A DNA stretch of 64,000 bases, taken from the sequence record MZ501108; one strand, written 5' to 3'. The stretch's first letter is position 1; every line of letters begins with the position of its first letter. A model generated the notes under the pieces. It was not told the DNA's origin, searched no databases, and worked only from the letters and a program-made list of their open reading frames with translations. This document shows, one piece after another, positions 1-64,000 of this stretch. The DNA comes from Escherichia phage TrudiGerster. A program made the translations under genes and the position numbers.

Positions 1-483
1 ATGGCAAATGATGTTTTAGTACCTGATCTCATGTCTCCTGAAGGCATGGACGTAATTGAGGCTTATCTACAATGTGGTAGTGATGTACGAATGGCCTCAC
101 GTACTCTTGGAATGTCGGAAATTGCATTCCGCGATATTATGAATCGTGGTGAGGTAAAGAATTATCTCAACGACATATTTATGGAGAGTGGCTTCCGCAA
201 TCGTGACAAGTTATTTGGTGTACTCGATGAAGTCATCAAGCGCAAGTTGGAAGAACTCGAAGAAACTGGTATGGGATCTGACCAGGATATCATGGATATT
301 CTGTGGAAAGCCCATAAAATGAAGATGGAAGAAATGAAGATGATGGTAGAGCTGGAGAAAGCGAGAGCTGCTACACGTGCTCCTACTAATCAGACTAACA
401 TTCAGAACAACATTATTGCTGGCTCCGGTGATCAGAACTACATGGACTTAATTACTTCGCTAGCAACTGGAGGTAGAAAGTAA
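1..483 (+). CDS. putative terminase small subunit (may be 5'-truncated at window edge)
   Basis: 160 aa ORF immediately upstream of and abutting the terminase large subunit; assignment by position only. Confidence 0.4.
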
Positions 484-1799
484 TGGAAGTCTCAAGACCG
501 TATATTAACACTACGGATATTATTGACTTTGGTATAGACAAGCGATTCTTTCGTCTACCAGTCTCTAGCATCCTAGCCCAAGAGGGGATTATACCTAATG
601 CCCCTCAGGTAGCAATTATTAATGCTCTAGAAGATCCTAGGCATCGTTTCGTAACAGCATGTGTATCACGTCGTGTAGGTAAGTCATTCATAGCATATAC
701 ACTTGGGTTCTTAAAACTTCTGGAACCCAATGTAAAAGTACTAGTAGTTGCACCTAACTACTCATTGGCCAACATCGGTTGGTCACAGATTCGTGGTCTT
801 ATTAAGAAGTATGGATTGCAGACTGAACGTGAGAACGCCAAAGATAAAGAGATTGAGCTGGCAAACGGCTCGCTCTTCAAACTGGCTTCTGCGGCACAAG
901 CTGACTCCGCGGTTGGACGTTCGTATGATTTCATCATCTTTGACGAAGCAGCGATTTCCGACGTTGGTGGTGCAGCATTTGACATTCAGCTACGTCCTAC
1001 TCTAGATAAGCCAAACTCTAAAGCTCTATTTATCTCTACTCCTCGTGGTGGTAACTGGTTTAAAGAGTTCTATGAGAAAGGGTTTAACGAAACGTTACCT
1101 GGCTGGGTATCTATTCATGGTACATATCGTGACAACCCACGTGCTGACCTGAACGATATCGAGGAGGCGCGTCGTACTGTTAGTAAAAACTATTTCCGCC
1201 AAGAGTATGAGGCTGACTTCTCCGTATTCGAAGGTCAGATCTTTGATACCTTTAATGCTATTGAGCACGTTAAAGATCTCAAGGGTATGCGTCACTTCTT
1301 TAAAGATGATGAAGCATTCGAAACGTTACTTGGTATTGACGTTGGTTATCGTGACCCAACAGCTGTTCTTACTATCAAATATCATTACGATACCGATATC
1401 TACTACGTACTGGAAGAGTATCAACAGGCAGAGAAAACTACTGCCCAACATGCTGCTTATATCCAGCACTGTATAGATCGTTATAACGTTGACCGTATAT
1501 TTGTAGACTCCGCTGCTGCTCAGTTCCGTCAGGACTTAGCATACGAACACGAGATCGCTTCTGCACCCGCTAAGAAATCTGTCCTAGATGGTTTAGCATG
1601 CCTGCAAGCACTCTTCCAGCAGGGTAAGATCATCGTAGATGCTTCATGCACCTCATTGATTCACGCACTGGCCAACTACAAATGGGACTTCCAAGAAGGT
1701 GAAGAAAAATTATCACGTGAAAAACCACGTCATGATGCAAGTTCACACCTTTGTGACGCCCTGCGTTATGGAATTTACTCAATTTCCCGTGGGAAATAA
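483..1799 (+). CDS. terminase large subunit
   Basis: 438 aa; Walker A-like VSRRVGKS and Walker B-like DFIIFDEAA in N-terminal half, nuclease-like C-terminal half; followed by portal gene. Confidence 0.88.
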   Translation: MEVSRPYINTTDIIDFGIDKRFFRLPVSSILAQEGIIPNAPQVAIINALEDPRHRFVTACVSRRVGKSFIAYTLGFLKLLEPNVKVLVVAPNYSLANIGWSQIRGLIKKYGLQTERENAKDKEIELANGSLFKLASAAQADSAVGRSYDFIIFDEAAISDVGGAAFDIQLRPTLDKPNSKALFISTPRGGNWFKEFYEKGFNETLPGWVSIHGTYRDNPRADLNDIEEARRTVSKNYFRQEYEADFSVFEGQIFDTFNAIEHVKDLKGMRHFFKDDEAFETLLGIDVGYRDPTAVLTIKYHYDTDIYYVLEEYQQAEKTTAQHAAYIQHCIDRYNVDRIFVDSAAAQFRQDLAYEHEIASAPAKKSVLDGLACLQALFQQGKIIVDASCTSLIHALANYKWDFQEGEEKLSREKPRHDASSHLCDALRYGIYSISRGK

Positions 1800-1913
1800 A
1801 TAAGTTTAGGATGGGATACTACTCAGTTGGTATCCCATTCCTACATTTTAAAATCCCCTTTACAAATTCGACATGATTATGTATACTATATTCATACAGT
1901 TGAGGAGAATACT

Positions 1914-2351
1914 GTGGCGAGTAATGTAAAATACAAACGTGATGCAATATCACTCATGCGAGACGGTATAAAAAGTCAATATAAAAAAGCCGCTTGCTGC
2001 GAAATCTGTGGTTGTGAAGAAGAATTAGAGCTTCATCATTACCATACAGTGTCTCTACTAGTTAAAAAATTTGCTAAAGAACTCCAATTGGATTTCACTG
2101 ACGAAGAAACAGTCCTCTCAAATAGGACGGCATTCTATGAAAGATATAGGCATGAGCTAGTAGATGACACTGTTACCCTTTGTGTCCACCATCACCAACT
2201 ATTACACAAGGTGTACACTAAAGAGCCTCCCCTTTTCTCTGCTAATAAGCAGAAGGCATGGGTTCTTAAACAAAAGGAAAAGCTACAGAATCCTCACAAA
2301 GAGACACAAGTCAAGACTGAAAATAAATCAGGATTCGCAAGGTTCTTATAA
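1914..2351 (+). CDS. HNH homing endonuclease
   Basis: Cys/His cluster CCEICGCEEELELHHYH ... CVHHHQLLH; likely GTG start at 1914 after GAGGAG (track longest ORF starts 1827); inserted between terminase and portal. Confidence 0.7.
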   Translation: MASNVKYKRDAISLMRDGIKSQYKKAACCEICGCEEELELHHYHTVSLLVKKFAKELQLDFTDEETVLSNRTAFYERYRHELVDDTVTLCVHHHQLLHKVYTKEPPLFSANKQKAWVLKQKEKLQNPHKETQVKTENKSGFARFL

Positions 2352-3568
2352 TGGGTTTAAAAAGCTGGATTACTGAAAAGCTAAATCCGGGTCAACGTAT
2401 TATAAGAGACATGGAACCAGTTAGTCATCGTACTAACCGAAAGCCCTATACCACAGGTCAAGCCTACAGTAAGATTGAGATTCTCAACCGAACTGCTAAC
2501 ATGGTCATTGATAGTGCGGCTGAGTGTTCTTATACTGTCGGAGCAAAATATAATATTGTCACGTATGCTAATGGCGTCAAGGCAAAGACTCTAGACACTC
2601 TCTTAAATGTACGACCTAATCCATTCATGGATATAAGCACATTCCGTAGACTTGTAGTCACTGACCTACTTTTTGAAGGTTGTGCGTATATCTATTGGGA
2701 TGGCACAGCACTTTACCATGTCCCGGCTGCTCTTATGCAGGTCGAGGCAGATGCCAATAAGTTTATCAAAAAATTTATATTTAATAATCAGATAGACTAT
2801 CGCGTAGATGAGATTATCTTTATAAAGGATAACAGTTACGTGTGTGGCACAAACTCTCAAATTTCTGGACAATCTCGTGTTGCTACTGTTATTGACTCTC
2901 TTGAGAAGCGTTCTAAAATGCTCAACTTTAAAGAGAAGTTCCTCGATAACGGCACCGTGATTGGTCTTATTCTTGAGACGGATGAAATCCTGAACAAGAA
3001 ATTGCGTGAGCGTAAACAAGAAGAATTACAACTCGATTATAATCCTAGTACGGGTCAGTCTACTGTCCTGATTCTAGATGGTGGTATGAAAGCAAAACCG
3101 TACTCCCAAATATCCTCATTTAAAGATCTAGACTTTAAAGACGACATTGAACGTTTCGATAAGAGCGTCTGTCTGGCTTTTGGTGTTCCGCAAGTTCTGA
3201 TTGATGGTGGTAATAACGCTAATATTCGACCAAACATCGAATTGTTCTACTACATGACAATCGTTCCTATGCTGAACAAACTGACTAGTTCTCTTACTTT
3301 CTTCTTTGGTTACAAGATTACTCCTGATACTAAGGAAGTAGTTGCGTTAACTCCAGATAAGGAAGCTGAGGCTAAACATTTAACCTCTCTGGTTAATAAC
3401 GGTATCATGACTGGTAACGAAGCTCGACAAGAGCTGAACCTTGAACCTTTAGATGATGAGCAGATGAATAAGATTCGTATTCCTGCTAACGTTGCTGGTT
3501 CTGCTACAGGTGTATCTGGTCAAGAAGGTGGTAGACCGCAAGGTTCCGCCGAAGGGGATGAAGAATGA
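2351..3568 (+). CDS. portal protein
   Basis: 405 aa ORF directly downstream of terminase and upstream of the head genes; size and position typical of T5-like portal. Confidence 0.8.
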   Translation: MGLKSWITEKLNPGQRIIRDMEPVSHRTNRKPYTTGQAYSKIEILNRTANMVIDSAAECSYTVGAKYNIVTYANGVKAKTLDTLLNVRPNPFMDISTFRRLVVTDLLFEGCAYIYWDGTALYHVPAALMQVEADANKFIKKFIFNNQIDYRVDEIIFIKDNSYVCGTNSQISGQSRVATVIDSLEKRSKMLNFKEKFLDNGTVIGLILETDEILNKKLRERKQEELQLDYNPSTGQSTVLILDGGMKAKPYSQISSFKDLDFKDDIERFDKSVCLAFGVPQVLIDGGNNANIRPNIELFYYMTIVPMLNKLTSSLTFFFGYKITPDTKEVVALTPDKEAEAKHLTSLVNNGIMTGNEARQELNLEPLDDEQMNKIRIPANVAGSATGVSGQEGGRPQGSAEGDEE

Positions 3569-4047
3569 TTGATTATGATGGTCTGAAGGCCATTTTTGGT
3601 GAGAAGTTACCAGAATCTCATATCTTCTTTGCTACGGTTGCAGCACACAAGTTTGTTCCGAACTACACTACTCTACGTAAAGAGTTCGGAATGACCACTG
3701 CACATACCAACCGCAAGGTTTGGAATAAGTTCAAAGAAGCTTACGAAGTTACTGCTCCGGTTGTCCCGGCTCTAGCTTTCACGAAGAATCTGGCTAAAAC
3801 TCTAGCTATTGAAGAAGGCACAGCAATTAATCTAGGTGTTACGGTTACTGGTGGTACTGCACCATATACGTATGCTTGGACTAAAGATGGTTCTCCACTG
3901 AGTGGTGCTACCGGCCCTAACTTCAATAAAGCAACCGCGGCTGCAGGAGATGCAGGTACTTACAAAGTCGTAGTAACGGATAGTAAATCTACCGCCATTA
4001 CTTCTAACGAGTGTGTAACTACTGTTAATCCTGCTGCTGGAGGCTAA
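3565..4047 (+). CDS. head decoration protein with Ig-like domain (pb10-like)
   Basis: 160 aa; C-terminal Ig-like motif (TVTGGTAPYTYAWTKDGSPL...GTYKVVVTD); lies between portal and protease. Confidence 0.65.
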   Translation: MIDYDGLKAIFGEKLPESHIFFATVAAHKFVPNYTTLRKEFGMTTAHTNRKVWNKFKEAYEVTAPVVPALAFTKNLAKTLAIEEGTAINLGVTVTGGTAPYTYAWTKDGSPLSGATGPNFNKATAAAGDAGTYKVVVTDSKSTAITSNECVTTVNPAAGG

Positions 4048-4050
4048 TAA

Positions 4051-4680
4051 ATGACAAATGCTGCAATTGACTATAACAAGTTAAAATCAGCACCGGTTCA
4101 TTTAGACGCTTACGTTAAGTCTATTGATAGCGAGTCCGAAGGTGTAGTTAAGATCCGTGGATTCGCTAATACAATTAGTAAAGATCGCGCTGGTGATGTG
4201 ATTCCTGCTTCGGCATGGAAAACATCAAATGCACTTACTAACTACATGAAAAACCCGATTATTCTTTTCGGCCACGACCATCGTCGTCCAATCGGTAAGT
4301 GTATTGATCTTAATCCTACAGAGATGGGGCTTGAGATTGAATGTGAAGTTTATGAAGCTTCCGACCCTGCGATTTTTGCACTAATTAAAAACGGTGTACT
4401 GAAAACTTTTAGTATTGGATTCCGCTGCCTAGATGCAGAATGGGATGAAGCTACTGATATTTTTATTATTAAAGATTTAGAACTATACGAAGTCTCGGTA
4501 GTTTCTGTACCGTGTAACCAAGACTCTACTTTTAACCTAGCTAAGAGTATGAATGGTCATGATTACACTGAATGGCGTAAATCTTTTACTGCAACAAGTT
4601 CTAAAGCTGTCCCAGCTCAAGAACGTAATCTTTCTGAACTAGAAAAACTTGCGATAGCTTTAGGCTACGTTAAAGAATAA
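4051..4680 (+). CDS. prohead protease (pb11-like)
   Basis: 209 aa ORF immediately upstream of the major capsid gene; assignment by position and size. Confidence 0.6.
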   Translation: MTNAAIDYNKLKSAPVHLDAYVKSIDSESEGVVKIRGFANTISKDRAGDVIPASAWKTSNALTNYMKNPIILFGHDHRRPIGKCIDLNPTEMGLEIECEVYEASDPAIFALIKNGVLKTFSIGFRCLDAEWDEATDIFIIKDLELYEVSVVSVPCNQDSTFNLAKSMNGHDYTEWRKSFTATSSKAVPAQERNLSELEKLAIALGYVKE

Positions 4681-4697
4681 CGGAGAATTATTTAAAA

Positions 4698-6074
4698 ATG
4701 ACTATTGATATTAATAAGCTGAAGGAAGAACTTGGTCTGGGTGATCTGGCTAAATCTCTGGAAGGTCTGACTGCTGCTCAGAAAGCTGCGGAAGCTAAGC
4801 GTCTGCGTGAAGAGCAGGAAGAAAAAGAACTGGCTCGTATGAATGACCTGGTTGCTAAAGCTGTTGGCGAAGATCGTCAGAAAATGCAGGAAGCTCTGGA
4901 TCTGGTTAAATCTCTGGACGAAAAGTCTAAGAAGAGCGCAGAACTGTTTGCACAGACGGTAGAGAAGCAGCAGGAAACCATCGTTGGTCTTCAGGACGAA
5001 ATCAAATCTCTCCTGGCGGCACGTGACGGTCGTTCTTTCGTAGCTGACAACATCTCCAAAGCACTTCGTGGTGATCAGAACGCTTTCGAGGACGAAGTTG
5101 AAAAACTGGTTCTTCTGTCCTATGTAATGGAGAAAGGCGTATTTGATACTGACCATGGTCAGGCTCACCTGAAAGCTGTAAACGCTTCATCTTCTGTTGA
5201 AGTATCTAGCGAATCTTACGAAACTATCTTCTCCCAGCGTATCATCCGTGATCTGCAGAAAGAACTGGTAGTTGGTGCTCTGTTCGAAGAACTGCCAATG
5301 TCCAGCAAACTTCTGACTATGCTGGTTGAGCCAGATGCTGGTCGCGCTACTTGGGTAGATGCTTCTACTTACGGTACTGATGCTACTACTGGTAACGAAG
5401 TTAAAGGTGCTCTGACTGAAATTCAGTTCAAGACCTACAAACTGGCTGCTAAGTCCTTCATCACTGATGAAACTGAAGAAGATGCTATCTTCTCCCTGCT
5501 GCCTCTGTTACGTAAGCGTCTGATCGAAGCACACGCTGTTTCTATCGAAGAAGCTTTCATGACTGGTGACGGTTCTGGTAAGCCTAAAGGTCTGTTGACT
5601 CTGGCTTCCGAAGACAGTGCTAAAGTTGTTACCGAAGCTAAAGCTGACGGTTCCGTACTGGTAACTGCTAAGACTATCTCTAAGCTGCGTCGTAAACTGG
5701 GTCGCCACGGTCTGAAGCTTTCCAAGCTGGTACTGATCGTGTCTATGGATGCTTATTACGATCTGCTGGAAGATGAAGAATGGCAGGACGTTGCTCAGGT
5801 TGGTAACGATGCTGTTAAACTGCAGGGTCAGGTTGGTCGTATTTACGGTCTGCCGGTTGTAGTTTCTGAGTACTTCCCAGCTAAGGCTGCTTCTGCAGAA
5901 TTCGCAGTAATCGTCTACAAGGACAACTTCGTAATGCCGCGTCAGCGTGCTGTTACTGTTGAACGTGAGCGCCAAGCTGGCAAACAGCGTGACGCATACT
6001 ACGTTACTCAGCGTGTTAACCTGCAACGTTACTTCGAGAACGGCGTTGTATCCGGTGCTTACGCTGCATCTTAA
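4698..6074 (+). CDS. major capsid protein with N-terminal scaffolding (delta) domain
   Basis: 458 aa; charged coiled-coil N-terminus (KAAEAKRLREEQEEKELARMNDL); strongly biased high-expression codons; followed by a strong terminator. Confidence 0.85.
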   Translation: MTIDINKLKEELGLGDLAKSLEGLTAAQKAAEAKRLREEQEEKELARMNDLVAKAVGEDRQKMQEALDLVKSLDEKSKKSAELFAQTVEKQQETIVGLQDEIKSLLAARDGRSFVADNISKALRGDQNAFEDEVEKLVLLSYVMEKGVFDTDHGQAHLKAVNASSSVEVSSESYETIFSQRIIRDLQKELVVGALFEELPMSSKLLTMLVEPDAGRATWVDASTYGTDATTGNEVKGALTEIQFKTYKLAAKSFITDETEEDAIFSLLPLLRKRLIEAHAVSIEEAFMTGDGSGKPKGLLTLASEDSAKVVTEAKADGSVLVTAKTISKLRRKLGRHGLKLSKLVLIVSMDAYYDLLEDEEWQDVAQVGNDAVKLQGQVGRIYGLPVVVSEYFPAKAASAEFAVIVYKDNFVMPRQRAVTVERERQAGKQRDAYYVTQRVNLQRYFENGVVSGAYAAS

Positions 6075-6093
6075 TACAGGCTTTTCAGCCGAT

Positions 6094-6121
6094 AAGGAGA
6101 GCTTCGGCTCTCCTTTTTTAT
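6094..6121 (+). terminator. rho-independent terminator after major capsid gene
   Basis: hairpin aggagagc-ttcg-gctctcct followed by T-run. Confidence 0.75.
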
Positions 6122-6136
6122 TGGGAAAAATAAATG
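6114..6136 (+). repeat. conserved 23-nt element ttttttattgggaaaaataaATG (copy 1)
   Basis: identical 23/23 to 11131-11153; ends in the start codon of the downstream gene. Confidence 0.8.
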
Positions 6137-6646
6137 CAAATCATCACTGTTGAAGATTACAGACTATATGCTAACGCAAAACGTCCTGAAATTGAAACAC
6201 AAGTAGATATGATGATTAAAGCTGCCAATACGCTGATTACTAGCCTTCTAGGTATGGACGACGCGGATGCGGTAGATCAATTAATCACTACTAAACCTAG
6301 CCGTAGGAAATACTTTTTGAGTTCTCCTTCTGCTACATCAGTCACAAAGATGACTATTAATGAGAATGAAATAGCCCCGGAACAGTATAAACTGTATCCA
6401 GATGGTGTTATTCTCCTTAAATTTAATCCACCAGAAGGGTATATGGATGTAGAATATACGCAAGGTGGTTTCAACCCAATGCCTGAAGATCTCAAGCTGG
6501 CTGCATGTCTATTAGTAGATCACTGGCATAAACAAGATTATCGTCAAGCCAAGACTATTGGTGGTGAAACAGTAACGTTTAACAATACTAAGTCAGGTAT
6601 TCCTGAGCATATTCGTACAATCATCGAAGTCTATAGGAGAGTATAA
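6134..6646 (+). CDS. putative head completion / head-tail adaptor protein
   Basis: 170 aa ORF following the capsid gene; assignment by position. Confidence 0.45.
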   Translation: MQIITVEDYRLYANAKRPEIETQVDMMIKAANTLITSLLGMDDADAVDQLITTKPSRRKYFLSSPSATSVTKMTINENEIAPEQYKLYPDGVILLKFNPPEGYMDVEYTQGGFNPMPEDLKLAACLLVDHWHKQDYRQAKTIGGETVTFNNTKSGIPEHIRTIIEVYRRV

Positions 6647-7413
6647 TGTCTCTTTCTGATCTAGCTAGACAGATTATCAAAGAGCAGCTAGATACAGCAG
6701 GACGATCTGAAAATAATAAGAACACTGTTGTGTATACTGTTGAAACTGGGCTTAAAGATCCGAAAAGGGATGGTACTGTTGCGCAAGTATCATTCAAGTT
6801 CTCTAAACCAGTATCGCAGGACTTATTAAACGTGAGGACAGCCTCTATCTTGAAGGCTGTTTCCGCCAACTTAGATCTTTCTGGTGACTTAGGCGCTCTG
6901 GAAAATCTCATACAAGCCACGGCAGGCAAAAGATCAGCCGTTGGTAAGAAACGCTCAACTGGTAGGGTTCAAGTAAACTTTGGTGATCCTAGAGATACTG
7001 AAGATGGTTATTCAGGTGCAGTTACAGGTGCGGCTGGACGATTCGTTTCAAATAGTAACATGAAGGCTATCTTGGAGATAGTAGCTAAAGAATATCTTAT
7101 TAAGGATATGAAGAAAGCAGGAGCGCCACTGAAATTCAGAACTGGACGTTTTGCTAACTCCCTTAAAATCAAAGATGTTATGTTACGTGATGCTGAAACA
7201 AGTCGTGGTGCTCCTGAACTTAATGTGACCTACAATTATATGGTTAGACCTTACTCAGTATTCAACCCCGCAGTATCCACCTATCGCAGACTGTCTTTAC
7301 GTCCTTACCCTGGGGCGAGAAACCCACAAAAACTTATTGGGGAAGCGATAGCTAAAGCTGCAAGAGACCTGATTCACTCTAGATATAAAATCAAGGTTAA
7401 TCAAGGAACCTAA
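6646..7413 (+). CDS. putative neck/structural protein
   Basis: 255 aa ORF in head-tail joining block; start overlaps upstream stop. Confidence 0.4.
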   Translation: MSLSDLARQIIKEQLDTAGRSENNKNTVVYTVETGLKDPKRDGTVAQVSFKFSKPVSQDLLNVRTASILKAVSANLDLSGDLGALENLIQATAGKRSAVGKKRSTGRVQVNFGDPRDTEDGYSGAVTGAAGRFVSNSNMKAILEIVAKEYLIKDMKKAGAPLKFRTGRFANSLKIKDVMLRDAETSRGAPELNVTYNYMVRPYSVFNPAVSTYRRLSLRPYPGARNPQKLIGEAIAKAARDLIHSRYKIKVNQGT

Positions 7414-7416
7414 TAA

Positions 7417-7902
7417 ATGGATCACAGAACAAGTATTGCACAAGCGCTGGTTGATCGAATCTCCAAGCAAATGGACGGATCTCAGCCAGATGAGTATTTT
7501 AACAACCTTTATGGAAACGTTTCTCGTCAAACTTATAGATTTGAGGAAATCCGAGAATTCCCTTACGTGGCAGTTCATATAGGAACTGAAACTGGGCAGT
7601 ATCTTCCTTCAGGTCAACAGTGGATGTTTTTAGAACTTCCAATTCTGGTCTATGACAAAGAAGAAACAGATATTCAAGAGCAACTTGAAAAACTCGTAGC
7701 TGACATAAAAACCGTCATTGACACAGGTGGAAATTTAGAATATACTGTTAGTAAACCTAATGGATCGACCTTCCCATGTGAGGCAACTGATATGAGCATC
7801 ACGTCAGTTAGTACAGATGAGGGTCTACTGGCCCCATATGGTTTAGCGGAAATAAATGTAACAGTGCGCTATATGCCACCTAAGCGTGCATTACGCAGAT
7901 AA
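7417..7902 (+). CDS. putative tail completion protein
   Basis: 161 aa ORF just upstream of tail tube gene; assignment by position. Confidence 0.45.
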   Translation: MDHRTSIAQALVDRISKQMDGSQPDEYFNNLYGNVSRQTYRFEEIREFPYVAVHIGTETGQYLPSGQQWMFLELPILVYDKEETDIQEQLEKLVADIKTVIDTGGNLEYTVSKPNGSTFPCEATDMSITSVSTDEGLLAPYGLAEINVTVRYMPPKRALRR

Positions 7903-7928
7903 GTTACAGATTAGGAGAATATAAATAA

Positions 7929-9338
7929 ATGTCTTTACAACTATTACGTAATACTCGAATCTTCGTGTCTACGGTTAAGACTGGTCACACCAAAGAAAAC
8001 ACGCAAGAGATTCTAGTTCAAGATGATATTTCTTGGGGTCAGGACAGTAACTCAACCGATATTACTGTTAACGAAGCTGGTCCGCGTCCAACTCGTGGTT
8101 CAAAACGTTTCAACGACTCCTTGAACGCTGCTGAGTGGAGCTTCTCTACTTACATCCTGCCTTACGCGGATAAAACTACTGGTAAGCAGATCGTTCCAGA
8201 CTATATGTTATGGCATGCGCTCTCTAGTGGTAAGCCTATCGATCTCGATGGTGATACTGGAGCTCATACTAACGAAACCAACTTCATGGTTAACTTTAAG
8301 GATAACGCATATCACGAACTGGCTATGCTGCACATTTATATCCTTACTGATAAAGCCTGGAGTTACATTGATTCCTGTCAGATCAACCAAGCCGAAGTAA
8401 ACGTAGATATCGAAGATATCGGTCGTGTAACTTGGTCGGGTAACGGTAACCAGCTGATTCCTTTGGATTCACAGCCATTTGACCCTGATACTGTAGGTAT
8501 CGATGATGAAACTTACATGACTATCCAGAGTTCTTATATTAAGAACAAATTAACTATCCTGAAGATCAAGGATATGGATACTGGTAAGGCATATGATATT
8601 CCGATCACTGGTGGTAGCTTCACAATCAACAACAACATCACCTACCTGACTCCGAACATCATGTCCCGTGTAAACATTCCAATCGGTTCCTTTACTGGTG
8701 CATTCGAACTAACTGGTTCTCTGACTGCTTATCTGAACGATAAAGCTCTAGGTTCTATGGATCTGTACAAAGATCTGATTAAGACCCTGAAAGTAGTTAA
8801 CCGTTTCGAAATTGCCCTGATTCTTGGTGGTGAATACGATGATGAGCGCCCTGCAGCTGTTCTGGTCGCTAAGCAAGCCCACGTTAACATCCCAACTATC
8901 GAGACTGACGATGTACTTGGTACTTCTGTTGAGTTCAAGGCTATCCCTACCGATCTGGATACAGGTGATGAAGGTTACCTTGGTTTCTCTAACAAGTATA
9001 CCAAAACTACTATCGCTAACCTGATTGCTACAGGTGACGGTGGTCAAGTTGCTCCGGTTCCAGTTACTGGCATTACTGTTAAGTCTGCTGGTGACGCTAC
9101 TTCAGTTGAAAACAGCGCAACTCTTCAGATGACTGTAGATGTTCTGCCTGCTGAAGCTACGAACAAGGCTGTAACTTGGTCTATCTCTTCTGGTACTGCT
9201 GCTACTATTGACGCAACTTCTGGTCTTCTGACTGCTGATGCTTCTAAAACTGGTGCAATTACGGTCAAAGCGGTAGCTAAAGACGGTTCTGGTGTAGAAG
9301 GTACTAAGAGCATTACAGTTACTGCTTCTGGTGGCTAA
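7929..9338 (+). CDS. major tail tube protein with C-terminal Big_2-like Ig domain (pb6-like)
   Basis: 469 aa; C-terminal Ig-like segment (VTGITVKSAGDATSVENSATLQMTVDVLPAEATNKAVTWSISSGTAATIDATSGLLTA); biased codons. Confidence 0.78.
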   Translation: MSLQLLRNTRIFVSTVKTGHTKENTQEILVQDDISWGQDSNSTDITVNEAGPRPTRGSKRFNDSLNAAEWSFSTYILPYADKTTGKQIVPDYMLWHALSSGKPIDLDGDTGAHTNETNFMVNFKDNAYHELAMLHIYILTDKAWSYIDSCQINQAEVNVDIEDIGRVTWSGNGNQLIPLDSQPFDPDTVGIDDETYMTIQSSYIKNKLTILKIKDMDTGKAYDIPITGGSFTINNNITYLTPNIMSRVNIPIGSFTGAFELTGSLTAYLNDKALGSMDLYKDLIKTLKVVNRFEIALILGGEYDDERPAAVLVAKQAHVNIPTIETDDVLGTSVEFKAIPTDLDTGDEGYLGFSNKYTKTTIANLIATGDGGQVAPVPVTGITVKSAGDATSVENSATLQMTVDVLPAEATNKAVTWSISSGTAATIDATSGLLTADASKTGAITVKAVAKDGSGVEGTKSITVTASGG

Positions 9339-9342
9339 TTAA

Positions 9343-10239
9343 ATGTACTACTCTCTAATGCGAGAGTCGAAAGTTATAGTTGAGTACGATGGCAGGGCGT
9401 ATCACTTTGACGCTCTGTCAAACTATGATATCAATACCTCCTACGAGGAATTTAAAACTCTTCGTAGGACTATTCATCGCAGAACCAACTATGCTGACTC
9501 TGTTATTAACGCACAAGCTCCATCATCAATATCGCTGGCTATAAATTTTAGTAATACCCTTACTGAGGCTAACTTCTTTGAATGGATGGGCTTTGATAGA
9601 GAGGGTACTACCTTCCTACTACCACTTTATAGCACGAATATTGAACCAACAATGTTTAATATCTACATAGTTAATAAAGATAATAACTGTGTATATTTTG
9701 AAAACTGTTTTGTATCTAACGTTGACTTCTCACTTGATAAGAATGTCCCTGTGCTGAATGTTGGTATTGAGTCTGGTAAGTTCTCTGAGGTATCCACGTA
9801 CACTCCTGCTGGTATTGTTCAAGGCGAGGTTATGTCTTACAGCCCTCCTAGAGTAGCTACAAACAGTAATATTTTACCTGCTCTTTTATCCGCTTCTATG
9901 TCCTTCCAGCAGCAATGCTCTTGGAGAGAAGATAAAAGCGTATTTGACATAAACAAAATATATAATAATAAAAGAGCTTATGTTAATGAGATGAATGCTT
10001 CGGCAACAATTGCGTTCTACTACACCAAGCGATTTGCTGGTGATATGTTCTACAATATTGAACCTGAGACTGATATCCCTTTAACTATACGAAATGAACA
10101 TATTTCGGTTGATTTCCCTTCAGCACGTATAACAAAACGCCTACAATTCTCGGATCTGTACAGGATTGAGTGGGATGTAATTCCTACTGCTGATTCTGAT
10201 CCGGTAAGAATCGACTTCTTTGGAGAAATAAAGAAATGA
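9343..10239 (+). CDS. tail structural protein (p140-like)
   Basis: 298 aa ORF between tail tube and chaperone genes. Confidence 0.45.
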   Translation: MYYSLMRESKVIVEYDGRAYHFDALSNYDINTSYEEFKTLRRTIHRRTNYADSVINAQAPSSISLAINFSNTLTEANFFEWMGFDREGTTFLLPLYSTNIEPTMFNIYIVNKDNNCVYFENCFVSNVDFSLDKNVPVLNVGIESGKFSEVSTYTPAGIVQGEVMSYSPPRVATNSNILPALLSASMSFQQQCSWREDKSVFDINKIYNNKRAYVNEMNASATIAFYYTKRFAGDMFYNIEPETDIPLTIRNEHISVDFPSARITKRLQFSDLYRIEWDVIPTADSDPVRIDFFGEIKK

Positions 10240-10640
10240 TTAACTTAAAAGATATTACCCTAGATACTCGCTCTGTTACGCTTTCCTACCCTGGTATGCC
10301 TAACTTTAAGCTTGAACTGAACTACATGTCTCGTGCTACCTCTAAGCGTGTTATTGCTTCTGCAAAACGTGATGAGTGGGTTAACGGTACACTGTTACAA
10401 GTTCAGGATGATGACAAGTTCATCGAAGCTTTCGTTGACTCTGCTATCAAAGGTTGGACTGGTCTGACTATTGGTGATGTTGAGAAGCTGATGCTGATTG
10501 AAACTGAAGCTGATCCATCTACCGAAGTTCCTTTTAGCCGCGATAATGCTGTGATGCTAATGCAGAACTCTGCTGCGTTTGATTCTTGGATCAACCAGAC
10601 AGTGTTCCACTTAGACACTTTTCGTAGCCCAAAAGCGTAA
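10236..10640 (+). CDS. tail assembly chaperone (upstream ORF)
   Basis: 134 aa acidic ORF immediately upstream of tape measure region. Confidence 0.5.
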   Translation: MINLKDITLDTRSVTLSYPGMPNFKLELNYMSRATSKRVIASAKRDEWVNGTLLQVQDDDKFIEAFVDSAIKGWTGLTIGDVEKLMLIETEADPSTEVPFSRDNAVMLMQNSAAFDSWINQTVFHLDTFRSPKA

Positions 10641-10701
10641 ACAACTTTTAGATGCCGTTGCCAAATTCGCAGACAAATGCGTTAAATCTTCGGCATCTAA
10701 A

Positions 10702-11070
10702 ATGACTAAAGAACAATACTTAATAATGTGCGAGTCAATGGGTATCGAACCAGATCCTGATGTGATGCCTGTTGAACTCGAAGATTTTCCACCTATCGTA
10801 TCTACTAGTATGCAAATTTATAACAGTCTCATTGATTGTTTCATACCGGGTGACTTTCCTATCTTTATAGGCAAAGACAAGGGTGCATTAGGTGTTTTAT
10901 TTGATATCTATGGGATTACTGATCCGATAGAGAAAGAGTTCGTTCTACATATCATCAATATATTTGATTCGAAAGCAGTAGACGCAGCTCGTAAGAGAGC
11001 CGAGAAACATGGGAAACAGAATGGTCGCACTCCGAACATTAAACCTCATGGAAGATCTCGAGCTCAGTAA
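10702..11070 (+). CDS. tail assembly chaperone (downstream ORF; frame open upstream to 10615)
   Basis: 122 aa; weak RBS at its ATG; its frame is +1 relative to the upstream ORF and open from 10615. Confidence 0.45.
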   Translation: MTKEQYLIMCESMGIEPDPDVMPVELEDFPPIVSTSMQIYNSLIDCFIPGDFPIFIGKDKGALGVLFDIYGITDPIEKEFVLHIINIFDSKAVDAARKRAEKHGKQNGRTPNIKPHGRSRAQ

Positions 11071-11105
11071 AAGTTTCCTCCAATGGGCGTTCCACGATGA
11101 GGCTT

Positions 11106-11138
11106 GGCTCTGGGTGATTTGCCCAGAGCCTTTTTTAT
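11106..11138 (+). terminator. rho-independent terminator
   Basis: hairpin ggctctggg-tgatttg-cccagagcc followed by tttttt. Confidence 0.7.
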
Positions 11139-11153
11139 TGGGAAAAATAAATG
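11131..11153 (+). repeat. conserved 23-nt element ttttttattgggaaaaataaATG (copy 2)
   Basis: identical to 6114-6136; ends in start codon of tape measure gene. Confidence 0.8.
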
Positions 11154-14100
11154 ACTGATAAGCTAATACGAGAACTACTGATAGACGTAAAGCAGAAAGG
11201 GGCAACCCGTACTGCTAAATCTATTGAAAATGTTTCCAATGCGTTAGAGGATGCTGCTGCCGCTTCTGAACTGACTAATGAACAGTTAGGAAAGATGCCC
11301 AAAACTCTTTATTCCATTGAGAGGGCGGCGGATAGAGCAGCAAAAAGTCTAACGAAGATGCAAGCAAACCGTGGTATGGCTAGTATAACTACTTCAATAA
11401 CAAAAATTGGAGATAAGTTAGATGACTTAGCACTAGCAATGCTAGATGTTGCAGATAAAATGGAAAGTGGTTTTGACCACGTTGGTAAATCTGTAAAGGC
11501 TATGGGCAATGACGTAGCTTCTGCAACTGAAAAAGTTCAAGATAGGTTATACGATACAAATAGAGCCTTAGCAGGTACCTCTAGAGGCTTTAATGATACC
11601 ACTACGGCAGCAGGACGCGCTAGCCGAGCAATCGGTAATACTTCTGGGTCAGCACGTGGCGCAACTCGTGACTTCGCAGCTATGGCTAAAGTAGGAGGTG
11701 GTTTACCTCTAATGTATGCTGCAATCGCATCTAACGTGTTCGTTCTGCAATCTGCTTTCGAACAACTGAAGATGGGTGACCAGTTAAACCGTCTAGAGAA
11801 GTTTGGTACTATAGTTGGTACTCAGACGGGTACTCCAGTACAGACGTTGGCTAGATCTCTACAAGAAGCTGCTGGTTATGCAATTTCTTTTGAAGAAGCA
11901 ATGAGACAGGCATCTTCTGCTTCTGCATATGGTTTTGATGCAGAACAACTTAATAAGTTCGGTCTAGTAGCTCGTCGTGCTGCTGCTGTTCTTGGTGTAG
12001 ATATGACTGATGCGCTTAACCGTGTAATCAAGGGTGTATCCAAACAAGAAATCGAACTTCTGGATGAGCTTGGTGTTACTATTCGTCTTAATGATGCCTT
12101 CGCTGATTACGTTAAACAGCTTAATGCTGCTAACACTGGTATTACATATAATATTAATAGCCTTTCTTCCTTCCAGAAGCAACAAGCATACGCTAACGCA
12201 GTAATCGCTGAATCTACTAAACGTTTCGGCTACCTGGACGACGTGCTTCGTGCAACTCCATGGGAACAGTTTGCTGCTAACGCTGATGCTGCCTTACGTA
12301 AGATTCAACAAGCTGCTGCTAAGTACCTTGGTCCAGTTATTGATTCTATTAACGCAGTATTCTATACTTCTCAAGCTTCTATCTCTGCAACTGCGGCTAG
12401 GGCACAGGAGCAGACAAACAAATCGATTGATCCTAGTAACGTGGGTGCTGTAGCTCTTGGGCTCGAGGCATCAGAAGCTGGGTACAATAAGGCTCTCGAT
12501 ATGTATAGAGAATCTCTAGATAAGCGTAATAAGTTAAAGGCTGATCTAGATAAACGTATGCAGCAAGCTGACTTCTTTACCACTGGTGCAATCCGCTCTG
12601 TGGCTCAAGGAGTTCCTTTAAGTGCTGCTGCATTGGGTGCTTCCGAGGAGAATAAGAAGTTTGTTGCTGATACCGCTGCAATGGCATTACAAGTAGAACG
12701 TCTTGATAAGGAAGTTGCTGACTCTACAGATAACTTAGGAGCCTGGAAATCTGCGTATCAAGCTGCTGGAGCGGCTGCTGCTAAGGCAAATCCTGAGTTC
12801 CAAAAACAAATTAATCTGCAGAAAGATGCTAATGATCCGAGTGCAGTTTACGACTTCAATTCTGAAACTCTAAAAGGATTAACGGAGCAGCAGAAAGCGT
12901 ACAACCAGACTAAGAAAACTGCTAGTGACTTAGCAAATGATATTCAGAACATTGCTCAAAATACTAACACTGCTGCTAAGACAAGTGCATCATTAGCTGA
13001 TACAATTAAGACTATTGAATCGCTATCAGCTGGTACTGGTAAGAATGCTGATGAGTATGTTAAGAGCCTGAACTTAGGTTATAATACTCTAAGTGAAATG
13101 AAAACTGCTTCCCAAGCACTTGCTGGGTACGTAAAACTAACTGGTGATGAAACTAAGAATCAGTTAGCTGTTCAGCAGAAGATTGCCGAAGTATACAACC
13201 AGACTAAGGACAAAGAAAAGGCTCAGGAAGCTGGTAGACGTCTGGAAGTTCAACAGCTAGAAGAACAGGAAGCCGCACTTAAGCGTGTACTGGAAACTAA
13301 CCAAGGTAATAAAGCAATTGAAAATGAGATTGCTAAAATCCAGTTAGAGAAGATCAAAATCGCTAACCAGAACATGGAAGCTCAGAAGAAGGTTAAGGAT
13401 TATACGGATAAGATCCTTGGTGTCGATCGTGAAATTGCTCTGCTTAACAACCGTACTATGACGGATACTCAATATAAGTTAGCTCAGTTGAATCTTGAAC
13501 TGACTATCGAGAAAGAGAAGTATGCGTGGTACTCTAAGCAGGTTGACAAACAGAAGGATGCTGAGCAATCAAGACGTGCTCAGGCACAGATTGAACGTGA
13601 AATCTGGAAGTTCCGTCAAGACCAGCAAATGGAAATGGCCAGTGGGCGCGAGAGAGCCTTAGGGATATCCCAAACCGAACGTAACGTTACTGGTGAATCT
13701 CAGCGTTTAACTGAACAGCAAGCTCTGTACCAAAGTCTACTGGAGATTACAAAAGGAAACGCACAAGCTCAGGAAGAGTATAAGCGTAAGATCCAAGAAA
13801 CTTCGGCAGCTCTAGCACAACTCAAGATGCAACGTGATGCTCAAATGCAGCAATCTGTTACTTCTTCTGTTGGTGGCACTTATACACCTACTACTGGACT
13901 GGAGGGTGATGATAAGGCCAATATGGATATGCAGAATAGAATGGCATCCTATGACCAGGCTATCTCTAAATTATCTGAGCTGAACTCTGAAGCAGCTGCA
14001 GTAGCACAAAGTATGGGTAATCTAACTAATGCTATGATTCAGTTCTCCCAAGGATCTCTGGATACCACATCTTTAGTAGCTGCTGGTATGCAAACTGTAT

Positions 14101-14831
14101 CTTCAATGATTCAGTATAGTGTTGGTCAACAGGTAAGTGCGATTGATCAGGCTATTGCGGCAGAACAGAAGCGTGATGGTAAATCAGAGGCATCTAAGGC
14201 TAAGATCAAGAAGTTAGAAGCTGAAAAGCTTAAGATCCAACAAGATGCAGCTAAGAAGCAAATCATCATCCAAACAGCAGTTGCAGTTATGCAGGCAGCT
14301 ACTGCAGTACCTTATCCATTCTCTATCCCATTAATGGTGGCGGCTGGATTGGCAGGTGCTATGGCATTAGCTCAGGCGTCTTCCGCATCTGGTATGTCTA
14401 GTATTGGAGACACGGGTGGAGACACTGCTAGTTATTTAACTCTTGGTGAGCGCCAGAAGAACGTTGATGTTTCTATGTCGGCTAATGCTGGTGAATTATC
14501 CTACGTGCGGGGTGATCAAGGTATCGGCAATGCCAACTCCTTTGTCCCTCGTGCAGAAGGTGGTAATATGTACCCAGGAGTTAGTTACCAGATGGGTGAA
14601 CATGGTACCGAGGTAATTACTCCTATGGTTCCCATGAAGGCTACTCCTGCTGATGAAGTTAAAGGCTCAGCTAGAGGATCATCTGGTAGACCTATTGTAC
14701 TGAACATCAATACAATGGATGCGGCGAGCTTCCGAGATTTTGCTTCGAGTAACAGTGCTGCGTTCAGGGATGCCGTGGAACAGGCTCTTAATGAGAATGG
14801 AACCACCCTGAAATCACTTGGTAATTCTTAA
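11151..14831 (+). CDS. tail tape measure protein
   Basis: 1226 aa, long alpha-helical/coiled-coil Ala/Gln/Lys-rich protein with C-terminal hydrophobic segment; position after chaperones. Confidence 0.88.
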   Translation: MTDKLIRELLIDVKQKGATRTAKSIENVSNALEDAAAASELTNEQLGKMPKTLYSIERAADRAAKSLTKMQANRGMASITTSITKIGDKLDDLALAMLDVADKMESGFDHVGKSVKAMGNDVASATEKVQDRLYDTNRALAGTSRGFNDTTTAAGRASRAIGNTSGSARGATRDFAAMAKVGGGLPLMYAAIASNVFVLQSAFEQLKMGDQLNRLEKFGTIVGTQTGTPVQTLARSLQEAAGYAISFEEAMRQASSASAYGFDAEQLNKFGLVARRAAAVLGVDMTDALNRVIKGVSKQEIELLDELGVTIRLNDAFADYVKQLNAANTGITYNINSLSSFQKQQAYANAVIAESTKRFGYLDDVLRATPWEQFAANADAALRKIQQAAAKYLGPVIDSINAVFYTSQASISATAARAQEQTNKSIDPSNVGAVALGLEASEAGYNKALDMYRESLDKRNKLKADLDKRMQQADFFTTGAIRSVAQGVPLSAAALGASEENKKFVADTAAMALQVERLDKEVADSTDNLGAWKSAYQAAGAAAAKANPEFQKQINLQKDANDPSAVYDFNSETLKGLTEQQKAYNQTKKTASDLANDIQNIAQNTNTAAKTSASLADTIKTIESLSAGTGKNADEYVKSLNLGYNTLSEMKTASQALAGYVKLTGDETKNQLAVQQKIAEVYNQTKDKEKAQEAGRRLEVQQLEEQEAALKRVLETNQGNKAIENEIAKIQLEKIKIANQNMEAQKKVKDYTDKILGVDREIALLNNRTMTDTQYKLAQLNLELTIEKEKYAWYSKQVDKQKDAEQSRRAQAQIEREIWKFRQDQQMEMASGRERALGISQTERNVTGESQRLTEQQALYQSLLEITKGNAQAQEEYKRKIQETSAALAQLKMQRDAQMQQSVTSSVGGTYTPTTGLEGDDKANMDMQNRMASYDQAISKLSELNSEAAAVAQSMGNLTNAMIQFSQGSLDTTSLVAAGMQTVSSMIQYSVGQQVSAIDQAIAAEQKRDGKSEASKAKIKKLEAEKLKIQQDAAKKQIIIQTAVAVMQAATAVPYPFSIPLMVAAGLAGAMALAQASSASGMSSIGDTGGDTASYLTLGERQKNVDVSMSANAGELSYVRGDQGIGNANSFVPRAEGGNMYPGVSYQMGEHGTEVITPMVPMKATPADEVKGSARGSSGRPIVLNINTMDAASFRDFASSNSAAFRDAVEQALNENGTTLKSLGNS

Positions 14832-14837
14832 TATTGG

Positions 14838-14866
14838 AGGAGGACTTTATGTCCTCCTTTTCTTTA
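14838..14866 (+). terminator. rho-independent terminator after tape measure gene
   Basis: hairpin aggaggac-tttat-gtcctcct followed by ttttcttt; then a diverged copy of the ggaaaaataaa element. Confidence 0.7.
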
Positions 14867-14884
14867 TGGAAAAATAAAAATTTC

Positions 14885-14913
14885 TTGATAAAATTTTCCA
14901 ATCCTATTATAAT
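14885..14913 (+). promoter_or_regulatory. sigma70-like promoter upstream of distal tail gene
   Basis: TTGATA - 17 nt - TATAAT, followed by AGAGGAG RBS and ATG at 14940. Confidence 0.55.
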
Positions 14914-14939
14914 ATTGTTATTAAGAGGAGAAATTAACT

Positions 14940-15554
14940 ATGAGACTACCAGACCCATACACGAACCCAGAGCTATCAGGGTTAGGTTTTGAAAGCGTTA
15001 ACTTAGTAGACAATGACCCTATGATTCGTGATGAATTACCTAATGGTAAAGTTAGGGAGGTTAAGGTGTCTGCTCAATATTGGGGTATTAATATCTCTTA
15101 TCCAGAATTATTCCCAGATGAGTTTGCAAAATTAGACTCATTTATACTTGACTATAAAAGAAAGGGTGATTATATTGATGTTCTACTACCTCAATATGAA
15201 GCTTTTAGAGTACGTGGTGATACTAGTGCTGTGAATATTCCAGCAGGTCAAAAAGGTTCCACTGTTATGATGGATACTAAAGGAACACTACGTGGGCTAC
15301 CAAAGCCAGGAGATTTATTTAAACTCTCCAATCATCCTAAAGTATATAAAATCACTTCTATCACTACAGCAGGCAACTCATGGCAACTGAGTATTTATCC
15401 TGATCTGTTCATTACTACTACAGGTAGTGAAAAGCCAGTATTCAATGGTATTTTATTCAGAACTAAGCTCATGAATGGGGATAGTTTTGGCTCTACGTTA
15501 AATAATAACGGTACTTATTCTGGTATTTCACTTTCCTTGAGGGAAAGTCTATGA
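14940..15554 (+). CDS. distal tail protein (pb9-like)
   Basis: 204 aa ORF following tape measure gene. Confidence 0.65.
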   Translation: MRLPDPYTNPELSGLGFESVNLVDNDPMIRDELPNGKVREVKVSAQYWGINISYPELFPDEFAKLDSFILDYKRKGDYIDVLLPQYEAFRVRGDTSAVNIPAGQKGSTVMMDTKGTLRGLPKPGDLFKLSNHPKVYKITSITTAGNSWQLSIYPDLFITTTGSEKPVFNGILFRTKLMNGDSFGSTLNNNGTYSGISLSLRESL

Positions 15555-18400
15555 AGAAAATTCTTGACACAGCTAGAGAGTATTTAAGATCACACAATAA
15601 AATAAAAACAGCGTGTCTTATTACTCTTGAGCTTCCTAGCTCTACTGGATCTAGTGCAGCTTACATATATCTAACTGATTATTTCAGAGATGTTATGTAT
15701 AATGGTATTCTATATACATCTGGTAAAGTTAAGTCTATTGCAACTCACAAACAAAACAGAGATCTTTCCATTGGTAGCCTTTCTTTTACTATTACGGGTA
15801 CAGCAGAGGATGAAGTTTTAAAACTCGTTCAAAATGGTGTATCCTTCCTAGATAGATCTATATCTATTCATCAAGCTGTTATTGATGAAGATGGTAACAT
15901 TCTTCCAGTAGATCCAGATACTAATGGTCCTTTATTATACTTCCGTGGTAAGATTACTGGTGGAGGTATTAAAGATAATATTGGTACTTCAGGCATCAGT
16001 ACCTCAGTAATTACATGGAATTGTTCAAACCAGTTCTATGACTTCGATAGAGTTAACGGTCGTTTTACTGATGATGCTGACCATCGCGGATTAGAAATTG
16101 TTGCTGGTCAATTAGTTCCTTCTAATGGTGCTAAGCGTCCAGAGTATCAAGAGGATTATGGTTTCTTCCACGCTAATAAGAGTATCTCTATTCTTGCTAA
16201 GTATCAGGTGCAGGAAGAGAGATATAAACTGCAATCCAAGAAGAAATTATTTGGTCTATCAAGAAGTTATAGTCTTAAGAAGTATTATGAGACTGTAACT
16301 AAAGAAGTTGATCTTGATTTCAACCTTGCAGCTAAATTCCTTCCAGTAGTATATGGAGTTCAGAAAGTTCCTGGTATTCCAGTGTTTGCAGATACTGAAC
16401 TACATAATCCAAATATTGTGTATGTAGTATACGCCTTTGCAGAAGGGGAGATTGACGGGTTCCTAGACTTCTACTTTGGCGACGTTCCTATGATTTGTGT
16501 TGATCCAAATGATAGTAAAAACCGTACATGTTTTGGTACTAAAAAGACTGCTGGTGATACAATCCAACGTATTGCTTCTGGATTGCCAGACTCTTCTCCT
16601 TCTATTCACGGACAGGAATATAAGTATAACGATGGTAATGGGGATATTAGGGTATGGACATTCCACGGTAAACCAGATCAAACCGCAGCAGATGTTTTAG
16701 TAAACATTGCTAAAGAAAAAGGTTTCTATCTCCAGAACATGAATGAGAATGGCCCTGAATATTGGGATTCTCGTTATAAACTTCTAGATACTGCGTATGC
16801 TATTGTTCGTTTTACTATTAACGAAAACAGAACAGAAATTCCTGAGGTTAGTGCTGAGCTTCAAGGTAAGAAGATTAAGATCTACCATTCTGATGGTAAA
16901 GTAACTGCTGATCGTACTAGTTTAAACGGTATTTGGCAGACTCTTGACTACCTGACTTCAGATCGTTATGGTGCTAATATTACTATTGACCAGTTTCCAC
17001 TAAAACAACTAATTCAAGAGGCTGCTATTTTAGATATCATTGATGAGTCATATCAAGTATCTTGGCAACCTTATTGGAGATACGTTGGATGGACAGATGC
17101 AATAGGTGAACATCGTCAGATAGTACAGATGAACACTATTTTAGATACTTCTGAATCTGTGTTTAAAAACGTACAAGGTTTATTAGAATCTTTTGGTGGT
17201 GCGATAAATAACCTGTCAGGACAGTATCGTATAACTGTTGAAAAGTACTCCAATACTCCATTAGAGATTAACTTTATGGATACTTATGGGGACTTAGAGT
17301 TGTCTGATACAACTGGTAGGAATAAGTTTAACTCTGTTCAGGCCTCTATCCTAGACCCTGCATTAAGTTGGAAAACCAACTCTATCACATTCTTTAACTC
17401 TATATTTAAAGAGCAGGATAAAGGATTAGATAAAAAGCTGCAACTATCCTTTGCAAACATTACTAACTACTACACTGCACGTAGTTTTGCTGATAGAGAA
17501 CTTAAAAAGTCTCGTTACTCTCGAACTCTATCTTTCTCTCTACCATACCATTTCATTGGTATTGAACCTAACGATCCAATAGCATTTACTTATGACCGTT
17601 ATGGGTGGAATAAGAAATACTTCCTAGTAGACGAGGTTGAGAACTCAAGAGAAGGCAAGATTAATATTACTCTACAAGAGTACGGAGAAGATGTATTTAT
17701 TAACTCCGAGCAGGTAGATAACAGTGGTAATGATATTCCTGATGTAAGTAATAACGTTCTGCCTCCAAGAGATTTTATTTATACGCCAACTCCTGGCGGT
17801 ACTGTTGGAGCTATAGGTAAGAATGGTGAGTTATCTTGGCTTCCAAGTCTTACAAATAACGTTGTTTATTATTCTATTGTTCATTCTGGCCATGCAGAAC
17901 CGTATATCGTTCAGCAGTTAGAATCTAATCCAAATCTACGAATGATTCAAGAAATCATAGGAGAACCTGCTGGTTTAGCAGTATTTGAGATTAGAGCAGT
18001 AGATATAAATGGTAGAAGAAGTTCTCCAGTAACTTTATCTGTAGAGCTTAATTCTGCTAAAAACTTAAGCGTTGTTAGTAACTTTAGGGTAACTAATACA
18101 GCTTCAGGAGATGCATCGGAATTTGTAGGGCCAGATGTTAAATTGGCCTGGGATAGGATTCCAGAAGAGGACATTATTGATGGTATCTACTATACTCTCG
18201 AAATCTACGATAATCTAGATCGTTTATTAAGAAGTGTACGTATTGAGGATCAATATGTTTATGATTATCTACTGATATACAATAAGGCAGACTATGCTTT
18301 GCTAAATGAAGATGCTCTTGGTATTAACAGGAAATTACGTTTCCGAATTAGAGCAGAAGGTGATAATGGCGAGCAATCTGTGGATTGGGCATCTATTTAA
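15551..18400 (+). CDS. baseplate hub / tail tip protein (pb3-like)
   Basis: 949 aa ORF, overlapping stop/start with flanking tail genes. Confidence 0.7.
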   Translation: MKKILDTAREYLRSHNKIKTACLITLELPSSTGSSAAYIYLTDYFRDVMYNGILYTSGKVKSIATHKQNRDLSIGSLSFTITGTAEDEVLKLVQNGVSFLDRSISIHQAVIDEDGNILPVDPDTNGPLLYFRGKITGGGIKDNIGTSGISTSVITWNCSNQFYDFDRVNGRFTDDADHRGLEIVAGQLVPSNGAKRPEYQEDYGFFHANKSISILAKYQVQEERYKLQSKKKLFGLSRSYSLKKYYETVTKEVDLDFNLAAKFLPVVYGVQKVPGIPVFADTELHNPNIVYVVYAFAEGEIDGFLDFYFGDVPMICVDPNDSKNRTCFGTKKTAGDTIQRIASGLPDSSPSIHGQEYKYNDGNGDIRVWTFHGKPDQTAADVLVNIAKEKGFYLQNMNENGPEYWDSRYKLLDTAYAIVRFTINENRTEIPEVSAELQGKKIKIYHSDGKVTADRTSLNGIWQTLDYLTSDRYGANITIDQFPLKQLIQEAAILDIIDESYQVSWQPYWRYVGWTDAIGEHRQIVQMNTILDTSESVFKNVQGLLESFGGAINNLSGQYRITVEKYSNTPLEINFMDTYGDLELSDTTGRNKFNSVQASILDPALSWKTNSITFFNSIFKEQDKGLDKKLQLSFANITNYYTARSFADRELKKSRYSRTLSFSLPYHFIGIEPNDPIAFTYDRYGWNKKYFLVDEVENSREGKINITLQEYGEDVFINSEQVDNSGNDIPDVSNNVLPPRDFIYTPTPGGTVGAIGKNGELSWLPSLTNNVVYYSIVHSGHAEPYIVQQLESNPNLRMIQEIIGEPAGLAVFEIRAVDINGRRSSPVTLSVELNSAKNLSVVSNFRVTNTASGDASEFVGPDVKLAWDRIPEEDIIDGIYYTLEIYDNLDRLLRSVRIEDQYVYDYLLIYNKADYALLNEDALGINRKLRFRIRAEGDNGEQSVDWASI

Positions 18401-20458
18401 ATGATTTCGAATAATGCACCAGCCAAGATGGTCTTAAATAGTATTATGACTGGATATACAATGGCGTATATCCAGCATTCTATCTATACCGACTACGATG
18501 TTATCGGTAGATCATTCTGGCTAAAGATTGGGGAAGATATTGACAGACGTGACTATACCGGTGTCGATACTTTCTTTGTTATGATTAATAACTTAACTCC
18601 CTCTTCCATTTATCAGGTTCAGGGAGCTTTCTATGACTCGATTATAGATGAAGAACTTCTTGAAGCGAAGATTGGTATTAACCTCTCTAATGAAACTAAT
18701 TTTAAAACAAAAGAGAGGCCAGTCATTGTTGCTGCAAGATCAGAATCAGAACCTGTTGACGTGGGTGTTGGTGCTCCAATAGTTGTTGTAGAAACTACTG
18801 GTGAAGCTAGTTACTGCACTATTGAGTTAAGAAGCACTGCATCAGAAGATAGTGAATGGGTTAAGTATTACATAGGTGCAATGGGGGCTACTATTAAGTT
18901 TGGTGGTGTTCCTATTGGTGACTATAAGATTAGAATATCTGGCCAAGTAACTATGCCAGACGGTGTTACAGTAGACTCTTCAGGATACTATGAACTCCCT
19001 AGTATTCTTACTGTTGCATATAATTTCATTCCACCTACTGCTCCAACTAACATTACTTTCAAAGCTGCTAGAATTGCAGATGGTAAAGAACGTTATGATG
19101 TTAGGATTGAGTGGGATTGGCAAAAGGGTGGTGGTTCTAACGTTCGTGAGTTTCTAGTTACTTATATAGATTCTGCGGAATTTGCTAGAACTGGATGGGC
19201 TAAAGCTCAGAAAATAAACGTAGGTGCTGCGCAGGCTGCAACAATTGTTTCCTTCCCATGGAAAGTTGATCATACCTTCAAGGTAGCATCAATTGCCTGG
19301 GGTCCTGATAAACAAGACATTACAGAATCTGCTCCTGTAACGTTTATACTAAATGAAGATACTCCACTCGATAACAGCTTTGTTAATGAGACTGGTATCG
19401 AAGTTAACTATGCATACATTAAAGGTAAACTTAATGACAATGGTACGTGGAGACAGACTTTCTTAATTGATGCCGCAACTGGTGCTATTAACATTGGCCT
19501 ATTAGATGAAGAGGGTAAAGCTCCAATTTCCTTTGACCCAATAAATCACGTTGTTAACGTTGATGGTAAAGTAATTACTAGAGATATTAATGCTGCAAAC
19601 TTTATTATGACTAACCTGTCTGGTAAAGATAACCCTGCAATTTACACTCAAGGTAAATCTTGGGGAGATAATAACTCTGGTATCTGGATGGGGATGGATA
19701 ATGCCTCGGCCAAAGCAAAATTAGATATTGGTAACGCCACACAATGGATTCGTTATGACGGTGATGTACTGCGTATCTCTAGTGGAGTAGTTATTGGAAC
19801 CCCTAATGGTGACGTTGACATTGGGACAGGTCTGCAAGGTAAGCAAACAGTATTTGTTTATAAGTTAGCAACCTCACTTCCAGCAAAACCATTAGAGCAA
19901 GATTACCCACCTCCCGGTTGGTCGAAAACTCCACCTAACCGTACAGATATGACTCAAAATATCTATGCGACTACAGGTACACTTGATCCAGTTACTAATA
20001 AACTGCTTGCAGGTACTAGCTGGTCAGACGTGGTTCAATGGAGTGGTACTGAAGGTACCATCGGTCATGATGGTCAGCGTGGTCCTGGGATGTATTCCTT
20101 AGGAATTGCTGGATTGAGTGGGTGGAATGATGCTCAGGCTAACGCTTTCTTCCAAAATAACTTTGGAGGTCCTCCAGTTAAGTATGATGTATTGACTGAG
20201 TTTAATAGTAGTGCTCCACAAACTGCATTTACTCGTCAATGGAATGGCTCTAGTTGGGTTAGTCCTGCAATGGTGTTGCATGGAGACATGATTGTTAATG
20301 GCACGGTAACTGCTAGCAAGATTGTTGCGAATAATGCTTTCTTATCTCAGATTGGTGTTAACATCATTTATGATAGAAATGCTGCACTATCTGGAAACCC
20401 CGAGGCATACTACAAGATGAAGATAGACCTAAATAGTGGGTATATCCATATAAGGTAA
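18401..20458 (+). CDS. central tail fibre / tip protein (pb4-like)
   Basis: 685 aa ORF following baseplate hub gene. Confidence 0.6.
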   Translation: MISNNAPAKMVLNSIMTGYTMAYIQHSIYTDYDVIGRSFWLKIGEDIDRRDYTGVDTFFVMINNLTPSSIYQVQGAFYDSIIDEELLEAKIGINLSNETNFKTKERPVIVAARSESEPVDVGVGAPIVVVETTGEASYCTIELRSTASEDSEWVKYYIGAMGATIKFGGVPIGDYKIRISGQVTMPDGVTVDSSGYYELPSILTVAYNFIPPTAPTNITFKAARIADGKERYDVRIEWDWQKGGGSNVREFLVTYIDSAEFARTGWAKAQKINVGAAQAATIVSFPWKVDHTFKVASIAWGPDKQDITESAPVTFILNEDTPLDNSFVNETGIEVNYAYIKGKLNDNGTWRQTFLIDAATGAINIGLLDEEGKAPISFDPINHVVNVDGKVITRDINAANFIMTNLSGKDNPAIYTQGKSWGDNNSGIWMGMDNASAKAKLDIGNATQWIRYDGDVLRISSGVVIGTPNGDVDIGTGLQGKQTVFVYKLATSLPAKPLEQDYPPPGWSKTPPNRTDMTQNIYATTGTLDPVTNKLLAGTSWSDVVQWSGTEGTIGHDGQRGPGMYSLGIAGLSGWNDAQANAFFQNNFGGPPVKYDVLTEFNSSAPQTAFTRQWNGSSWVSPAMVLHGDMIVNGTVTASKIVANNAFLSQIGVNIIYDRNAALSGNPEAYYKMKIDLNSGYIHIR

Positions 20459-20464
20459 CAAATA

Positions 20465-20887
20465 ATGAGTACAGAAAATAGAGTTATTGATATTGTTGTT
20501 GATGAGAAAGTACCTTATGGTCTTATTATGCAGTTTATGGATGTTGATGATAGTGTCTATCCTCCAACTGAAGTTCCTGTAAATTTAGAGGGCTACTCAC
20601 TTCGTGGAACAATTAAATCTAGCCTTGATGAAAACGCCGAGATTCTAGCAAATTTTAAGGCTCGTGTAGTGGATGCCTCTCAGGGAGCCGCAGCGATTAG
20701 TCTTACTGTTGAAGATGTTACTAACATTGGTAACAAAGCATCTAAAGAACGTGATAAGTATAACCCAAGACAACGTTTCGCTGGTTATTACGACATTCTA
20801 ATGACTCGTGATGTTATTGGCTCAGAAGTCAGCTCATTCCGTATCATGGAAGGTAAGATCTACATCAGCGATGGAGTAACTCAATAA
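20465..20887 (+). CDS. putative collar / fibre attachment protein (p132-like)
   Basis: 140 aa ORF immediately upstream of the L-shaped fibre gene. Confidence 0.45.
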
Positions 20888-23800
20888 TGGCGATCAGAAC
20901 TAAAATTATTGTACAGCAGATTCTGAACATAGATGACACTACAACTACTGCTAGTAAGTATCCTAAGTATACAGTAGTTTTAGGTAACTCTATTAGTTCT
21001 ATTACTGCTGGTGAGCTGACTGCAGCTGTGGAATCATCCGCAGCTTCAGCTGCTGCTGCTAAAGATTCTGAAATTGCAGCAAAATCATCCGAAACTAATG
21101 CTAGAGACTCAGAAAATAGAGCCGCTATCTATGCTGATTCTTCTGAAGCTTCTGCTACTCAATCAGCTACTTCTGCTACAGAATCTGAGAGACAGGCTGA
21201 ATTATCTAAGGCTAGCGCTGAAGAATCCGCTGCATCTGCTACAGAAGCTGGTACACACAAAGATGCGGCTCAGTTAGCTGCTCAAAATGCTGAGAGAAGT
21301 AGAGAACTAGCCGAACAAGCTAAAACTGCTGCTCAACAAGCCCAGGTAGCCGCGGAGACTGCTAAGACGGGAGCTGAAACAGCTAAAGAAGGAGCAGATG
21401 CTGCTGCGACAACGGCTGGAGAACATGCTGCTGCTGCTAAACAATCAGAACTAAATGCTAAAGTTTCCGAAACTAATGCTGCTGGTTCTGCTACCGAAGC
21501 TGGTGATAAAGCTATCGATGCTACTGCTGAGGCAGACCGTGCTAAAGCAGAAGCCGATCGTGCATCCCAGGTTGTTGATGGTAAACTTGATAAAGTAGAC
21601 ATCTCTGGTTTTATCAAAGTTTATAAGACAAAAGCAGAAGCTGATGCGGATGTTGCAAACCGTGTTCTAGATGAAAAGATCTTAGTTTGGAATCAAACTG
21701 AGTCAAAATATGGTTGGTATAAAGTTGCAGGTACTACTAAAGCTCCTGTCCTAGAGTTAGTAGAAACTGAACAGAAACTTGTATCAATCAATAACGTTCA
21801 CGCTGATGATGCTGGTAACGTACAGATTACACTTCCAGGCGGTAACCCTTCTCTATGGTTAGGTGAAGTTACTTGGTTCCCTTATGATAAAGATTCTGGT
21901 GTTGGCTACCCTGGTGTTCTGCCTGCTGATGGACGTGAAGTACTTCGCGTAGACTATCCAGATACTTGGGAAGCTATCGAAGCTGGTCTGATCCCCTCTG
22001 TTACTGAGACTGAATGGCAGGCGGGTGCAATTCTTTACTTCTCCACTGGTGATGGTTCTACAACGTTCCGTTTACCAGATATGATGCAAGGGCAAGCCTT
22101 CCGTGCACCAACTAAAGGCGAAGAAGATGCTGGCGTTATTAAAGATCAGATTCCTTATGTTGTGACAGTTAATGGTATCTCTCCAGATGATATAACTGGT
22201 AACGTTGAAATTGATACCTCACTACAAGGTACTGTTAATATTAATCAAGGAGGTACTGGTGCAACAACTAAAGAAGACGCCCGTATAGCCCTCGAGCTAT
22301 ATAGTACTACGGAAGTTGATTCTGCTTTAGCAGATAAGGCCGATATTGCTACCACGTATACTAAGATGGAAGTTGATTCTGCTTTAGCAGATAAGGCCGA
22401 TATTGCTACCACGTATACTAAGATGGAAGTTGATTCTGCTTTAGCAGACGCTAAAACTCAGTCAGATACTAACTACTTATTAAAAGCAAATAACTTGAGT
22501 GATCTCGGAGACCGTACTGCTGCATGGCTTAACGTGCGACCACTTGGCTCTACTCCACTGGCGTCAGACCCTGTAAGTGACTATGACGCCACAACTAAGC
22601 GCTGGGTGCAGAACTTAATCGGCGCAGGGACTGTAGGCCCGACAATGAACGGGGTCATGAATTATGGTGTTGGGGATTTCCACCTACGGGATAGCAGGGC
22701 GTATATTCAACCTTATGAGGTATTATCAGACGGTCAATTGCTTAATCGTGCAGCATGGCCTGAATTGTGGGCATATGCTCAGATGCTATCCCCTATCAGT
22801 GATGCTGAGTGGCTTAGTTCTGCGGAAAAACGTGGGCGTTATTCCACCGGTGATGGGTCAACAACCTTCCGTGTTCCAGACCGAAACGGTGTGCAGCCTG
22901 GGTCAACGACTAGTCTTTTTGGACGAGGGGATGGTGGTACTTCATCAGAGAACGGTAGGGTTTATGAAGCTGCTGCACCTAATATATTGGGGACATTTGC
23001 AAATGATACCAGCGGAAAGGTGTGGATGCCTGCTCCAAAATCAGTAACGGGATCTTTTGGTTATGCCCCAACAACAGAAATGACATTTTTACCTAATGAT
23101 GGTTCCTTTGTAAAAGTCAATAACAATGCTACTACGACCTTTAATGCGAGATTGAGCGACGAGGTATATGGTAAATACGAAGTTAAAAATCAGATACTGC
23201 CCAAAAGTTTTGTAGGTGTTTGGGTTATTCGCGCATCCGGAGGTTTTACTGCTGCAAATACGTCATGGTCTGTGATCAATGCGGATGCTGTGGTTCCTGG
23301 AGCTAATGTTACTACTTATGGTGGTGATATGTGGTCAACATACCAAGTGGCTGGTGCTGATTATGTCAAATTAGGCTATCGTGCGAAAGTCACTATTGAT
23401 GGTGCGTCTACAGGAGAAATCCGTCTAATGGATAGCAGGGTAGGGGGTACTAGCAAAACCTGGGAAATGCCTACTGTCAGTGGTACGCTTCTTAGTAGTG
23501 CGGATATAGGAACTTCAGGAGCTAAAATCCCTTTACTTAACGTTCAGAACATGTGGACAAAAACTCAGGTTTTCCAAGAATCAGGTGTTGTCACTCAATC
23601 GGTGCTGCCATCGGATGCTACTTTAAATGATCACGGCGGTCCTCATTTTGTTTCATATGTTATAACTGATAATCAAATTCGTTTAGGCGCTAAATTCTTT
23701 TCTAGTTTTGATTCTACGAATTTAAGAAGAGCCGTTGTCCAAGTCACAACAGATAACGATGCTTCCGCCCAGATATTTGCATTTGATCAGAGAGGGGATA

Positions 23801-24285
23801 TTTCATCTGCGAAAGGTATTGTACAGTGGAGTGGCTCTGATACCCGTATTAAGACTAACTTTGAACCTGTGCAAAGTGGGTCGTGGGAGCGTATTTCTAA
23901 GATTAGTATCTGTGAATATACCTATAAGGTAAACCCTACTCCTCAGCGTGGGTATCTCGCTCAGCAAATGAGGGAAATAGACCCGTTATATGTCTTTGAA
24001 GGGGGTAGGTCTATTGATGATAACGGCAAAGAGTTTGAAATACTAAACGTGAACGATAAAGCTGTTACAGCAGATTTAATCATAGTTGTGCAGCAAATGC
24101 AGGAAAAACTAGCTGTGCTTGAAGAGCATAATAAAAAGATTATCCCCTTAGAGGAAGAAATAGCTACTTTAAAAGATGAAGTTAATACTCTTAAAAAGTT
24201 ACTTGTAGAGATTAATCAATCATTAGCTATCACTAGTCGTGTCTCAGCTTTAGAGTCCGAAGTTAATGAATTAAAACGTCCTTAA
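20887..24285 (+). CDS. ltfA: L-shaped tail fibre protein with C-terminal intramolecular chaperone (S74-like) domain
   Basis: 1132 aa; Ala/Ser/Glu-rich coiled N-terminal third; internal perfect tandem repeat; C-terminal SDTRIKTNFEP...YTYKVNP...LAQQMREIDPLYVFEG plus coiled-coil tail typical of autocleaving chaperone domains. Confidence 0.82.
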   Translation: MAIRTKIIVQQILNIDDTTTTASKYPKYTVVLGNSISSITAGELTAAVESSAASAAAAKDSEIAAKSSETNARDSENRAAIYADSSEASATQSATSATESERQAELSKASAEESAASATEAGTHKDAAQLAAQNAERSRELAEQAKTAAQQAQVAAETAKTGAETAKEGADAAATTAGEHAAAAKQSELNAKVSETNAAGSATEAGDKAIDATAEADRAKAEADRASQVVDGKLDKVDISGFIKVYKTKAEADADVANRVLDEKILVWNQTESKYGWYKVAGTTKAPVLELVETEQKLVSINNVHADDAGNVQITLPGGNPSLWLGEVTWFPYDKDSGVGYPGVLPADGREVLRVDYPDTWEAIEAGLIPSVTETEWQAGAILYFSTGDGSTTFRLPDMMQGQAFRAPTKGEEDAGVIKDQIPYVVTVNGISPDDITGNVEIDTSLQGTVNINQGGTGATTKEDARIALELYSTTEVDSALADKADIATTYTKMEVDSALADKADIATTYTKMEVDSALADAKTQSDTNYLLKANNLSDLGDRTAAWLNVRPLGSTPLASDPVSDYDATTKRWVQNLIGAGTVGPTMNGVMNYGVGDFHLRDSRAYIQPYEVLSDGQLLNRAAWPELWAYAQMLSPISDAEWLSSAEKRGRYSTGDGSTTFRVPDRNGVQPGSTTSLFGRGDGGTSSENGRVYEAAAPNILGTFANDTSGKVWMPAPKSVTGSFGYAPTTEMTFLPNDGSFVKVNNNATTTFNARLSDEVYGKYEVKNQILPKSFVGVWVIRASGGFTAANTSWSVINADAVVPGANVTTYGGDMWSTYQVAGADYVKLGYRAKVTIDGASTGEIRLMDSRVGGTSKTWEMPTVSGTLLSSADIGTSGAKIPLLNVQNMWTKTQVFQESGVVTQSVLPSDATLNDHGGPHFVSYVITDNQIRLGAKFFSSFDSTNLRRAVVQVTTDNDASAQIFAFDQRGDISSAKGIVQWSGSDTRIKTNFEPVQSGSWERISKISICEYTYKVNPTPQRGYLAQQMREIDPLYVFEGGRSIDDNGKEFEILNVNDKAVTADLIIVVQQMQEKLAVLEEHNKKIIPLEEEIATLKDEVNTLKKLLVEINQSLAITSRVSALESEVNELKRP
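22312..22448 (+). repeat. 57-bp perfect in-frame tandem repeat (2.4 copies) inside fibre gene
   Basis: unit gaagttgattctgctttagcagataaggccgatattgctaccacgtatactaagatg at 22312-22368 and 22369-22425, partial third copy to ~22448; encodes EVDSALADKADIATTYTKM. Confidence 0.9.
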
Positions 24286-24300
24286 TAATTATTAGGTAAA

Positions 24301-24324
24301 TACCTGTGAGATATCTCACAGGTA
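24301..24324 (+). promoter_or_regulatory. perfect 24-bp palindrome between the two fibre genes
   Basis: tacctgtgagatatctcacaggta is its own reverse complement; function (terminator hairpin or operator) unknown. Confidence 0.5.
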
Positions 24325-24397
24325 TCCCCTAGTACTAATTTATTAAAAAAGTAAAGAAGATTATAGTATATACTACTAGGTCTTTCTAGGAAATACT

Positions 24398-26164
24398 ATG
24401 TCACGTAATTTAATGCCTAAATCCGGCGCAATGGCGCCTTACGTTGTAGTTAACAGAGATGCTGCGGTTGCTGGTGTTTTCTCTGTTGATGGAGAGGCTG
24501 GTGCTGTTGTACTAACTTCCAAATACCTACAAATTACAAAGTATACTACTGATAAGACAGCTACTGATGCTGCGATCAAGAGTATTAATGATTCAATTGG
24601 TAACATCAATACTGCACTTGGTGGTATCAACACTACTCTAGATACTAAGGCTGCAAAAGGTGCTAATAACGATATTATAGAACTAAACGCACTGACTAAG
24701 GCTATTACTATTGCTCAGGGAGGTACTGGTGCTACTACCTTACCAGACGCAAAAACAGCTTTACAAGTAGATCGTTTAAGGCAGCAGGATAATGGTACTT
24801 TTGTAACCTCTCCAGATGGGAAGTACTCTTTATTTATCTATAATAGTGGAGATTTTGGACTGATTAATAGTTCTACTGCTGCAGTCCAAGCTATGAAAGT
24901 GCAGTTCGGAGGAACAGGGGCTTATGACGCAAAAACAGCAAGAAAGAACCTAGATGTTCCTGTAGGAGCTACAGCTGTAAATATTCCCCCTAATAGTAAC
25001 GTTCTTGCATATATTGCTACTATGGGGCAGAGTGGATACTACTCTTCAGGTGAGCTAATCACATTTGGTCCTCCTGTACAAGAAGGTTGGTGGACTTTTA
25101 ACTTCCACTGTCATGGTGTAGATATCAATGGTGTTGCACAGTATGGGGTTCTTAAGGCAACCGGGATATCAGGTAGTTCTTGGATCAATATTCTCAGCGG
25201 ATCAGGTAATTGGACAGGCTGGCAAGAGCAGTTTAATGTACAGTCTACAATCTCTATTGCTAATGGAGGTACTGGTGGTAATACATATGGTCAAGCTAGA
25301 GAGAATCTAGGTATTACACGTTTTGTTCAAGGTTCCTCCTCAACAGTAGTACAGTCTGCTGATGGGTTGCATAGCTTCAGTCTTGCGGATACCGGAGAAT
25401 GGGGTGTTACTAAGAAAGGGCAGCCAGGTTGGATTACTTTAGGGATCGCCCAAGGAGGTACTGGTGGGGGAGATATTAATACTGCTCGTAACAACCTTAA
25501 TCTAGGAACTGGTCAGCAGGCAGTATTTGACTCAGTATATTTGCCTAACTATAAGGCTGCTGATTGGTCTTATGGGGTAGGTTGTAGAATCAATGGTGGT
25601 GCATTATCTAGTTGGTCTTCTAGGCCTGTAGCTGTTAGTGTTGATGGTAATACTACTGATGTGGCTGTAGGTATTGCTAAAGTTACTATTCCAGGAAAAG
25701 GATACGCTTGTAACGTTGATGGCATACTTTGGAACGACGGAACCTCTGAGCTAGATATAATGACTGGTGCTTCTAGATTCTATTTCCATAGTGATGGTGG
25801 TGGTAGAGCATCTAACTGGATTAACGTCTCAGATATTAGAACTAAATCTAATTTAGCTAAGATCGAAAATCCATTAAGTAAGATCAATTTACTATGTGGT
25901 TATACTTATCAGAAACGAACTAACATTGATGATCCTGAAAGCAAAGATTATTCTATGGAAGCAGGTATTATTGCTCAGGATCTCCAGAAAGTATTGCCTG
26001 AAGCTGTATACCAAGTAAGTCAGGACGGTTACCTTGGTGTTAGTTATGGTGGTGTTTCTGCCCTTCTAGTTAGCGCTGTTAATGAGCTTAGTGGGATTGT
26101 TGAGCAACAGAAGCAAGAAATTGATGAACTCAAGGAATTGGTAAAACAACTACTTGCTAAGTAA
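24398..26164 (+). CDS. ltfB: second tail fibre protein with C-terminal intramolecular chaperone domain (LtfB-like branch fibre)
   Basis: 588 aa; repeated QGGTGA/ANGGTGG/AQGGTGG motifs; C-terminal SDIRTKSNLAKIENPLSKINLLCGYTYQKR...GIIAQDLQKVLPEAVYQ plus coiled coil resembles the ltfA C-terminus. Confidence 0.72.
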   Translation: MSRNLMPKSGAMAPYVVVNRDAAVAGVFSVDGEAGAVVLTSKYLQITKYTTDKTATDAAIKSINDSIGNINTALGGINTTLDTKAAKGANNDIIELNALTKAITIAQGGTGATTLPDAKTALQVDRLRQQDNGTFVTSPDGKYSLFIYNSGDFGLINSSTAAVQAMKVQFGGTGAYDAKTARKNLDVPVGATAVNIPPNSNVLAYIATMGQSGYYSSGELITFGPPVQEGWWTFNFHCHGVDINGVAQYGVLKATGISGSSWINILSGSGNWTGWQEQFNVQSTISIANGGTGGNTYGQARENLGITRFVQGSSSTVVQSADGLHSFSLADTGEWGVTKKGQPGWITLGIAQGGTGGGDINTARNNLNLGTGQQAVFDSVYLPNYKAADWSYGVGCRINGGALSSWSSRPVAVSVDGNTTDVAVGIAKVTIPGKGYACNVDGILWNDGTSELDIMTGASRFYFHSDGGGRASNWINVSDIRTKSNLAKIENPLSKINLLCGYTYQKRTNIDDPESKDYSMEAGIIAQDLQKVLPEAVYQVSQDGYLGVSYGGVSALLVSAVNELSGIVEQQKQEIDELKELVKQLLAK

Positions 26165-26199
26165 AAGAAAACCCCAGTGGATTGTCCACTGGGGTTTAT
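26163..26199. terminator. bidirectional terminator at late/early module boundary
   Basis: hairpin ccccagtgg-attgt-ccactgggg flanked by A-run upstream and T-run downstream; sits between convergent gene blocks. Confidence 0.75.
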
Positions 26200-26201
26200 T
26201 A

Positions 26202-26471
26202 TTATCTACTTCCGGTAATAATACCTAAGTTAAATACTGCTAACATAGCTCTGAGAGTAGGATCTTCGGACTTGCTACATAATTCGACAAAAGCATCTTC
26301 GTCCCAATAAATTACATTACCTTCTCGATCTACTTTAAGAACTACATTATTCAGGTTAGGTTCAGCAACTGCAACATGATAAGTATTTGACTGCTCAAAA
26401 TTACCTACCATATTAGGATCTGAATAGTTATAATTATTTACTTCCTGAGCTTCCAAATCCACCTTCTCCAC
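26202..26471 (-). CDS. hypothetical small protein (doubtful; start uncertain)
   Basis: 89 aa ORF with GTG start overlapping dUTPase 3' end; no signal peptide, no recognisable motif. Confidence 0.25.
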   Translation of the reverse strand: MEKVDLEAQEVNNYNYSDPNMVGNFEQSNTYHVAVAEPNLNNVVLKVDREGNVIYWDEDAFVELCSKSEDPTLRAMLAVFNLGIITGSR

Positions 26472-26880
26472 GTACAGTCTCCTCTAATTCGTCGACGATT
26501 TCAAAATGATGAGTTGAATAGTGTGGTAGTACCACTAGCTGGCAAAGTCTCTCGAAATTCTCCAGTGTTTGAATTTCAGAACCGTAGTTAAACAGATTCA
26601 TCTTAATAGTCCCACGATAGTCTGAGTCGATCACACCTGAGGTGTTTGCGATCATCAGATGACGCTTACCTAAAGAGCTACGAGGAACTACTAAACCGAA
26701 CCAACCTTGCGGAATTTCCACCGCAACACCGGTATCAATCATAAGGGCTTTGCCCGGTGCAATAGCTTTTAAATCTGCATTTGGGTTAGTACCGAAGAAT
26801 GCGCGCAGATCCATTCCTGCGGCATCTTCAGATCCAATCTTCGGCATGCAATCTGGGTGAGTTAGTTTAATTTTAATCAT
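26434..26880 (-). CDS. dut: dUTPase
   Basis: 148 aa; trimeric dUTPase-like motifs (AAGMDLRA, GVIDSDYRG, C-terminal GGFGSSG). Confidence 0.85.
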   Translation of the reverse strand: MIKIKLTHPDCMPKIGSEDAAGMDLRAFFGTNPNADLKAIAPGKALMIDTGVAVEIPQGWFGLVVPRSSLGKRHLMIANTSGVIDSDYRGTIKMNLFNYGSEIQTLENFERLCQLVVLPHYSTHHFEIVDELEETVRGEGGFGSSGSK

Positions 26881-27752
26881 TGTCCAGCAATCTCCAAAAT
26901 ATCTTTCGTAAACTTATCAAGTACGTCTTGACCAACCGCAGCAATAGCATCTATACAGTAAGTCGGTAAATCAACCAGAATCAGATTTCGGAAAAGCAAC
27001 TCCTCCGATGCGTTCAGATTCTGTATATATTTTTGTTTCCCAGGCAAAGGAAGTTGGTCAATAATATCCAGAACGTTTCCAAATTCACGGATAATATTAT
27101 AGCCACGTTTTGCACCAATCCCTTCAACACCACGGATGTTATCACCAAGATCTCCCATGATTGCTTTTAAAGAGATAAACTGGTCAACATCATCAACGTT
27201 GTGGTGCTCATACATATCACGAAGATGATACTCACGACGTGTGGTAAATGAGAAGCGAGAAACTCGATCTGTTAAGAGAGTATCCCAGTCACCATCGGTA
27301 GAGATTAACCAAACGTGATCATAATAATGACCAATGAGCTTAACAATATAAGCTGCCATGTCATCTGCTTCTACACCACGGATAGTGAAGGTCGGGAATG
27401 TAGTTTCACACAACTCGAAAGCATCACGCAGATACTCGAAGAACTGCTCGTCTAGAGCTTTCTCTTCTTCTGTACGTTGTGCATACTTTTCATCCCGGTT
27501 GCCCTTATAATCTGGAAGATGTTCAAGACGGAATACAGACTTCCCTTTATCACCAAGAACAATCGTAGTTCTAGCAGAATAAGATTTCGCCAAAGATTGA
27601 ATCGTCGATACATAACTAGAAGCAAAAGGTTTCTTACTATTATTATGTTTAAAGCGGAAGCCTAAGTTAGTTCCGTCAACAATCATAAGATTACGACGAG
27701 AAGCCAGCTCAGCTTCTTCCTCTTCAATAAATTTTCCCCAGGATTTACTCAT
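26877..27752 (-). CDS. flap endonuclease / 5'-3' exonuclease
   Basis: 291 aa; FEN-like acidic motifs (MIVDGTNL, VLGDKGKS.FR, GVEADD, ISTDGD) and helix-hairpin-helix segment GDLGDNIRGVEGIGAKRG. Confidence 0.85.
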   Translation of the reverse strand: MSKSWGKFIEEEEAELASRRNLMIVDGTNLGFRFKHNNSKKPFASSYVSTIQSLAKSYSARTTIVLGDKGKSVFRLEHLPDYKGNRDEKYAQRTEEEKALDEQFFEYLRDAFELCETTFPTFTIRGVEADDMAAYIVKLIGHYYDHVWLISTDGDWDTLLTDRVSRFSFTTRREYHLRDMYEHHNVDDVDQFISLKAIMGDLGDNIRGVEGIGAKRGYNIIREFGNVLDIIDQLPLPGKQKYIQNLNASEELLFRNLILVDLPTYCIDAIAAVGQDVLDKFTKDILEIAGQ

Positions 27753-28234
27753 TATTTAATTAAGTCCTCAACAGATAAGTGATGTAACCACGGCTCAAAT
27801 AAACCGATTACGATTTCCATGTCTTTCTTATTTAGCACCATATGGGTACGACTCATTAAGTTGTCAACCATCGGGTCTGAGCTATCCAATGCAACTAACC
27901 ACTGTCCTCTGTCTTTCTTGAATATCAATGCTGGTTTGGAGTTCATCTGCTCACCTTCACGGGAACATTGCTGCCACCACTTCTCTAGAGTGGATTCACC
28001 AACATTGAATAAATTACTTGAAATATTATCATCTTTATACCACTTAACTTCGAAGCAGTATTTACTAATGTGTCCGCTTTGTGGTGGGAGGTAGATGTCA
28101 CCCTTTAGTCCATGGCTCTGGCCAAAAGCACCAGAGCCTGGAACACGTTCCCACTCAAGACCTGTACGTTCACGCAGTATATCTCTTACCTGATATTCAC
28201 CACGTTTACCTTTCTCTCTACTATCTACGGCCAT
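27752..28234 (-). CDS. putative PD-(D/E)xK-type nuclease
   Basis: 160 aa; GDIYLP ... CFEVKW resembles a D-x(n)-E-x-K nuclease core; assignment tentative. Confidence 0.45.
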   Translation of the reverse strand: MAVDSREKGKRGEYQVRDILRERTGLEWERVPGSGAFGQSHGLKGDIYLPPQSGHISKYCFEVKWYKDDNISSNLFNVGESTLEKWWQQCSREGEQMNSKPALIFKKDRGQWLVALDSSDPMVDNLMSRTHMVLNKKDMEIVIGLFEPWLHHLSVEDLIK

Positions 28235-28238
28235 GTTT

Positions 28239-30077
28239 TTATTCTAAGTAGGAAAATCCTTCTGCATCTTTTTTGACAGTAATCTTATGGGCTAATGGAT
28301 GCGTATGCCCATGAGAAACAATGATAGAGTTCAGACTATCTTCCTCATTTAATAATTCAACGAGAGTGTCAAGCCCTTTCGTATCAATAAAGCTAATCAC
28401 TTCATCAAGGAACAGAAGATTAATGTTAACTTTACTAATAGATGTTAACAGCATACGAATCGCTAACAGTGTTGCTAGGTTAATTCGACTTTGCTGACCA
28501 GTAGAGCAGTTCTCCATACTGGTTCTATTTCCATCATTGAAGATTACTACCTGTAATTTCGTTTCATCAAGCTCAAATCCAAGTGCGAACTTACCAGCAG
28601 TCATAATAGAAAGATATTTATTAATTAATTCTTCAAACACTTTCACACTATGCTCTAGTTTATATCCTACCAGATTTTTCAAAGCAGCAATCAGAATATC
28701 AAGATCAGCTACAGCTTCGGCTACTCCATCAAGTTTGGAAGTAATCTCAGTCATTTCTGCTTCTGCTTTCTCTATCTGTTCTAGCTTTGCTTTATACCTT
28801 GCATTGGCAACTTCAACATTTGAGTTATGCTCTTTAGCCCTTGCAACTTTGGAACGGCCATCCGCTATTTCCTGTTCAAGCTGTAGGATTTGCACCTGTA
28901 GGATTTGCACATTGAGTTCTTCAAAAGAGGAATCACTCATTGAATTTTTGAACTCGTCTCTAGCTGCTACTGCCTTATCCAAAGCATCTTTAGCTCTAGT
29001 GTACGCAGTGTACTCGAGTTGTTCTTTCTTTAATACTTCCAGTTGCGCTTCGAGTGTCTGCTTCTCTTTAAATAGAGGATCATATTCCACTCGTGCCATA
29101 TCCATAGCTTTTTGTGCAGCCGTTGTATCCAGATGAGTTCCGCAGGTAGGACATTCAGTTGCTGAAGCCTCATGCTTGAACTTCTGATAACGTTTCTTGA
29201 CTTCGCCCGCACGTGAGGTAACAATCGTTAGGTCACGCGTAACATTCGAGATATCGTCGTTTTTGCACATGGGCGCGGGAAGATTTTGATAAGGCTCGAA
29301 AGATTTTTCGGCAACTTGTACAGCTTTGTCCAAATTACGTAACTTAGTAATATTAGCTTCTTGTGCTTTAGCTAATGCCGCCTTGACTTTCGACTCAGTC
29401 AACTCTTGTGACAGTGGTTCTTCATCAAACTCAGGAACTTCAACTGGCTCCTGCAAACTTCCGAGATTGTCTTTACTATTGAGAATCTTCGTAATTACAG
29501 CCATTTGGCCTTGCAGATTACTTAATGTAGCTGCCACTTCTTTACGATCAGTCTTAATAGTTTCAGACATTTCTTTATATTGCTCTTGATTAAACAAGTT
29601 AACAAGAAATGCTTTACGTGTTGCATCAGTAGCTTTGAGGAAGTCTAGATTTGAACCAACAGATTGATAGATCAATTTGGTGAACGTTTGGAAATCTCCA
29701 CCCATAATCTCTTCGATCATCTTGTACGTTTGAGTTGCTGTGTGTCCACTGACATCTTCTCCGTTCTTAATCAGTGTAACTTTAGCAGTTGATTTAACAA
29801 CTTTATGCAGCTCGTACTCATCTTCATCTTTCGAGAAGTAAGCGTGCATTTCGTACTCTTTCTTCGGAGCGCTCCATGAGAAGAGGGCGTCCTTCTTGAT
29901 ACCACGTGAGTTCTTATTATAAAAGAGTTCCTCAAGAACAGTAGCAATAGTGGACTTCCCTAAACCATTTTCTCCGATTAACTGAGTAACTGGGTTCTTA
30001 TCGAAATGAATCACGATATCCTTACCGTAAGACATAACGTTGCTGAATTTTAGTGTCTTAATTATAATCTTTGACAT
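28239..30077 (-). CDS. SbcC/Rad50-like recombination ATPase
   Basis: P-loop GENGLGKST at N-terminus, long central coiled coil with CPTCG zinc-hook-like motif, C-terminal LLFLDEV signature/Walker B region; likely start MSKIII (track ORF extends to 30107). Confidence 0.8.
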   Translation of the reverse strand: MSKIIIKTLKFSNVMSYGKDIVIHFDKNPVTQLIGENGLGKSTIATVLEELFYNKNSRGIKKDALFSWSAPKKEYEMHAYFSKDEDEYELHKVVKSTAKVTLIKNGEDVSGHTATQTYKMIEEIMGGDFQTFTKLIYQSVGSNLDFLKATDATRKAFLVNLFNQEQYKEMSETIKTDRKEVAATLSNLQGQMAVITKILNSKDNLGSLQEPVEVPEFDEEPLSQELTESKVKAALAKAQEANITKLRNLDKAVQVAEKSFEPYQNLPAPMCKNDDISNVTRDLTIVTSRAGEVKKRYQKFKHEASATECPTCGTHLDTTAAQKAMDMARVEYDPLFKEKQTLEAQLEVLKKEQLEYTAYTRAKDALDKAVAARDEFKNSMSDSSFEELNVQILQVQILQLEQEIADGRSKVARAKEHNSNVEVANARYKAKLEQIEKAEAEMTEITSKLDGVAEAVADLDILIAALKNLVGYKLEHSVKVFEELINKYLSIMTAGKFALGFELDETKLQVVIFNDGNRTSMENCSTGQQSRINLATLLAIRMLLTSISKVNINLLFLDEVISFIDTKGLDTLVELLNEEDSLNSIIVSHGHTHPLAHKITVKKDAEGFSYLE

Positions 30078-31035
30078 ATTTAGCAGCTCTAGCCAAAATT
30101 CGATCAATATCGTCTTGGGTCAGCTTTTCAACTTCACGGAAGTAAAGTTCTAGCTCGCCTAACATATCAAGATCGACAAGATTTAATTTAGCATCTTTAG
30201 TAACTCGATGGTTAATCTTTTTATCTAAGAGATCGGAGTTCTTAACAGACTTCAACTGAACAACGTCACCAGTGACTTCATAGATTACACGGTCATAATC
30301 ACTTGGTTCCATTTCTTCGCCAACCTCGATTGTCCTACGAATCAATTGAGGTAAATCACCAAGTTCAATCCATTCTACTTTTAATGTGTCGGTATCGATG
30401 ATGAAACAACCATTCGTACCTTTTGTGCGTTCTCTATGGAACGATGTAGTTAACGGAGATCCTGGATAAAGAAGTTTAGTAGAACCAATAGTTTGACTAT
30501 TAGTATAAGAATGTAAATCGCCAGCAATTACAGTGTCATAACAGTTATACCTCGTTAGATCAATCTCTGGTTTTACATGTGGAGGGATTTCACCACGAAC
30601 ATGCGTGAAACATAGTTTTGATTCAGATGGTTTCCACTTCGGTTTGTGGATTTCAGCGTAGGGAACTATATCATATTCTGGTGAACGATAGGGCTTAGTA
30701 ACAACATCCCATTTTCCATTAGTTACCTTATGGATAACTCCAGCATAGTGATACAAACATGAAATTGTTTTGGTTAACATTTCATGGTTTCCGGTGAAGA
30801 TCTTACCGGGATGATCAAGTCTTGACATGAATTGTTCAAGAAGTTCTACTTCTTCCGACGACGGGTCGGAATGGTCAAATAAATCACCACCAATAATATG
30901 AAGATCACAGTTATGATTATGGAATACATCATTTAAACGGCCCCCCAACATTAAGAATCTCTTCTTTTGCCATTCTTTGGGGATTTTGTCCTGTCCAAGT
31001 TTTATATGATGATCTGCGCTAAAGAGTATTTTCAT
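30058..31035 (-). CDS. SbcD/Mre11-like nuclease
   Basis: calcineurin-like phosphoesterase motifs (SADHH, GGDLFDH, GNHE, GDLH); start overlaps stop of upstream small ORF. Confidence 0.82.
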   Translation of the reverse strand: MKILFSADHHIKLGQDKIPKEWQKKRFLMLGGRLNDVFHNHNCDLHIIGGDLFDHSDPSSEEVELLEQFMSRLDHPGKIFTGNHEMLTKTISCLYHYAGVIHKVTNGKWDVVTKPYRSPEYDIVPYAEIHKPKWKPSESKLCFTHVRGEIPPHVKPEIDLTRYNCYDTVIAGDLHSYTNSQTIGSTKLLYPGSPLTTSFHRERTKGTNGCFIIDTDTLKVEWIELGDLPQLIRRTIEVGEEMEPSDYDRVIYEVTGDVVQLKSVKNSDLLDKKINHRVTKDAKLNLVDLDMLGELELYFREVEKLTQDDIDRILARAAKYVKDYN

Positions 31036-31142
31036 CTTTGTGCATACTTTCGCTTTATCTCTTGAATATCTATTCCTTGTTTCAGTTCACTCAAAACCTG
31101 GACTAAGATGCCCTCGAGATCTTTTCGTTCTTTACTAGCCAT
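31032..31142 (-). CDS. small ORF (36 aa) translationally coupled between HNH and SbcD-like genes
   Basis: ATG 4 nt upstream of the HNH stop, TGA overlapping the SbcD ATG (ATGA); below the 60 aa cutoff of the ORF track; hypothetical. Confidence 0.3.
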   Translation of the reverse strand: MASKERKDLEGILVQVLSELKQGIDIQEIKRKYAQR

Positions 31143-31554
31143 TATATGGTAGTGTTTTTTTTTTTTTATTATAATACAAACGTAGAGTATATGTACTTGA
31201 TTTGACATTGTAGCTTATATTTCCAGAATAATTTTCTATATTCTGCATGTTAGATCGGTGATCACCGTTTTTGAGGTTGTCCCATCTATTATCGTGTCGT
31301 ATGCGATTATCATGGTCAATTTCTTCTGGCATCTCCCCGGTTTGCATTAACCAAATAAGTCTGTGCAACCTATATTTAGTTCCAAATACCATAGCATCTA
31401 AATATCCAGACTGCTTAGAGGGAGTTCCTACAGGTTTTCCTACACAATCTTTAGGAAGTCCATTTGACCATACTTTATAGGTTACAATACCTGTATCTGG
31501 ATCATATGAGAATCTACGATGACATTCATTGTACAACTTAACTAAATCATCCAT
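31135..31554 (-). CDS. HNH homing endonuclease
   Basis: 139 aa; HNH_3-like EIDHDNRIRHDNRWDNL; contains a 13-nt homopolymer near its 3' end. Confidence 0.72.
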   Translation of the reverse strand: MDDLVKLYNECHRRFSYDPDTGIVTYKVWSNGLPKDCVGKPVGTPSKQSGYLDAMVFGTKYRLHRLIWLMQTGEMPEEIDHDNRIRHDNRWDNLKNGDHRSNMQNIENYSGNISYNVKSSTYTLRLYYNKKKKTLPYNG

Positions 31555-31557
31555 AAG

Positions 31558-31586
31558 TTAAAAATAAAGGGGCATGAAGCCCCTTT
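31558..31586 (-). terminator. rho-independent terminator after SSB-like gene
   Basis: minus-strand hairpin aggggc-ttcat-gcccct followed by ttatttttaa. Confidence 0.7.
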
Positions 31587-31591
31587 GGTTA

Positions 31592-32365
31592 TTAGTCGTC
31601 CAGATCGCTAGCAGCTTCTGCATCGATACCTTTCTGGGAACCAGCTTCGGAACCACCCTTAGCATCGCCACCTTCCTGCTTCTCACGTCCTTCCATGAAG
31701 GCATCTACTGCTTCTTTCTGTTCTTCGTAAGACGGAACCGGATAGGTTTCTTCCAGAGAAGGAACTTTCTCGAACTTCAGGAAATCGCCATTTTCATCGC
31801 TCAGTGCTTCACCGAGGATATCTACATCAGCAGCGTGTAACTTAGACTCAGCACTGTTAGGATCTTTCAGTTTCATCTGGAACTGCATTGCTGCAATCTG
31901 TTGTACATCGTACTCAGTTTCGAAGCCTTTACCTTTCTTCTCGATAGAGATATCGATATCGAACGGATCGGATAGTTCAAGCTGTTTCATGATAGACTTG
32001 ATGCCTTTCAGGATAGTAGCTTTAACTTCCATTACTTTCAGTTTGTTATCAGAACGGTCGATAACGAAAGCGATGTAGTTCTTCTTAGGTTTCAGCGGAA
32101 CACGATTACCCTCTTTGTCCAGATCTTTCTCGAAGAAGCCCATTTCATGGATCGGGTCAGCTTTACCACGAACAAAGCTCTCTTTAGTACGGTTGAAACG
32201 CAGGCACTCAAACGGAGCTGCATTACCATCTTTGTTAGTCAGCCAGTAGACATAACGCGGAAGAACACCAGAAACGATACGAACACGAGTGATACCGTTG
32301 TTGAATTTCAGGAAGTCGATTTTATCGTTAGAACCGCCAGTAGTTTCGCCCCAAGACTTAGCCAT
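31592..32365 (-). CDS. putative ssDNA-binding protein
   Basis: 257 aa, biased high-expression codons, acidic C-terminal tail (DAEAASDLDD) typical of SSBs; assignment tentative. Confidence 0.5.
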   Translation of the reverse strand: MAKSWGETTGGSNDKIDFLKFNNGITRVRIVSGVLPRYVYWLTNKDGNAAPFECLRFNRTKESFVRGKADPIHEMGFFEKDLDKEGNRVPLKPKKNYIAFVIDRSDNKLKVMEVKATILKGIKSIMKQLELSDPFDIDISIEKKGKGFETEYDVQQIAAMQFQMKLKDPNSAESKLHAADVDILGEALSDENGDFLKFEKVPSLEETYPVPSYEEQKEAVDAFMEGREKQEGGDAKGGSEAGSQKGIDAEAASDLDD

Positions 32366-32642
32366 ATTTTATTTCCTCAATAAATGTTAATTTCGATTTG
32401 TTAATTGCGATTAGTGGGTTAGTGTCGATTACAGAACGTGGTATCCATATCGGAACATATTGCATGTCCAAACTCGGATCGTTTGTAAACTTGTATTCGG
32501 CATAATTTCGTAGACTTAAAATTCCTAGATATTCTGCCAGTTGTCTATTAGACAGTTTGCGTGGATTATCAACTATCGTTGATTCATTCAAAATGAATGA
32601 GGAGCCGACCAGCAATTGGTGAGCATCAGGCTCTGCAAGCAT
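32358..32642 (-). CDS. hypothetical protein
   Basis: 94 aa ORF downstream of tandem promoters; start uncertain (frame open upstream without ATG). Confidence 0.35.
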   Translation of the reverse strand: MLAEPDAHQLLVGSSFILNESTIVDNPRKLSNRQLAEYLGILSLRNYAEYKFTNDPSLDMQYVPIWIPRSVIDTNPLIAINKSKLTFIEEIKYG

Positions 32643-32749
32643 TCTATTAAATAACTTAACAATCAGGTCGGAATTTCCTCTAGCTAGTAAGTATAGCTTT
32701 TCATAGTCGAAGAATTTAATTTTTGTTTTCTCCTCGAATTTATGTATAT

Positions 32750-32779
32750 ATTATACTAGATTTCGAGAGAATTTAGCAA
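32750..32779 (-). promoter_or_regulatory. early promoter (minus strand), proximal copy
   Basis: minus strand TTGCTA - 18 nt - TATAAT followed by conserved ATATACATAAATT and GAGGAG. Confidence 0.55.
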
Positions 32780-32850
32780 GTACAATTTTTATTTTTCTGC
32801 TTCGGACTTTCTTATCAATCCGAAACTTTCTCTCTCAAATTTATGTATAT

Positions 32851-32879
32851 ATTATACAATAATTATGAACTGTTGCCAA
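32851..32879 (-). promoter_or_regulatory. early promoter (minus strand), distal tandem copy
   Basis: minus strand TTGGCA - 17 nt - TATAAT followed by the same ATATACATAAATTTGAGAG box; overlaps 3' end of helicase gene. Confidence 0.45.
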
Positions 32880-34215
32880 ATGCAATTTTAGCTAACTGTA
32901 CTGCTTTCTCCGGAGTCATAGTAATAGTTTTCCATGCATTATTGCGATACACGGCCATACGTCCGGAAGCCTGTCTTAAACCAGTGCCACCTTTCATAAT
33001 TAGGTCTACTACTATCGGATCTAACTTCCCATCAACTATACGTTGTACACGACCTGCTAACTGTTCTATTAACGATTCGTTATTAATGAGACTTCCCATT
33101 ATTAAACAAGACAGCTCGTTAAGAGAAATACCTTCGGAGAAGATACTTTGTGCAGCAGCAAGACAACATGGACCACCTTCTGCTACTTCCTTCTGGATTC
33201 GCAGACGATCATCGAGTGGAGTTGCACCAATAATCTCGTAGGTTGTAACACCTCGCTGAGACAGTGCTTCTAGTATCGTTTGTATTAGTTCTGTCCTGTC
33301 ACTCACAAACAGAACCTTATGTCCCATGTTCACATACAGATGCGCCAGATTAATAATAGTCTGACGATATTCAGGGTTAGAATACACATCATTAGCACGT
33401 AAAGCCCACGGAACGTTCTGGTTTCCAGACAATTCAACCGGTACGGAGTACCTGTGGATTGTAGGAGCGACAGTATTATTAACCGGAGGGCTAAAGATCT
33501 TATATCCAAAGAAATCTTTGAACATAACCTGCAAACCATCCTTACGTTTTAACGTACCGGATAGCCCAATCTTGTAGCGGGCACAGGAAATTTCCAAGAA
33601 ATTAGTAAATGTAGTTGCAACACAATGGTGAACTTCATCCACAATAACTGTTCCAAACACTTTGGACAGCTGATTAGCGTGTTTATTTACTGTTTGTATA
33701 TTACTAACCACAATAGGTGGGTCAATATTATACTTTCCTGAACCAATAACTCCAGGTTCAAACCCAAACCATTTACGAACTTCGGCCATCCACATTTCAC
33801 GGATGGAAGTATTCGTACAGATTACCAGAGTTTTCTGTCCAAACTTATACGCAAGTGCTAATGCTAGGATAGTTTTACCAAATCCTGGCTTACCATTGAT
33901 AATGCAGGTATCATCACACTCTTCATAAATAGGTAACTGATCTTCTTCACGCAGTTTAAAAGATGGTTCTGGAATATAAACCGGAGCCAATGTGCGTTTA
34001 TCAACCAGTTCGTACTTCACTCCCTTAGCATCTAGTAAATCCAGACGTGTAATGGGAATCCACTTAATCTCTTTAGCAACAACACCGCTATTCTTATACA
34101 TAATAGGGTATTTACTTGTCATTGTCTCGACATGGTAAGTGGTTTGCTTACTACAATAATCCCAAAGTTCATCATCGGGCTTGAAATAGGCTTTATTAGA
34201 TATAACAACCTTCAT
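32863..34215 (-). CDS. SF2 helicase (DEAD/DEAH-box family)
   Basis: 450 aa; Walker A GKPGFGKT, DEVH box (VIVDEVHH), C-terminal helicase motifs. Confidence 0.8.
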   Translation of the reverse strand: MKVVISNKAYFKPDDELWDYCSKQTTYHVETMTSKYPIMYKNSGVVAKEIKWIPITRLDLLDAKGVKYELVDKRTLAPVYIPEPSFKLREEDQLPIYEECDDTCIINGKPGFGKTILALALAYKFGQKTLVICTNTSIREMWMAEVRKWFGFEPGVIGSGKYNIDPPIVVSNIQTVNKHANQLSKVFGTVIVDEVHHCVATTFTNFLEISCARYKIGLSGTLKRKDGLQVMFKDFFGYKIFSPPVNNTVAPTIHRYSVPVELSGNQNVPWALRANDVYSNPEYRQTIINLAHLYVNMGHKVLFVSDRTELIQTILEALSQRGVTTYEIIGATPLDDRLRIQKEVAEGGPCCLAAAQSIFSEGISLNELSCLIMGSLINNESLIEQLAGRVQRIVDGKLDPIVVDLIMKGGTGLRQASGRMAVYRNNAWKTITMTPEKAVQLAKIAFGNSS

Positions 34216-34709
34216 AATTTTATTCTAAGTCTAGGAATTTCAGGCTCCTCTTGATGGACTTGATAAATAACAGGGCTATTATTTACCAGAATATAGCTTA
34301 TATAAGCTGGTACACTAGAAAGCACGAATGGATACGGAACCTTCGCTACGTAACATTGATACTTTCCATTATAAATTCTTGCAGAATGCAGAACTTTCGC
34401 AGTCACAACATCATAGAACGTAGTTTTCTTCCAGTTAATAAGATTTCCATCAGAATCTATAAACTGGGTACGTTTCGATCCCACTAACTGGGACAGCATT
34501 GATATTCTACCACGAATAGGATAGAGTTTGTAAGGTAATTCCTTTCGTTCCTCGTATAGAACAAGCCTACGTTGAGAAAATGTGCCAGGCAACTTCCTGT
34601 TATCCAGCACATATTTGTTATATCTTGTAGTTATTACGGAATAATCACCTTCTTGCTCAATTCTTTCAAAAGCCCGCAGTGCGTATACGGGCAGTTTGAA
34701 ATTAAGCAC
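34212..34709 (-). CDS. hypothetical protein
   Basis: 165 aa ORF overlapping stop/start between polymerase and helicase genes. Confidence 0.45.
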   Translation of the reverse strand: MLNFKLPVYALRAFERIEQEGDYSVITTRYNKYVLDNRKLPGTFSQRRLVLYEERKELPYKLYPIRGRISMLSQLVGSKRTQFIDSDGNLINWKKTTFYDVVTAKVLHSARIYNGKYQCYVAKVPYPFVLSSVPAYISYILVNNSPVIYQVHQEEPEIPRLRIKL

Positions 34710-37269
34710 CGAGAATCCTTTTCACGTTATCCAGATCTTTACATACAGCGATAAACTTATCATCCTTGTACTTGCTGTGGTCTGGATGCTCTTTATCCAT
34801 AGCTGCTAACTTCTTGTATTCGAAGTCTGCGTCTAATAATACACCCTTAACATAACGAGTATATTCATCATCATCGATACACGCAATAGACGGGTGCTGT
34901 TTCTTCATCTTACCGCAGGAGTAGTCACGAGAACCCCCAGCTTCGGAGTCAGAATCAATACCGATTGGGCAATCAGGAATACTGATACCACGGTCTTTCT
35001 GAATGTTACGAATCAGAATCTGGTTATACTGCTCAATCAGATCTTCACGTACAATGGCAACCACGGAGTCGTGAACCAACATGACGATCTTCATCTCCTT
35101 TCCTAGACCCAGGGACAGGATTTCTTCATCAGCATCAATAGCACCTAATAGGAGACTGTCAGAAGATGCAGACTGAATGATTGCGTTAAATCCAGAACGG
35201 ATTTCTTCACCCTGAACACCACGATCTTCGGAGTGGATGTTGTGAAGACGACGTTTACGACCAAAGTGACTATAGATGAATCCAAAGTTCTTGATCTGAT
35301 CGTGGCACTTATCAATCCAACGCTTAAGCTGAGGGAACTGACCGAAGTAAGTTTCGATGTAATCTTTCGCATCTGCAACAGTACATTCAGTGAACGGTTC
35401 ACCAGTTTTAGCTGCTTGCTCAAGCAATGCTTCGTTAACAGAATGAGCTACCTTAGCTGGGCCAGAACCATACAGAATACCGAAGGTAATTGCCTTAGCT
35501 GCCTGACGCAGGGCTGGGAACAGTTTCTTAACATCACGTGGTTCACAGGATAACTTAAATACCATGTGGGCGATGTTAGAGTGGAAGTCAGGATACTTAT
35601 CCGGCTCATTTTTCATGTTGATGAATACTTGTTGCATGTTTCTGTCACCAGACAGTACAGCAGCATAGTAAACTTCAGCAGTTGTTAAGTCCCATGCGAT
35701 TACACGATATCCAGGTGGTGCAACTACACAACCCTTGATAATAGATTCATCACGAGGTAACTGTTGCAAGTTCAGTTTACCAGAAGAACTCAGACGACCA
35801 GAAGTAGTCATGTGTTCGTGGAAACCTGTACGGATGCAACCATCGGCATCGATACTCAGAAGAATCTTCTCAACATAAGTAGAGATCAGCTTAGTCAGCT
35901 TACGAATCTCTAGCAGAGTCTTAGCAATCGGATGTTGAGTTGCTAATTCATTCAGAGCTTCTGCGTTCGTAGAATCTGCACCAGTATCCGTCAACTTACC
36001 AGTTGGAGCCAAACCAACATAATCGAACAGAAGAACACGGAGCTGCTTAACAGAGTTCGGGTTAAACGCTTCATTCTGATCCTGTTCTAGTTGCTTAACT
36101 TCTGGATAAGTATACAGATGCTCACGAGCCTTATTCAGACGATGAGTCAATTGATACTGAGCTTCTTTCAGACGATCTACGGAAATAGGTACACCACGAT
36201 CTTCAACACGTTGCAGGAATACACAACCGGGCATCAGAACTTCGTAATACAGATCACGCAGTTTCTCGTTCTTCTCAATCTTCGGTAAGAAGAAATTGTG
36301 CAGACGCAGAGTCGCATCGGTATCCTTCGCAGCATATGGCCACATAATATCAAATGGAATCAGATCATAGCTGAAATCCTCTTTCTTGATCTTATGCGCT
36401 TTGCAATAATCGTCCTTGAACTTATCGAGTTCAAAGTCGTAGTCACCCATGTCAGTATACTTCATAGCCAAAGATTTCAGGCCGTGAGTACCACGACGTT
36501 CATCGAGAACATAGTGCTGTAACATGGTATCATGAAGTCTACGCTCTTTACTTGCTTTCTCGAAGGAAAGTCCTAGATGGTAGGAGTAAAAGTGCATATC
36601 GAACTTCAAGTTATGGAAAACAATGTCATGCTTCTCACTGTCCAGGATCTTCTGGAGATAATGGACTGTCACTTCCGTAAGCACATCGGCATCAATATAA
36701 ACACCCTGATACTCTTGGTGAGAAATGGAAACACCAAGCAGATAACCATCACGGCAATACAGAGCCGAGGTTTCGGAGTCAAATGCGATCGGGCCGATAA
36801 CCATGGTATACACCATCTTGATGTATTCTTCGGCTTCATCAGGATCTGTAATCGGGCGATAATCACCAGCTTTAGCAATTTTCTCCCGACCATTAATAAT
36901 GTCATGAATGCTTTCAACAGTTGCTTCAAAGACTGGTTTCATTTCAGGTTTAAAGTGTAACTGGGCTGGACTAATACTTGCAATCCAGTTCGCATAGCCA
37001 TTATGCTCTACACGTTTACCGGTATAATCACCAATACCTTTCTTGCCTGCAAAATACAGGAAAGGTTCAGCACCAACTAGTACAACAAAATCGTAATCAT
37101 TCGGATCGAATGGATTCTCTGGAGTTCCAATGGTAATATGCTTTTTCAGCAAACGCCCAGATAACTTCTCGTTACACATATGGAATACATCAACTTCCTC
37201 ACCGTAAAGCTGGAAGTGTTTATCATAACGAGTATTATTTAGAGCTTTATCAACTACTGCAATTTTCAA
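34702..37269 (-). CDS. DNA polymerase, family A, with 3'-5' exonuclease domain
   Basis: 855 aa; exo motifs (IAFDSETSAL), pol motifs (RRLHDTMLQHYVLDE, palm-like VMLVHDSVV); apparent TTG start after AAGGAGA. Confidence 0.9.
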   Translation of the reverse strand: MKIAVVDKALNNTRYDKHFQLYGEEVDVFHMCNEKLSGRLLKKHITIGTPENPFDPNDYDFVVLVGAEPFLYFAGKKGIGDYTGKRVEHNGYANWIASISPAQLHFKPEMKPVFEATVESIHDIINGREKIAKAGDYRPITDPDEAEEYIKMVYTMVIGPIAFDSETSALYCRDGYLLGVSISHQEYQGVYIDADVLTEVTVHYLQKILDSEKHDIVFHNLKFDMHFYSYHLGLSFEKASKERRLHDTMLQHYVLDERRGTHGLKSLAMKYTDMGDYDFELDKFKDDYCKAHKIKKEDFSYDLIPFDIMWPYAAKDTDATLRLHNFFLPKIEKNEKLRDLYYEVLMPGCVFLQRVEDRGVPISVDRLKEAQYQLTHRLNKAREHLYTYPEVKQLEQDQNEAFNPNSVKQLRVLLFDYVGLAPTGKLTDTGADSTNAEALNELATQHPIAKTLLEIRKLTKLISTYVEKILLSIDADGCIRTGFHEHMTTSGRLSSSGKLNLQQLPRDESIIKGCVVAPPGYRVIAWDLTTAEVYYAAVLSGDRNMQQVFINMKNEPDKYPDFHSNIAHMVFKLSCEPRDVKKLFPALRQAAKAITFGILYGSGPAKVAHSVNEALLEQAAKTGEPFTECTVADAKDYIETYFGQFPQLKRWIDKCHDQIKNFGFIYSHFGRKRRLHNIHSEDRGVQGEEIRSGFNAIIQSASSDSLLLGAIDADEEILSLGLGKEMKIVMLVHDSVVAIVREDLIEQYNQILIRNIQKDRGISIPDCPIGIDSDSEAGGSRDYSCGKMKKQHPSIACIDDDEYTRYVKGVLLDADFEYKKLAAMDKEHPDHSKYKDDKFIAVCKDLDNVKRILGA

Positions 37270-37330
37270 ATTTAGTCTCCTTTTGGTAAGTAAGTATAAC
37301 TTCAGTGTTTCTTCTCTAACTTACCAATAT

Positions 37331-37360
37331 ATTATACCAAATCTTTAAGCGATTCAGCAA
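37331..37360 (-). promoter_or_regulatory. early promoter upstream of DNA polymerase gene
   Basis: minus strand TTGCTG - 18 nt - TATAAT followed by a diverged ATATATTGGTAAG box. Confidence 0.45.
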
Positions 37361-38222
37361 CTAAAATTTCAATACGTTGTGCTAACGTATCGATCTCTTC
37401 TTTATTAAGATCACCTGGGTCTTTTCCTTCAGGAAGAAGGAAGTTACCAACTACAGGTGTTAAACGTGTTTTTGTACGGATTAATTTAGCCAATGCTTGG
37501 GCAGCTTTATTACCCGAAGCATCGTTATCTAGTAAGATAACTACTACTCTAACTCCAGCAATAATATATGGGCTGAACTTATCTGCAATGTTATCAGAAG
37601 TAAACTGATGTGTACCAAAGCAACAAGAGGCATAGTTTATCCCATTATCTTCTAGGTTCAACATATCAAAGATGCCTTCAACTAGAACGAGAACTGGAGT
37701 ATTATATCGTACAGGAAAAATCGGGGGTGAAACTTGTTTAGGTTTTACTAAGTATTTAGGAGGGGCAGAACTGTTTATAGAACGACCCAGGAATAGGATA
37801 TTACGTCCAACAGCATCTGTTATTGGGAACACGATTCTGCCTTCCCAGTCTGCTTGATGTTGGAAAGCAAAATATTTCTTCAAGGTCTTAGAACTGATAC
37901 CTCGGAAATCACCTTCGAAAAGGTAAGCAGATTCAGGAATTGCAAGATTCGTAGATCCATTCCTGATCTCTGAAATCTTTTTACGTACTTGTGACAATCT
38001 TGGTGACTGTCTGTACTGAGTCTCATTAAAATAATGGTAAATGCTCGGTATACCTTTACCGAAGCCGCAACTCAAGCAATGCATAACTCCTGATTCAGGA
38101 TCAATACGTAAACTTGGGTGCTTATCATCATGATCTGGGTTGAGACAACAGATGAGGATGTCCCCACCTGTGTCTTTGTATTCAATGCCTTTCAGATCAA
38201 GTAGTTCTGTTATCCTACTCAT
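37332..38222 (-). CDS. DNA primase
   Basis: 296 aa; N-terminal zinc-binding motif (CCLNPDHDDKHPSLRIDPESGVMHCLSCG) and TOPRIM-like acidic region (LVLVEGIFD, ILLDNDASG). Confidence 0.78.
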   Translation of the reverse strand: MSRITELLDLKGIEYKDTGGDILICCLNPDHDDKHPSLRIDPESGVMHCLSCGFGKGIPSIYHYFNETQYRQSPRLSQVRKKISEIRNGSTNLAIPESAYLFEGDFRGISSKTLKKYFAFQHQADWEGRIVFPITDAVGRNILFLGRSINSSAPPKYLVKPKQVSPPIFPVRYNTPVLVLVEGIFDMLNLEDNGINYASCCFGTHQFTSDNIADKFSPYIIAGVRVVVILLDNDASGNKAAQALAKLIRTKTRLTPVVGNFLLPEGKDPGDLNKEEIDTLAQRIEILVAESLKDLV

Positions 38223-39691
38223 ATATCTTTGGCCTCTTCACCTGAGGAATTTTCTGGTTTTTCTTTCTTAGCACGTTTAGGTTGGGCTGGTTTATCCTTC
38301 TCGATCGGAATAACAAATTCAGCTTCCATTTGAGTGATATCTTCCATTGCCAAGTTAGTAGTGTTATCCATTCGTAGAGTTTCCCAGTTCATCTTAGGCA
38401 TAAACTTCACACTATCAGAGGAACGAGTCTTAACGAAGTCAAACATAATAGCACCCTGACCATTATCAGCTTTAGCAGCATTAAGGTTGGCAGCCATGTC
38501 TGCGGAATCAAGGATACCTTTAGACATACGAGTTCTACCGTCTTGATCAATCTGGTAAGGAGCTACACCAGCAACATTATGTTTCTGGCATATAGATTTG
38601 AAAGATGAACTTACAACCATCTGCTCTTTCCAGTCATACATGTCAATGGTTTTGGAATCTGGAAGTCTAGTCTGGTTAATGTAGTCCAGTAGAGCTACAG
38701 TAACTTTATCACCATACTTAGCAACTAGTTTGTTTAGTTCTACGTCTACTGTAGTAATGGAGAGTTCGGGATCATACACAACGATCATTGGAGTATGTAA
38801 CTCATGACTTTCTAACAGCTTACTTTCCATATCATAGAAGTCGCTCATTCTAGCCATTGTGTACTGCTTAACGAAGTTATCGAAAAGTTCTTCACCACCA
38901 TTAAACATTCTAGCCCTAGTTCTTGCTAATCTCAAAAGAGGAGCGCCATCAAGGGTGTTGTTACGCATTGCCAGTGCAGATACACCAGCTAACATTGCTA
39001 AATTACGCCTAAACACTTCGTGCTCTTTCATCTCAATTGAGAAATATGGAGCAATGTCTCCATTCAAATATTGCTGAACCTGTATGTTTGAACAGATAAT
39101 GGATTTACCAGTACCACGCCAACCACCAAGCAGTAACGTTTCTGTACGAGCTAAACCAATTTGCGCGTCGAACTCATTACAAATACCAAGAGCAATCATG
39201 TTAAGTTTGGTATCTTCTTCTCTCTGGAAAATACGCATTGTGTCTGCGTTGAATACCTTTCCAGTATTCGTTACTTTCTCTTCTAATTTTAAGTGAAGGG
39301 AGGCAACCCTGTTGAGAATTTCTCCCTGATCCAGCATTGTTAAATCTTGAAGCACGTCTGTTTCTAGAAGTTTCAGGAATAGATCCTGTGTATATTCAGC
39401 TTCTAGGACTTCAAGTGCCTGTTCCATGCTCACTTCTGGAATTTGAGTGTTAGCTAAGACGACTAGAGCTTGAGAAAGGCGGGCGTTCCTGTTGGCCTCA
39501 AGCATAAGTGCGTCAATGGACGGCATTGCGTTATATTTTTTATAATAATTCTGGACGGCTTGGTAAATTGAGGAGAAAGCGTCATTAAAATGATCTTTAT
39601 GCAGTTTTGAGAATGTTTCCAATGCTATTTGTTTCTGTTCAGAAGCCAGAAGCATCTTCAACACTACAGCTTGCACGTTAAACAAGGTCAT
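38219..39691 (-). CDS. DnaB-like replicative helicase
   Basis: Walker A LLLGGWRGTGKS, Walker B-like MIVVYDPE; likely ATG start MTLFNV after AAGGAGA (track ORF extends to 39742). Confidence 0.75.
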   Translation of the reverse strand: MTLFNVQAVVLKMLLASEQKQIALETFSKLHKDHFNDAFSSIYQAVQNYYKKYNAMPSIDALMLEANRNARLSQALVVLANTQIPEVSMEQALEVLEAEYTQDLFLKLLETDVLQDLTMLDQGEILNRVASLHLKLEEKVTNTGKVFNADTMRIFQREEDTKLNMIALGICNEFDAQIGLARTETLLLGGWRGTGKSIICSNIQVQQYLNGDIAPYFSIEMKEHEVFRRNLAMLAGVSALAMRNNTLDGAPLLRLARTRARMFNGGEELFDNFVKQYTMARMSDFYDMESKLLESHELHTPMIVVYDPELSITTVDVELNKLVAKYGDKVTVALLDYINQTRLPDSKTIDMYDWKEQMVVSSSFKSICQKHNVAGVAPYQIDQDGRTRMSKGILDSADMAANLNAAKADNGQGAIMFDFVKTRSSDSVKFMPKMNWETLRMDNTTNLAMEDITQMEAEFVIPIEKDKPAQPKRAKKEKPENSSGEEAKDI

Positions 39692-39721
39692 TCTCCTTTG
39701 CACGCTTTCGTGCCTTCTAAA

Positions 39722-39754
39722 TGCAAAAAGGGGAAGGAGCATAGCCCCCTCCCC
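39722..39754 (-). terminator. terminator-like hairpin after the repeat-containing DNA-binding gene
   Basis: imperfect GC-rich hairpin followed on minus strand by tttttgcat. Confidence 0.5.
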
Positions 39755-39773
39755 TTAGGTTTAATTTACCAGA

Positions 39774-40541
39774 TTATTCAGCAGCCGCAGCTTTTGCATC
39801 CAGTTTAGCACGCTTAGCAGCACCATCATAGTCCTTAGCAACCAGACCACGACGAGACAGCATAGATTTAACACCGCGCTCAGACTTACCAGTTTTCTCA
39901 GCGATATCAGCAACAGTCATGTTAGCCAGATCCAGACCTTCTAACAGATCTTCGCGAGTTTTAGCGCTTGAAGTTTCCTGTACCGGCATTGCAGCGATAC
40001 GACCTTCACGAAGCAGGCTCAGAGCTTTACCACGGATCTGCTTGATATTGCGACCGAAGTGAGCAGCGATAGCTTCAATAGTTGCACCAGCAACAACCTG
40101 ATTAACGAAATCAGTTTCTTCGTCAGGAGTGAAGGAACGAACGGCAGCAGCTTTTTCAGTTGGCTTAACAGCAGCAGTCATTTCCAGACTCAGAATCTTA
40201 CCCTGTACCTGCTTAGCACCGAACTGACCACCAGCTACAGCAGCAGCGATTTCAGCGTAGGTATACTGACCAGCATGAGAGTTCAGGAAATCAACCAGTT
40301 CAGCTTCCTGCTCAGGAGTCCACGGGGATTTCTGTACTTCGTTAGCTTTCTGTACTTCGAAGCCTTCTTTACGCAGCTTAGAACCAACAGAGCGGGCGGT
40401 TACGTCCTTGCCAGTTTCAGCAGCCAGTTCTACAGCGATAGCAGCAACTTGTTCTTGAGAGATTACAGCTACACCCAGAGCAACGGCTTTAGCTTTCAGA
40501 GACTCGGTTACACCTTCTACGTTCCAGTTCAGTTTAGACAT
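39774..40541 (-). CDS. abundant DNA-binding-like protein with four tandem ~50-aa helical repeats
   Basis: 255 aa; repeated motif T(V/Y)xEIAxxxGxxxxx(V/I)xxKxLSLxxxG; very strong high-expression codon bias. Confidence 0.5.
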   Translation of the reverse strand: MSKLNWNVEGVTESLKAKAVALGVAVISQEQVAAIAVELAAETGKDVTARSVGSKLRKEGFEVQKANEVQKSPWTPEQEAELVDFLNSHAGQYTYAEIAAAVAGGQFGAKQVQGKILSLEMTAAVKPTEKAAAVRSFTPDEETDFVNQVVAGATIEAIAAHFGRNIKQIRGKALSLLREGRIAAMPVQETSSAKTREDLLEGLDLANMTVADIAEKTGKSERGVKSMLSRRGLVAKDYDGAAKRAKLDAKAAAAE

Positions 40542-40543
40542 TA

Positions 40544-41317
40544 TTATTTTTTCTCCAATAGTTCTTTAATCGACAGGATTTCTATCCCATTCGTTTCGGC
40601 TTTCTTATAAGATGAGGAAGAACGCTTTGATTCATCCTCACAGATGAGGTAGTTTACGTCTTTGGTAACGGACTTCTTAACCGTATATCCTAGACTTTCT
40701 AAGTAGTTTGTTGCATCCGTTCTATTTGCAAAATCTTGCAAAGAACCGGTAATACATACCACGATTCCGTTCGGTTGAGCAACTAAATCATCGATAAAGA
40801 TGATATCAGCTTTTGTGCCCCGAATACCAGAACTAAATTTCCATGGTAGTTCGATAACATCCTTGCCTTGTGGGGAATTTAGCCAGGCTTTATAATTTTC
40901 TCCAGCTTTGCCGTCAGCCTTAACATCATTAAAACTAATGCAACCCTGGGATAGCTTTTTAGCAGCAACCTCTCCAATCAGAGGGATTCCTAAAGAACCG
41001 AGAACTGAACCAAAGTCAATGTCTCCGCGAACCTTAGTATTTAACTCGCTAATTAACTTAGCGGCAACCTTACTTCCCACAGCTCCGACCAAATCTTCTT
41101 CGGTCAGGTAAAACAGTTCTGAGATCTTAGTCAGTTCCAGCTTTTCAATTGTTTTCGGGCCAAAGCCCTTTAACTTCATCTTTGTGCAGAAGTTCTCAAT
41201 TAACTTACTTGACTGAGCTGGACAGTTGGACTTATTCCGACAGAATAATTGTCCGTTGACAAGATCTAGCTTAGAACCACAAGAGGGACATTGTGTTGGA
41301 ATTTCGATTTTCATCAA
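40544..41317 (-). CDS. NAD-dependent DNA ligase, C-terminal part (Zn finger, HhH, BRCT)
   Basis: 257 aa; CPSCGSKLDLVNGQLFCRNKSNCPAQ zinc finger, HhH region GFGPKTIEKL, C-terminal BRCT-like IVVCITGSL...YLICED. Confidence 0.78.
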   Translation of the reverse strand: MMKIEIPTQCPSCGSKLDLVNGQLFCRNKSNCPAQSSKLIENFCTKMKLKGFGPKTIEKLELTKISELFYLTEEDLVGAVGSKVAAKLISELNTKVRGDIDFGSVLGSLGIPLIGEVAAKKLSQGCISFNDVKADGKAGENYKAWLNSPQGKDVIELPWKFSSGIRGTKADIIFIDDLVAQPNGIVVCITGSLQDFANRTDATNYLESLGYTVKKSVTKDVNYLICEDESKRSSSSYKKAETNGIEILSIKELLEKK

Positions 41318-41344
41318 ATTTCTTCCTTATCAATTTATATAACT

Positions 41345-41373
41345 ATTATAGCAAGTATTTAAGCATTTAGCAA
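41345..41373 (-). promoter_or_regulatory. early promoter upstream of ligase C-terminal part
   Basis: minus strand TTGCTA - 17 nt - TATAAT followed by AGTTATATAAATTGATAAGGAAG. Confidence 0.55.
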
Positions 41374-41520
41374 CTACAATTTTAACTAACTTTGCTTACC
41401 CTCGCCATAACTTTCTATCCCTCAACTGAATGATAATAGTATATACCTAAGCGGCGAAAATGTCAATAACCACTTTATAATTCCGACATGGGAAACGGGT
41501 AGCAAAGGGTTATGAATTAC

Positions 41521-42492
41521 TTAATCTACTCGCTCTACAATACATGGGATTACACCACCAGCACGAATCACTCGAATCTGGCAACCGATCTCTAAATCGA
41601 GAGCGTTAATGTAATCAACGTTATTGAGAGTTGCTTTAATAATCTTGGCATCGTCAATAATTACCGGTTCGAAATATCCAACAGGAGTTACTTTACCAGA
41701 AGCCCCTACCTGCCACTCAACTTTGAGAAGAGTTGTAATTTCGCCTTCTTCATCTTGTTTAATTGCATAAGCACCACGAGGATGTTTATTTGTCCAACCT
41801 TCACGGAAGAATTTGTTGTTGTCATTAATACGAACAACTTTACCATCCATTGGATACCAGTTGAAGTAGTTTTTAATATTCAGTACAGTGATGAAATCTT
41901 CGTTAGCTAACCAAGACATATCATCTAAGTAAGAGCCTGTAATACCTACAGAATCTTCGGAACACTGAATACCATAAGCTACAAAGATCAATCCACCTTC
42001 CGCAATACGTTCGATGAAGTCATCTTCTTCTTTTAAGTTAATAGCACCAGAAGCGTAGTTACGTTTGTTTTCTACTTCTTTAGTGATAAGAACTTCACCA
42101 GTGATTTGAGTTGGTACTTTCTGAGAAATCTTTTTCGGAATGTTCAGCAATCTAACGTTGCTTGTGACATCATTTCCTAGAATACCATTACCACGAGTTA
42201 ACGCTTGAACAAACGTTCCGTCGATATACAACAGAGAAATTGCGCAACCGTCTAGCTTATCAGTTTCTACATCATCAAGAGTAGTGAATGGAGCTTTATC
42301 ACCCCGATCGAAGTAAACTTTCTGCAAAGAATACATACGATACAGATGTGGGATATCACCTTTCGGACCGATGGCATCTTCCGCTGTTGGGAAACGTTTA
42401 AGCAGACGATCATACTCAGCATCAGAGATAATACTATAACCCTGATAATACGCTTCTTGACAACGTTGGATAAACTCTTTTACATTATTCAT
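41521..42492 (-). CDS. NAD-dependent DNA ligase, N-terminal adenylation part
   Basis: KxDG adenylation motif (DKLDGCAISL) and NAD-ligase-like N-terminus; likely start MNNVKEF, whose ATG overlaps the stop of the upstream small ORF. Confidence 0.78.
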   Translation of the reverse strand: MNNVKEFIQRCQEAYYQGYSIISDAEYDRLLKRFPTAEDAIGPKGDIPHLYRMYSLQKVYFDRGDKAPFTTLDDVETDKLDGCAISLLYIDGTFVQALTRGNGILGNDVTSNVRLLNIPKKISQKVPTQITGEVLITKEVENKRNYASGAINLKEEDDFIERIAEGGLIFVAYGIQCSEDSVGITGSYLDDMSWLANEDFITVLNIKNYFNWYPMDGKVVRINDNNKFFREGWTNKHPRGAYAIKQDEEGEITTLLKVEWQVGASGKVTPVGYFEPVIIDDAKIIKATLNNVDYINALDLEIGCQIRVIRAGGVIPCIVERVD

Positions 42493-42685
42493 CGTCGGCG
42501 ATTTCCATCTTGAGTTCTTTATTATACTGCGCAACCATACCAGCTAAATCAGCAGATTCTTTCAGAAACGCATCTCTGTACGCTTTTTGATTTACTGTGC
42601 CGATACTATCTTGATATTTAATGCGAGCCATTGAAAGCAAATTAAGTTTTGCTTGAATTTTGGGAAGTGTTACTGTCATTGCCAT
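42485..42685 (-). CDS. hypothetical small protein
   Basis: 66 aa from ATG MAMTVTLPK after GAGAGGA RBS; translationally coupled to ligase gene. Confidence 0.4.
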   Translation of the reverse strand: MAMTVTLPKIQAKLNLLSMARIKYQDSIGTVNQKAYRDAFLKESADLAGMVAQYNKELKMEIADDE

Positions 42686-42714
42686 AATTGATCCTCTCAT
42701 CAATTTATATAAAT

Positions 42715-42743
42715 ATTATATATTAAAATTGAGCTGAAAGCAA
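42715..42743 (-). promoter_or_regulatory. early promoter
   Basis: minus strand TTGCTT - 17 nt - TATAAT followed by ATTTATATAAATTGATGAGAGGA. Confidence 0.55.
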
Positions 42744-42750
42744 GTACATT

Positions 42751-42786
42751 TATAAAGAAAAAGCCAAGAACTATTCAGTCTTGGCT
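42751..42786 (-). terminator. rho-independent terminator after PC4-like gene
   Basis: minus-strand hairpin agccaaga-ctgaatagt-tcttggct followed by ttttctttata. Confidence 0.65.
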
Positions 42787-43079
42787 TTGAGTTCCTCAGC
42801 TCTTTTCTGAACTTCGGCAAGAACCTCAGATTCACTAAGGATTTGCGTAAAAGCATAGAATAGCTGTGAAGTAGTTTCTAGAGTGTACGGAAAAGAGAAG
42901 CCGGATTTCGTTGGAAACCATTCTCCAGTAATATCCTGGAGCCAATATCTAATTCCCATGTATAGATTCCCACGAAATTCAGATACTGTCAATCTTACTT
43001 GTTCACCTTCCTTTTCCCATAGAAGGATTGACTGATCATCAATGTGTCCTTCATAGTTTTGGTTTACCTGATCGCTCAT
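42771..43079 (-). CDS. PC4/YdbC-like putative ssDNA-binding protein
   Basis: 102 aa; motif LTVSEFRGNLYMGIRYW...GEWFPTKSGFSF resembles the PC4-fold signature. Confidence 0.5.
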   Translation of the reverse strand: MSDQVNQNYEGHIDDQSILLWEKEGEQVRLTVSEFRGNLYMGIRYWLQDITGEWFPTKSGFSFPYTLETTSQLFYAFTQILSESEVLAEVQKRAEELKAKTE

Positions 43080-43129
43080 TTACGTTTCTCAAATAGACAA
43101 AAAGCCCCATATAGGGGCTAATTGCTTTC

Positions 43130-43426
43130 TTATCGGCCTACTGGAGAAGCACGATCTAACTCTGACTGAAGGCTCGTAATGCGACGAACTTTCGCAACAG
43201 GAATGAAACGGAAGCTATCGTTAGTACGGGAGAAAACGAGGATCTCGTCGTCTTTATCCTTACGAATACGTTCACGTTTAATGCGCTCTGCTAGGTATTT
43301 ATCCTGAGCAGGATCAAACTCCATCGTACCCTGAAGATACGTGGTTCCTTTCTGACGCAGTTTCTCATAATGGAGATAAAACTCACCAAATTTGTTGCAT
43401 TGTGCAATGATTTCAGCTTTATTCAT
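43130..43426 (-). CDS. hypothetical protein
   Basis: 98 aa ORF, no recognisable motif. Confidence 0.4.
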   Translation of the reverse strand: MNKAEIIAQCNKFGEFYLHYEKLRQKGTTYLQGTMEFDPAQDKYLAERIKRERIRKDKDDEILVFSRTNDSFRFIPVAKVRRITSLQSELDRASPVGR

Positions 43427-43463
43427 AACTGTATTTCCTTGTGTGGTGGATTTATCTTGAGAA

Positions 43464-43874
43464 TTATTTAGTGATAGCTCGGACAGCTTCTGCCAGATGA
43501 GCAGCTGCTTTACCAGTCAGCTTGTCGATAATCGCTGAATCCAGGAAGTCTGGAGCCAGACCTGCATCAGAGAATGCAGACAGAAGATCGGCATGAGCCT
43601 GAGCTTTAGAAGTACGAGAACCGCCAGAAGCTTTTTCTCCAGTAGATGCAGTTGATTTGGAAGCAGAGCCAGCAGCTTTCTTGATATACAGACCCGCTTT
43701 AGTCAACTTCATACGGAAGCCGTTCGGAGTTACACCGTTTTCCTGAGCGATTTCGCTAACAATTTCCATGCTAACGCCCGGACGCTCATCTTCTGGGAAT
43801 TGCTCCATACGAGCAACGTAATCGGAAGACATTTTTTCGAACAGTTCATCAGTCCACTGAGTTGGAGTAGTCAT
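43464..43874 (-). CDS. putative DNA-binding protein (same helical motif family as 39774-40541)
   Basis: 136 aa; SMEIVSEIAQENGVTPNGFRMKLTKAGL motif; Ser/Ala/Gly-rich linker; biased codons. Confidence 0.45.
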   Translation of the reverse strand: MTTPTQWTDELFEKMSSDYVARMEQFPEDERPGVSMEIVSEIAQENGVTPNGFRMKLTKAGLYIKKAAGSASKSTASTGEKASGGSRTSKAQAHADLLSAFSDAGLAPDFLDSAIIDKLTGKAAAHLAEAVRAITK

Positions 43875-43932
43875 ATTTTTGAATTTCCTTAATTAAGAAT
43901 TAAACAGAATAGTTCTTTCAAACTATGAGAAT

Positions 43933-43961
43933 ATTATATCAAGAATTACAGGATTAAGCAA
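43933..43961 (-). promoter_or_regulatory. early promoter
   Basis: minus strand TTGCTT - 17 nt - TATAAT. Confidence 0.5.
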
Positions 43962-44211
43962 CTGAAATTTTTCAGTAACTGCTACACATCAAGCTCAACG
44001 ATCTCCCAATCATCGGCCAGTGCTTCTTCTAGGGTCAGCTCACACACTTCGTCACTAGGCATTAGTGACGTATCGGAGGGCATCCACACGTACTGGCGTA
44101 CGGTGTTGCTATCTACGAAGAATTTCAGGATTACTGTGTAATCCTTGTTGTTTTCCCAACTAGTCCGCTGGAGATATTTTTACGTCTCTAGCTTTTAACA
44201 GATCAGTTAAT

Positions 44212-44916
44212 TTACTCGCTGCGTCTTCCTTTTTCTTTATCAAGTTTCAGGGCAGCCTTAACAGCTTCATTAACTAACGTGATTACTTCTTCACGAGTAT
44301 ATTTGAAACCTAAAGCCTTAACATCGACTCCCAGCTCTTGCAGATGTTTTACAGAAGCTAATTCGTAGTTCATATAATGAACGTTCTGTTGTTTACCCTC
44401 GCTTAACAACCAAACACGATAAGCTCCTACCGGATTAGTCAATGCTTTCTTAACTTCACCGATACACTGATAGCCAGGAACCCAAACAAGCTCACCAACT
44501 TCAAATTCTTCTGCCATTGCATCATCTGGAACCAGCGGTGGATTCAACGGATCAACGATATCATTGATACGAAGCAGAGCACCATAACGTTCAAGGACAG
44601 ATTTAACCATAGCTACAGAACGATAGTTACGATCGGCAATTTCTTCGAAAGAATCACCAGATAAATACTGTTCAATTACGTTTGCGAGCTCAACACCTTG
44701 AATTAGTGTGCCACGCTTCTTTTTCTTCATTTCCGCGACTTGAACTTGGCGATCCTGCCATTCTTCAATCATTCGTTCCATCGTCGGGTTAGAAGAAACT
44801 CCCAGCATTTCACAAGCAGCTTTCTTCGTTCCACCGTTCTCTAGATGTTCAATAACCTTCTTGAATACATCATCGGAGATTTCGTGGATTTGCTTTTTTC
44901 TACGAGAACCAGCCAT
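44212..44916 (-). CDS. putative HTH DNA-binding regulator
   Basis: 234 aa; two helix-turn-helix-like segments (TKKAACEMLGVSSNPTMERMI; SFEEIADRNYRSVAMVKSVLERYG). Confidence 0.5.
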   Translation of the reverse strand: MAGSRRKKQIHEISDDVFKKVIEHLENGGTKKAACEMLGVSSNPTMERMIEEWQDRQVQVAEMKKKKRGTLIQGVELANVIEQYLSGDSFEEIADRNYRSVAMVKSVLERYGALLRINDIVDPLNPPLVPDDAMAEEFEVGELVWVPGYQCIGEVKKALTNPVGAYRVWLLSEGKQQNVHYMNYELASVKHLQELGVDVKALGFKYTREEVITLVNEAVKAALKLDKEKGRRSE

Positions 44917-44947
44917 TTAAATACTCCTCTCTCAAATTTATGAATCT

Positions 44948-44976
44948 ATTATACAGAAAATTTTTGCAAGATGCAA
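44948..44976 (-). promoter_or_regulatory. early promoter
   Basis: minus strand TTGCAT - 17 nt - TATAAT followed by AGATTCATAAATTTGAGAGAGGAG and ATG. Confidence 0.6.
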
Positions 44977-44984
44977 ATAAATTT

Positions 44985-45218
44985 TTACGATTCCTTGAGC
45001 AAAGAAGCCAGCTCAGCATAAACTTTATCTAACTCAAATCCAACGCGAAGGGACACACGAGTCTTCCGTTGTTTCAGAAGCCATATAGATACGTTAGGGA
45101 TACCAGCGAGACGAGGTGGTACAACCCTACATAACTTTTCCGCAGTGTCATATCCGGAACGTTTACTCTCTTTTACGGGGAACTTCCTTGTTTCCCATTT
45201 TTTATTCTTCGCTGTCAT
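44985..45218 (-). CDS. hypothetical small basic protein
   Basis: 77 aa from ATG MTAKNKKW after GGGAG RBS (track ORF extends to 45269); overlaps upstream gene end. Confidence 0.4.
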   Translation of the reverse strand: MTAKNKKWETRKFPVKESKRSGYDTAEKLCRVVPPRLAGIPNVSIWLLKQRKTRVSLRVGFELDKVYAELASLLKES

Positions 45219-47991
45219 TTCTAGCTCCCAGTTCTGCCAAAGCCTCTTCATGCATCTGACGTTCTTCATCAGTCATGAACTTAACTGGAATCGGCATACA
45301 CTCGATCTTACAGTAAGTTCTGTACCAGTCCACAATCTTTTCTGTATCCAAATCCTTTCCGATACCCATCATTCCCAAGTACATACGAGCATACTTTGGG
45401 TTTGCACTCTGACCTGTTTTAAGGAAGAAATCTTTCTTCTTACCTTTCAGAGCTTCGATAAATGGTTTGATTGTGACATTTGAACACTTCTTAATATCTT
45501 CCCAGAACATCTCGTGCATCTTATGGAAGAATGCAGCCCGATCGTTTGGTTTATCCTTGATATACTGTTCAACATGTTCAACTGTTACATCTTTAATAGA
45601 ATCAAGATGATAGTAACGAACTAGCAGAAGTTTTGCTTCATAAGCATCAGCATGACGTGGTGCACAATAATCAGGAGTTGAGTGCAGGATAGCTTTAATT
45701 CGCTCTTCTGTGTACTCTTTGTTTGCACCTTCGATAGTCCCCCAGCTTTCACTGAAGATATCAATAGTCGCACCCTGATCAAGCAGATAATAGCGTAGAG
45801 TACTAGTATAATTCCTAGACTCCAGCTCACGACGACGTGCATAAAGTTGCTGTGCTAACTCAATCCAACCTTCGTCAATATTATACTGCTCGGAACCCGC
45901 AGAAAATCCACTTGTAGACTTATCAATAAAGTAATAGATATTCTGAGCACCACGGTCGCGCCTGATTGCTTGAAAACGCATGTTTGGCGCTTGGTTACTG
46001 GTTCGAGTAATAACGAATACGTTATCGAAATAGTTAAAGTCAACCCCACTCGTTACAGAGGGACTACATAATAAACAATCAATCTGCTGATCAATTAGCT
46101 CATTAGTTGTGTAATCCAGAATACGACGAATATCCACATCTGATGTGGAATTTGAGTGAATTTCTTTAACTAACGCACCAGTATTACGACGTAACGCCAT
46201 ACCTTTTTCGTTCAGTTCATCCGGACCACAGTCAGATACTAGGATAGATTTCTCACCCATCTCTAGAGATGTTTGTAAGGCAACCCAAATGCTGGATTCA
46301 TCAGGGAACTCATAAGCATGAGCTTTTGCCAGCATTTTACGGTGATGATTATAGAACGCTACCGGTTTATCAAAGTCGATCAGAGAGCCATAGGCTTCAA
46401 TCGTTTCAGCACTAATATCACCATCAGACAGAATAACTGTTTTAGCTGTCATGAGAATATCACGAAGAACCTGAATACATTCACGACGGTTCTTAACAAC
46501 TGGAGCAAACAACAGGTCATTCATTACCGCGTCACATTCATCGATAAAGATTGTATCAATCTGACCAACAAAACTCTTGAATTTATGGATTGAGTGAATC
46601 GTAGTTGACATACGATCAATCGCACCACGCTTGAAGTTCAGCATATCTACAGACTTATCATACTGACCAGCACTAAATTTCTTTGCGTTTGAAGATACCA
46701 GAGCACGAGTGTTTGTTACCGCGATGAAATTCCCAGGAAGAACGCCAGCATCCAGCCACTTCGTTACCGCCGTAGTTTTACCTGTACCAAGACTTGCCTT
46801 AACAAATGTTAGGTGATCTTTTGGAGGTACAATGTTAATCTTCAGATATGGGACTTCCGCTGGAGAATCCGTATTTAACTGTTTTAGAGGAACACCTTTC
46901 AAGTTTTGTGGAATATCTCTACGACTATTGTTAACAAACGCTTTTAACGCCTGTTTACGACCGTTATTGAAGTAATCCTGAATATTACGACTATTATCTT
47001 TAGTTGCAATGTATTCAGACAAGGCAGGTTTAATCTCACGTTCTAACCACGCAAAATCAACACCATCCTCTAACGCTCGGTGATATAGTTTTGGAATAAT
47101 ACGCAGGTACACTCCATCCTCAGCTTCTTCTAATTCGCTGATGGTTTCCTCTACTTTTTCAGAAGCAGCCTTCTTACCTTTGATTTGATCGAGTAAAGAG
47201 TAGAACTCTTCTTTGAACTCACCCCTAGTTGTTTCATAGTCAACTAGGTTGTTTGGCAGATTTACTTTCGAACCCTTAACATACACAAGGCGTGGCTTAT
47301 TCTCCGCTTTAAACGGATCAACTATACCATCGCTAAATAAAGGGTCGGCAAAATAGTGAAGCTGTACAGAAGAATAATAAGCTAAGTCAGCAATATCAAA
47401 ACCATACTTTTGCTTACTACTATCGTTGATAGACGTAAATAAGAACTTTAACTGTCCCTGCGTCACCTTAACATTAGATTCCAGCATTAAGTGCATTCGG
47501 ATACCTGATTTTAATCCAGCCGAAGACGATGCATGAGCAATAAACCCTGCATCAAGAGGAAACATATCCTCACTAATACTATGTAACATCTTAATGATAT
47601 GACGTGCCATGCCAACAAGATTAAACTTGTCGTAACCACCAGTATCCTGAATACCATCCACGTCCATTGCAATAATGTGACTAGGATTAGAAACGTTAAA
47701 GTTTCCACGAGTACGACGGACATTATCCTTTGGAGCCAAACATTTACCACGAATAGCCACAATATGAGGATCTTGGGTTAGCCTACGCATAATAGGCAGC
47801 ATTTCAGCAAGGCTTTGCGGGTCAAGCTCTTCAAGTACATCAAATTTGAAGGGCATGGAAGCTGGTTTACCTTCCGGATGCTCTTTCGAGAATCGCTTAG
47901 CAAAGGTGTAATCTTCCACTTTAATTTCTTTCCAGATGCCTGTTGCTTTATCTCTGGAAAATCCTGCATGACCTTGTAGGATTGAGAACAC
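45202..47991 (-). CDS. putative replication initiator / origin-binding P-loop ATPase
   Basis: about 929 aa; Walker A SLGTGKTTA and Walker B-like IFIDECD in central region; likely GTG start after AGGAG (track ORF extends to 48057). Confidence 0.65.
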   Translation of the reverse strand: MFSILQGHAGFSRDKATGIWKEIKVEDYTFAKRFSKEHPEGKPASMPFKFDVLEELDPQSLAEMLPIMRRLTQDPHIVAIRGKCLAPKDNVRRTRGNFNVSNPSHIIAMDVDGIQDTGGYDKFNLVGMARHIIKMLHSISEDMFPLDAGFIAHASSSAGLKSGIRMHLMLESNVKVTQGQLKFLFTSINDSSKQKYGFDIADLAYYSSVQLHYFADPLFSDGIVDPFKAENKPRLVYVKGSKVNLPNNLVDYETTRGEFKEEFYSLLDQIKGKKAASEKVEETISELEEAEDGVYLRIIPKLYHRALEDGVDFAWLEREIKPALSEYIATKDNSRNIQDYFNNGRKQALKAFVNNSRRDIPQNLKGVPLKQLNTDSPAEVPYLKINIVPPKDHLTFVKASLGTGKTTAVTKWLDAGVLPGNFIAVTNTRALVSSNAKKFSAGQYDKSVDMLNFKRGAIDRMSTTIHSIHKFKSFVGQIDTIFIDECDAVMNDLLFAPVVKNRRECIQVLRDILMTAKTVILSDGDISAETIEAYGSLIDFDKPVAFYNHHRKMLAKAHAYEFPDESSIWVALQTSLEMGEKSILVSDCGPDELNEKGMALRRNTGALVKEIHSNSTSDVDIRRILDYTTNELIDQQIDCLLCSPSVTSGVDFNYFDNVFVITRTSNQAPNMRFQAIRRDRGAQNIYYFIDKSTSGFSAGSEQYNIDEGWIELAQQLYARRRELESRNYTSTLRYYLLDQGATIDIFSESWGTIEGANKEYTEERIKAILHSTPDYCAPRHADAYEAKLLLVRYYHLDSIKDVTVEHVEQYIKDKPNDRAAFFHKMHEMFWEDIKKCSNVTIKPFIEALKGKKKDFFLKTGQSANPKYARMYLGMMGIGKDLDTEKIVDWYRTYCKIECMPIPVKFMTDEERQMHEEALAELGARNDSEE

Positions 47992-48557
47992 AACAATACT
48001 CCTATGCTGGTTATTCGAATACTTTTCTTTAGGACTATTCAAAAAAGAATAGAACAACTATTACTAACGTCAACACAAATATTAATCATCATCAAGCAGT
48101 ATGGATAAGTTACCATACCTCAGTGCTGTGCTCTCTATACTCATATCCAGAATAGAAATTAGGTCTATCGGCCGCTAAGCCATTTCTATTTGTCCTCACT
48201 ATCCTATTGGTAGGTGACTACTGGACGTGTTACCATTCGCAGCTCTTTTCGTTCGCACCCCCATAAAAGCCTCTCCCTATCTAACGAAGCTAATATGCAC
48301 GGTTTGGATTTACCTTTCCGAATTCAGGGTACACAGATCACTTAATTGACAACCAACTAATATCGTATAAACATTAGTAATAGTTAAAACAACCTTTAAT
48401 GGGGCAGCCGAACTGTTCCGTATTGCGGATTGTAAACAAGAAAAATTAGTAAAATCAATTTTTACTAATGTCTCTCAATTCAATATAAATATTATATCAA
48501 CTTTTGGAGCATCCTGCAAGTAAAATTTTCCCGACGGTGCTATCAGTGGCCTTGAGT

Positions 48558-48587
48558 ACGGAGAAAACCGAGCCAAAGTGACTCGGT
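48558..48587 (-). terminator. rho-independent terminator after the paralog pair
   Basis: minus-strand hairpin accgag-tcactttgg-ctcggt followed by tttctcc. Confidence 0.55.
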
Positions 48588-48610
48588 AATCAGGATTGTG
48601 CTAAGGAAAA

Positions 48611-49018
48611 TCAATCATCATTTAGACCTGGAACATAGATTCCAATACGGTTTAATTGATGTTTGGCTTCTTCGAGAATATCTGGAGTGTACTCCCAAAT
48701 ATCATCTTCCACAAATAACAAATAAGGGGACTCACCTGTTTCGGGGTCACGTGTAATGGCGTAACCGCGTGGGTGGAACAGGGAGAAGTTTAGGGCAACA
48801 ATAAGACCCATACGAGATAGCTCATTCCAGTGCATCTCAAAATCTACAGGAACATCATTTTGATCTCTACTGGTAACAAAGATTCCTAGACAAGGATCTG
48901 TCGGGTCAGTAAAGGGGAAAGTTACACTAACCTTTTCAACCCCCAACCAACGTGCAAGGAGCCCTTCAGCCCGCTCCACTAAACTAGGATCAATAAGACG
49001 CCAAGATACTTGTTCCAT
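48611..49018 (-). CDS. hypothetical protein, paralog B
   Basis: 135 aa; shares W.EL..MGL(I/V).ALN..LF.P ... W.Y.P(E/D) ... G..(V/I)PGL with the adjacent ORF. Confidence 0.5.
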   Translation of the reverse strand: MEQVSWRLIDPSLVERAEGLLARWLGVEKVSVTFPFTDPTDPCLGIFVTSRDQNDVPVDFEMHWNELSRMGLIVALNFSLFHPRGYAITRDPETGESPYLLFVEDDIWEYTPDILEEAKHQLNRIGIYVPGLNDD

Positions 49019-49028
49019 TCTGCCTCCT

Positions 49029-49457
49029 TTAAGCAGTTAAACCAGGGATCTGATAGCCGAAATGACGCAGCTTCTGGATACCCTCATTTATTTCTTCGGG
49101 CGAATAATGCCAGCCCTCACGTTCATTTACCTGGAAAGCCGGAGCCTCCCCATTACGATAGTTTACTATCAAACGATGTTTAATAGGCATGAACAGTTTG
49201 TAGTTCAATGCAAAAACCAATCCCATGTAGTCCAGTTCTTTCCAGTCTACAATCTCTTCTACCCCATCTTCCAACATTACACTGATACCAATGCAGCTAG
49301 CTTCATCAGAGTCTGAAGTAAACGCGAAAGCAATCTCATTATTCTCACACCAAATCTTGAGAGTATTAATGGCTTCCTCAAACAGATTATCCGGCAGAGA
49401 ACGCCAGAAGTTGATAAGAAGTGGATTGATATTGGTTTCAAATAGGTTATTAAACAT
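49029..49457 (-). CDS. hypothetical protein, paralog A
   Basis: 142 aa; paralogous to 48611-49018. Confidence 0.5.
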   Translation of the reverse strand: MFNNLFETNINPLLINFWRSLPDNLFEEAINTLKIWCENNEIAFAFTSDSDEASCIGISVMLEDGVEEIVDWKELDYMGLVFALNYKLFMPIKHRLIVNYRNGEAPAFQVNEREGWHYSPEEINEGIQKLRHFGYQIPGLTA

Positions 49458-49459
49458 AG

Positions 49460-49999
49460 CTATACCTTTAAGTTTTGAAGGGCTTTACACATTGCAAGAT
49501 CAGGACTAAACTCCAGCATATAGCTGATAGCATTCAGATCCTGCATATTTATTCCAGTTCTACCATTGACAATAACTGTTGGATACTGGTACATCATAGC
49601 TCCAGCATCATCTAGGACACACCAGTGCTTGAGTTTGTACTTTTCCACAAACCGAAGAACAGAATTGCCTCTAGATAATCCACCACCAGTAAAATCAGTA
49701 GTACCAAGAAAACGATCAACCAGACCTAACGCGGTCATGATCTCAACATTCTCCACCTCGTTACGTACTGTAAACCATGATGAAACCCCAACAATCATTA
49801 TACCGGATGGTTTTAAGAAGTTCTGGAAAGCCTGTAGTAAAGGTTTGAAAACCCAGTCTCCACCAAAGAAGATCTTCTCTTCATCTGGAGCATGGTGGTG
49901 AGAGATGCTCGAATTGAGCACCCCATCAATATCCAGAAAAATAATTGGAGTATTACTTAGATCCACCGGATTTGTCCCATTGCAGAGTTTTAGCTTCAT
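49460..49999 (-). CDS. HAD-superfamily phosphatase (nucleotidase-like)
   Basis: 179 aa; HAD motif I IIFLDIDGVLN near N-terminus. Confidence 0.6.
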   Translation of the reverse strand: MKLKLCNGTNPVDLSNTPIIFLDIDGVLNSSISHHHAPDEEKIFFGGDWVFKPLLQAFQNFLKPSGIMIVGVSSWFTVRNEVENVEIMTALGLVDRFLGTTDFTGGGLSRGNSVLRFVEKYKLKHWCVLDDAGAMMYQYPTVIVNGRTGINMQDLNAISYMLEFSPDLAMCKALQNLKV

Positions 50000-50138
50000 C
50001 GGAGAAAGGAATATGGTAGTCTACCTTACCCTTACCAAACATAGCCGCCAAAAATACAGTATAGATAGTAATCATACCAATCAGGTTTACAGTCCACACC
50101 AATACTTTCCAGATACCCTTAAAAATCTTCTTCACCAT
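49953..50138 (-). CDS. small membrane protein
   Basis: 61 aa with one hydrophobic helix (WKVLVWTVNLIGMITIYTVFLAAMF); overlaps HAD gene start in another frame. Confidence 0.35.
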   Translation of the reverse strand: MVKKIFKGIWKVLVWTVNLIGMITIYTVFLAAMFGKGKVDYHIPFSDEAKTLQWDKSGGSK

Positions 50139-50301
50139 ATTCTTCCTCCTTAATCAGGAATTCTTTCCATTCTGCTGTATCCTCATAGATAACGCAGAAA
50201 TCATCACTCTTGCACGAGAAATCATCAGTAGCATATTCAAAACGGTAGCACCAACTACCATCTGGCCATACTAAAAGATCACACATGCTTTTGCGGTGCA
50301 T
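50119..50301 (-). CDS. small acidic Cys-containing protein
   Basis: 60 aa ORF overlapping neighbours at both ends; four Cys. Confidence 0.3.
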   Translation of the reverse strand: MHRKSMCDLLVWPDGSWCYRFEYATDDFSCKSDDFCVIYEDTAEWKEFLIKEEEYGEEDF

Positions 50302-51055
50302 AAATAGTTCCTTCCATAAAAGCCCCTACTTGGCCAATAAAGTGTTTGTTACCAAAAACTTCGGCAGCCCCAGCACGCCATACAGTAACACCACGTTTCT
50401 CATACAAGGACTGTTCTAAGTAGTTGATAGTTGGGTTAACAACCATCATCTTAGTACCCCGTGCCACCGCAGGAAATAGTTCCCAGTTGAAGTTGATAAC
50501 TTGGTTACTGCACCCAACCACGATAACCATATCATTAGCCGTAAGACTATCGAAAGTAGCGTTCATCAAAGCGTATTCAGGGGCTACTTCACCGAAGAAT
50601 ACAACGTTAGGCTTAGCCCAATAAAACTCATCAGGATCTATGGCAGTATAACCCACATCTAGGATATACTCTTTTCGATCTGGCAATTCCTTAATACGAA
50701 CTTCTGGTAAATAACCATGAACGTGTAGAACTTCACTTTTTGGCACACCAGCCCTTTCCAGTAGATCATCCACGTTAGTAGTGATGTTCAGTACAGTCTC
50801 TGGATATCGTTGGAACCACTCCCCAATGCGGAGATGCGCAATGTTAGGTTCAACAGTCTGCAATTCCTGACGACGCTTGTTGTAGAACTCGTGGGTTTTC
50901 CAGTAGAACTGTCCACGGAAAGCATGAATATCACATACTTCTTCCAGATCGTATTCATCCCACATTGCCTTGCCACTAGCAGTATCTGTACGGAATGCAC
51001 GGATACCACTATCAACACTTAAACCTGCACCACTAACAATAATTAGTCTACGCAT
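50279..51055 (-). CDS. Sir2-family (sirtuin-like) protein lacking the zinc ribbon
   Basis: 258 aa; GAGLSVDSGIRAFR, TTNVDDLLERAG, LHVHGYL match sirtuin NAD-binding/catalytic motifs; no CxxC pairs. Confidence 0.7.
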   Translation of the reverse strand: MRRLIIVSGAGLSVDSGIRAFRTDTASGKAMWDEYDLEEVCDIHAFRGQFYWKTHEFYNKRRQELQTVEPNIAHLRIGEWFQRYPETVLNITTNVDDLLERAGVPKSEVLHVHGYLPEVRIKELPDRKEYILDVGYTAIDPDEFYWAKPNVVFFGEVAPEYALMNATFDSLTANDMVIVVGCSNQVINFNWELFPAVARGTKMMVVNPTINYLEQSLYEKRGVTVWRAGAAEVFGNKHFIGQVGAFMEGTIYAPQKHV

Positions 51056-51290
51056 TTTTCACCTGCTCTCGGAAATTTTGACCAATACTATCTAATAGCT
51101 CAGCTAATTCTTTATTACCTTTTTCTACTAAGGTATTAGCAATAACTTCCAGCATAGTAGCACAAGATTCAACACCATCTTTGTAACCAGTTTCCCAGTG
51201 TTTCATTAAAACACCCTGAAACTCTTCATTGAGCTTGTTTAGGTCAATGAGGCTAACATTTTCACTTGGTAGCTTCTGACTCGAGAATGC
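51048..51290 (-). CDS. hypothetical protein
   Basis: 81 aa from ATG MAFSSQK after GGAGGA RBS (track ORF extends to 51425). Confidence 0.4.
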   Translation of the reverse strand, partial: AFSSQKLPSENVSLIDLNKLNEEFQGVLMKHWETGYKDGVESCATMLEVIANTLVEKGNKELAELLDSIGQNFREQVKNA

Positions 51291-51465
51291 CATACAGTTT
51301 GTCCTCCAGTTCCATAATACGATTTTCATAGGAAGCACGCAGCTTCTCGATGGATAAAGCACGAACCGTAACCTCATCTGAGTTAATCGCCAGTTGAGCG
51401 AGGTCTTCCGTTTCCATGCGGCCATTGTAAATTAAGCGATATTTAAGATGTTTTACGTTTTTCAT
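51262..51465 (-). CDS. hypothetical protein
   Basis: 67 aa ORF, overlaps downstream gene start by about 28 nt. Confidence 0.4.
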   Translation of the reverse strand: MKNVKHLKYRLIYNGRMETEDLAQLAINSDEVTVRALSIEKLRASYENRIMELEDKLYGILESEATK

Positions 51466-51474
51466 TCTTCTTCC

Positions 51475-51756
51475 TTAGTTCTGTACTGTAAATGCGTTTT
51501 TATCGGCATGAGCATTATAAGGATCATTCATGCGATAGATTTTCACAGCTTTAGTAGACCCTTTTGATTCTTCATAATCAATCCAGAGCCACTTGTCTTT
51601 GCCTACATAATGTACCCGAAATTTCTTAACTTTCTTATCGTTCCACGTTGCTACAACTCTACGATAATCAAAGCCACCTAACCAATCAAGAGCCTTACGT
51701 TCTTCACTAGGCTCTCCCAAATGTGAAACGTCCACTTTAGGAAGCAATTCGCTCAT
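51475..51756 (-). CDS. hypothetical protein
   Basis: 93 aa ORF, first gene after promoter at 51785-51813. Confidence 0.45.
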   Translation of the reverse strand: MSELLPKVDVSHLGEPSEERKALDWLGGFDYRRVVATWNDKKVKKFRVHYVGKDKWLWIDYEESKGSTKAVKIYRMNDPYNAHADKNAFTVQN

Positions 51757-51784
51757 AGCTTTCTCCTCTCAAATTTATAAATCT

Positions 51785-51813
51785 ATTATACACAAATTTT
51801 TAGCTGAAAGCAA
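51785..51813 (-). promoter_or_regulatory. early promoter driving the Sir2/HAD operon
   Basis: minus strand TTGCTT - 17 nt - TATAAT followed by AGATTTATAAATTTGAGAGGAG. Confidence 0.6.
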
Positions 51814-51848
51814 ATAAAATAAAAGCCAGGTCGACTAGCAACCTGGCT
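51812..51848 (-). terminator. rho-independent terminator after nrdD
   Basis: minus-strand hairpin agccaggt-tgctagtcg-acctggct followed by tttattttattt. Confidence 0.7.
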
Positions 51849-51855
51849 GATTCAC

Positions 51856-53730
51856 TTATTTAGCGCGAACGTCTCTATGTTTCACTCGACCCATAACCTC
51901 ATGTTGTTTACCAGGGTTAAAAGGACGTGCTCCTGGGTTCCCAAGATAACCACAAACTCGACGAGTTACCTCTAAAGTTTCAGGATCATGGTTTCCACAG
52001 ATAGGACATTTGAATCCATCCTCAGAAGCGATAGTCTCACCCAAGAATCCACACTCACCACAGGAATCTACGGGGGTATTAATACCGAAGTAATGAACCT
52101 TACTTGCAGCATAATTAATAACCCATTCCAATGCATCAGGGAATTTCTTCATATCAGGTAATTCCACATAGGAAATGCACCCACCAGAAGCAATTGGGGT
52201 AAAGTTAGACTCATAATCAAACTTCACGTTTGGAGCAACCTTACGTTCCACATCAAGGTGATGTGAGTTAGTATAGTATCCTTTACCAAGAATATCTTCA
52301 TGCTCTGGGAAATATTCACGGTCTAGACGACAGAAGCGATCACATAGGGATTCAGAAGGCGTTGCATACAAACTGTACCCTAACTGAGTTTCTTCCTTCT
52401 TCTGATCTGCACGATCACGCATATATTGTAAAACACGCTGTACAAACTTAATGCAGGTGTCAGACATTGTATCTACATCCTTACCAAACATAAACTGTAA
52501 CATTTCATGGCAGCCAATGTACCCTAGTGATACAGAAGCACGCTTGTAGAAATGATCAAACACATATTCATCGGGCCCCAGACGTAATCCAAAGGCTCCT
52601 GACATATAGAGGATGGGCGCAGCTTTAGCTTGAATGTATTTTAAGCGATCAACCCTCCACTCCAATGCTTTAAGTGCAGTATCAACACGCAGCTCAAGCA
52701 GATCGAAAAACAGATCAATATCTCCATCGGCTTCGATAGCGATTCGAGGAAGGTTTACAGAAACGACACCTAAGTTATTACGACCTGATGTTTCTCCATC
52801 TTCCGCAGCAGCTAAGAATGAGCGGCAGCCCATAGAAACTTTGTAGTCTCCAGTAACTTCAACTACCTTATCATAGCTGATATAGTCAGGATACATACGT
52901 TCGGCAGTACACTTCATAGCTAACTTCTTGATATCGTAGTTTACATCACCAGGTTTCATATTAACGCCATCACGAAGTACAAATACCAGTTTAGGGAAGA
53001 TTGCAGTACGTTTATTGATACCCAGACCATCCATACGTACTTCTAGGATTGCTTTCTGTACAAGACGAGCTTCCCAAGAAGTTCCTAAACCAAAGCCAAA
53101 GGTGATAAAAGGACTCTGACCATTAGAGTTGAACATCGTATTGATCTCATACTCTAGACCCTGACAGGCGTCGTAAACTTCTTTCTCAGTCATTTCCGTA
53201 GCCATTACAGATGCTTTGGCTTCGTCCTTAGTCCAACGCTTAGCGAACGCATGGTTCTTATCATAAGATTTACGAACGTAAGGGGCTAATACTTCATCAA
53301 GACGGTCAACAGAAGTACCGCCATATTGATGGGAGCTAACCTGAGTAATAATCTGAGCTGTAATAGCAGCCGCAGTAGTGATAGAATTTGGCGTACTGAT
53401 TTCAGCATTACCAACCTTCATACCATTCTTCAACATATCTTCCAAAGCAACGAGGCAACAGTTAGTCATACCTAAAGCTGCATAGTCAGCATCGTGGAAG
53501 TGAATATCACCAATCATATGAGCATTTCGAATCTGAATCGGCATTTCTTCTAGAATCAGATACTTACTCAACTCACCTGCTAGCATATCCCTTTGAGTAG
53601 GGAAGCGTTCTGAAGGTTTATTGGCGTTATTAAACAGCAGCTCTTCATCTGCTGAACCTTCGATAATTTCCTTGCAGTTTGTAATTAAAGACTGCATTCT
53701 TTTAATCTTCATCTGATCATTGTGATTCAT
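51856..53730 (-). CDS. nrdD: anaerobic ribonucleoside-triphosphate reductase (class III)
   Basis: 624 aa; C-terminal Zn-ribbon Cys pairs (SCGECGF ... CPICGNH) and glycyl-radical motif TRRVCGYLG. Confidence 0.85.
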   Translation of the reverse strand: MNHNDQMKIKRMQSLITNCKEIIEGSADEELLFNNANKPSERFPTQRDMLAGELSKYLILEEMPIQIRNAHMIGDIHFHDADYAALGMTNCCLVALEDMLKNGMKVGNAEISTPNSITTAAAITAQIITQVSSHQYGGTSVDRLDEVLAPYVRKSYDKNHAFAKRWTKDEAKASVMATEMTEKEVYDACQGLEYEINTMFNSNGQSPFITFGFGLGTSWEARLVQKAILEVRMDGLGINKRTAIFPKLVFVLRDGVNMKPGDVNYDIKKLAMKCTAERMYPDYISYDKVVEVTGDYKVSMGCRSFLAAAEDGETSGRNNLGVVSVNLPRIAIEADGDIDLFFDLLELRVDTALKALEWRVDRLKYIQAKAAPILYMSGAFGLRLGPDEYVFDHFYKRASVSLGYIGCHEMLQFMFGKDVDTMSDTCIKFVQRVLQYMRDRADQKKEETQLGYSLYATPSESLCDRFCRLDREYFPEHEDILGKGYYTNSHHLDVERKVAPNVKFDYESNFTPIASGGCISYVELPDMKKFPDALEWVINYAASKVHYFGINTPVDSCGECGFLGETIASEDGFKCPICGNHDPETLEVTRRVCGYLGNPGARPFNPGKQHEVMGRVKHRDVRAK

Positions 53731-53759
53731 TATATTCTCCTTCTCTAACTAAGACTACT

Positions 53760-53788
53760 ATTATAGCTCATTTGAAGGCGTATGTCAA
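53760..53788 (-). promoter_or_regulatory. consensus sigma70 promoter for nrdD
   Basis: minus strand TTGACA - 17 nt - TATAAT, then GAAGGAG RBS and ATG. Confidence 0.7.
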
Positions 53789-53846
53789 TATAAATTTTCT
53801 AAAGAGCTAAGTAACTTGATCTGGCTCAATTTTTGGAAAATTGTTG

Positions 53847-53876
53847 TTGACACCTTACCCTATTTTATACTATAAT
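53847..53876 (+). promoter_or_regulatory. sigma70 promoter (plus strand), divergent from nrdD promoter
   Basis: TTGACA - 18 nt - TATAAT. Confidence 0.6.
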
Positions 53877-53988
53877 CCCGCGCCCATGTACGCGATATAA
53901 AATGATTATCTAGTATCATACATCTCCCTCTATAAGCAAGCAAATTTTTTATTTAACTGCAATGTCATAGGCTTATTTAAAATTGTAG

Positions 53989-54017
53989 TTGCTTTTTACT
54001 GTAGATATTGGTATAAT
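53989..54017 (+). promoter_or_regulatory. second plus-strand promoter upstream of phoH
   Basis: TTGCTT - 17 nt - TATAAT. Confidence 0.55.
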
Positions 54018-54090
54018 ATATTTGTAAGTTGATAAACAAGATCTTTTTGTTGATCCTCTGTTAGCGAAGTACACTATAGGAGTGTTATTT

Positions 54091-54840
54091 ATGGGAAAAC
54101 TGCGTCAGAAAAGAGAAACCCGTAACGGGTCAAGAAAGCGTAACAGCAACTACGAAGATAACATTATTCAGGGAAACTTCTCTGATTTTGCTATTCCCGT
54201 TGCTAAGTCCCTAGAAGGTAAAAACAAAGAGCAAAAATCATATATCAATATGATCAAGAACAACACCATTACCGTTGGTATTGGTGAACCAGGTACGGGT
54301 AAGACTTTTATCCCTTCCGTTCTTGCTGCTCAGGAACTTACTAATCCTCGCTCTAATATTGAGCAAGTGATTTTAGTGCGTCCTAACGAACCTCTAGGCA
54401 AATCTCTTGGGATGCTACCGGGTGACCTGGCTGAGAAGCTAGAACCTTGGCTGGAACCGATTGCAGATGGCATGAAATGGGCTATAGGTGATCAGGCATA
54501 TAAAGGGTATGTAGAACGTCAGAAAGTTAAATTCCTGGCTATCGAGCATGCTCGTGGACGAACTTTCAACAACTCCTATGTGATTGTCGATGAAGCTCAG
54601 AATATCTCAGTCGAAGCAATGATCTGTCTCCTAACTCGTGTAGGACAAGATTGTCGCTTAGTCATTTGCGGAGATATCGCTCAGAAAGACATTAAGGGTG
54701 ACTCAGGCTTAGCACTTCTAATGGAAGTGTATAAGAGGTATGATTACTCTCCATTCTCAATGATTGAACTTATTGAGAACGTACGTTCCCGAGAATCTAA
54801 AGCATTCTATGACATCTTTAAAGAGATGGGGCTGGTGTAA
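54091..54840 (+). CDS. phoH: PhoH-like ATPase
   Basis: P-loop GIGEPGTGKTF, Walker B VIVDEAQN; ATG at 54091 after AGGAG. Confidence 0.8.
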   Translation: MGKLRQKRETRNGSRKRNSNYEDNIIQGNFSDFAIPVAKSLEGKNKEQKSYINMIKNNTITVGIGEPGTGKTFIPSVLAAQELTNPRSNIEQVILVRPNEPLGKSLGMLPGDLAEKLEPWLEPIADGMKWAIGDQAYKGYVERQKVKFLAIEHARGRTFNNSYVIVDEAQNISVEAMICLLTRVGQDCRLVICGDIAQKDIKGDSGLALLMEVYKRYDYSPFSMIELIENVRSRESKAFYDIFKEMGLV

Positions 54841-54841
54841 T

Positions 54842-55084
54842 ATGGGAAATGTCGTACATCTACATCGCAAAACTAAAATTCACCGCACTTCGCTGAGTGC
54901 TGCAAACATGATTACCCGTAAAGAGGGTGAAGAAAGTCCTAAGACTTCTCTAGCATGGAAAATTGTAGCCTCTAATCCAAATCGACCGTTCAACTATAAT
55001 GAATTGAATACTTCCGTAGATATTTTAATGGCTAAGGAAATACGAGAGAAATTAAGAGATATGGCCGATAAAATTAAACGGTAA
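54842..55084 (+). CDS. hypothetical small protein
   Basis: 80 aa; ATG overlaps phoH stop (TAATATG). Confidence 0.4.
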   Translation: MGNVVHLHRKTKIHRTSLSAANMITRKEGEESPKTSLAWKIVASNPNRPFNYNELNTSVDILMAKEIREKLRDMADKIKR

Positions 55085-55091
55085 GACAGAT

Positions 55092-55126
55092 GAGCCTGGG
55101 TATGAAAATATCCGGGCTCTTTTTAT
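55092..55126 (+). terminator. rho-independent terminator
   Basis: hairpin gagcctggg...cccgggctc followed by tttttatctg. Confidence 0.6.
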
Positions 55127-55207
55127 CTGTAAAATTGTACTTGCATAATGACTCAAAACAAAGTAGAATATTTCCTAAATCCTGAGAACTACAAAAAGGA
55201 AACTGCA

Positions 55208-57541
55208 ATGGACTTTCGAATCACAAAAGTAATTAAACGCGACGGTACGATCCAGGACTTTGCTCCTGAAAAACTCAACGACTGGGCTGCGTGGGCATGT
55301 AAGAATGCTAACGTTAGCTGGTCTGCCGTAGTTATGGCTGCACTGAAAAATCTACCTAAAGGGGTTGTAGATTCCGATACACTTCAAGATGTATTAATCA
55401 AAGCAGCAGAAGGTTTGATCAAAGATAACCCTGCGTATGATGAAGTAGCGAAGGAATTACGTCTTGCACAGATGCGTAAACGCCTGTATGATTCCTATGA
55501 ACCACCTTCTTTACGTTTCTTCCATGACCACATGGTTAAAGTTGGGGCTTGGGAAGATATGAGTGCATGGATTTCCGATGAACAGTTTGACGCTTTGAAT
55601 GGTGTTATTGATCATGAACGTGATCGTCTCTTCACTAGCGGTGGTCTGAAACAGTTCTTCGATAAGTATTCCCGTCGTAATATCGCAACTGGCGAAATTT
55701 ACGAAACCCCGCAATTTGCCTACATGGGTATGGCAATGGCGATGTTATCTCAACCTAACTGGACAATTCTGGATGCAATCGACCTCTACAATGCAATGTC
55801 GCTCCATAAAATCAACGTTCCTACTCCGCCACTGGTTGGTCTGCGCTCTAGTGACCGTGGATTTGCTAGTTGCTGCCTCGTGGATTCCACGGACACGCTG
55901 GATTCAATCGACACAGCCGAGCACATCGTTTTCAAAATGGTCGCAGCCAGAGCGGGAATCGGGTATCATCTTGAAAGCCGATCAATTGCTGATCCGGTGC
56001 GAAATGGGGCGTTCCCGCATTCCGGAAAACTGCCATATTATAGACACATCGACCGTTCAGTAAAAGCGAACACTCAGCAAACCCGTGGTGGTTCTGCTAC
56101 TGTATCTTATCCGTACTTCGATCCTGAAATCATTCAGTTGATGCAGGTTAAACAGCAACGTGCTACAGACGAGAACAAAATCGATAAGATGGACTACTCT
56201 CTGAGCTTTAACAACCTTCTATTGAAACGTTATCTGAAAAACGAAGATATTACGCTCATGTCTTACTTCTATGCACCAGAAGTCCACGAAGCGTTTTATG
56301 GGGAAGATGAGGCTAAGTTTGAAGAAATCTATGTGGCAGCGGAGAAACGTGTGGCATCTCTTACAAAGATCGACCACGAAGGAAAAACAATTCCAGCAGC
56401 TCCTAAAATCCCTGCAAAAGAAATCCTAGATACTTGGTTACGTATCCGTATGGAAACAGGTCGTATGTACGCTCATCACATTGGGGAATCTAACCGTCAT
56501 GGTAACTTCCTTGACCCGATTCGTATGACCAACCTTTGTGTAGAGATTACCCAGCCAACTCGTCCATTCCAGCACATTACGGAACTGTACAAAACTCCAG
56601 ATCAACTGGATGATATGCGTCCAGAAGATATTGGTGAAGTATCTCTGTGTAACCTGGGTGGTGTTGTTCTAGGCCGTATGAGTTCTCTGGCAGAATGGGA
56701 GAAAACTTGCTACATCCTTCTGAAATTCGTTGATACTATCATTGAAATTCAGGACTATCCGTTCCCAACTATGGAATACACGGCTAAGAAGCGTCGTAAC
56801 GTAGGTATTGGTCTGATGAATGCAGCAGGTGCAATGGCAGCAGAAGGTCTGGCTTACGAAGGTGAAGAAGCTCGTAACTGGATTCACCGTGAAGCTGAGA
56901 AGCTCTCTTACTTCCTGCATAAAGCCTCTGTACGTCTGGCAAAAGAACAAGGTGCATGTGATTGGTTTAACCGTACCAAACCTTCTCAAGGAACTCTGGT
57001 AATCGACACCTATAAGAAAACTGTTGATGAACTGGTATCCGTAGGTCTAGAAATGGATTGGGAATCTCTGCGTGCAGATATCCTGAAATACGGTATGCGT
57101 AACTCTGTTCTGACAGCTCAGATGCCTGGTGAAAGTTCTTCTGTACTGTTAGGTGTTACCAACTCAATTGAGCCACCTCGTAAGATTGTATCTATCAAGG
57201 GTAGTGCAGTGAACAAAGTAATTGCAATTGCTCCAGGTGCAACTGATTGGGATACTCTCATGAGCTATAAACTAGCCTATGATGTAGATCGCATTGAGTG
57301 GATCAAGTGGGTAGCAACTATGCAGAAATTCTTCAGCCAGTCTATTAGTACGAACATGTACTATGACTACACCAAGTTTGAGAATGAAATCATTCCTGGC
57401 CCAGTAGTAGTTCGTGATTTCATGACTGCTGTTAAGTACGGATGGAAGACTTGGTACTACGCTAACTTCAACACTGAAAACGGTGGTGGAGCAGGTGAAG
57501 AAGCCGCAGCTGGTTGTGCATCAGGTGGTTGCCAACTTTAA
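55208..57541 (+). CDS. nrdA: ribonucleotide reductase class I large subunit
   Basis: N-terminal ATP-cone (ITKVIKRDGTIQDF), central catalytic region, C-terminal Cys pair (CASGGCQL); ATG at 55208 has the better RBS (track start 55148). Confidence 0.85.
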   Translation: MDFRITKVIKRDGTIQDFAPEKLNDWAAWACKNANVSWSAVVMAALKNLPKGVVDSDTLQDVLIKAAEGLIKDNPAYDEVAKELRLAQMRKRLYDSYEPPSLRFFHDHMVKVGAWEDMSAWISDEQFDALNGVIDHERDRLFTSGGLKQFFDKYSRRNIATGEIYETPQFAYMGMAMAMLSQPNWTILDAIDLYNAMSLHKINVPTPPLVGLRSSDRGFASCCLVDSTDTLDSIDTAEHIVFKMVAARAGIGYHLESRSIADPVRNGAFPHSGKLPYYRHIDRSVKANTQQTRGGSATVSYPYFDPEIIQLMQVKQQRATDENKIDKMDYSLSFNNLLLKRYLKNEDITLMSYFYAPEVHEAFYGEDEAKFEEIYVAAEKRVASLTKIDHEGKTIPAAPKIPAKEILDTWLRIRMETGRMYAHHIGESNRHGNFLDPIRMTNLCVEITQPTRPFQHITELYKTPDQLDDMRPEDIGEVSLCNLGGVVLGRMSSLAEWEKTCYILLKFVDTIIEIQDYPFPTMEYTAKKRRNVGIGLMNAAGAMAAEGLAYEGEEARNWIHREAEKLSYFLHKASVRLAKEQGACDWFNRTKPSQGTLVIDTYKKTVDELVSVGLEMDWESLRADILKYGMRNSVLTAQMPGESSSVLLGVTNSIEPPRKIVSIKGSAVNKVIAIAPGATDWDTLMSYKLAYDVDRIEWIKWVATMQKFFSQSISTNMYYDYTKFENEIIPGPVVVRDFMTAVKYGWKTWYYANFNTENGGGAGEEAAAGCASGGCQL

Positions 57542-57550
57542 TAAAACTAA

Positions 57551-57578
57551 GGAGATCTTCGGGTCTCCTTTTTCTTTG
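57551..57578 (+). terminator. rho-independent terminator after nrdA
   Basis: hairpin ggagatc-ttcg-ggtctcc followed by tttttcttt. Confidence 0.7.
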
Positions 57579-57587
57579 AAATTTTAC

Positions 57588-57616
57588 TTGCTAATCGCGA
57601 CCTGATTTGCTATAAT
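57588..57616 (+). promoter_or_regulatory. sigma70 promoter upstream of HNH/nrdB
   Basis: TTGCTA - 17 nt - TATAAT, then AAGGAGA RBS. Confidence 0.6.
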
Positions 57617-57640
57617 ATCTCTATATTAAGGAGATATACT

Positions 57641-58159
57641 GTGAAACCTCAATTAACAAAAGAATTTCTAGAGAAATACCTAGAACTCAGAGAAGATACA
57701 CTCTATTGGAAGCCAAGAGAAACTAACAAGGGTGGATTTAACACTAGATTTGCTGGAAAACCTGTAGGAGCCGTCAATGGAAATGGCTACCTATGCTTCC
57801 GACTTAATGTGGAAGGTTATAGATGGGAGTTAAGAAATCATGTAGTAATCTTCTGTCTCTATTATGGATATTACCCTACTAAGACAGTAGATCATAAAGA
57901 TACAAATAAACTTAATAACCACCCTTTAAGTCTAAGGGAATCAACCGATGCTGGTAACGCCCAAAATAGAGGAGCTGGTAAAAACAATACTCATGGGCAT
58001 AAAAACCTAGAGCCTCTTAGTTCAGGAAACTGGAGGGTTAGGATAACACACAACGGTACTGTTTATAGATCTTCCGCAATGCCTTTAGAAAAAGCTCTAG
58101 AACATAGAGATATTAAACTTAAAGAATTTCATGGTGAATACGCTAATAATGGAGAATAA
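57641..58159 (+). CDS. HNH homing endonuclease between nrdA and nrdB
   Basis: 172 aa, GTG start; HNH_3-like VDHKDTNKLNNHPLSLRESTDAGNAQN. Confidence 0.72.
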   Translation: MKPQLTKEFLEKYLELREDTLYWKPRETNKGGFNTRFAGKPVGAVNGNGYLCFRLNVEGYRWELRNHVVIFCLYYGYYPTKTVDHKDTNKLNNHPLSLRESTDAGNAQNRGAGKNNTHGHKNLEPLSSGNWRVRITHNGTVYRSSAMPLEKALEHRDIKLKEFHGEYANNGE

Positions 58160-58162
58160 TTA

Positions 58163-59308
58163 ATGACAACCTTACTAAATCTGAACTGGAATCCTGATTC
58201 TGAAGAGCTATTTCTGGGTGATGCTTTGGGAGTAGCAGACTATGTTCGTGTTGCTCATCCAGAGCTAGAACGACTTGCACTATTGCAGAGGAGCCAGTTT
58301 TGGACTGAAACAGAAATCAGTCTAGAAAGTGACAAAAAGCAATGGCCTAATCTCCCAAGAGAAATACAAGAAATCACTCTGCTGAATTTAGCTTGGCAGG
58401 TTCAAACAGATTCATTTATTAGTAGAGCACCAGAAGCCGCAGTACTTCCTTTGGTTAGTCGCCCTGAGTTAGAGGGAATGCTAAAGCAGTGGAGCTACTT
58501 CGAAGATCTGCACAGCCGTGCTTATAGCAACATTATCCGTAACGTTCTGACTGATCCAGCAGAATTTATCGATTCTGTTACAAAAAACCAAGAAGCATTC
58601 GCACGTATCGCTGATTCCGTAGAACTGTTCGATGAACTGTATCAATTAGGTCAGTATTTCATCGCAGTACGTGACCATCGTGGTGACAATACTTATCCAG
58701 AAACCGAGTTTCCTGAAGTTAAACGTGAAACTCAGGCTAAACTGTTAGATGCCTATTTTGCAATCTATGGTCTGGAAGCAATGCAGTTCTACGCATCTTT
58801 TGCTTGTACCTTTGCTCTAGCAGAAAACGATATTCTGCAAGGTATTGCTAAGAACCTGCAATTGATTGCTAAAGATGAAGCTCTGCATACTCAAATGTCC
58901 AAAGCAGTTATCCAGATCATGTTCCAGCAGTTCGACCAAGATCTGATTGATGAAGCTCTGGCTAAAGCACCAGCGCAGCTTTTGAAAACTCTGCAAACTG
59001 AAATCAACTGGGGCCACTTTATCTTTAAAGGCCGTAGTCTGATTGGTCTGAACGCAGAACTTCTGGAAGAATACCTTTACTTTGTAGGACGTAACGCATT
59101 TATGCATATTGGCGTAGAATGGCCGAGCAATCTGCCAGTAATTACTAAGAACCCAATTCCGTGGATCATGAACTGGCTGGATACTACCTCTTTACAACCT
59201 GCTCCACAGGAAATCCAGATTGGTGCAGCTTATCGTGTAGGTCAGGTAACTGAGACTTCAACTGATACCTTGAAAGACCTGGGTAATGAATTTGAGGGCA
59301 TGTTCTAA
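58163..59308 (+). CDS. nrdB: ribonucleotide reductase class I small subunit
   Basis: 381 aa; ferritin-like diiron protein with conserved E/H-containing helices (FEDLHSRAYS; KDEALHT). Confidence 0.85.
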   Translation: MTTLLNLNWNPDSEELFLGDALGVADYVRVAHPELERLALLQRSQFWTETEISLESDKKQWPNLPREIQEITLLNLAWQVQTDSFISRAPEAAVLPLVSRPELEGMLKQWSYFEDLHSRAYSNIIRNVLTDPAEFIDSVTKNQEAFARIADSVELFDELYQLGQYFIAVRDHRGDNTYPETEFPEVKRETQAKLLDAYFAIYGLEAMQFYASFACTFALAENDILQGIAKNLQLIAKDEALHTQMSKAVIQIMFQQFDQDLIDEALAKAPAQLLKTLQTEINWGHFIFKGRSLIGLNAELLEEYLYFVGRNAFMHIGVEWPSNLPVITKNPIPWIMNWLDTTSLQPAPQEIQIGAAYRVGQVTETSTDTLKDLGNEFEGMF

Positions 59309-59844
59309 TGATAGCAGCAATCTATGCAACTGGGCCGAAAGGGGAGTTCGGCCTCAATGGTAGACTCCCTTGGGGTTCCTTCAAAGAGGAACTAGATATA
59401 TTTTATGCCACACTAGATTCTCTAGCACCTGATAACATCATCATTGGTGCAGGTACGTGGTTGGGCTTTCCTGAAACGCTTCAAAAGCGGATTTTAGGGG
59501 ATTCTGATCTGTTTATTTATGCCAATGCCCACAAGCCTTTACCAGAAACTATTGGGTGCCCTACTCGAATTACTAGCATTGGGTATACTTTGCCTGAATT
59601 CTTTAAGGAAGAAGTAACAGTAGTATTGGGCGGAGCAGCTTTGCTCCTAGAGATGTATGCTAAAAATCACTTAGACATGGCATATGTTTCGACAATCGCA
59701 TCAGCAACACCATTATCAGCTGATGTACACTTGCATCCACATATTACTATGACTAACTCGATGGCAACCAGAATGGAGTATGCATCAGGGGAGAATGCGG
59801 ATAAAACCCTTTCCTTCCTACAGGAGCTGGTAACGTTTAAATGA
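59308..59844 (+). CDS. dihydrofolate reductase
   Basis: 178 aa; N-terminal [22 protein letters not shown] resembles DHFR NADPH/folate-binding start; sits between nrdB and thymidylate synthase. Confidence 0.7.
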
Positions 59845-60695
59845 AACAATATATTGAAACAGGAAAACGTATTCTCGAAGAAGGTCAGTGGGTAACTAAT
59901 CCTAGAACAGGTGTACGTTGCCTCACTATTATTGATGCAGATTTCACTTTTAATGTGGGGGCTAATGAATTTCCTCTTATTACTACTCGTAAGGCATTTG
60001 CAAAACAAGCAATAATGGAAATGATTGGCTATCTACGTGGTTATGACTCCGCAGCACAATTCCGCGATATCGGGGTTAATACGTGGAACGCTAATGCAAA
60101 TGAAAACCTTGCATGGTTGGATAATCCATATCGTAAAGGCGAGGATGATATGGGACGGGTCTATGGTGTTCAAGGACGTCATTGGACAAACTCTGATGGT
60201 CTTATGTTTGACCAATTATCCAAGATCTATCGTAACCTGAAAAGAGGGATTGATGATCGTGGGGAAATTCTAACTTTCTGGAATCCGGGGGAGTTCTCAA
60301 AGGGCTGCTTGCGTCCTTGTATGCACACCCATCAGTTCTCTATTCTAGGTGATACCTTATATCTGAATTCATTTCAGAGGTCTAATGACTTCCTGCTAGG
60401 CCAGGTATTTAACATGGTTCAATGCTACGCTTTGCTTGCAATCATGGCTCAAATCACTGGATATAAACCTGGGATCGCTCGCCAAAAGATCGTGAATCTT
60501 CACATCTATGAGAATCAGTATGAAGTTCTAATGGAACACAAACAGTTTGATCGTGAACCTTTTGAGCCGCCTCATCTGATTATTAATCCAGATATTCGAA
60601 CTTTGGATGATGTATTAACTTGGGTAAGTAAGGATGATTTTACTGTTCGTGGCTATGAACATCATCCTGCTATTGCATATCCATTTACGGTGTAA
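59841..60695 (+). CDS. thymidylate synthase-family enzyme
   Basis: 284 aa; TS-fold motifs ([19 protein letters not shown] with catalytic Cys, [14 protein letters not shown]). Confidence 0.75.
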
Positions 60696-60698
60696 CAT

Positions 60699-61052
60699 AT
60701 GTTAATTATACTATTATTTGTAATATTCTTTCTAAAACATTTTATGGCCGATTATCCTCTCCAAACACCATATATGCTAAGAAAGACTCATAAAATAGGG
60801 TGGAAACTTCCATTATTAACCCATTCTCTAGTACATGCTGTATTAACATTTGCAATTCTAATTCTATTCACATCACTAGGGATGGCTATAGCTTTAGCTA
60901 TTATGGAATTAATTTTACACTTTATTATAGATTATTGGAAAGCACAACGCTGTAAGTACGCTATAAGCGATGCTAAGTTTTGGATAGCTTTAGGATTTGA
61001 TCAGTTACTGCACTATCTGACATACGCCTTAATAATCTTGATTATAATCTAA
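60699..61052 (+). CDS. hypothetical multi-pass membrane protein
   Basis: 117 aa with three hydrophobic segments. Confidence 0.45.
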   Translation: MLIILLFVIFFLKHFMADYPLQTPYMLRKTHKIGWKLPLLTHSLVHAVLTFAILILFTSLGMAIALAIMELILHFIIDYWKAQRCKYAISDAKFWIALGFDQLLHYLTYALIILIII

Positions 61053-61056
61053 CTCA

Positions 61057-61085
61057 AATAGCCCTTCGGGGCTATTATATTTAAA
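61057..61085 (+). terminator. rho-independent terminator
   Basis: hairpin atagccc-ttcg-gggctat followed by AT/T-rich run. Confidence 0.65.
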
Positions 61086-61091
61086 TTTCAT

Positions 61092-61120
61092 TTGCTTACT
61101 GAGTGAAATTCAAATATAAT
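61092..61120 (+). promoter_or_regulatory. early promoter (TCATTTGCT-type)
   Basis: TTGCTT - 17 nt - TATAAT preceded by TTCATT. Confidence 0.6.
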
Positions 61121-61144
61121 ATATTTTATAAATTGGAGACACCT

Positions 61145-61399
61145 ATGGGACTCTTTAAAAAGAAAGTTTATTTAACACAAAGTCAAGAACGCAGGTTCTT
61201 AACTCTGTCTCAGTATTATCACTTACCTTTCGATCATTTCGTAGAACGGGCGATAGAACAATTCCTAGAAAAGGAACTAAGGGCAATAAGACCCGAACCG
61301 CCAAGAGTACCCAATGATGCACAGAGAGGCCACCCACGTATTCCTCCTATGCCGCCAATTCCTCAGGCGACTAGGGTCATTGTAGAGGGCGAAAAATAA
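61145..61399 (+). CDS. putative ribbon-helix-helix-like small DNA-binding protein
   Basis: 84 aa from ATG after GGAGA; N-terminal KKVYLTQSQERRFLTLSQYYHLPFDHFVERAIEQFLEKE fits a strand-helix-helix pattern; Pro-rich basic C-terminus. Confidence 0.4.
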   Translation: MGLFKKKVYLTQSQERRFLTLSQYYHLPFDHFVERAIEQFLEKELRAIRPEPPRVPNDAQRGHPRIPPMPPIPQATRVIVEGEK

Positions 61400-61668
61400 T
61401 GTCTATTCTTTTATCTGCTTTAGAAGCAAAACAAAATACTATTGCTGTTATTAAACAGGAAGTAATTGACCTAGAATCACTTATTGCCGTAGAGATTGAT
61501 AAAGCAATCAAAGAAAAAGAATTTAACTGCCATATTCAGGGATTAACTGAATATTCAGAAAACGCCAGAAACAGCGTTATGCAACGACTTACTAAACTAG
61601 GCTATATCGTAGAGGCTAAGTATGAGCAGCGTGAAGGTTTTTGGCTTGAAATTGACTGGAGCAAATAA
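61399..61668 (+). CDS. hypothetical protein
   Basis: 89 aa; ATG overlaps upstream stop. Confidence 0.4.
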   Translation: MSILLSALEAKQNTIAVIKQEVIDLESLIAVEIDKAIKEKEFNCHIQGLTEYSENARNSVMQRLTKLGYIVEAKYEQREGFWLEIDWSK

Positions 61669-62144
61669 TGTCGGTTTTCCACATATATACAGATGGTGCA
61701 TGTAAAGGTAATCCTGGGTTAGGCGCTTGGGGTTTTGTAGTATATGATCCTACTGATGAACGTTTAGGTTCTAAATCCGGTTTTAATCCAAAAACCACAA
61801 ATAATGAGATGGAACTCACAGCTATTGTTGAAGTTCTACGTTGGGCTACTAAAAATGATAAGCGCCCAGCTATGATCTACACTGACTCTACATACTGTAA
61901 AAATGGCATGGAAAGCTGGGTTTTCTCCTGGCAGAAAAAAGGCTGGAAGAAAGCCGATGGAGAAGCCCCTCTTAACCTAGAGTTGTGGAAAGAAGCATTC
62001 TCATTACTACAAAAATACATAAACTTCCACGACACCACACCGACCTTCGTTAAAGTCAAGGGGCACTCAGGTGGTCCTAGAAATGACGAAGTAGACGCTC
62101 TATGTAATACAGTTATAACAGAGCAAGAGTTAGCTGAGATGTAA
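61668..62144 (+). CDS. rnh: ribonuclease H
   Basis: 158 aa; RNase HI motifs (IYTDGACKGNPGLGAWG, TNNEMEL, YTDS, HSGGPRNDEVD). Confidence 0.85.
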   Translation: MSVFHIYTDGACKGNPGLGAWGFVVYDPTDERLGSKSGFNPKTTNNEMELTAIVEVLRWATKNDKRPAMIYTDSTYCKNGMESWVFSWQKKGWKKADGEAPLNLELWKEAFSLLQKYINFHDTTPTFVKVKGHSGGPRNDEVDALCNTVITEQELAEM

Positions 62145-62164
62145 TAAATAAATTAAAAATTCAG

Positions 62165-62193
62165 TTGCTTAAAGCCCTCGATTTTAGTATAAT
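62165..62193 (+). promoter_or_regulatory. early promoter
   Basis: TTGCTT - 17 nt - TATAAT, then GAGGAGGG RBS; promoter flanked by inverted repeat aagccctc/gagggctt. Confidence 0.6.
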
Positions 62194-62220
62194 ATTCATA
62201 TTGAAAGTGAGGAGGGCTTT

Positions 62221-62499
62221 ATGCGAATTTATAACTCAAATTCATTAGGTTTCAAACCATTGAGAAAACGTGCACAATCTCCGCGTCAGATCAGAAAGGC
62301 TAATATCGGAGAACCAGAAACGCGTCTTCCGCCACCTCCTGAACAACGTTTAGTTTATCTAGACGAGGAATTGGCAGAACGTGAACGTAAAGCTCAAGAA
62401 GAAATTGAGCGTAAGAAGATGTGTACTGCTCCGGCATATAATAAAGGTGCATATCAATACGTTTCTGATGAAGAACAAGCTAAGATGGTCGGCAGATAA
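62221..62499 (+). CDS. hypothetical protein
   Basis: 92 aa charged protein with own promoter. Confidence 0.45.
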   Translation: MRIYNSNSLGFKPLRKRAQSPRQIRKANIGEPETRLPPPPEQRLVYLDEELAERERKAQEEIERKKMCTAPAYNKGAYQYVSDEEQAKMVGR

Positions 62500-62515
62500 T
62501 TTTTAAAAAATTCAT

Positions 62516-62544
62516 TTGCTAAACGCTTCAAAATCTCGTATAAT
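62516..62544 (+). promoter_or_regulatory. early promoter (TCATTTGCT-type)
   Basis: TTGCTA - 17 nt - TATAAT preceded by TTCATT, then AAGGAAA RBS. Confidence 0.6.
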
Positions 62545-62582
62545 ATACTTCATAAATTGATCAACAAAAAGGAAAATAAATA

Positions 62583-63098
62583 ATGGCTAAGCAGAAAAAC
62601 GCAAAAACTCAGGCAGCTCCAGCAGTTAAGACTTTCCCGCAGACCGAAGCTAATCGTAAGGCTCGTCTGGAACGTCATCTGCGTAAGCATCCTGAAGATG
62701 TTCAGGCTGCACAAGCTCTGGGTCGTCCGGCTCCTGTTCGTCAGAAACCGAAGGCTAAAAACTCAACCCGAGCTGTAGCTAAACAGGTTGTGTTCATCAA
62801 AGGTGAAGGCCACAAGTCTGTACCTGTAACCCTGGGCTTCAACGGTGGAGCTGAAATGTTCTCCCGTAAGGACATGTCCCCGAAAGAGTACGAAAAAGCA
62901 GTTAATCAGAAACGTAAGCCAATGGCCGACGTATTCCGTGAAACTCGCGGCCAGTTCGGCTCTGTTAAACCGAATATCTTCGGTGTAGAGTATAGCCGTG
63001 ACAACGTTCGCGCTCTGTGCTACGGCATTGGCATCAAGTTCACTGGTGCTTCTGATCGTAAATCCGCTAAACCGGCTCGTAAGCGTAAAGCGAAGTAA
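62583..63098 (+). CDS. highly basic, codon-optimised small protein of unknown function
   Basis: 171 aa, Lys/Arg-rich at both ends (C-terminal KSAKPARKRKAK), codon usage dominated by cgt/ctg/ccg/ggt; own promoter. Confidence 0.55.
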   Translation: MAKQKNAKTQAAPAVKTFPQTEANRKARLERHLRKHPEDVQAAQALGRPAPVRQKPKAKNSTRAVAKQVVFIKGEGHKSVPVTLGFNGGAEMFSRKDMSPKEYEKAVNQKRKPMADVFRETRGQFGSVKPNIFGVEYSRDNVRALCYGIGIKFTGASDRKSAKPARKRKAK

Positions 63099-63104
63099 TG
63101 ATTG

Positions 63105-63122
63105 ATGGGGCGAAAGCCCCAT
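63105..63122 (+). repeat. GNRA-tetraloop hairpin containing ggggcgaaagcccc (copy 1)
   Basis: stem ggggc/gcccc closed by GAAA loop; same 14-mer recurs at 63644-63657; no U-tract. Confidence 0.6.
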
Positions 63123-63156
63123 ATACTAACTCTCTTTCTAACTAAGGATATTTTTT

Positions 63157-63372
63157 ATGTTCTCTAAGAAACCACGTTCCGTTACTGAAATCGTTGCTTC
63201 CTTTACCACAATTACTGACGAACTTCAAGCTCGTATTGATGCTGATCAGAAAACCGCTGCTGAAATTCAGAAACAGCAGGAAGAACTTGCTCTGAAATTG
63301 GCTGAAACCAATAAGAGCGAAAAATCTGCTCAAACTATTAAGGAAAACATCCTTAAACTGCTGGGTAAGTAA
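63157..63372 (+). CDS. hypothetical coiled-coil protein
   Basis: 71 aa ORF. Confidence 0.4.
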   Translation: MFSKKPRSVTEIVASFTTITDELQARIDADQKTAAEIQKQQEELALKLAETNKSEKSAQTIKENILKLLGK

Positions 63373-63373
63373 T

Positions 63374-63634
63374 ATGAGACATAATAACTCACGTATTATG
63401 TCTGGTATGCTTCAACGACTATTTAACGATGGAGCGGTGAGGGCTTATCGGACAGACATTACCAATATTTGGAAACTAGAGTTTAGGTTATCAGATGATT
63501 CCGAAGCCATAAACAACCGTACCTTTACTTGGTATGAATTTGAAGATGAAGTTCAGCAGTTTAGCGAGGGTTACTTTGTAACACCTGGAGAAGCTCAGGC
63601 TGCCCTAGAGCACTACTGTAGGACTTATCTCTGA
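63374..63634 (+). CDS. hypothetical protein
   Basis: 86 aa ORF; ATG overlaps upstream stop. Confidence 0.4.
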   Translation: MRHNNSRIMSGMLQRLFNDGAVRAYRTDITNIWKLEFRLSDDSEAINNRTFTWYEFEDEVQQFSEGYFVTPGEAQAALEHYCRTYL

Positions 63635-63641
63635 TATACTA

Positions 63642-63659
63642 GGGGGCGAAAGCCCCTCT
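63642..63659 (+). repeat. GNRA-tetraloop hairpin containing ggggcgaaagcccc (copy 2)
   Basis: identical 14-mer core to 63107-63120. Confidence 0.6.
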
Positions 63660-63673
63660 CATTTGGAGAAACT

Positions 63674-63889
63674 ATGCGTAACTTCGTTGCAAAGAATGAT
63701 TTTAACCGTGCTAGCACTCATAAGTCTGCTAGAGATTATACTCGTCTTTCTAAACATGAGCTTCTAGAAGAAATCATGGAAGAAAACTGGGATGTTAATG
63801 AAAATGGAACAGACCTGTTTGAAGAAGAAGAAATTCCCTTGAAAGACCCCAAGCAGTGGGAGTCTAACAAAGAGACCACTCTTTGTTAG
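63674..63889 (+). CDS. hypothetical acidic protein
   Basis: 71 aa ORF. Confidence 0.4.
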   Translation: MRNFVAKNDFNRASTHKSARDYTRLSKHELLEEIMEENWDVNENGTDLFEEEEIPLKDPKQWESNKETTLC

Positions 63890-63913
63890 TTTTCTACACA
63901 ATAAGGATAAGTT

Positions 63914-64000
63914 ATGAAAGTAAAACCATTTGGTATGCTGGACATTGAATCCCTAGGGACTCCAGATAACTGTGGAACAACCCATATCGCAATGCCGTCT
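63914..64000 (+). CDS. partial ORF (3'-truncated by window edge)
   Basis: begins MKVKPFGMLDIESLG; the DIES segment is reminiscent of DEDD exonuclease motif I but too short to call. Confidence 0.25.
   Translation, partial: MKVKPFGMLDIESLGTPDNCGTTHIAMPS

What the first reader, a model, noticed from the sequence alone, without database searches (positions are those of the whole stretch)
22312..22448. Perfect 57-bp in-frame tandem repeat inside the long tail fibre gene
Two complete and one partial copy of a 57-bp unit with zero mismatches, encoding a 19-residue repeat (EVDSALADKADIATTYTKM). Perfect identity implies a very recent duplication and makes the locus prone to copy-number change, which would alter fibre shaft length.
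Basis: seen in the sequence. Interest (0 to 1): 0.4.

Follow-up and report, generated by a model that had tools for sequence, protein, structure and literature searches.

The report
Known 19-residue tail-fibre shaft repeat
The perfect 57-bp in-frame repeat is real, but it is the same copy-number-unstable 19-amino-acid repeat already described in the side tail fibre (LtfA) of the sister phages DT57C and DT571/2, most likely a rod-forming structural module.

Summary
Window 22311-22448 holds 2.4 copies of a 57-bp unit with no mismatches, in frame in ORF 20887-24285. It is the only strong tandem repeat in the 64-kb window. The window is Escherichia phage TrudiGerster, a T5-like phage from the BASEL collection, and the gene is its lateral tail fibre LtfA.

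The feature is not new. Golomidova et al. 2016 described this 19-aa block at the same position and copy number in DT57C and DT571/2. They also isolated a lab mutant that had gained exactly one unit.

"Very recent duplication" is only partly right:
- Four relatives share the three-unit layout, and phiR2-01 has it with diverged copies.
- TrudiGerster and DT571/2 each have perfect copies, yet they differ at the same two synonymous sites in every copy. That indicates repeated homogenisation or contraction and re-expansion.

Three further points:
- The homologous interval in other T5-like fibres carries independent duplications of 39, 67, 75 and 90 bp, and unduplicated forms also exist.
- A profile of the repeat matches the solved alpha/beta coiled coil of streptococcal phage hyaluronidase HylP1. 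This suggests two beta-layers per unit.
- The motif class occurs in about 1,300 protein clusters and has no matching Pfam or NCBIfam model.

The feature is ordinary and of low to moderate interest.

The parts
20465..20887 (+). ltfC, the collar / fibre-attachment protein (140 aa)
   Evidence: Pfam LtfC PF23926, 57.4 bits against a cut-off of 27. Same position as ltfC in DT57C.
20887..24285 (+). ltfA, the lateral (L-shaped) tail fibre protein A (1132 aa). It is 100% identical to QXV85090.1 of Escherichia phage TrudiGerster.
   Evidence: Matches PDB 8hqz_d (DT57C LtfA) over residues 1-847. DNA is 84% identical to DT57C and DT571/2 ltfA over the first 59% of the gene.
21580..22242 (+). Region related to the kuravirus fibre proteins (phiEco32 gp14 / SU10 gp12), LtfA aa 232-452. 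This is the proposed LtfB docking or joint domain and lies just upstream of the repeat.
   Evidence: phmmer hit to 7z47_D residues 248-471, E = 7e-47. 35% identity to LAMP gp14. The docking role was proposed in PMC4728585. It is not resolved in any structure.
22087..22461 (.). Patch of about 375 bp that is 95-100% identical to DT57C and DT571/2. It ends at the 3' edge of the array, and identity falls to 69-83% immediately downstream, marking a mosaic junction.
   Evidence: Sliding 75-bp identity profile.
22249..22299 (+). Upstream anchor motif GGTGATTKEDARIALEL (aa 455-471), conserved across T5-like fibres that carry this module.
22300..22470 (+). Three 19-aa units in register (aa 472-528): YSTTEVDSALADKADIATT / YTKMEVDSALADKADIATT / YTKMEVDSALADAKTQSDT.
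   Evidence: the repeat finder family D2.
22311..22448 (+). The perfect 57-bp x 2.4 tandem repeat, which is the finding itself.
   Evidence: TRF 100% matches, score 276. Three exact 23-mers.
22492..22542 (+). Downstream anchor motif NLSDLGDRTAAWLNVRP (aa 536-552), where the distal fibre module begins.
23836..23985 (+). Peptidase_S74 intramolecular chaperone domain of LtfA (aa 984-1033).
   Evidence: Pfam PF13884, 35.1 bits against a cut-off of 22.
24398..26164 (+). ltfB-like second fibre gene (588 aa). It has the LtfB N-terminal docking segment and its own Peptidase_S74 domain.
   Evidence: Residues 1-46 are nearly identical to DT57C LtfB, with 55% identity over 223 aa (E = 3e-59). Pfam PF13884, 48.3 bits.
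26169..26197 (.). Terminator-like hairpin with 13 base pairs, scoring on both strands, that closes the fibre operon.
   Evidence: This is a consensus match only.

Best explanation
The array is the TrudiGerster copy of the 19-residue tandem block already described in LtfA of DT57C and DT571/2. It lies between the domain proposed to dock the second fibre, LtfB, and the distal receptor-binding part of LtfA.

Structure (inferred). In the LtfA trimer, each unit most likely forms one module of an alpha/beta coiled coil:
- TYT forms a beta-layer.
- KMEVDSALAD forms a 10-residue helical segment.
- KAD forms a second beta-layer.
- IAT forms a 3-residue connector.
This matches the solved N-terminal stalk of streptococcal phage hyaluronidase HylP1. 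Because a unit begins and ends in the same structural register, whole units can be added or removed without breaking the rod. Only the length of the spacer changes, by roughly 2-3 nm per unit (my estimate).

DNA mechanism (inferred). The 57-bp direct repeats misalign during replication or recombination. This yields gains or losses of one unit and also homogenises the copies. That explains why the copies are perfect in this phage and in DT571/2 even though the three-unit layout is shared and old.

Shown here or in the cited papers:
- The repeat, its reading frame and its position.
- Its orthology to the published block.
- A gain of one unit in a lab mutant.
- Lineage-specific substitutions present in every copy.
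- Independent duplications at the same site in other phages.
- The sequence-profile match to the HylP1 beta-layer segment.

Inferred:
- The fold of the LtfA repeat.
- The slippage or unequal-recombination mechanism.
- Any functional effect of spacer length.
For: 1. Identity and position. TRF and translation confirm the repeat. The window's LtfA is QXV85090.1 of TrudiGerster. PMC4728585 describes the block VDSALADKADIATTYTKME at aa 478-542, directly after the phiEco32 gp14-like region, as two full copies plus one incomplete copy.

2. Copy-number lability. DT571/2-ABF has 3.4 perfect copies against 2.4 in its parent.

3. Concerted evolution. The window and DT571/2 differ at 5 array positions. 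These are unit positions 2 and 29 in every copy, and both changes are synonymous. There are 0 differences between copies within either genome. DT57C still has differences between copies at unit positions 2, 54 and 55. In 2,000,000 simulations, five independent random substitutions never left the copies identical. phiR2-01 keeps three diverged units.

4. Hotspot. Other phages carry different repeats at the homologous interval: SP3 75 bp x 2.3, Kenya-K38 67 bp x 2.0, Kenya-K42 39 bp x 3.3 and mar003J3 90 bp x 2.3. Unduplicated relatives are P0028, P0031 and P0032. Junctions were reconstructed against the unduplicated L023. My detector flagged tandem repeats only in proteins that carry this module, 5 of 10, and in none of the other 110 LtfA homologues.

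5. Structure. The repeat profile A3 hits HylP1/HylP2 (2c3f, 2dp5, 3eka, 2yvv) at E about 3e-6. It also hits the GCN4-fusion constructs 7o9v, 7oaa and 7oac. Hartmann et al. 2016 assign HylP1 residues 69-99 as abc-bbb-efghijkabc-bbb-efg-bbb-efghijk, which has the same 3+10+3+3 = 19 spacing.

6. Generality. 1,305 cluster representatives match the three-unit segment. The dominant motif spacing is 19 aa, with a median of 7 and a maximum of 23 motif matches per protein.
Against: - No experimental structure covers this part of LtfA. Only the N-terminal part was built in 8hqz, and only 90 residues of SU10 gp12 were built.
- The AlphaFold2 monomer model was low confidence, with mean pLDDT 43.5.
- The HylP1 match is a short, compositionally simple segment. 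E = 3e-6 is good but rests on about 46 residues.
- Homogenisation cannot be distinguished here from repeated contraction to 1.4 copies followed by re-expansion.
- No natural 1.4-copy or 3.4-copy variant of this particular unit was found.
- The copy number in the deposited genome could not be checked against reads.
- A functional effect of spacer length is untested. The 2016 suggestion that the extra copy was compensatory is explicitly speculative.
Confidence: 0.75

Rival explanations
1. This is a one-off, very recent duplication specific to this phage. An ancestor with 1.4 copies duplicated one unit shortly before isolation, and the copies have not yet had time to diverge.
For: There are no differences between copies. 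A single unequal exchange between the two 23-bp direct repeats of a 1.4-copy ancestor would produce exactly this 2.4-copy pattern (inference). In other lineages, unduplicated and duplicated forms coexist.
Against: DT57C, DT530, DT571/2 and phiR2-01 have the same copy number at the same position. This model would need at least three parallel duplications to the same end state. DT57C's copies already differ from each other, so the array predates the DT57C/DT571/2 split. No 1.4-copy form of this unit was found in any collection.
Confidence: 0.12
2. This is an assembly or sequencing artefact. The true genome has a different number of units, or only one.
For: Short-read assemblers cannot traverse this repeat. 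Two independent Logan contigs from a TrudiGerster-like phage both end exactly 30 nt inside the last unit, as expected for k = 31.
Against: An identical architecture is present in independently sequenced phages, including loci sequenced separately (KU236381, KU159289). A collapsed de Bruijn traversal would give 1.4 copies rather than 2.4 (inference). The array is only 138 bp, so ordinary 150-250-nt reads could span it.
Confidence: 0.04
3. The perfect identity is maintained by selection on the nucleotide sequence itself, for example a regulatory or RNA element or a programmed variation system such as a diversity-generating retroelement or a phase-variation locus. On this view it is not a by-product of repeat dynamics in a structural protein.
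For: Synonymous sites are identical between copies. The surrounding patch of about 375 bp is unusually conserved relative to DT57C and DT571/2.
Against: - The unit length is a multiple of three, so copy changes do not switch the frame.
- No other copy of the unit that could act as a template exists anywhere in the 64-kb window.
- Promoter-like and terminator-like hits in the locus are at chance level, and none lies in the array.
- Synonymous sites do differ between lineages, so the nucleotide sequence is not fixed.
- Different unit sequences occupy the site in other phages.
Confidence: 0.03

Closest known systems
19-aa tandem motif block of LtfA in T5-like phages DT57C and DT571/2 (Golomidova et al. 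2016, Viruses 8:26, PMC4728585)
   Same: - The motif is the same (VDSALADKADIATTYTKME).
- The position is the same, directly after the phiEco32 gp14-like region at about aa 472-528.
- The copy number is the same, two full copies plus one partial.
- The gene context is the same: ltfC, ltfA, ltfB.
- The array DNA is 96% identical.
- Copy gain has been documented in the ABF mutant.
   Different: - The host genome differs. TrudiGerster's structural genes are closest, at about 92%, to Salmonella phages RN29 and S124, whereas DT57C and DT571/2 are Tequintavirus.
- Two synonymous substitutions are fixed in all copies.
- The distal half of LtfA and the LtfB body are different alleles.
N-terminal alpha/beta coiled coil of streptococcal prophage hyaluronidase HylP1/HylP2 (PDB 2C3F, 2DP5; beta-layer analysis in Hartmann et al. 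2016, eLife, PMC4786415)
   Same: The pattern is the same: x-Y/A-T then K-x-E, a helix of about 10 residues, K-A-D, three residues, then x-Y-T, giving a 19-residue spacing. The repeat profile matches at E about 3e-6. Both are trimeric phage fibre proteins. The published assignment gives two internal beta-layers in hexad spacing.
   Different: HylP1 has essentially one such period, not a tandem array. Apart from that segment the proteins are unrelated: HylP1 continues into a catalytic triple-stranded beta-helix. The fold of the LtfA repeat is inferred and has not been solved.
Uncurated 19-residue YTKxEVDxALxxKAD repeat of phage fibre-like proteins (PHROG 5004 / 10305)
   Same: The consensus and the 19-aa period are the same. 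There are 1,305 cluster representatives at E<=1e-3, and arrays reach up to 23 motif matches. Some co-occur with tail-tip and tail-repeat domains.
   Different: Those proteins are not LtfA homologues outside the repeat. The window's array is short, with 3 units. No matching Pfam or NCBIfam model was found for the class.
Length-variable segmented coiled coils of fibrous phage and adhesin proteins, such as T4 fibritin gpwac and the stalks of trimeric autotransporter adhesins
   Same: The principle is the same. A trimeric rod is built of repeatable segments whose number varies between relatives without loss of fold. This rests on my own knowledge; gpwac is cited as a segmented coiled coil in PMC10713586, and adhesin stalks with beta-layers are described in PMC4786415.
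   Different: The unit sequences, periods and biological roles differ. No homology was tested or is claimed.

Membership tests
LtfA 19-aa tandem block (DT57C / DT571/2 type) | Repeat motif VDSALADKADIATTYTKME with a 19-aa period | tested here: met
   The amino-acid unit is the same as in DT571/2, in both full copies.
LtfA 19-aa tandem block (DT57C / DT571/2 type) | Located directly after the phiEco32 gp14-like region of LtfA, at about aa 472-542 | tested here: met
   The units lie at aa 472-528. The kuravirus-like region at aa 232-452 matches 7z47_D.
LtfA 19-aa tandem block (DT57C / DT571/2 type) | Two complete copies plus one incomplete copy in wild type | tested here: met
   TRF gives 2.4 copies in the window, DT571/2 and DT57C (2.5 copies).
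LtfA 19-aa tandem block (DT57C / DT571/2 type) | Host protein is an LtfA: a T5-Ltf-like N-terminus, a C-terminal Peptidase_S74 domain, ltfC upstream and ltfB downstream | tested here: met
Alpha/beta coiled coil with beta-layers (Hartmann et al. 2016) | Sequence signature: three-residue beta-layer motifs (such as KAD, or x-A/Y-T followed by K) that interrupt coiled-coil segments at hexad or 13-residue spacings | tested here: met
   The unit parses as TYT | KMEVDSALAD | KAD | IAT. The profile aligns to HylP1 LAT-KVETAQKLQQ-KAD-KET-VYT, which has a published register.
Alpha/beta coiled coil with beta-layers (Hartmann et al. 2016) | Parallel homotrimer in which the beta-layer residues adopt beta conformation and form a triangular plane | not testable with these tools
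   Only monomer prediction was available, and it gave pLDDT 43.5. The LtfA N-terminus is a trimeric coiled coil in the DT57C cryo-EM structure, but the repeat region was not resolved.
Pfam PTR 'Phage tail repeat like' (PF12789) | Score above the gathering threshold of 27 bits | tested here: not met
   There is no PTR hit for LtfA or for the repeat segment, even at E<=10. In other proteins PTR matches a different neighbouring motif, GHTH..DITDLDKY.
Peptidase_S74 fibre proteins (T5 pb1 / endosialidase chaperone type) | C-terminal intramolecular chaperone domain above the Pfam threshold | tested here: met
   PF13884 scores 35.1 bits against a cut-off of 22 at aa 984-1033.
Phase-variable contingency repeat | Copy-number change shifts the reading frame or promoter spacing to switch expression | tested here: not met
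   57 = 3 x 19, so unit gain or loss keeps the frame. The one out-of-frame case is a different 67-bp duplication in Kenya-K38.
Diversity-generating retroelement target | A second (template) copy of the repeat elsewhere, together with a reverse transcriptase | tested here: not met
   No further copy of the unit exists in the 64-kb window with up to 3 mismatches. A reverse transcriptase was not searched for specifically.

The most novel reading that the evidence does not exclude
The interval between the GGTGATT...ALE motif and the NLSDL...WLNVRP motif of T5-like LtfA may be a dedicated length-tuning spacer. It appears to be built from alpha/beta coiled-coil modules. Independent duplications of different units (13, 19, 25 and 30 aa) repeatedly lengthen it from about 58-62 aa to a convergent 81-88 aa. 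Its length may set the geometry between the LtfB branch point and the LtfA receptor-binding tip, and so affect adsorption or host range. More broadly, the 19-residue unit may define a large phage-fibre repeat family (about 1,300 clusters) that has no curated model and carries two beta-layers per unit.
Probability: 0.3. Interest if true: 0.45.

Novelty: already known. Interest (0 to 1): 0.25.

Why it matters
The finding mainly adds one more genome to a repeat that was described, and seen to expand, in 2016.

The wider points matter modestly for phage engineering and annotation:
- The repeat marks a tolerant, register-preserving position where fibre length can probably be changed in 19-aa steps.
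- It sits at a mosaic junction between the conserved proximal part and the exchangeable distal part of the fibre, which makes it a natural splice point for host-range swaps.
- It breaks short-read assemblies. Copy number in deposited T5-like genomes should be treated with care, and split fibre genes such as the one in Kenya-K38 may be artefacts or real knock-outs.
- The link to beta-layer coiled coils gives a testable structural model for an unresolved part of the branched T5-like fibre.

Tried and rejected
- Exact-pattern scans for the unit. A 47-mer and a 20-mer in IMG/VR returned only DT571/2 itself. The metagenome and genome collections gave only single chance matches. No natural copy-number variants of this exact unit were found.
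- First protein search, with the 197-aa segment. It returned mostly short downstream fragments and generic repeat proteins, not LtfA relatives. The full-length query worked.
- AlphaFold2 monomer of aa 415-641 with a 7-sequence alignment. Mean pLDDT was 43.5 and the repeat was helical at low confidence. It was not used for a fold search.
- Direct phmmer of the repeat segment against the PDB. It found only DT57C LtfA, whose repeat region is unmodelled. The profile search succeeded.
- Pfam, NCBIfam and PTR. There is no family for the repeat, and PTR is a different motif.
- Structure papers. The RBPseg atlas, the SU10 paper and the DT57C paper give no resolved structure of this region.
- Phase-variation, retroelement and regulatory-element readings. 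All were rejected.
- Link between spacer length and a second fibre gene. I looked for a correlation and found none. The short form L023 has an LtfB-like gene, while the long form SP3 has none.
Full report
**Observation.** Tandem Repeats Finder reports one array at window 22311-22448: period 57, 2.4 copies, 100% matches, no indels, score 276. It lies in ORF 20887-24285 (+, 1132 aa). Position 22312 is the first base of codon 476, so the repeat is in frame. It encodes EVDSALADKADIATTYTKM twice, followed by EVDSALAD. In register there are three 19-aa units at 22300-22470: YSTT..., YTKM... and YTKM..., the last diverging after EVDSALAD. The 23-mer that starts each unit occurs three times and nowhere else in the window, even with 3 mismatches, and 100 shuffles gave 0 matches. 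No other tandem repeat in the 64-kb window scores 80 or more.

**What the gene and genome are.** The protein is 100% identical to the lateral tail fibre protein QXV85090.1 of Escherichia phage TrudiGerster. TrudiGerster is a T5-like phage; its structural genes are about 92% identical to Salmonella phages RN29 and S124.
- The gene is preceded by ltfC (Pfam LtfC).
- It is followed by a 588-aa fibre gene whose first 46 residues nearly match DT57C LtfB. Both fibre proteins end in a Peptidase_S74 chaperone domain.
- LtfA residues 1-847 align to the DT57C LtfA chain in PDB 8hqz. Residues 232-452 align to the SU10 (kuravirus) long tail fibre protein 7z47_D.
- The locus therefore has the branched LtfA plus LtfB organisation described for DT57C and DT571/2.

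**Already described.** Golomidova et al. 2016 (PMC4728585) report a 'block of tandemly repeated 19 a.a. motifs' (VDSALADKADIATTYTKME) at LtfA positions 478-542. It lies directly after the phiEco32 gp14-like region that they propose contacts LtfB. Wild type has two complete copies and one incomplete copy. Their mutant DT571/2-ABF had gained one copy, which they speculated was compensatory. I verified this in the deposited sequences: 2.4 perfect copies in DT571/2, 2.5 copies at 95% in DT57C, and 3.4 perfect copies in ABF. The window's array is the orthologue of that block, with the same motif, position and copy number and 96% DNA identity.

**Recent duplication or homogenisation?**
- The three-unit layout is shared by TrudiGerster, DT57C, DT530 and DT571/2. 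Yersinia phage phiR2-01 has it with copies too diverged for TRF to detect.
- The window and DT571/2 differ at five array positions. These fall on only two unit positions (2 and 29), are present in every copy and are both synonymous. Copies within each genome are identical.
- DT57C, a very close relative of DT571/2, still has differences between its copies.
- In 2,000,000 simulations, five independent substitutions never left the copies identical.
- The simplest reading is concerted evolution by unequal recombination or slippage between the 57-bp repeats, or cycles of contraction and re-expansion. A single recent event unique to this phage fits less well.
- The array also lies at the 3' edge of a patch of about 375 bp (22087-22461) that is 95-100% identical to DT57C and DT571/2. 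Identity drops to 69-83% just downstream. It therefore sits at a mosaic junction.

**A duplication hotspot.** The interval between the conserved GGTGATT...ALE motif and the NLSDL..WLNVRP motif carries different tandem repeats in other T5-like fibres.

| Phage or protein | Repeat at the site | Distance between the two motifs |
|---|---|---|
| P0028 | none beyond its two GGTGA-motif units | 58 aa |
| P0031, P0032 | none | 61 aa |
| Window, DT57C, DT571/2, phiR2-01 (and DT530, same register) | 57 bp x 2.4-2.5 (phiR2-01: three diverged units) | 81 aa |
| SP3 | 75 bp x 2.3 (92%) | 86 aa (by eye) |
| Kenya-K36/K42 | 39 bp x 3.3 (95%) | 87 aa |
| mar003J3 (YZU-L1 protein) | 90 bp x 2.3 (96%) | 88 aa |
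| Kenya-K38 | 67 bp x 2.0 (100%, out of frame) | not applicable |
| DT571/2-ABF lab mutant | 57 bp x 3.4 | 100 aa |

Distances are, except SP3.
- Comparison with the unduplicated locus L023 shows separate events that use short homologies. Kenya-K42, for example, derives from an SP3-like state by a 36-bp deletion between two TATATACT octamers followed by further duplication.
- Among 120 LtfA homologues, my detector flagged tandem repeats only in proteins that carry this module: 5 of 10, against 0 of 110.
- Spacer length does not track the presence of a second fibre gene.

**What the unit probably is.**
- No family model covers it.
- No solved structure includes it.
- A monomer AlphaFold2 model was unreliable, with pLDDT 43.5.
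- An exhaustive phmmer search with the three-unit segment found 1,305 cluster representatives at E<=1e-3. Among the 148 best hits analysed, 19 aa was by far the commonest motif spacing, with a median of 7 and a maximum of 23 motif matches per protein. Some carry phage tail-tip or tail-repeat domains.
- A profile of 24 such arrays (A3) matched the streptococcal phage hyaluronidases HylP1/HylP2 at E about 3e-6 (residues 55-100 or 82-127, depending on entry). It also matched the GCN4-fusion constructs 7o9v, 7oaa and 7oac.
- Hartmann et al. 2016 (PMC4786415) assign HylP1 69-IDGLATKVETAQKLQQKADKETVYTKAESKQE-99 as an alpha/beta coiled coil with beta-layers at LAT, KAD and VYT. Each beta-layer moves the chain path by 120 degrees around the trimer axis.
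- The LtfA unit parses the same way: TYT | KMEVDSALAD | KAD | IAT, which is 3+10+3+3 = 19. The 13-aa unit of Kenya-K42 (VYT + QTEIDDKLAD) would be one beta-layer plus one helical segment.
- By inference, each unit is a self-contained rod module. This would explain why whole-unit gains and losses are tolerated.

**Assembly caveat.** Two Logan contigs from a TrudiGerster-like phage are 98% identical to the window over 6.6 kb downstream. Both begin exactly 30 nt inside the last unit, which is the expected break for a k = 31 assembler. This gives a further independent carrier of the array. It also shows that short-read assemblies can fail here. The window's 2.4 copies agree with independently sequenced relatives, but I could not check reads.

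**Verdict.** The feature is real and correctly located. It is ordinary in kind and already published for sister phages, including its instability. Three additions from this work go beyond the papers I read and the searches I ran. They are of modest specialist interest:
- the signature of concerted evolution;
- the multi-lineage hotspot;
- the proposed beta-layer coiled-coil identity of the unit.

Noticed in passing
L008 (Salmonella phage Kenya-K38, OQ291035.1) 3445-3580; Kenya-K45 also matched in two pieces: A perfect 67-bp x 2.0 duplication at the homologous site is out of frame. It splits the fibre gene into two annotated CDSs. The junction runs through a GTA/TA microhomology and is 2 bp short of an in-frame 69-bp event. 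It could be a real knock-out or a dinucleotide sequencing error.
   Followed up: partly
window 22087-22461: A patch of about 375 bp is 95-100% identical to DT57C and DT571/2. The rest of ltfA is 61-96% identical upstream and 69-83% identical just downstream. This suggests a recent exchange, or a recombination boundary at the array.
   Followed up: partly
window 24398-26164 (ltfB-like) compared with L001 6126-6255 (DT57C ltfB): The N-terminal part of LtfB contains a heptad-like 'INxxIGxIN' segment, which has 21-bp tandem repeats in DT57C. The window's LtfB is shorter there by 8 aa and 14 aa. This is a second length-variable repeat segment in the same fibre system.
   Followed up: no
window 22232-22280, 24702-24750, 25254-25284, 25445-25466: The 'I(A/N)QGGTGA' motif recurs at the DNA level in ltfA and three times in ltfB (76-91% identity). 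In mar003J3 and YZU-L1 this motif is itself the 30-aa tandem unit. These dispersed repeats could mediate ltfA-ltfB recombination of the kind that produced the fused LtfAB mutants.
   Followed up: no
P0148-P0295 (search hits; not in the window): A 19-residue repeat, YTKxEVDxALxxKAD, occurs in about 1,300 protein clusters, with up to 23 motif matches per protein. No matching Pfam or NCBIfam model was found; it is covered only by PHROG 5004 (unknown function) and PHROG 10305. It appears to be an uncurated alpha/beta coiled-coil fibre repeat family.
   Followed up: partly
L021 / L022 (Logan SRR33371453, SRR33371454): A TrudiGerster-like phage is 98% identical over 6.6 kb from ltfB onward. Its LtfA distal part is a different allele: only 88% identity over 256 bp after the array, and no alignment beyond that. 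The conserved repeat and the variable distal module fit module swapping at this junction.
   Followed up: partly
window 26169-26197: A perfect 13-bp-stem hairpin with T-runs on both sides lies between the convergent fibre operon and the minus-strand genes. It looks like a bidirectional terminator.
   Followed up: no

What the first reader, a model, noticed from the sequence alone, without database searches (positions are those of the whole stretch)
39774..44916. Family of abundant early proteins sharing a repeated short helical DNA-binding-like motif
The 255 aa protein carries four tandem copies of the motif, the 136 aa protein one copy plus a Ser/Ala/Gly-rich linker, and the 234 aa protein two HTH-like segments. 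The first two have extreme high-expression codon bias. They may be nucleoid-remodelling or transcription-switch factors; the internal repeat structure is unusual.
Basis: partly seen in the sequence, partly recalled or inferred. Interest (0 to 1): 0.45.

Follow-up and report, generated by a model that had tools for sequence, protein, structure and literature searches.

The report
T5-type D5, D3, D2 HTH proteins
These are the known early genes D5, D3 and 'D2' of a T5-like phage; D5, a classic abundant DNA-binding protein, is built from four tandem helix-turn-helix units, and the other two proteins carry one and two copies of a similar unit.

Summary
The window is a T5-like Salmonella phage (96.5% to phage bobsandoy). 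The three minus-strand ORFs are orthologues of T5 D5 (97.3% identical), D3 (94.9%) and T5.111/'D2' (90.6%). T5 D5 is annotated as a DNA-binding protein needed for replication and late transcription.

- **D3:** one unit, a Ser/Ala/Gly linker and a conserved C-terminal domain.
- **T5.111:** two units plus a small beta-barrel. It is not a helicase, despite that label.
- **Shared unit:** cross-protein similarity is modest but reciprocal (E 5e-4 to 1e-2 among 551 ORFs). Common descent is therefore likely, not proven.
- **Expression:** D5 ranks 1st and D3 5th of 65 genes for codon bias, and conserved strong T5 promoters (P-N25, P-N26, P-K28a/b) lie upstream.
- **Functional link:** a 2026 preprint shows T5 D5 triggers a retron through its HTH, with escape mutations in all three genes.

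Overall this is already known, with added domain detail. D3's GcrA-like layout suggests a testable adaptor role.

The parts
39774..40541 (-). D5 gene (255 aa, 27 kDa): abundant early dsDNA-binding protein made of four tandem HTH units
   Evidence: 97.3% identical to T5 D5/T5.118. Matches phrog_323 'transcriptional regulator, D5-like' at E 3e-70. AF2 pLDDT 90.1, pTM 0.38. Fop rank 1 of 65.
40344..40526 (-). D5 unit R1 (aa 6-66): helices 11-22, 29-43 and 49-58 with short strands; the most divergent unit
   Evidence: AF2. hhalign to D3_N 58%, R2 51%, R4 45%, R3 38%. The R1 HMM's best non-self hit among 551 window ORFs is D3, E 0.0095. R50, K55 and R57 are invariant.
40164..40328 (-). D5 unit R2 (aa 72-126): Myb-like three-helix unit that starts with W74-T-P-E
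   Evidence: R2-R3 hhalign 95.8%, E 7e-9 and SW z 9.2. Pfam Myb_DNA-binding hits 15 of 78 family members, best E 8.6e-7. Q113, G114 and K115 are invariant.
39984..40136 (-). D5 unit R3 (aa 136-186): homeodomain/GcrA-DBD-like unit
   Evidence: hhalign to GcrA DBD 80.5% (E 1.3e-5) and to Cbp2 HTH2 91.7%. Pfam HTH_23 hits 44 of 78 members. G171 and K172 are invariant and align with GcrA G38-K39.
39825..39950 (-). D5 unit R4 (aa 198-239): sigma-70-region-4-like HTH, followed by a C-terminal helix at 240-254
   Evidence: Pfam Sigma70_r4_2 scores 28.3 bits against a cut-off of 25.7 and hits 72 of 78 members. hhalign to D3_N 86.5% and to D2s_b 68%.
43464..43874 (-). D3 gene (136 aa): one HTH unit, a flexible linker and a conserved C-terminal domain
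   Evidence: 94.9% identical to T5 D3/T5.113. phrog_1725 E 2e-48. The family has 186 clusters, nearly all 110-150 aa with both domains. Fop rank 5, Nc rank 2.
43677..43862 (-). D3 N-terminal unit (aa 5-66): W7-T-D-E ... VSMEIVSEIA...NGFRMKL..G
   Evidence: hhalign to D5 R4 86.5% and R1 58%. The D3_N HMM's best non-self hit in the window is D5, E 0.0046. The same cross-hit recurs in marine phage L004, E 1.3e-4.
43617..43676 (-). D3 Ser/Ala/Gly-rich linker (aa 67-86)
   Evidence: Sequence AAGSASKSTASTGEKASGGS. This is the least conserved stretch of the family alignment.
43467..43616 (-). D3 C-terminal domain (aa 87-136): RTSK...DKLTGKAAAHLAEA. It is the most conserved part of D3. Function unknown; proposed protein-interaction module.
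   Evidence: It contains most of the invariant columns. It has no match to any other segment or window ORF, and no Pfam or PDB match. It contains no cysteine (direct reading).
44212..44916 (-). T5.111 orthologue (234 aa; labelled 'D2' or 'helicase' in databases): two HTH units, a small beta-barrel and a C-terminal helix
   Evidence: 90.6% identical to T5.111. AF2 pLDDT 84.5. No helicase domain in Pfam, no P-loop motif (direct reading), and no helicase fold in Foldseek.
44716..44874 (-). T5.111 HTH 1 (aa 15-67), with a long third helix
   Evidence: AF2 helices 15-26, 31-38 and 43-67. Pfam HTH_28 E 8e-4. hhalign to D5 R3 61%.
44587..44697 (-). T5.111 HTH 2 (aa 74-110): SFEEIADRNYRSVAMVKSVLERYG
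   Evidence: hhalign to D5 R3 90.8%, to D5 R4 68% and to Cbp2 HTH2 95.7%, E 9e-9. The family profile hits PDB 2lvs at E 9e-6. The HMM's best non-self hit in the window is D5, E 5e-4.
44371..44490 (-). T5.111 beta-barrel (aa 143-182), KOW/Tudor/SH3-like
   Evidence: AF2 strands 143-146, 151-158, 165-170 and 178-182. The best Foldseek hits are the NusG C-terminal domain, Tudor and PWWP domains, with E 0.01 or weaker.
44948..44977 (-). Promoter orthologous to T5 P-N25, driving the 234-aa gene
   Evidence: Consensus scan gives TTTGCA-18-TATAAT. The stretch from the -10 region to the ribosome-binding site is identical to T5 P-N25.
43933..43961 (-). Promoter orthologous to T5 P-N26, driving D3
   Evidence: Alignment to T5 P-N26: TTGCTT...TATAAT conserved, 94% identity over 122 nt.
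41345..41466 (-). Tandem promoters orthologous to T5 P-K28b and P-K28a, driving ligB-D5
   Evidence: TTGACA-17-TATACT and TTGCTA-17-TATAAT with an upstream TG. 97% identical to the T5 region.
39728..39756 (-). Intrinsic terminator immediately after D5
   Evidence: 13-bp stem with 8 GC pairs, followed by a T-run.
43103..43119 (-). Intrinsic terminator ending the D3 / 98-aa transcription unit
   Evidence: AGCCCC-loop-GGGGCT followed by TTTTT. T5 annotates a terminator at the same place.

Best explanation
The three ORFs are the orthologues of the bacteriophage T5 early genes D5, D3 and T5.111 ('D2'). They sit in the replication/early module of a T5-like (Epseptimavirus) phage.

D5 is a 27-kDa chain of four small three-helix helix-turn-helix (HTH) units of the GcrA-DBD / Myb / sigma-region-4 type, joined by short flexible linkers. 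It is made in very large amounts from strong early promoters. It binds double-stranded DNA through several recognition helices at once, so one monomer can contact a long stretch of duplex and many monomers can coat it. Coating phage DNA in this way is how D5 is needed for replication, helps shut off earlier transcription and permits late transcription.

D3 carries one such unit tethered by a flexible Ser/Ala/Gly linker to a highly conserved C-terminal domain. This domain most likely acts as an adaptor that links DNA, or D5-coated DNA, to a protein partner. T5.111 carries two units plus a KOW/Tudor-like barrel. It is a bipartite DNA-binding protein, not a helicase.

Shown here: orthology, domain anatomy, repeat statistics, expression signals and co-conservation. 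Taken from the literature: D5's DNA binding, its role in replication and late gene expression, its HTH-dependent binding to retron msDNA, and escape mutations in all three genes. Inferred: multivalent coating as the mechanism, the adaptor role of D3, DNA binding by T5.111, and common descent of the units.
For: Identity: 96.5% DNA identity to phage bobsandoy, with D5/D3/D2 annotations. 97.3%, 94.9% and 90.6% protein identity to T5. The T5 record notes D5 as 'DNA-binding protein; required for DNA replication and late transcription', and the title of McCorquodale 1979 says the same.

Repeats.

Abundance: codon bias ranks 1 and 5 of 65, conserved promoters P-N25, P-N26 and P-K28, and D5 among the major proteins by spectral count in phiR2-01 preparations.

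Functional link: the retron-Kva2 preprint reports that purified D5 is a 26-kDa monomer that remodels the retron complex, with its HTH modelled by AlphaFold3 on the msDNA stem-loop. Escape phages carried D5 G53D/W74*/V149I/G232D plus D2 E76Q, or D3 E30Q/G85D. All of these residues are present in the window proteins. Most are invariant or nearly invariant in my alignments: W74 and G232 in D5, E30 and G85 in D3, E76 in T5.111.

Co-conservation: all three genes occur in the same order in a marine phage whose D5 is about 47% identical.
Against: No DNA-binding experiment exists for this phage, nor for D3 or T5.111 in any phage that I could find.

D5 is not basic overall (pI 6.8), which is unusual for a non-specific DNA coat.

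No whole-chain structural match reaches E <= 0.001.

The cross-protein similarity is modest. HTH units can resemble each other without recent common ancestry, and the exhaustive D3-profile search showed no D5-sized proteins among the 150 listed of 186 hits.

The primary D5 biochemistry papers are not in the accessible library. Cooperative, non-specific dsDNA binding is therefore cited from my own knowledge of the 1979-1983 literature (Rice et al. 1979; Fujimura & Roop 1983) and was not checked here.
Confidence: 0.72

Rival explanations
1. D5 is a sequence-specific transcription factor. Its four HTH units read a composite operator at late, or early, promoters, as in Myb R2R3, paired-domain or Cbp1-type recognition. 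It would then act as a classical activator or repressor and not as a DNA coat.
For: The units resemble sequence-specific readers: the GcrA DBD, Myb, Zeste, Rap1, Tc3 and the CRISPR-repeat-binding protein Cbp2. Recognition-helix residues are invariant across the family: R50/K55/R57, Q113-G114-K115, G171-K172 and R222-G223. The preprint describes some specificity for the msDNA stem-loop. Databases label the protein 'transcriptional regulator'.
Against: Codon bias equal to that of the capsid gene, together with very strong promoters, implies copy numbers far above what an operator-binding factor needs. The classical biochemistry, from my own knowledge and not checked here, describes cooperative binding to any dsDNA. 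D5 is also required for replication.
Confidence: 0.15
2. The 'family' is only a resemblance. D5, D3 and T5.111 each carry generic HTH units of separate origin, and the shared motif reflects the common constraints on any helix-turn-helix, not paralogy or joint function.
For: Except for R2-R3, the similarities are weak (hhalign 38-91%, HMMER E 5e-4 to 1e-2 in a 551-ORF space). Different units hit different Pfam HTH families. The exhaustive D3-profile search did not list D5-sized proteins. HTH 1 of T5.111 matches nothing by HMMER.
Against: Among 551 ORFs, the best non-self hit of each unit HMM is always one of the other two proteins, while control domains hit nothing. The same cross-hits recur in an independent distant genome, including a colinear match of both T5.111 HTHs to D5 R3+R4. 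The trio is syntenic across distant phages. Retron escape mutations fall in all three genes.
Confidence: 0.25
3. D5 is primarily a replisome accessory factor, and its transcription effects are secondary to replication. It would bind duplex DNA at forks or nicks to control T5 DNA polymerase and ligase.
For: The gene lies inside the replication module, apparently co-transcribed with ligB (no promoter-like site between ligB and D5 and no terminator before D5's end) and directly upstream of DnaB, primase and polymerase, an order kept in distant phages. D5 is required for DNA replication. From my own knowledge, Fujimura & Roop 1983 reported that D5 protein modulates T5 polymerase on duplex templates (not checked here).
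Against: The annotated phenotype includes late transcription and shutoff. No polymerase- or ligase-interaction domain is visible, since the whole chain is HTH units.
Confidence: 0.2

Closest known systems
Bacteriophage T5 D5 protein (T5.118, YP_006946), with D3 (T5.113) and T5.111 'D2'
   Same: Direct orthologues at 97.3%, 94.9% and 90.6% identity, with the same lengths, gene order, promoters and terminators.
   Different: Nothing functional. There are small sequence differences, and the host is probably Salmonella (closest relatives), not E. coli. Neither the T5 record nor the papers I read state the four-unit anatomy of D5 or the sharing of the unit with D3 and T5.111.
Caulobacter GcrA (PDB 5yiu, 7ye1; Pfam PF07750)
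   Different: GcrA has a single DBD and a zinc-containing sigma70-region-2-interacting domain. D3's C-terminal domain has no cysteine and no detectable similarity to it. Pfam GcrA matches only 4 of 78 D5 homologues at E<0.01, and does not match the window protein. Methyl-adenine reading is untested.
Archaeal CRISPR-repeat-binding proteins Cbp1/Cbp2 (PDB 2lvs; NCBIfam HTH_Cbp1)
   Same: They are tandem small HTH units on linkers that bind DNA. HTH 2 of T5.111 matches Cbp2 HTH 2 at 95.7% (E 9e-9) and D5 R3 matches it at 91.7%. The T5.111 family profile hits 2lvs at E 9e-6.
   Different: The NCBIfam HTH_Cbp1 score is 14 bits against a cut-off of 140. They come from a different host domain and context. 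T5.111 adds a beta-barrel and D5 has four units.
Myb/SANT repeat arrays (c-Myb R1R2R3) and other tandem HTH DNA binders (Tc3 bipartite domain, Pax paired domain, SelB four winged helices)
   Different: The Pfam Myb score for the window protein is below the cut-off (18 against 24.4 bits). The three regularly spaced tryptophans of a Myb unit are absent. The linkers are longer.

Membership tests
T5 D5 protein family (PHROG 323) | Full-length sequence homology to T5 D5 | tested here: met
   97.3% identity over 255 of 255 aa. phrog_323 E 2.7e-70, covering residues 1-253.
T5 D5 protein family (PHROG 323) | Position in the replication module: ligB - D5 - DnaB-like helicase | tested here: met
   Same order as in T5, bobsandoy and a marine phage.
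T5 D5 protein family (PHROG 323) | Binds double-stranded DNA; required for replication and late gene expression | not testable with these tools
   Known for T5 only (annotation; McCorquodale 1979, cited; msDNA binding in the preprint).
GcrA family (Pfam PF07750) | N-terminal DNA-binding domain with the GcrA fold | tested here: met
GcrA family (Pfam PF07750) | Sequence match to the family model | tested here: not met
   No GcrA hit for the window proteins at E<=1. Only 4 of 78 D5 homologues hit at E<0.01.
GcrA family (Pfam PF07750) | C-terminal zinc-containing domain that binds sigma70 region 2 | tested here: not met
   D3 and D5 contain no cysteine (direct reading). D3's C-terminal domain has no PDB or Pfam match.
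GcrA family (Pfam PF07750) | Preferential binding of m6A-methylated GANTC sites | not testable with these tools
   Would need binding assays.
Myb/SANT DNA-binding repeats (PF00249) | Three-helix unit scoring above the Pfam gathering threshold | tested here: not met
Sigma-70 family | Region 4 HTH | tested here: met
   Sigma70_r4_2 scores 28.3 bits against a cut-off of 25.7 at residues 204-230, and hits 72 of 78 homologues.
Sigma-70 family | Region 2 (core binding and -10 recognition) | tested here: not met
   No region 2 hit. NCBIfam sigma70-ECF scores 12.4 bits against a cut-off of 42.9. D5 is therefore not a sigma factor.
Cbp1/Cbp2 CRISPR-repeat-binding proteins | Match to NCBIfam HTH_Cbp1 at its cut-off | tested here: not met
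   14 bits against a cut-off of 140. Unit-level similarity to 2lvs is significant.
Helicase (the database label of the 234-aa protein; PHROG 3611 'helicase') | P-loop / RecA-like ATPase core with Walker A and B motifs | tested here: not met
   No helicase or ATPase domain in Pfam. No GxxxxGK[ST] motif (direct reading). The AF2 model is two HTHs, a beta-barrel and a helix. No helicase appears among 808 Foldseek matches. The helicase that Wong et al. characterised as 'D2' is the 928-aa T5.108.

The most novel reading that the evidence does not exclude
D5, D3 and T5.111 form one paralogous module set that together carries out the still-unexplained T5 early-to-late switch. In this reading, D5 coats phage DNA through four HTH units. 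D3 works like GcrA: its single DNA-binding unit is tethered by a flexible linker to a new, zinc-free domain that binds host RNA polymerase (sigma70) or the phage replisome and pre-recruits it to D5-coated DNA. T5.111 supplies site selection through a bipartite HTH pair. The same HTH fold, also reported in the pre-early protein A1, would be what retrons have evolved to sense.
Probability: 0.15. Interest if true: 0.6.

Novelty: already known. Interest (0 to 1): 0.27.

Why it matters
T5 transcribes all three gene classes with host sigma70 RNA polymerase, and the mechanism of class switching is stated to be unknown (abstract of Klimuk et al. 2020). D5 is the long-known genetic requirement for late expression.

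A clear domain map gives concrete constructs and hypotheses for that old question. The map is: D5 with four HTH beads, D3 as a GcrA-like tethered adaptor, and T5.111 as a two-HTH protein.

The map also bears on a 2026 preprint reporting that D5's HTH triggers a retron. In that work the escape mutations fell in D5, D3 and 'D2' together.

It also corrects a propagated annotation, since the 234-aa 'D2 / helicase' is not a helicase.

For this window itself, the result is that the finding is an ordinary, conserved part of a well-known phage.

Tried and rejected
- **Sequence search of solved structures with all three family profiles.** No structure of D5 or D3 exists. The only significant hit was 2lvs, for HTH 2 of T5.111.
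- **Exhaustive search with the D3 profile,** to see whether D3 reaches D5-like proteins at database scale. It did not among the 150 listed of 186 hits. The D3-D5 link therefore rests on pairwise profile comparisons.
- **Pfam PF26822,** which is precomputed on some D5 and D3 homologues and may be the shared unit. It is absent from the local Pfam copy, so I could not name it.
- **The 'helicase' label of the 234-aa protein.** Rejected.
- **GcrA membership.** Rejected, because there is no sequence-level match and no zinc SID. Only the DBD fold and D3's layout resemble GcrA.
- **The DRT4 paper's 'phage-encoded DNA-binding protein'.** This is T5 ORF55, a PriA-NTD-like ssDNA binder, and is unrelated.
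- **The PNAS 2026 daunorubicin paper.** It concerns pre-early genes and is not relevant.
- **McCorquodale 1979 (PMC353123).** Not held, so the classical biochemistry could not be read.
- **Recent duplication at DNA level.** Only short 19-30-nt similarities at 73-79% identity were found, so the repeats are old.

Full report
**1. What the window is.** Bases 39700-45000 match 529 phage records. The best is Salmonella phage bobsandoy (Demerecviridae, Epseptimavirus) at 96.5% identity over the full length. In that record and in phage mar003J3 the region is annotated, on the minus strand, as: DnaB-like helicase, D5, ligB, ligA, a small ORF, a PC4-like regulator, a 98-aa ORF, D3, a small ORF, 'D2'..., replication-origin-binding helicase. 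In the T5 reference (NC_005859) the same genes are T5.118 (D5), T5.113 (D3) and T5.111 (D2). D5 is annotated there as 'DNA-binding protein; required for DNA replication and late transcription; also is involved in shutoff of expression of ...'. The window's proteins are 97.3%, 94.9% and 90.6% identical to these T5 proteins.

Single-sequence Smith-Waterman comparison of segments with 500 shuffles gives four significant links:
- D5 R2 (aa 71-135) against R3 (136-197): z 9.2.
- R4 against the second HTH segment of the 234-aa protein: z 7.0.
- R1 against D3_N: z 5.6.
- R4 against D3_N: z 5.7.
- All other pairs, including the C-terminal domains of D3 and of the 234-aa protein, are at chance level.

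I then collected homologues (633, 51 and 44 proteins) and aligned each family (A1-A3). I cut the alignments into segments and compared them by hhalign:

| Pair | Probability |
|---|---|
| R2-R3 | 95.8% (E 7e-9) |
| R3-D2s_b | 90.8% |
| R4-D3_N | 86.5% |
| R4-D2s_b | 68% |
| R3-D2s_a | 61% |
| R3-R4 | 60% |
| R1-D3_N | 58% |
| R1-R2 | 51% |
| R1-R4 | 45% |
| R1-R3 | 38% |
| Any pair involving the control domains D3_C or D2s_C | 3% or less |

HMMs of each unit were searched against all 551 stop-to-stop ORFs of the window. In each case the best non-self hit was one of the other two proteins: D2s_b to D5 (E 5e-4), D3_N to D5 (5e-3), R4 to D3 (7e-3) and R1 to D3 (9e-3). The R3 HMM also finds the R2 domain (2.6e-3). 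The controls hit nothing below E 2, and no fourth ORF carries the unit.

The DNA-repeat tool independently reports a 19-nt element four times inside D5 at 165/180/189-nt spacing. This is the T-x-x-x-I-A start of helix 2 in each unit. It also reports a 30-nt pair 189 nt apart, which is the TP[DE]EE helix 1 of R2 and R3. These are short and 73-79% identical, so the duplication is old.

The shared register is W/F-T-x-[DE]-[DE] ... [ST]-h-x-[DE]-I-A-x-x-x-G-[KR]-[ST] ... h-[KR]-x-x-L-x-x-x-G-h. D3 residues 67-86 are AAGSASKSTASTGEKASGGS, and this is the least conserved part of the D3 family.

**3. Codon bias and expression signals.** Among 65 non-overlapping ORFs of the window:
- D5 has the highest frequency of E. 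coli-type optimal codons (0.83) and Nc 32.4.
- D3 has Fop 0.75 (rank 5) and Nc 32.1 (rank 2).
- The 458-aa gene at 4698-6074, probably the major capsid gene, has Fop 0.83.
- The 257-aa gene at 31592-32365 has Fop 0.76.
- The 234-aa gene is only moderately biased (0.58, rank 12).

The optimal-codon list comes from my own knowledge. Nc needs no reference set.

Upstream of the 234-aa gene, the sequence from the -10 hexamer through the ribosome-binding site is identical to T5 promoter P-N25. Upstream of D3 the P-N26 sequence is conserved. Upstream of ligB-D5 both P-K28b and P-K28a are conserved. From my own knowledge, these are among the strongest known E. coli sigma70 promoters, and P-N25 is the 'T5 promoter' of common expression vectors. 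Strong intrinsic terminators follow D5 and the 98-aa gene downstream of D3. In a proteomic study of the T5-like phage phiR2-01, the D5 orthologue was among the most abundant proteins by spectral count in virion preparations.

**4. Structure.**
- **D5 model.** pLDDT is 90.1 but pTM is 0.38, so the units are confident and their mutual arrangement is undefined. The helices are at 11-22/29-43/49-58, 76-88/95-101/109-118, 139-150/155-162/166-178 and 210-217/221-231, plus 240-254.
- **Outside references.** After confirming the GcrA sequence in the PDB, hhalign gives R3 against the GcrA DBD at 80.5% (E 1.3e-5). It also gives R3 against Cbp2 HTH 2 at 91.7% and D2s_b against Cbp2 HTH 2 at 95.7% (E 9e-9). 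The invariant G171-K172 of R3 and G114-K115 of R2 align with GcrA G38-K39, and G38 forms part of GcrA's DNA-contact surface.
- **Pfam at family level.** Sigma70_r4_2 hits 72 of 78 members, HTH_23 hits 44, Myb hits 15 and GcrA hits 4.
- **234-aa model.** At pLDDT 84.5 it has two three-helix HTHs (15-67 and 74-110), a four-stranded barrel (143-182) resembling KOW/Tudor/PWWP domains at E 0.01 or weaker, and a long C-terminal helix. It has no ATPase domain or motif.

**5. The 'D2 / helicase' label.** Wong et al. 2013 characterised as 'D2' a helicase with residues up to 928 (AAU05245). This corresponds to T5.108 and to the 951-aa ORF at 45202-48057 here. The T5 RefSeq record puts gene name D2 and product 'helicase' on the 234-aa T5.111, and PHROG 3611 carries 'helicase'. 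The retron preprint's 'D2 (helicase)' escape mutation E76Q fits T5.111, which has E76. It does not fit T5.108, which has H76.

**6. Literature that bears on function.**
- The vB_Sal_S6 paper cites McCorquodale et al. [quoted passage not shown] That paper itself is not held.
- Klimuk et al. 2020 state that all T5 gene classes are transcribed by sigma70 holoenzyme and that the switching mechanism is unknown.
- A July 2026 preprint finds that T5 D5 triggers retron-Kva2. Purified D5 is a 26-kDa monomer that remodels the retron complex, and an AlphaFold3 model places its HTH on the msDNA stem-loop. Escape phages carried D5 G53D/W74*/V149I/G232D plus D2 E76Q, or D3 E30Q/G85D. D2 and D5 are toxic when expressed alone. 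Several of these residues are invariant or nearly invariant in my alignments.
- Stokar-Avihail et al. reported that the N-terminal 60 residues of the T5 pre-early protein A1 also resemble the GcrA DBD, and that A1 triggers retron Ec67.

**7. Distribution.**
- The D3 family has 186 clusters at 50% identity. Nearly all are 110-150 aa and cover both domains.
- A few variants duplicate the C-terminal domain or add N-terminal extensions.
- In a 108-kb marine metagenomic phage contig whose D5 is about 47% identical, the order is large helicase ... T5.111-like (222 aa) ... D3 (131 aa) - 114 aa - PC4-like - ligA - ligB - D5 - DnaB - primase - polymerase.
- The cross-family hits recur there. The D3 HMM hits D5 at R1, R3 and R4 (E 5.8e-5 among 12 proteins). 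The two HTHs of T5.111 align colinearly with D5 R3+R4 (domain E 2.9e-3).

**8. Interpretation.** The best-supported reading is that these are the known T5-type early proteins.
- **D5** is a chain of four HTH beads that binds duplex DNA multivalently and abundantly. This accounts for its known roles in replication and in the early-to-late transition.
- **D3** has the layout that defines GcrA: a DNA-binding domain, an unstructured linker and a small partner-binding domain. However, it lacks GcrA's zinc-containing sigma-interacting domain. It may therefore work like GcrA without being a member of that family.
- **T5.111** is a bipartite HTH protein with a KOW/Tudor-like barrel.
- **Origin of the units.** Whether the units share recent ancestry or only a fold is not settled. 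R2/R3 are clearly duplicates, and the other links are modest but reciprocal and reproducible.

**9. Verdict.** The feature is already known at the level of the genes. My additions are the explicit four-unit map of D5, the GcrA-DBD/Cbp-like nature of the unit, its presence in D3 and T5.111, the GcrA-like layout of D3, and the correction of the 'helicase' label. I did not find any of these stated in the accessible literature. Interest is low to moderate.

Noticed in passing
window 43982-44243 (- strand): The orthologue of T5.112 / bobsandoy_61 (78 aa; labelled 'transcriptional regulator' in T5 RefSeq) is split here into 27-aa and 35-aa ORFs. The cause is one extra A in an A-run (GACGTAAAAATATC against GACGT-AAAATATC in bobsandoy). 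It is either a pseudogene or a homopolymer sequencing error.
   Followed up: partly
window 40542-40552 (- strand), 3' end of ligB: This is a second +1 A homopolymer difference: A6 here against A5 in both T5 and bobsandoy. It makes ligB end ...LEKK* two nt before the D5 ATG; in the relatives ligB overlaps D5 by 8 nt. Two such differences within 4 kb suggest homopolymer-length errors in this assembly.
   Followed up: partly
window 44212-44916 and 45202-48057: There is a naming conflict. Databases call the 234-aa HTH protein 'D2' and 'helicase' (T5 RefSeq, PHROG 3611). The helicase characterised biochemically as 'D2' by Wong et al. 2013 is the ~930-950-aa SF2 protein encoded upstream. The 2026 retron preprint's 'D2 helicase' mutation E76Q maps to the 234-aa protein.
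   Followed up: yes
window 42771-43079 (- strand): A 102-aa protein matches the eukaryotic-type PC4 transcriptional coactivator / ssDNA-binding domain (Pfam PF02229, E 1.5e-8, above the cut-off). It lies between D3 and ligA and is conserved at the same position in the marine relative L004.
   Followed up: no
window 40544-42534 (- strand): The NAD-dependent DNA ligase is split into two genes (ligA 41521-42534, ligB 40544-41317). They are separated by about 200 nt that holds two strong promoters (P-K28b/a orthologues), so the BRCT-containing half is apparently co-transcribed with D5.
   Followed up: partly
window 4698-6074, 31592-32365, 62583-63098, 63157-63372: These are the other genes with codon bias as strong as D5 and D3 (Fop 0.70-0.83). 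The first is probably the major capsid gene. By position the second corresponds to T5 D11, which is annotated as a single-strand DNA-binding protein. The two small genes near 63 kb were not identified.
   Followed up: no
P0345, P0237, P0238, P0256 (D3-family proteins): These are D3 variants. P0345 carries two copies of the C-terminal 'KLTGKA' domain. P0237 has a ~170-aa N-terminal extension, and P0238 and P0256 have extensions of ~60-75 aa. The C-terminal domain therefore behaves as an independent module.
   Followed up: no
L004 (marine metagenome contig, 108 kb), 5064-10735: A distant Demerecviridae-like marine phage keeps the whole early block in order, including D5, D3 and the T5.111-like gene. 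It has two extra genes (233 aa and 223 aa) inserted between the T5.111-like gene and D3.
   Followed up: partly
whole window: The sign of GC skew flips at about 26 kb and about 54 kb, matching the switches in coding strand (+ strand structural genes at 1-26 kb, - strand early/replication genes at 26-54 kb, + strand again after 54 kb).
   Followed up: no
precomputed Pfam column: A recent Pfam family, PF26822, is recorded both on some D5 homologues (for example P0043 and P0060) and on some D3 homologues (P0156, P0168, P0171). It may be a curated model of the shared unit. It is absent from the local Pfam copy, so I could not name it.
   Followed up: partly

What the first reader, a model, noticed from the sequence alone, without database searches (positions are those of the whole stretch)
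48058..48610. About 500 bp of structured non-coding sequence between the paralog operon terminator and the initiator gene
The largest ORF-free stretch in the early region. On the minus strand it starts with a terminator hairpin and a TTGCAG-N17-TATAAT promoter with the conserved downstream box, then runs about 420 nt with local GC-rich palindromic segments and only tiny ORFs before the likely GTG start of the initiator ATPase. It could be a regulatory leader, a small RNA, or a replication origin placed next to its initiator.
Basis: partly seen in the sequence, partly recalled or inferred. Interest (0 to 1): 0.45.

Follow-up and report, generated by a model that had tools for sequence, protein, structure and literature searches.

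The report
Structured leader RNA before T5 helicase
The 619-bp gap upstream of the replication helicase gene D2 in this T5-like phage encodes a large, elaborately folded RNA conserved across T5-like phages, matched by no catalogued RNA family, and of unknown function.

Summary
Window 47992-48610 (minus strand) is a 619-bp non-coding gap in a T5-like phage. It lies between a DUF7415 gene and the D2 helicase gene, which is annotated 'replication origin binding protein'. It carries a conserved terminator and a T5 early promoter with an extended -10 and a TTGAGAG box. It also encodes a leader of about 493 nt.

The leader is a structured RNA. A 40-45 bp A/U-rich rod (P1, with P0 and P2) closes a multi-helix core of about 200 nt. 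That core contains an invariant CUUAGCGG hairpin. Six phage clades have unrelated rod sequences that always pair with their own partner arm. On a 35-sequence alignment, 18 of 31 tested pairs changed on both sides. G·U outnumbers A·C mismatches 87 to 6, so pairing is selected on the D2-sense RNA strand, not in DNA.

Two deeply diverged core alleles exist. Each is more conserved than the flanking genes and is swapped between invariant flanks.

There is no Rfam, tRNA, E. coli or plasmid match, and T5 RefSeq leaves the region unannotated.

Function is inferred. Most likely this is a cis-acting module processed by RNase III, or an excised stable RNA linked to D2. I found no support for a DNA replication origin.

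The parts
48560..48587 (-). Intrinsic terminator of the upstream DUF7415 operon (stem CCGAGUCA/UGGCUCGG followed by UUUUCUCC)
   Evidence: Read from the sequence. T5 RefSeq annotates the same hairpin as a terminator. The stem changes with compensation in other clades.
48491..48519 (-). T5 early promoter: -35 TTGCAG (48514-48519), 17-nt spacer, extended -10 TGATATAAT (-10 at 48491-48496). The inferred +1 is near 48484.
   Evidence: T5 RefSeq annotates a promoter at this place. The segment is 97-100% identical in all T5-like comparisons. The +1 is inferred by analogy with T5 promoter PN25, from my own knowledge.
48438..48478 (-). Downstream box TTGAGAGA and 5'-terminal hairpin HP1. GAGAGA pairs with UUUUCUU, the inner stem is CAUUAGUAAAA/UUUUACUAAU, and a U-rich tract follows.
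   Evidence: MFE folds of full leaders. The box occurs 5 times in the window against 0.25 expected. The inner stem is replaced by UUAGACAAG/UUUGUCUAA in L032.
48399..48423 (-). M1: the near-invariant motif AUACGGAACAGUUCGGCUGCCCCAU. Its GGAAC (48415-48419) can pair with GUUCU (48051-48055) to form helix P0.
   Evidence: Invariant columns 1-25 of alignment A2. P0 pairs show one-sided changes only (G·U to A-U or G-C) and 98% of cells paired. P0 is not formed in L065.
48346..48385 (-). P1 rod, 5' arm
   Evidence: Inverted repeat I1. Cognate versus non-cognate duplex energies. 9 of 13 basal pairs changed on both sides.
48056..48095 (-). P1 rod, 3' arm
   Evidence: As for the 5' arm. G·T 87 versus A·C 6 in a Watson-Crick-only alignment of the two arms.
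48331..48342 (-). P2, 5' strand: AGUG-AU-CUGUGU (4 bp, a conserved 2-nt bulge, 6 bp)
   Evidence: Six sequence versions, all complementary. 7 of 9 pairs changed on both sides and 98% of cells paired.
48122..48131 (-). P2, 3' strand: GCACAG-CACU
48132..48330 (-). Multi-helix core enclosed by P2, about 199 nt. It includes P4 (48221-48226 / 48145-48150) and several hairpins.
   Evidence: RNAalifold on 16 type-A and phiR2-01 sequences gives 136 pairs over the whole aligned leader segment, 47 of them with two or more standard pair types. P4 reads GUCCAG/CUGGAU in the window and GUACAG/CUGUAU in T5.
48151..48190 (-). P5 helix (48182-48190 / 48151-48159) enclosing the M3 hairpin GGCU-UAGC-GGCC (48170-48181). 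CUUAGCGG is invariant.
   Evidence: Seven different P5 versions are all complementary. M3 is invariant in 35 of 35 sequences, and its stem has 2 compensated pairs.
48098..48119 (-). M4 hairpin between P2 and P1 (GGUAUGG-UAACUUAU-CCAUACU). Other clades have GGGG-AGUUGCCAC-CCCC here.
   Evidence: pairs 317-336 and 322-331 alternate GC and AU.
48035..48052 (-). HP3' hairpin CUAUUC-UUUUUU-GAAUAG immediately 3' of the rod
   Evidence: Other clades have different hairpins at the same place: CUUUCC/GGAAAG in L032 and CUAUC/GAUAG in L062.
47989..48003 (-). SD AGGAG (47999-48003) and the GTG start codon (47989-47991) of the D2 helicase gene
   Evidence: D2 is identified through PMC3632103.

Best explanation
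The gap is the template of a structured 5' leader RNA of about 493 nt for the D2 helicase gene, made from a conserved T5 early promoter.

Anatomy, 5' to 3':
- a 5'-terminal hairpin;
- an invariant 25-nt motif (M1);
- a self-contained domain of about 340 nt, in which an A/U-rich double-stranded rod of 40-45 bp (P1, flanked by P0 and P2) closes a multi-helix core of about 200 nt carrying an invariant CUUAGCGG hairpin;
- a small hairpin, then the SD and GTG of D2.

Shown here: the transcription signals are conserved. The folds are maintained by compensatory change in at least six clades. The pairing is selected on the D2-sense single strand.

Inferred: the element acts at the RNA level and in cis with D2. 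The rod is long enough (more than 22 bp) to be cut by host RNase III. This would resemble the stalks that flank 16S and 23S rRNA, or the processing sites of T7 early mRNAs. Cleavage would excise the core domain and leave D2 mRNA with a new 5' end just before hairpin HP3'. That would set D2 mRNA stability and yield. The core, whose helix lengths and motif spacings are fixed, would be a binding platform for a protein. D2 itself is the obvious candidate, because core allele and D2 allele always occur together.

My confidence that this is a functional structured RNA on this strand is about 0.9. My confidence in the cis, RNase III-processed regulatory mechanism is about 0.4-0.45, and that is the figure given in the confidence field.
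For: Conservation:
- The gap is present, at about 617 bp, in about 500 GenBank T5-like genomes and in 31 IMG/VR contigs, one copy each and always directly upstream of D2.

Structure:
- P1 cognate duplexes average -31.9 kcal/mol against -10.8 for non-cognate arm pairs. The cognate assignment is the best of 720 permutations.
- On A2 (35 sequences), 91.6% of cells pair, against 31-58% when the partner is slid. 18 of 31 pairs changed on both sides, and 0 of 500 shuffles reach this.
- A covariance model of the 3' subdomain gives 13 of 16 pairs with double changes, with 0 of 500 shuffles as high.
- Within type A there are 136 predicted pairs, 47 with two or more pair types.
- Motif spacings are fixed despite about 35% core identity between types: M1 to M3 221-236 nt, M2 to M3 61-64, M3 to M4 53-56.

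Strand:
- G·T 87 versus A·C 6.
- The sense fold is 28 kcal/mol more stable than the antisense fold.

Link to D2:
- All 17 type-A loci have a D2 N-terminus 89-97% identical to the window. All 12 type-B loci have 83-85%.
- T5 versus a type-B Tequintavirus is 92-100% identical up to the 5' edge of the core, 28-50% in the core, and mostly 78-95% (dipping to the low 60s) in D2.
- Proteus T5-like phages carry a different, strongly structured region (z -5.2) at the same position.

RNase III:
- The enzyme accommodates about 22 bp of dsRNA (PMC6212723). P1 has 30-37 paired positions in every clade.
Against: - There are no transcript-level data of any kind. The +1, read-through of the U-rich tract after HP1, and RNase III cleavage are all inferred.
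- Predicted accessibility of the SD and start region is the same in the full leader and in truncated mRNAs (0.18-0.50 versus 0.27-0.66, with no consistent direction). Simple RBS occlusion relieved by processing is therefore not supported.
- The association of core allele with D2 allele may be plain physical linkage.
- A core of about 200 nt with near-complete within-type conservation is far more than known RNase III-controlled leaders need.
- In Proteus phages a perfect sigma-70 promoter sits between the structured region and D2. That fits an independent RNA gene better than a leader.
Confidence: 0.42

Rival explanations
1. A stable, trans-acting non-coding RNA gene embedded in the leader. The rod is only the processing stalk or closing stem. 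The excised domain of about 250-340 nt is the functional product. It might be a cofactor or decoy acting on a phage or host protein in replication, RNA metabolism or anti-defence. D2 merely shares its promoter.
For: - The domain is autonomous, with sharp cassette boundaries at the base of P1.
- Within a type it is more conserved than the neighbouring protein genes: 88-98% against 45-85%.
- Motif spacings are fixed and a hairpin loop is invariant, as in RNAs with a defined 3D fold.
- It has no predicted effect on RBS accessibility.
- In Proteus phages a second promoter separates the structured region from D2.
- The architecture resembles rRNA flanked by RNase III stalks (my own knowledge).
Against: - In about 500 genomes it is never found anywhere except directly upstream of D2.
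- No terminator follows the domain.
- No partner or target is known.
- There is no homologue in E. coli genomes or plasmids that it might mimic.
Confidence: 0.3
2. Replication-origin transcript. The early promoter makes a structured RNA that, like ColE1 RNA II or the T4 oriF/oriG transcripts, forms a persistent R-loop or primer at which D2 helicase is loaded. The locus would then be an origin placed next to its initiator.
For: - D2 amber mutants make no DNA, and D2 has been proposed as an initiator (PMC3632103).
- In T5 the locus lies at 58.9-59.5 kb of 121.75 kb, the middle of the genome.
- A strong promoter, A/T-rich arms and a leader of about 490 nt recall ColE1 RNA II, about 550 nt (my own knowledge).
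- The RNA type is linked to the D2 allele.
Against: - No iterons or repeats are present.
- GC skew shows no inflection.
- Selection acts on intramolecular RNA pairing, with no G-rich or C-rich hybrid-forming tract noted.
- Recombineering strand bias in T5 indicates dominant unidirectional replication from one genome end (PMC10055335).
- D2's similarity to UL9 is limited to the helicase core.
Confidence: 0.1
3. A DNA-level element: a protein-binding operator, an origin palindrome or cruciform, or the terminal inverted repeats of a small mobile cassette.
For: - 15-nt inverted repeats lie 300 bp apart (I1).
- Two interchangeable cassettes sit between invariant flanks.
- Homing endonuclease genes and an optional 97-bp insert occur nearby.
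Against: - Arm sequences differ completely between clades yet stay complementary.
- G·T mismatches are tolerated and A·C are not, 87 to 6, which only a single strand of one polarity explains.
- Internal helices covary too.
- The element is never absent and never found elsewhere.
Confidence: 0.04
4. Unannotated small protein gene or genes. Several GenBank records annotate tiny hypothetical ORFs here or extend D2 upstream.
For: - Short ORFs exist, for example an antisense 43-aa ORF at + 48214-48345 that is retained in type A genomes.
- Some records annotate ORFs in the gap.
Against: - No ORF is shared between types A and B, L032, L062 and L065, although the RNA architecture is.
- Substitutions are compensatory in helices rather than codon-periodic.
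- The upstream TTG extension of D2 is not conserved, whereas the GTG/ATG start with its SD is.
Confidence: 0.01

Closest known systems
RNase III processing stalks (E. coli rRNA precursors; T7 early mRNA sites R1-R5)
   Same: A long intramolecular duplex is formed by sequences flanking a structured RNA or cistron, in an early phage transcript made by host RNA polymerase. The duplex exceeds the roughly 22 bp that RNase III accommodates.
   Different: Cleavage has not been shown. The rod is longer (about 40-45 bp) and more A/U-rich than T7 sites. What it encloses is neither rRNA nor a cistron, but an RNA of about 200 nt with unknown role.
RNase III- or protein-controlled mRNA leaders (lambda N leader, pnp and rnc leaders, T4 gene 32 and gene 43 translational operators)
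   Same: A 5' untranslated structure sits upstream of a phage regulatory or replication gene. Autoregulation by the encoded nucleic-acid-binding protein is plausible.
   Different: Those elements are tens to about 200 nt and act on the RBS. Here the leader is about 493 nt, and the predicted RBS accessibility does not depend on it.
Large 'ornate' bacterial and phage non-coding RNAs (GOLLD, ROOL, OLE, HEARO)
   Same: The size class is several hundred nt. There are many covarying helices with few invariant nucleotides. The element is phage-associated and has no known function.
   Different: No covariance-model match to any of them, even at E up to 10. This RNA lies inside an mRNA leader at one fixed genomic position and is restricted to T5-like phages.
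Origin primer or R-loop transcripts (ColE1 RNA II; T4 oriF/oriG; T7 primary origin)
   Same: A promoter is followed by a structured or A/T-rich transcribed region of about 500 nt, next to replication genes.
   Different: No origin has been mapped here. No hybrid-forming tract or RNase H site is recognisable. Published strand-bias data argue against a dominant central origin.
Retron msr-msd RNA
   Same: Long flanking inverted repeats and a conserved UAGCG-containing motif. The resemblance of CUUAGCGG to the Ec86 branching-G context is recalled from memory only.
   Different: No reverse transcriptase was identified in the proteins examined. The motif sits in an internal hairpin loop more than 100 nt from the rod, not directly after the flanking repeat. 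There is no Rfam msr match.

Membership tests
Any Rfam 15 family (4227 covariance models) | A match to the family model at its gathering score | tested here: not met
   No match in the whole window at gathering thresholds. At E up to 10 on 47900-48700 there were only three chance-level eukaryotic miRNA/snoRNA hits. Eight relatives searched at E up to 1 gave only a terminator look-alike.
tRNA / tmRNA | Cloverleaf or tmRNA architecture detected by ARAGORN | tested here: not met
   No genes found in the window.
Structured non-coding RNA (generic) | Base pairs maintained by compensatory substitutions across relatives, beyond controls | tested here: met
   (cognate arm assignment is best of 720 permutations). 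(18 of 31 pairs doubly changed; 91.6% paired against 31-58% slid; 0 of 500 shuffles)..
Structured non-coding RNA (generic) | Strand-specific signal: G·U tolerated, A·C not | tested here: met
   87 G·T against 6 A·C in P1. Sense fold -97.4 kcal/mol against antisense -69.2.
RNase III processing site | Intramolecular dsRNA of about two helical turns (about 22 bp) or more | tested here: met
   P1 has 30-37 paired positions in every clade. The size criterion comes from PMC6212723.
RNase III processing site | Staggered double cleavage with 2-nt 3' overhangs that depends on rnc | not testable with these tools
   Needs end-mapping of RNA from infected wild-type and rnc-deficient cells.
Riboswitch / RBS-sequestering leader | Alternative pairing that occludes the SD or start codon, or forms a terminator, depending on the aptamer state | tested here: not met
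   SD and start accessibility is similar with and without the leader in 8 clade representatives. No terminator lies between the domain and D2. The CAAUAC/GUAUUG pairing to the start region is confined to T5-proper and is not compensated in L074 (read).
Replication origin (iteron or DUE type) | Repeated initiator-binding sites conserved in sequence | tested here: not met
   No tandem repeats. Only two-copy short repeats, which are helix arms and are not conserved in sequence between clades.
Replication origin (iteron or DUE type) | Mapped initiation of DNA synthesis at the locus | not testable with these tools
   Only indirect evidence: no GC-skew inflection, and the literature reports a unidirectional strand bias in T5.
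Retron ncRNA | Adjacent reverse transcriptase gene | tested here: not met
   In phage rutana the annotated neighbours over about 9 kb include none called a reverse transcriptase. They are D2, two DUF7415-type hypothetical proteins, Sir2-like, NrdD, an HNH endonuclease and several small hypothetical proteins. Pfam was run only on D2 and the two DUF7415 proteins of the window.
Retron ncRNA | Branching G in a UAGC context immediately 3' of the a2 flanking repeat | tested here: not met
   UUAGCGG lies in the loop and stem of an internal hairpin (48170-48181), about 165 nt from the 5' arm of the rod.
Protein-coding gene | An ORF conserved across relatives | tested here: not met
   No ORF is shared across clades.

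The most novel reading that the evidence does not exclude
This is a new class of large, phage-specific structured RNA with a rod-closed domain of about 340 nt. It would be excised from the D2 leader by RNase III and work as an RNA partner of the replication helicase D2. It might load or target D2, or prime or mark initiation, with two incompatible RNA/D2 specificity types (A and B) circulating among T5-like genera. Alternatively it could act as a decoy against a host defence. Either way the classical model phage T5 would carry an essential non-coding RNA that has gone unnoticed.
Probability: 0.3. Interest if true: 0.85.

Novelty: new variant of a known kind. Interest (0 to 1): 0.68.

Why it matters
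T5 has been a model phage for decades, yet its replication initiation is still unexplained and its reference annotation leaves this gap empty. A leader of about 490 nt sits in front of the gene whose loss abolishes DNA synthesis. It is among the most conserved sequences of the locus, and it folds into a large covarying structure with no catalogued relative. That points to an unstudied layer of RNA-level control, or to an RNA cofactor in T5-like replication.

Natural RNAs of this size with well-supported architecture are few, so this is also a candidate for structural study.

The two deep alleles that travel with D2 alleles provide a ready genetic test for RNA-protein specificity by swapping cores.

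In practical terms, many GenBank records wrongly extend D2 or place small ORFs in this region.

Tried and rejected
- Rfam at gathering and at permissive thresholds, on the window and on 8 relatives: nothing.
- ARAGORN: nothing.
- blastn of the leader against 5,426 E. coli genomes and against PLSDB plasmids: no match, so there is no host or plasmid homologue or mimic.
- Pattern scan of 185,579 species genomes: 3 hits in unrelated MAGs, within the roughly 8 expected by chance (my own estimate). The covariance model does not match them.
- Metagenome scan with the D2 N-terminus: only 3 loci.
- Simple promoter and terminator scan: missed both real signals because of the weak -35 and an imperfect stem.
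- RNAalifold on the all-clade MAFFT alignment: recovered only P0, P2 and M3, because the rod arms are not alignable by sequence. I therefore used cognate versus non-cognate duplex energies instead.
- A covariance model of the whole domain could not be built because of the size and time limit. A 111-position model of the 3' subdomain only partly corrected the register of P5 and M4 (72% of cells paired). It found no homologue in the Proteus, Vibrio or more distant D2-upstream regions.
- RBS-occlusion model: not supported.
- M1 pairing with the type-A core (CCCCAU/AUGGGG, I7) or with the start region: not conserved across clades, so dropped.
- BoxA-like antitermination motif: 7 of 13 matches by eye and not conserved, so dropped.
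- Fold of the D2 N-terminal domain: the homologue search returned only 2 fragments, so no useful alignment for structure prediction was available. Abandoned.
- Literature: 9 full-text searches found no description of this RNA. The catalogue of about 10,000 candidate viral structured RNAs does not mention T5 or helicase leaders in its text, and its supplements are not held. The 1976 T5 origin-mapping paper is not held.
Full report
**Identity of the window and the locus.** The region is 97% identical to Salmonella phage rutana (Demerecviridae, Epseptimavirus). It matches about 500 T5-like phage genomes. On the minus strand the order is as follows. First come two DUF7415 paralogues (Pfam), with the stop codon of the second at 48611-48613. 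Then comes a 619-bp gap. Then comes a 929-aa gene that starts with GTG at 47991, behind AGGAG. That gene is annotated 'replication origin binding protein'. It is in fact T5 gene D2, a biochemically characterised bipolar SF2 helicase (Walker A reported at residues 396-406 / 399-406). Its amber mutants make no DNA, and an initiator role has only been proposed for it (PMC3632103). Its similarity to herpesvirus UL9 is weak and confined to the helicase motifs.

**Checking the observation.** The terminator hairpin (48560-48587), the TTGCAG-N17-TATAAT promoter (48519-48491) and the GTG start are all present. T5 RefSeq annotates a terminator and a promoter at the same places, and nothing else up to D2. 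The -35 is weak, but the -10 is extended (TGATATAAT). The 'downstream box' is real: TATAAT-N13-TTGAGAG occurs five times on this strand of the window, against 0.25 expected. The gap holds only short ORFs, and none is shared between clades. The ORF-free stretch really runs to 47992. The TTG at 48057 is a chance in-frame extension. The leader is about 493 nt if +1 lies near 48484, which I infer by analogy with T5 promoter PN25 from my own knowledge.

**What relatives show.** I collected the D2-upstream region from IMG/VR, from metagenomes and from GenBank phages.
- The gap keeps its length, 612-621 bp, in most T5-like genomes. It departs from that length only where a homing-endonuclease gene or a 97-nt insert is present.
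- The alignment splits into two sharply different versions of a central segment of about 300 nt. Type A includes the window and T5. Type B includes Lindwurm, Gostya9 and others. Both lie between flanks that are almost invariant.
- More distant clades have the same layout with yet other sequences. These are Yersinia phiR2-01, Pectobacterium DU_PP_V and My1, and Klebsiella Sugarlandvirus.
- Shared landmarks sit at nearly fixed distances although the cores are only about 35% identical between types. These landmarks are M1 (AUACGGAACAGUUCGGCUGCCCCAU), GAGAAGUGA, CUUAGCGG and the hairpin loop AGUUGCCAC. M1 to M3 is 221-236 nt, M2 to M3 is 61-64 nt, and M3 to M4 is 53-56 nt.

**Evidence for RNA structure.**
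- The sequences flanking the core form a long A/U-rich helix, P1. With RNAduplex, each clade's 5' arm pairs with its own 3' arm at -24 to -36 kcal/mol. It pairs with arms of other clades at only -6 to -19. Among 720 ways of assigning arms across six clades, the true one has the lowest energy, -191 against -160 for the next best.
- P2 consists of 6 bp, a conserved 2-nt bulge, and 3-4 bp. It exists in six complementary versions. P5, which encloses the invariant M3 hairpin, exists in seven.
- A formal count covered 35 distinct sequences for P0, basal P1, P2 and M3. It gave 91.6% of cells paired, against 31-58% when partners are slid by 1-3 columns. 18 of 31 pairs changed on both sides, and 0 of 500 shuffles were as high.
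- A covariance model of the 3' subdomain, realigned over 28 loci, gave 13 of 16 pairs with double changes. Only 72% of cells paired, because the register of type A was not fully corrected.
- Within type A plus phiR2-01, RNAalifold predicts 136 pairs, of which 47 show two or more standard pair types.
- The window's own domain folds at -97.4 kcal/mol (z -3.0) on the sense strand. On the antisense strand it folds at -69.2 (z -1.9).

**RNA rather than DNA.** I aligned the P1 arms with a scoring scheme that treats G·T and A·C as equal mismatches. G·T appeared 87 times and A·C 6 times over 20 distinct sequences. Only pairing in a single strand of D2-sense polarity explains that asymmetry. There are no iterons or tandem repeats. 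The recurring TTAGTAA-like words are helix arms that change between clades. GC skew turns at about 26 and 54 kb, where gene orientation changes, and not at this locus. [quoted passage not shown] The origin reading is therefore not supported, though it has not been directly tested.

**Evolutionary pattern.**
- T5 and a type-B Tequintavirus are 92-100% identical through the upstream genes, promoter, HP1 and M1. They fall to 28-50% in the core, and are mostly 78-95% (dipping to the low 60s) in D2.
- T5 and an Epseptimavirus of type A are only 45-85% identical in the upstream genes. They are 98-100% identical in the 5' leader and 88-98% in the core.
- The core therefore comes as deep alleles, each under stronger constraint than the neighbouring proteins. 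These alleles are exchanged together with D2 by recombination in the invariant 5' leader.
- In the 29 classified loci, core type and D2 N-terminal identity class coincide without exception. This could reflect co-adaptation or simply linkage.

**Distribution.**
- Exact-pattern scans of IMG/VR hit only T5-like contigs of 96-123 kb, once each.
- A scan of 185,579 species genomes gave three chance-level hits, which the covariance model rejects.
- E. coli genomes and plasmids contain nothing similar.
- Relatives whose D2 is about 40% identical lack the element.
- Proteus and Vibrio T5-like phages also have long unannotated regions upstream of D2. The Proteus one is strongly structured (z -5.2). A 281-nt stretch of the Vibrio Athena region is not thermodynamically unusual (z +0.2). 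Neither matches the subdomain model.

**Mechanism.** The promoter signals, the fold and its strand are shown. Everything downstream of that is inferred. The rod offers 30-37 paired positions in every clade. That is well above the roughly 22 bp that RNase III accommodates (PMC6212723). Its placement, with flanking sequences pairing around a structured RNA, is the rRNA-precursor design. I therefore favour a model in which host RNase III cuts the rod. Cleavage would release the core and leave D2 mRNA beginning just upstream of hairpin HP3'.

One simple version of cis control fails. Predicted SD and start accessibility does not differ between full-length and truncated RNAs. Any cis effect would then act through mRNA stability or through a bound factor. 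The fixed geometry and invariant loop suggest a specific partner, and D2 is the obvious candidate.

The main rival is that the excised domain is itself the product, a stable trans-acting RNA. The second promoter in Proteus phages and the extreme within-type conservation favour that rival. The absolute linkage to D2 favours a D2-related role under either model. I put about 0.9 on 'functional structured RNA on this strand'. For the mechanism I put about 0.4-0.45 on the cis, processing model, 0.3 on a stable trans RNA, 0.1 on an origin transcript, and less than 0.05 each on a DNA element or a coding region.

**Comparison with known systems and novelty.** The element works most like an RNase III-flanked module in an early phage transcript. 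In size and style it resembles the large ornate RNAs (GOLLD, ROOL, OLE). It is a member of no catalogued family. Nine full-text searches and several papers gave no description of it. I rate it a new variant of a known kind, namely a new family of structured leader or non-coding RNA, with function still to be established.

Noticed in passing
L017:~1055-1155, L019, L035, L074 (leader, right after HP1); the equivalent insertion point in the window is ~48438: Some genomes of both core types carry an optional insert of about 97 nt, flanked by the direct repeat TTTTTCTT. It has its own hairpin (GGGAUUUACGG...CCGUAAAU). It looks like a small mobile or modular RNA element. It has no Rfam match (on L074). 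Many GenBank hits span about 894 bp instead of about 798 bp because of it.
   Followed up: partly
L010, L016, L023, L029 (178-aa ORF ending ~967 or 844); Shivani L003:1016-1468: An HNH homing-endonuclease gene is inserted between the DUF7415 gene and the leader. In the IMG/VR loci it replaces the terminator and the usual promoter with a different promoter (…TATAAT…ATGAGAGAC). The structured RNA stays intact.
   Followed up: partly
window minus strand 32832-32856, 42694-42720, 44929-44953, 48472-48496, 51766-51790: There are five copies of the T5 early-promoter signature TATAAT-N13-(T)TGAGAG, against 0.25 expected. One sits immediately after D2, so D2 appears to be nearly monocistronic.
   Followed up: partly
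L076:1-1040 (Vibrio phage JSF12); L075:~860-1500 (Athena); L033:730-1440 (Proteus phage Stubb): Other Demerecviridae also have 650 to more than 1000 nt of unannotated sequence upstream of the D2 homologue. The Proteus region is strongly structured (z -5.2). It contains GCCUUAGCGGG and has a perfect sigma-70 promoter between it and D2. Athena has nested long inverted repeats, but a 281-nt stretch there is thermodynamically unremarkable. None matches the T5 subdomain model.
   Followed up: partly
window + strand 48214-48345: An antisense 43-aa ORF (GTG start) is retained in type A genomes and, altered, in phiR2-01. It is absent in all other clades, so it is most likely a by-product of RNA conservation.
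   Followed up: yes
GenBank records S114 (L004 CDS from 1994), HMD-P3 (L116 CDS from 769), Tennessee (L117 CDS 335-436, 569-721, 866-): In several deposited genomes the D2 CDS is extended 125-150 nt into the leader, or small hypothetical ORFs are annotated inside the structured RNA. D2 is variously named DNA primase C, DEAD-like helicase and even 'U3 snoRNA-associated protein'.
   Followed up: no
window 48611-49457 minus strand: The two genes upstream of the gap are paralogues, each containing two DUF7415 repeats (Pfam E 7e-27 and 2e-30). Their function is unknown.
   Followed up: no
L080:1422-1531 (Salmonella phage GE_vB_N5, unverified 148-kb record): This record carries a further variant of the 3' subdomain (84 bits with model R1). 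Its D2 N-terminus matched at only 54% identity over part of its length. It may be another core allele or an assembly chimera.
   Followed up: no
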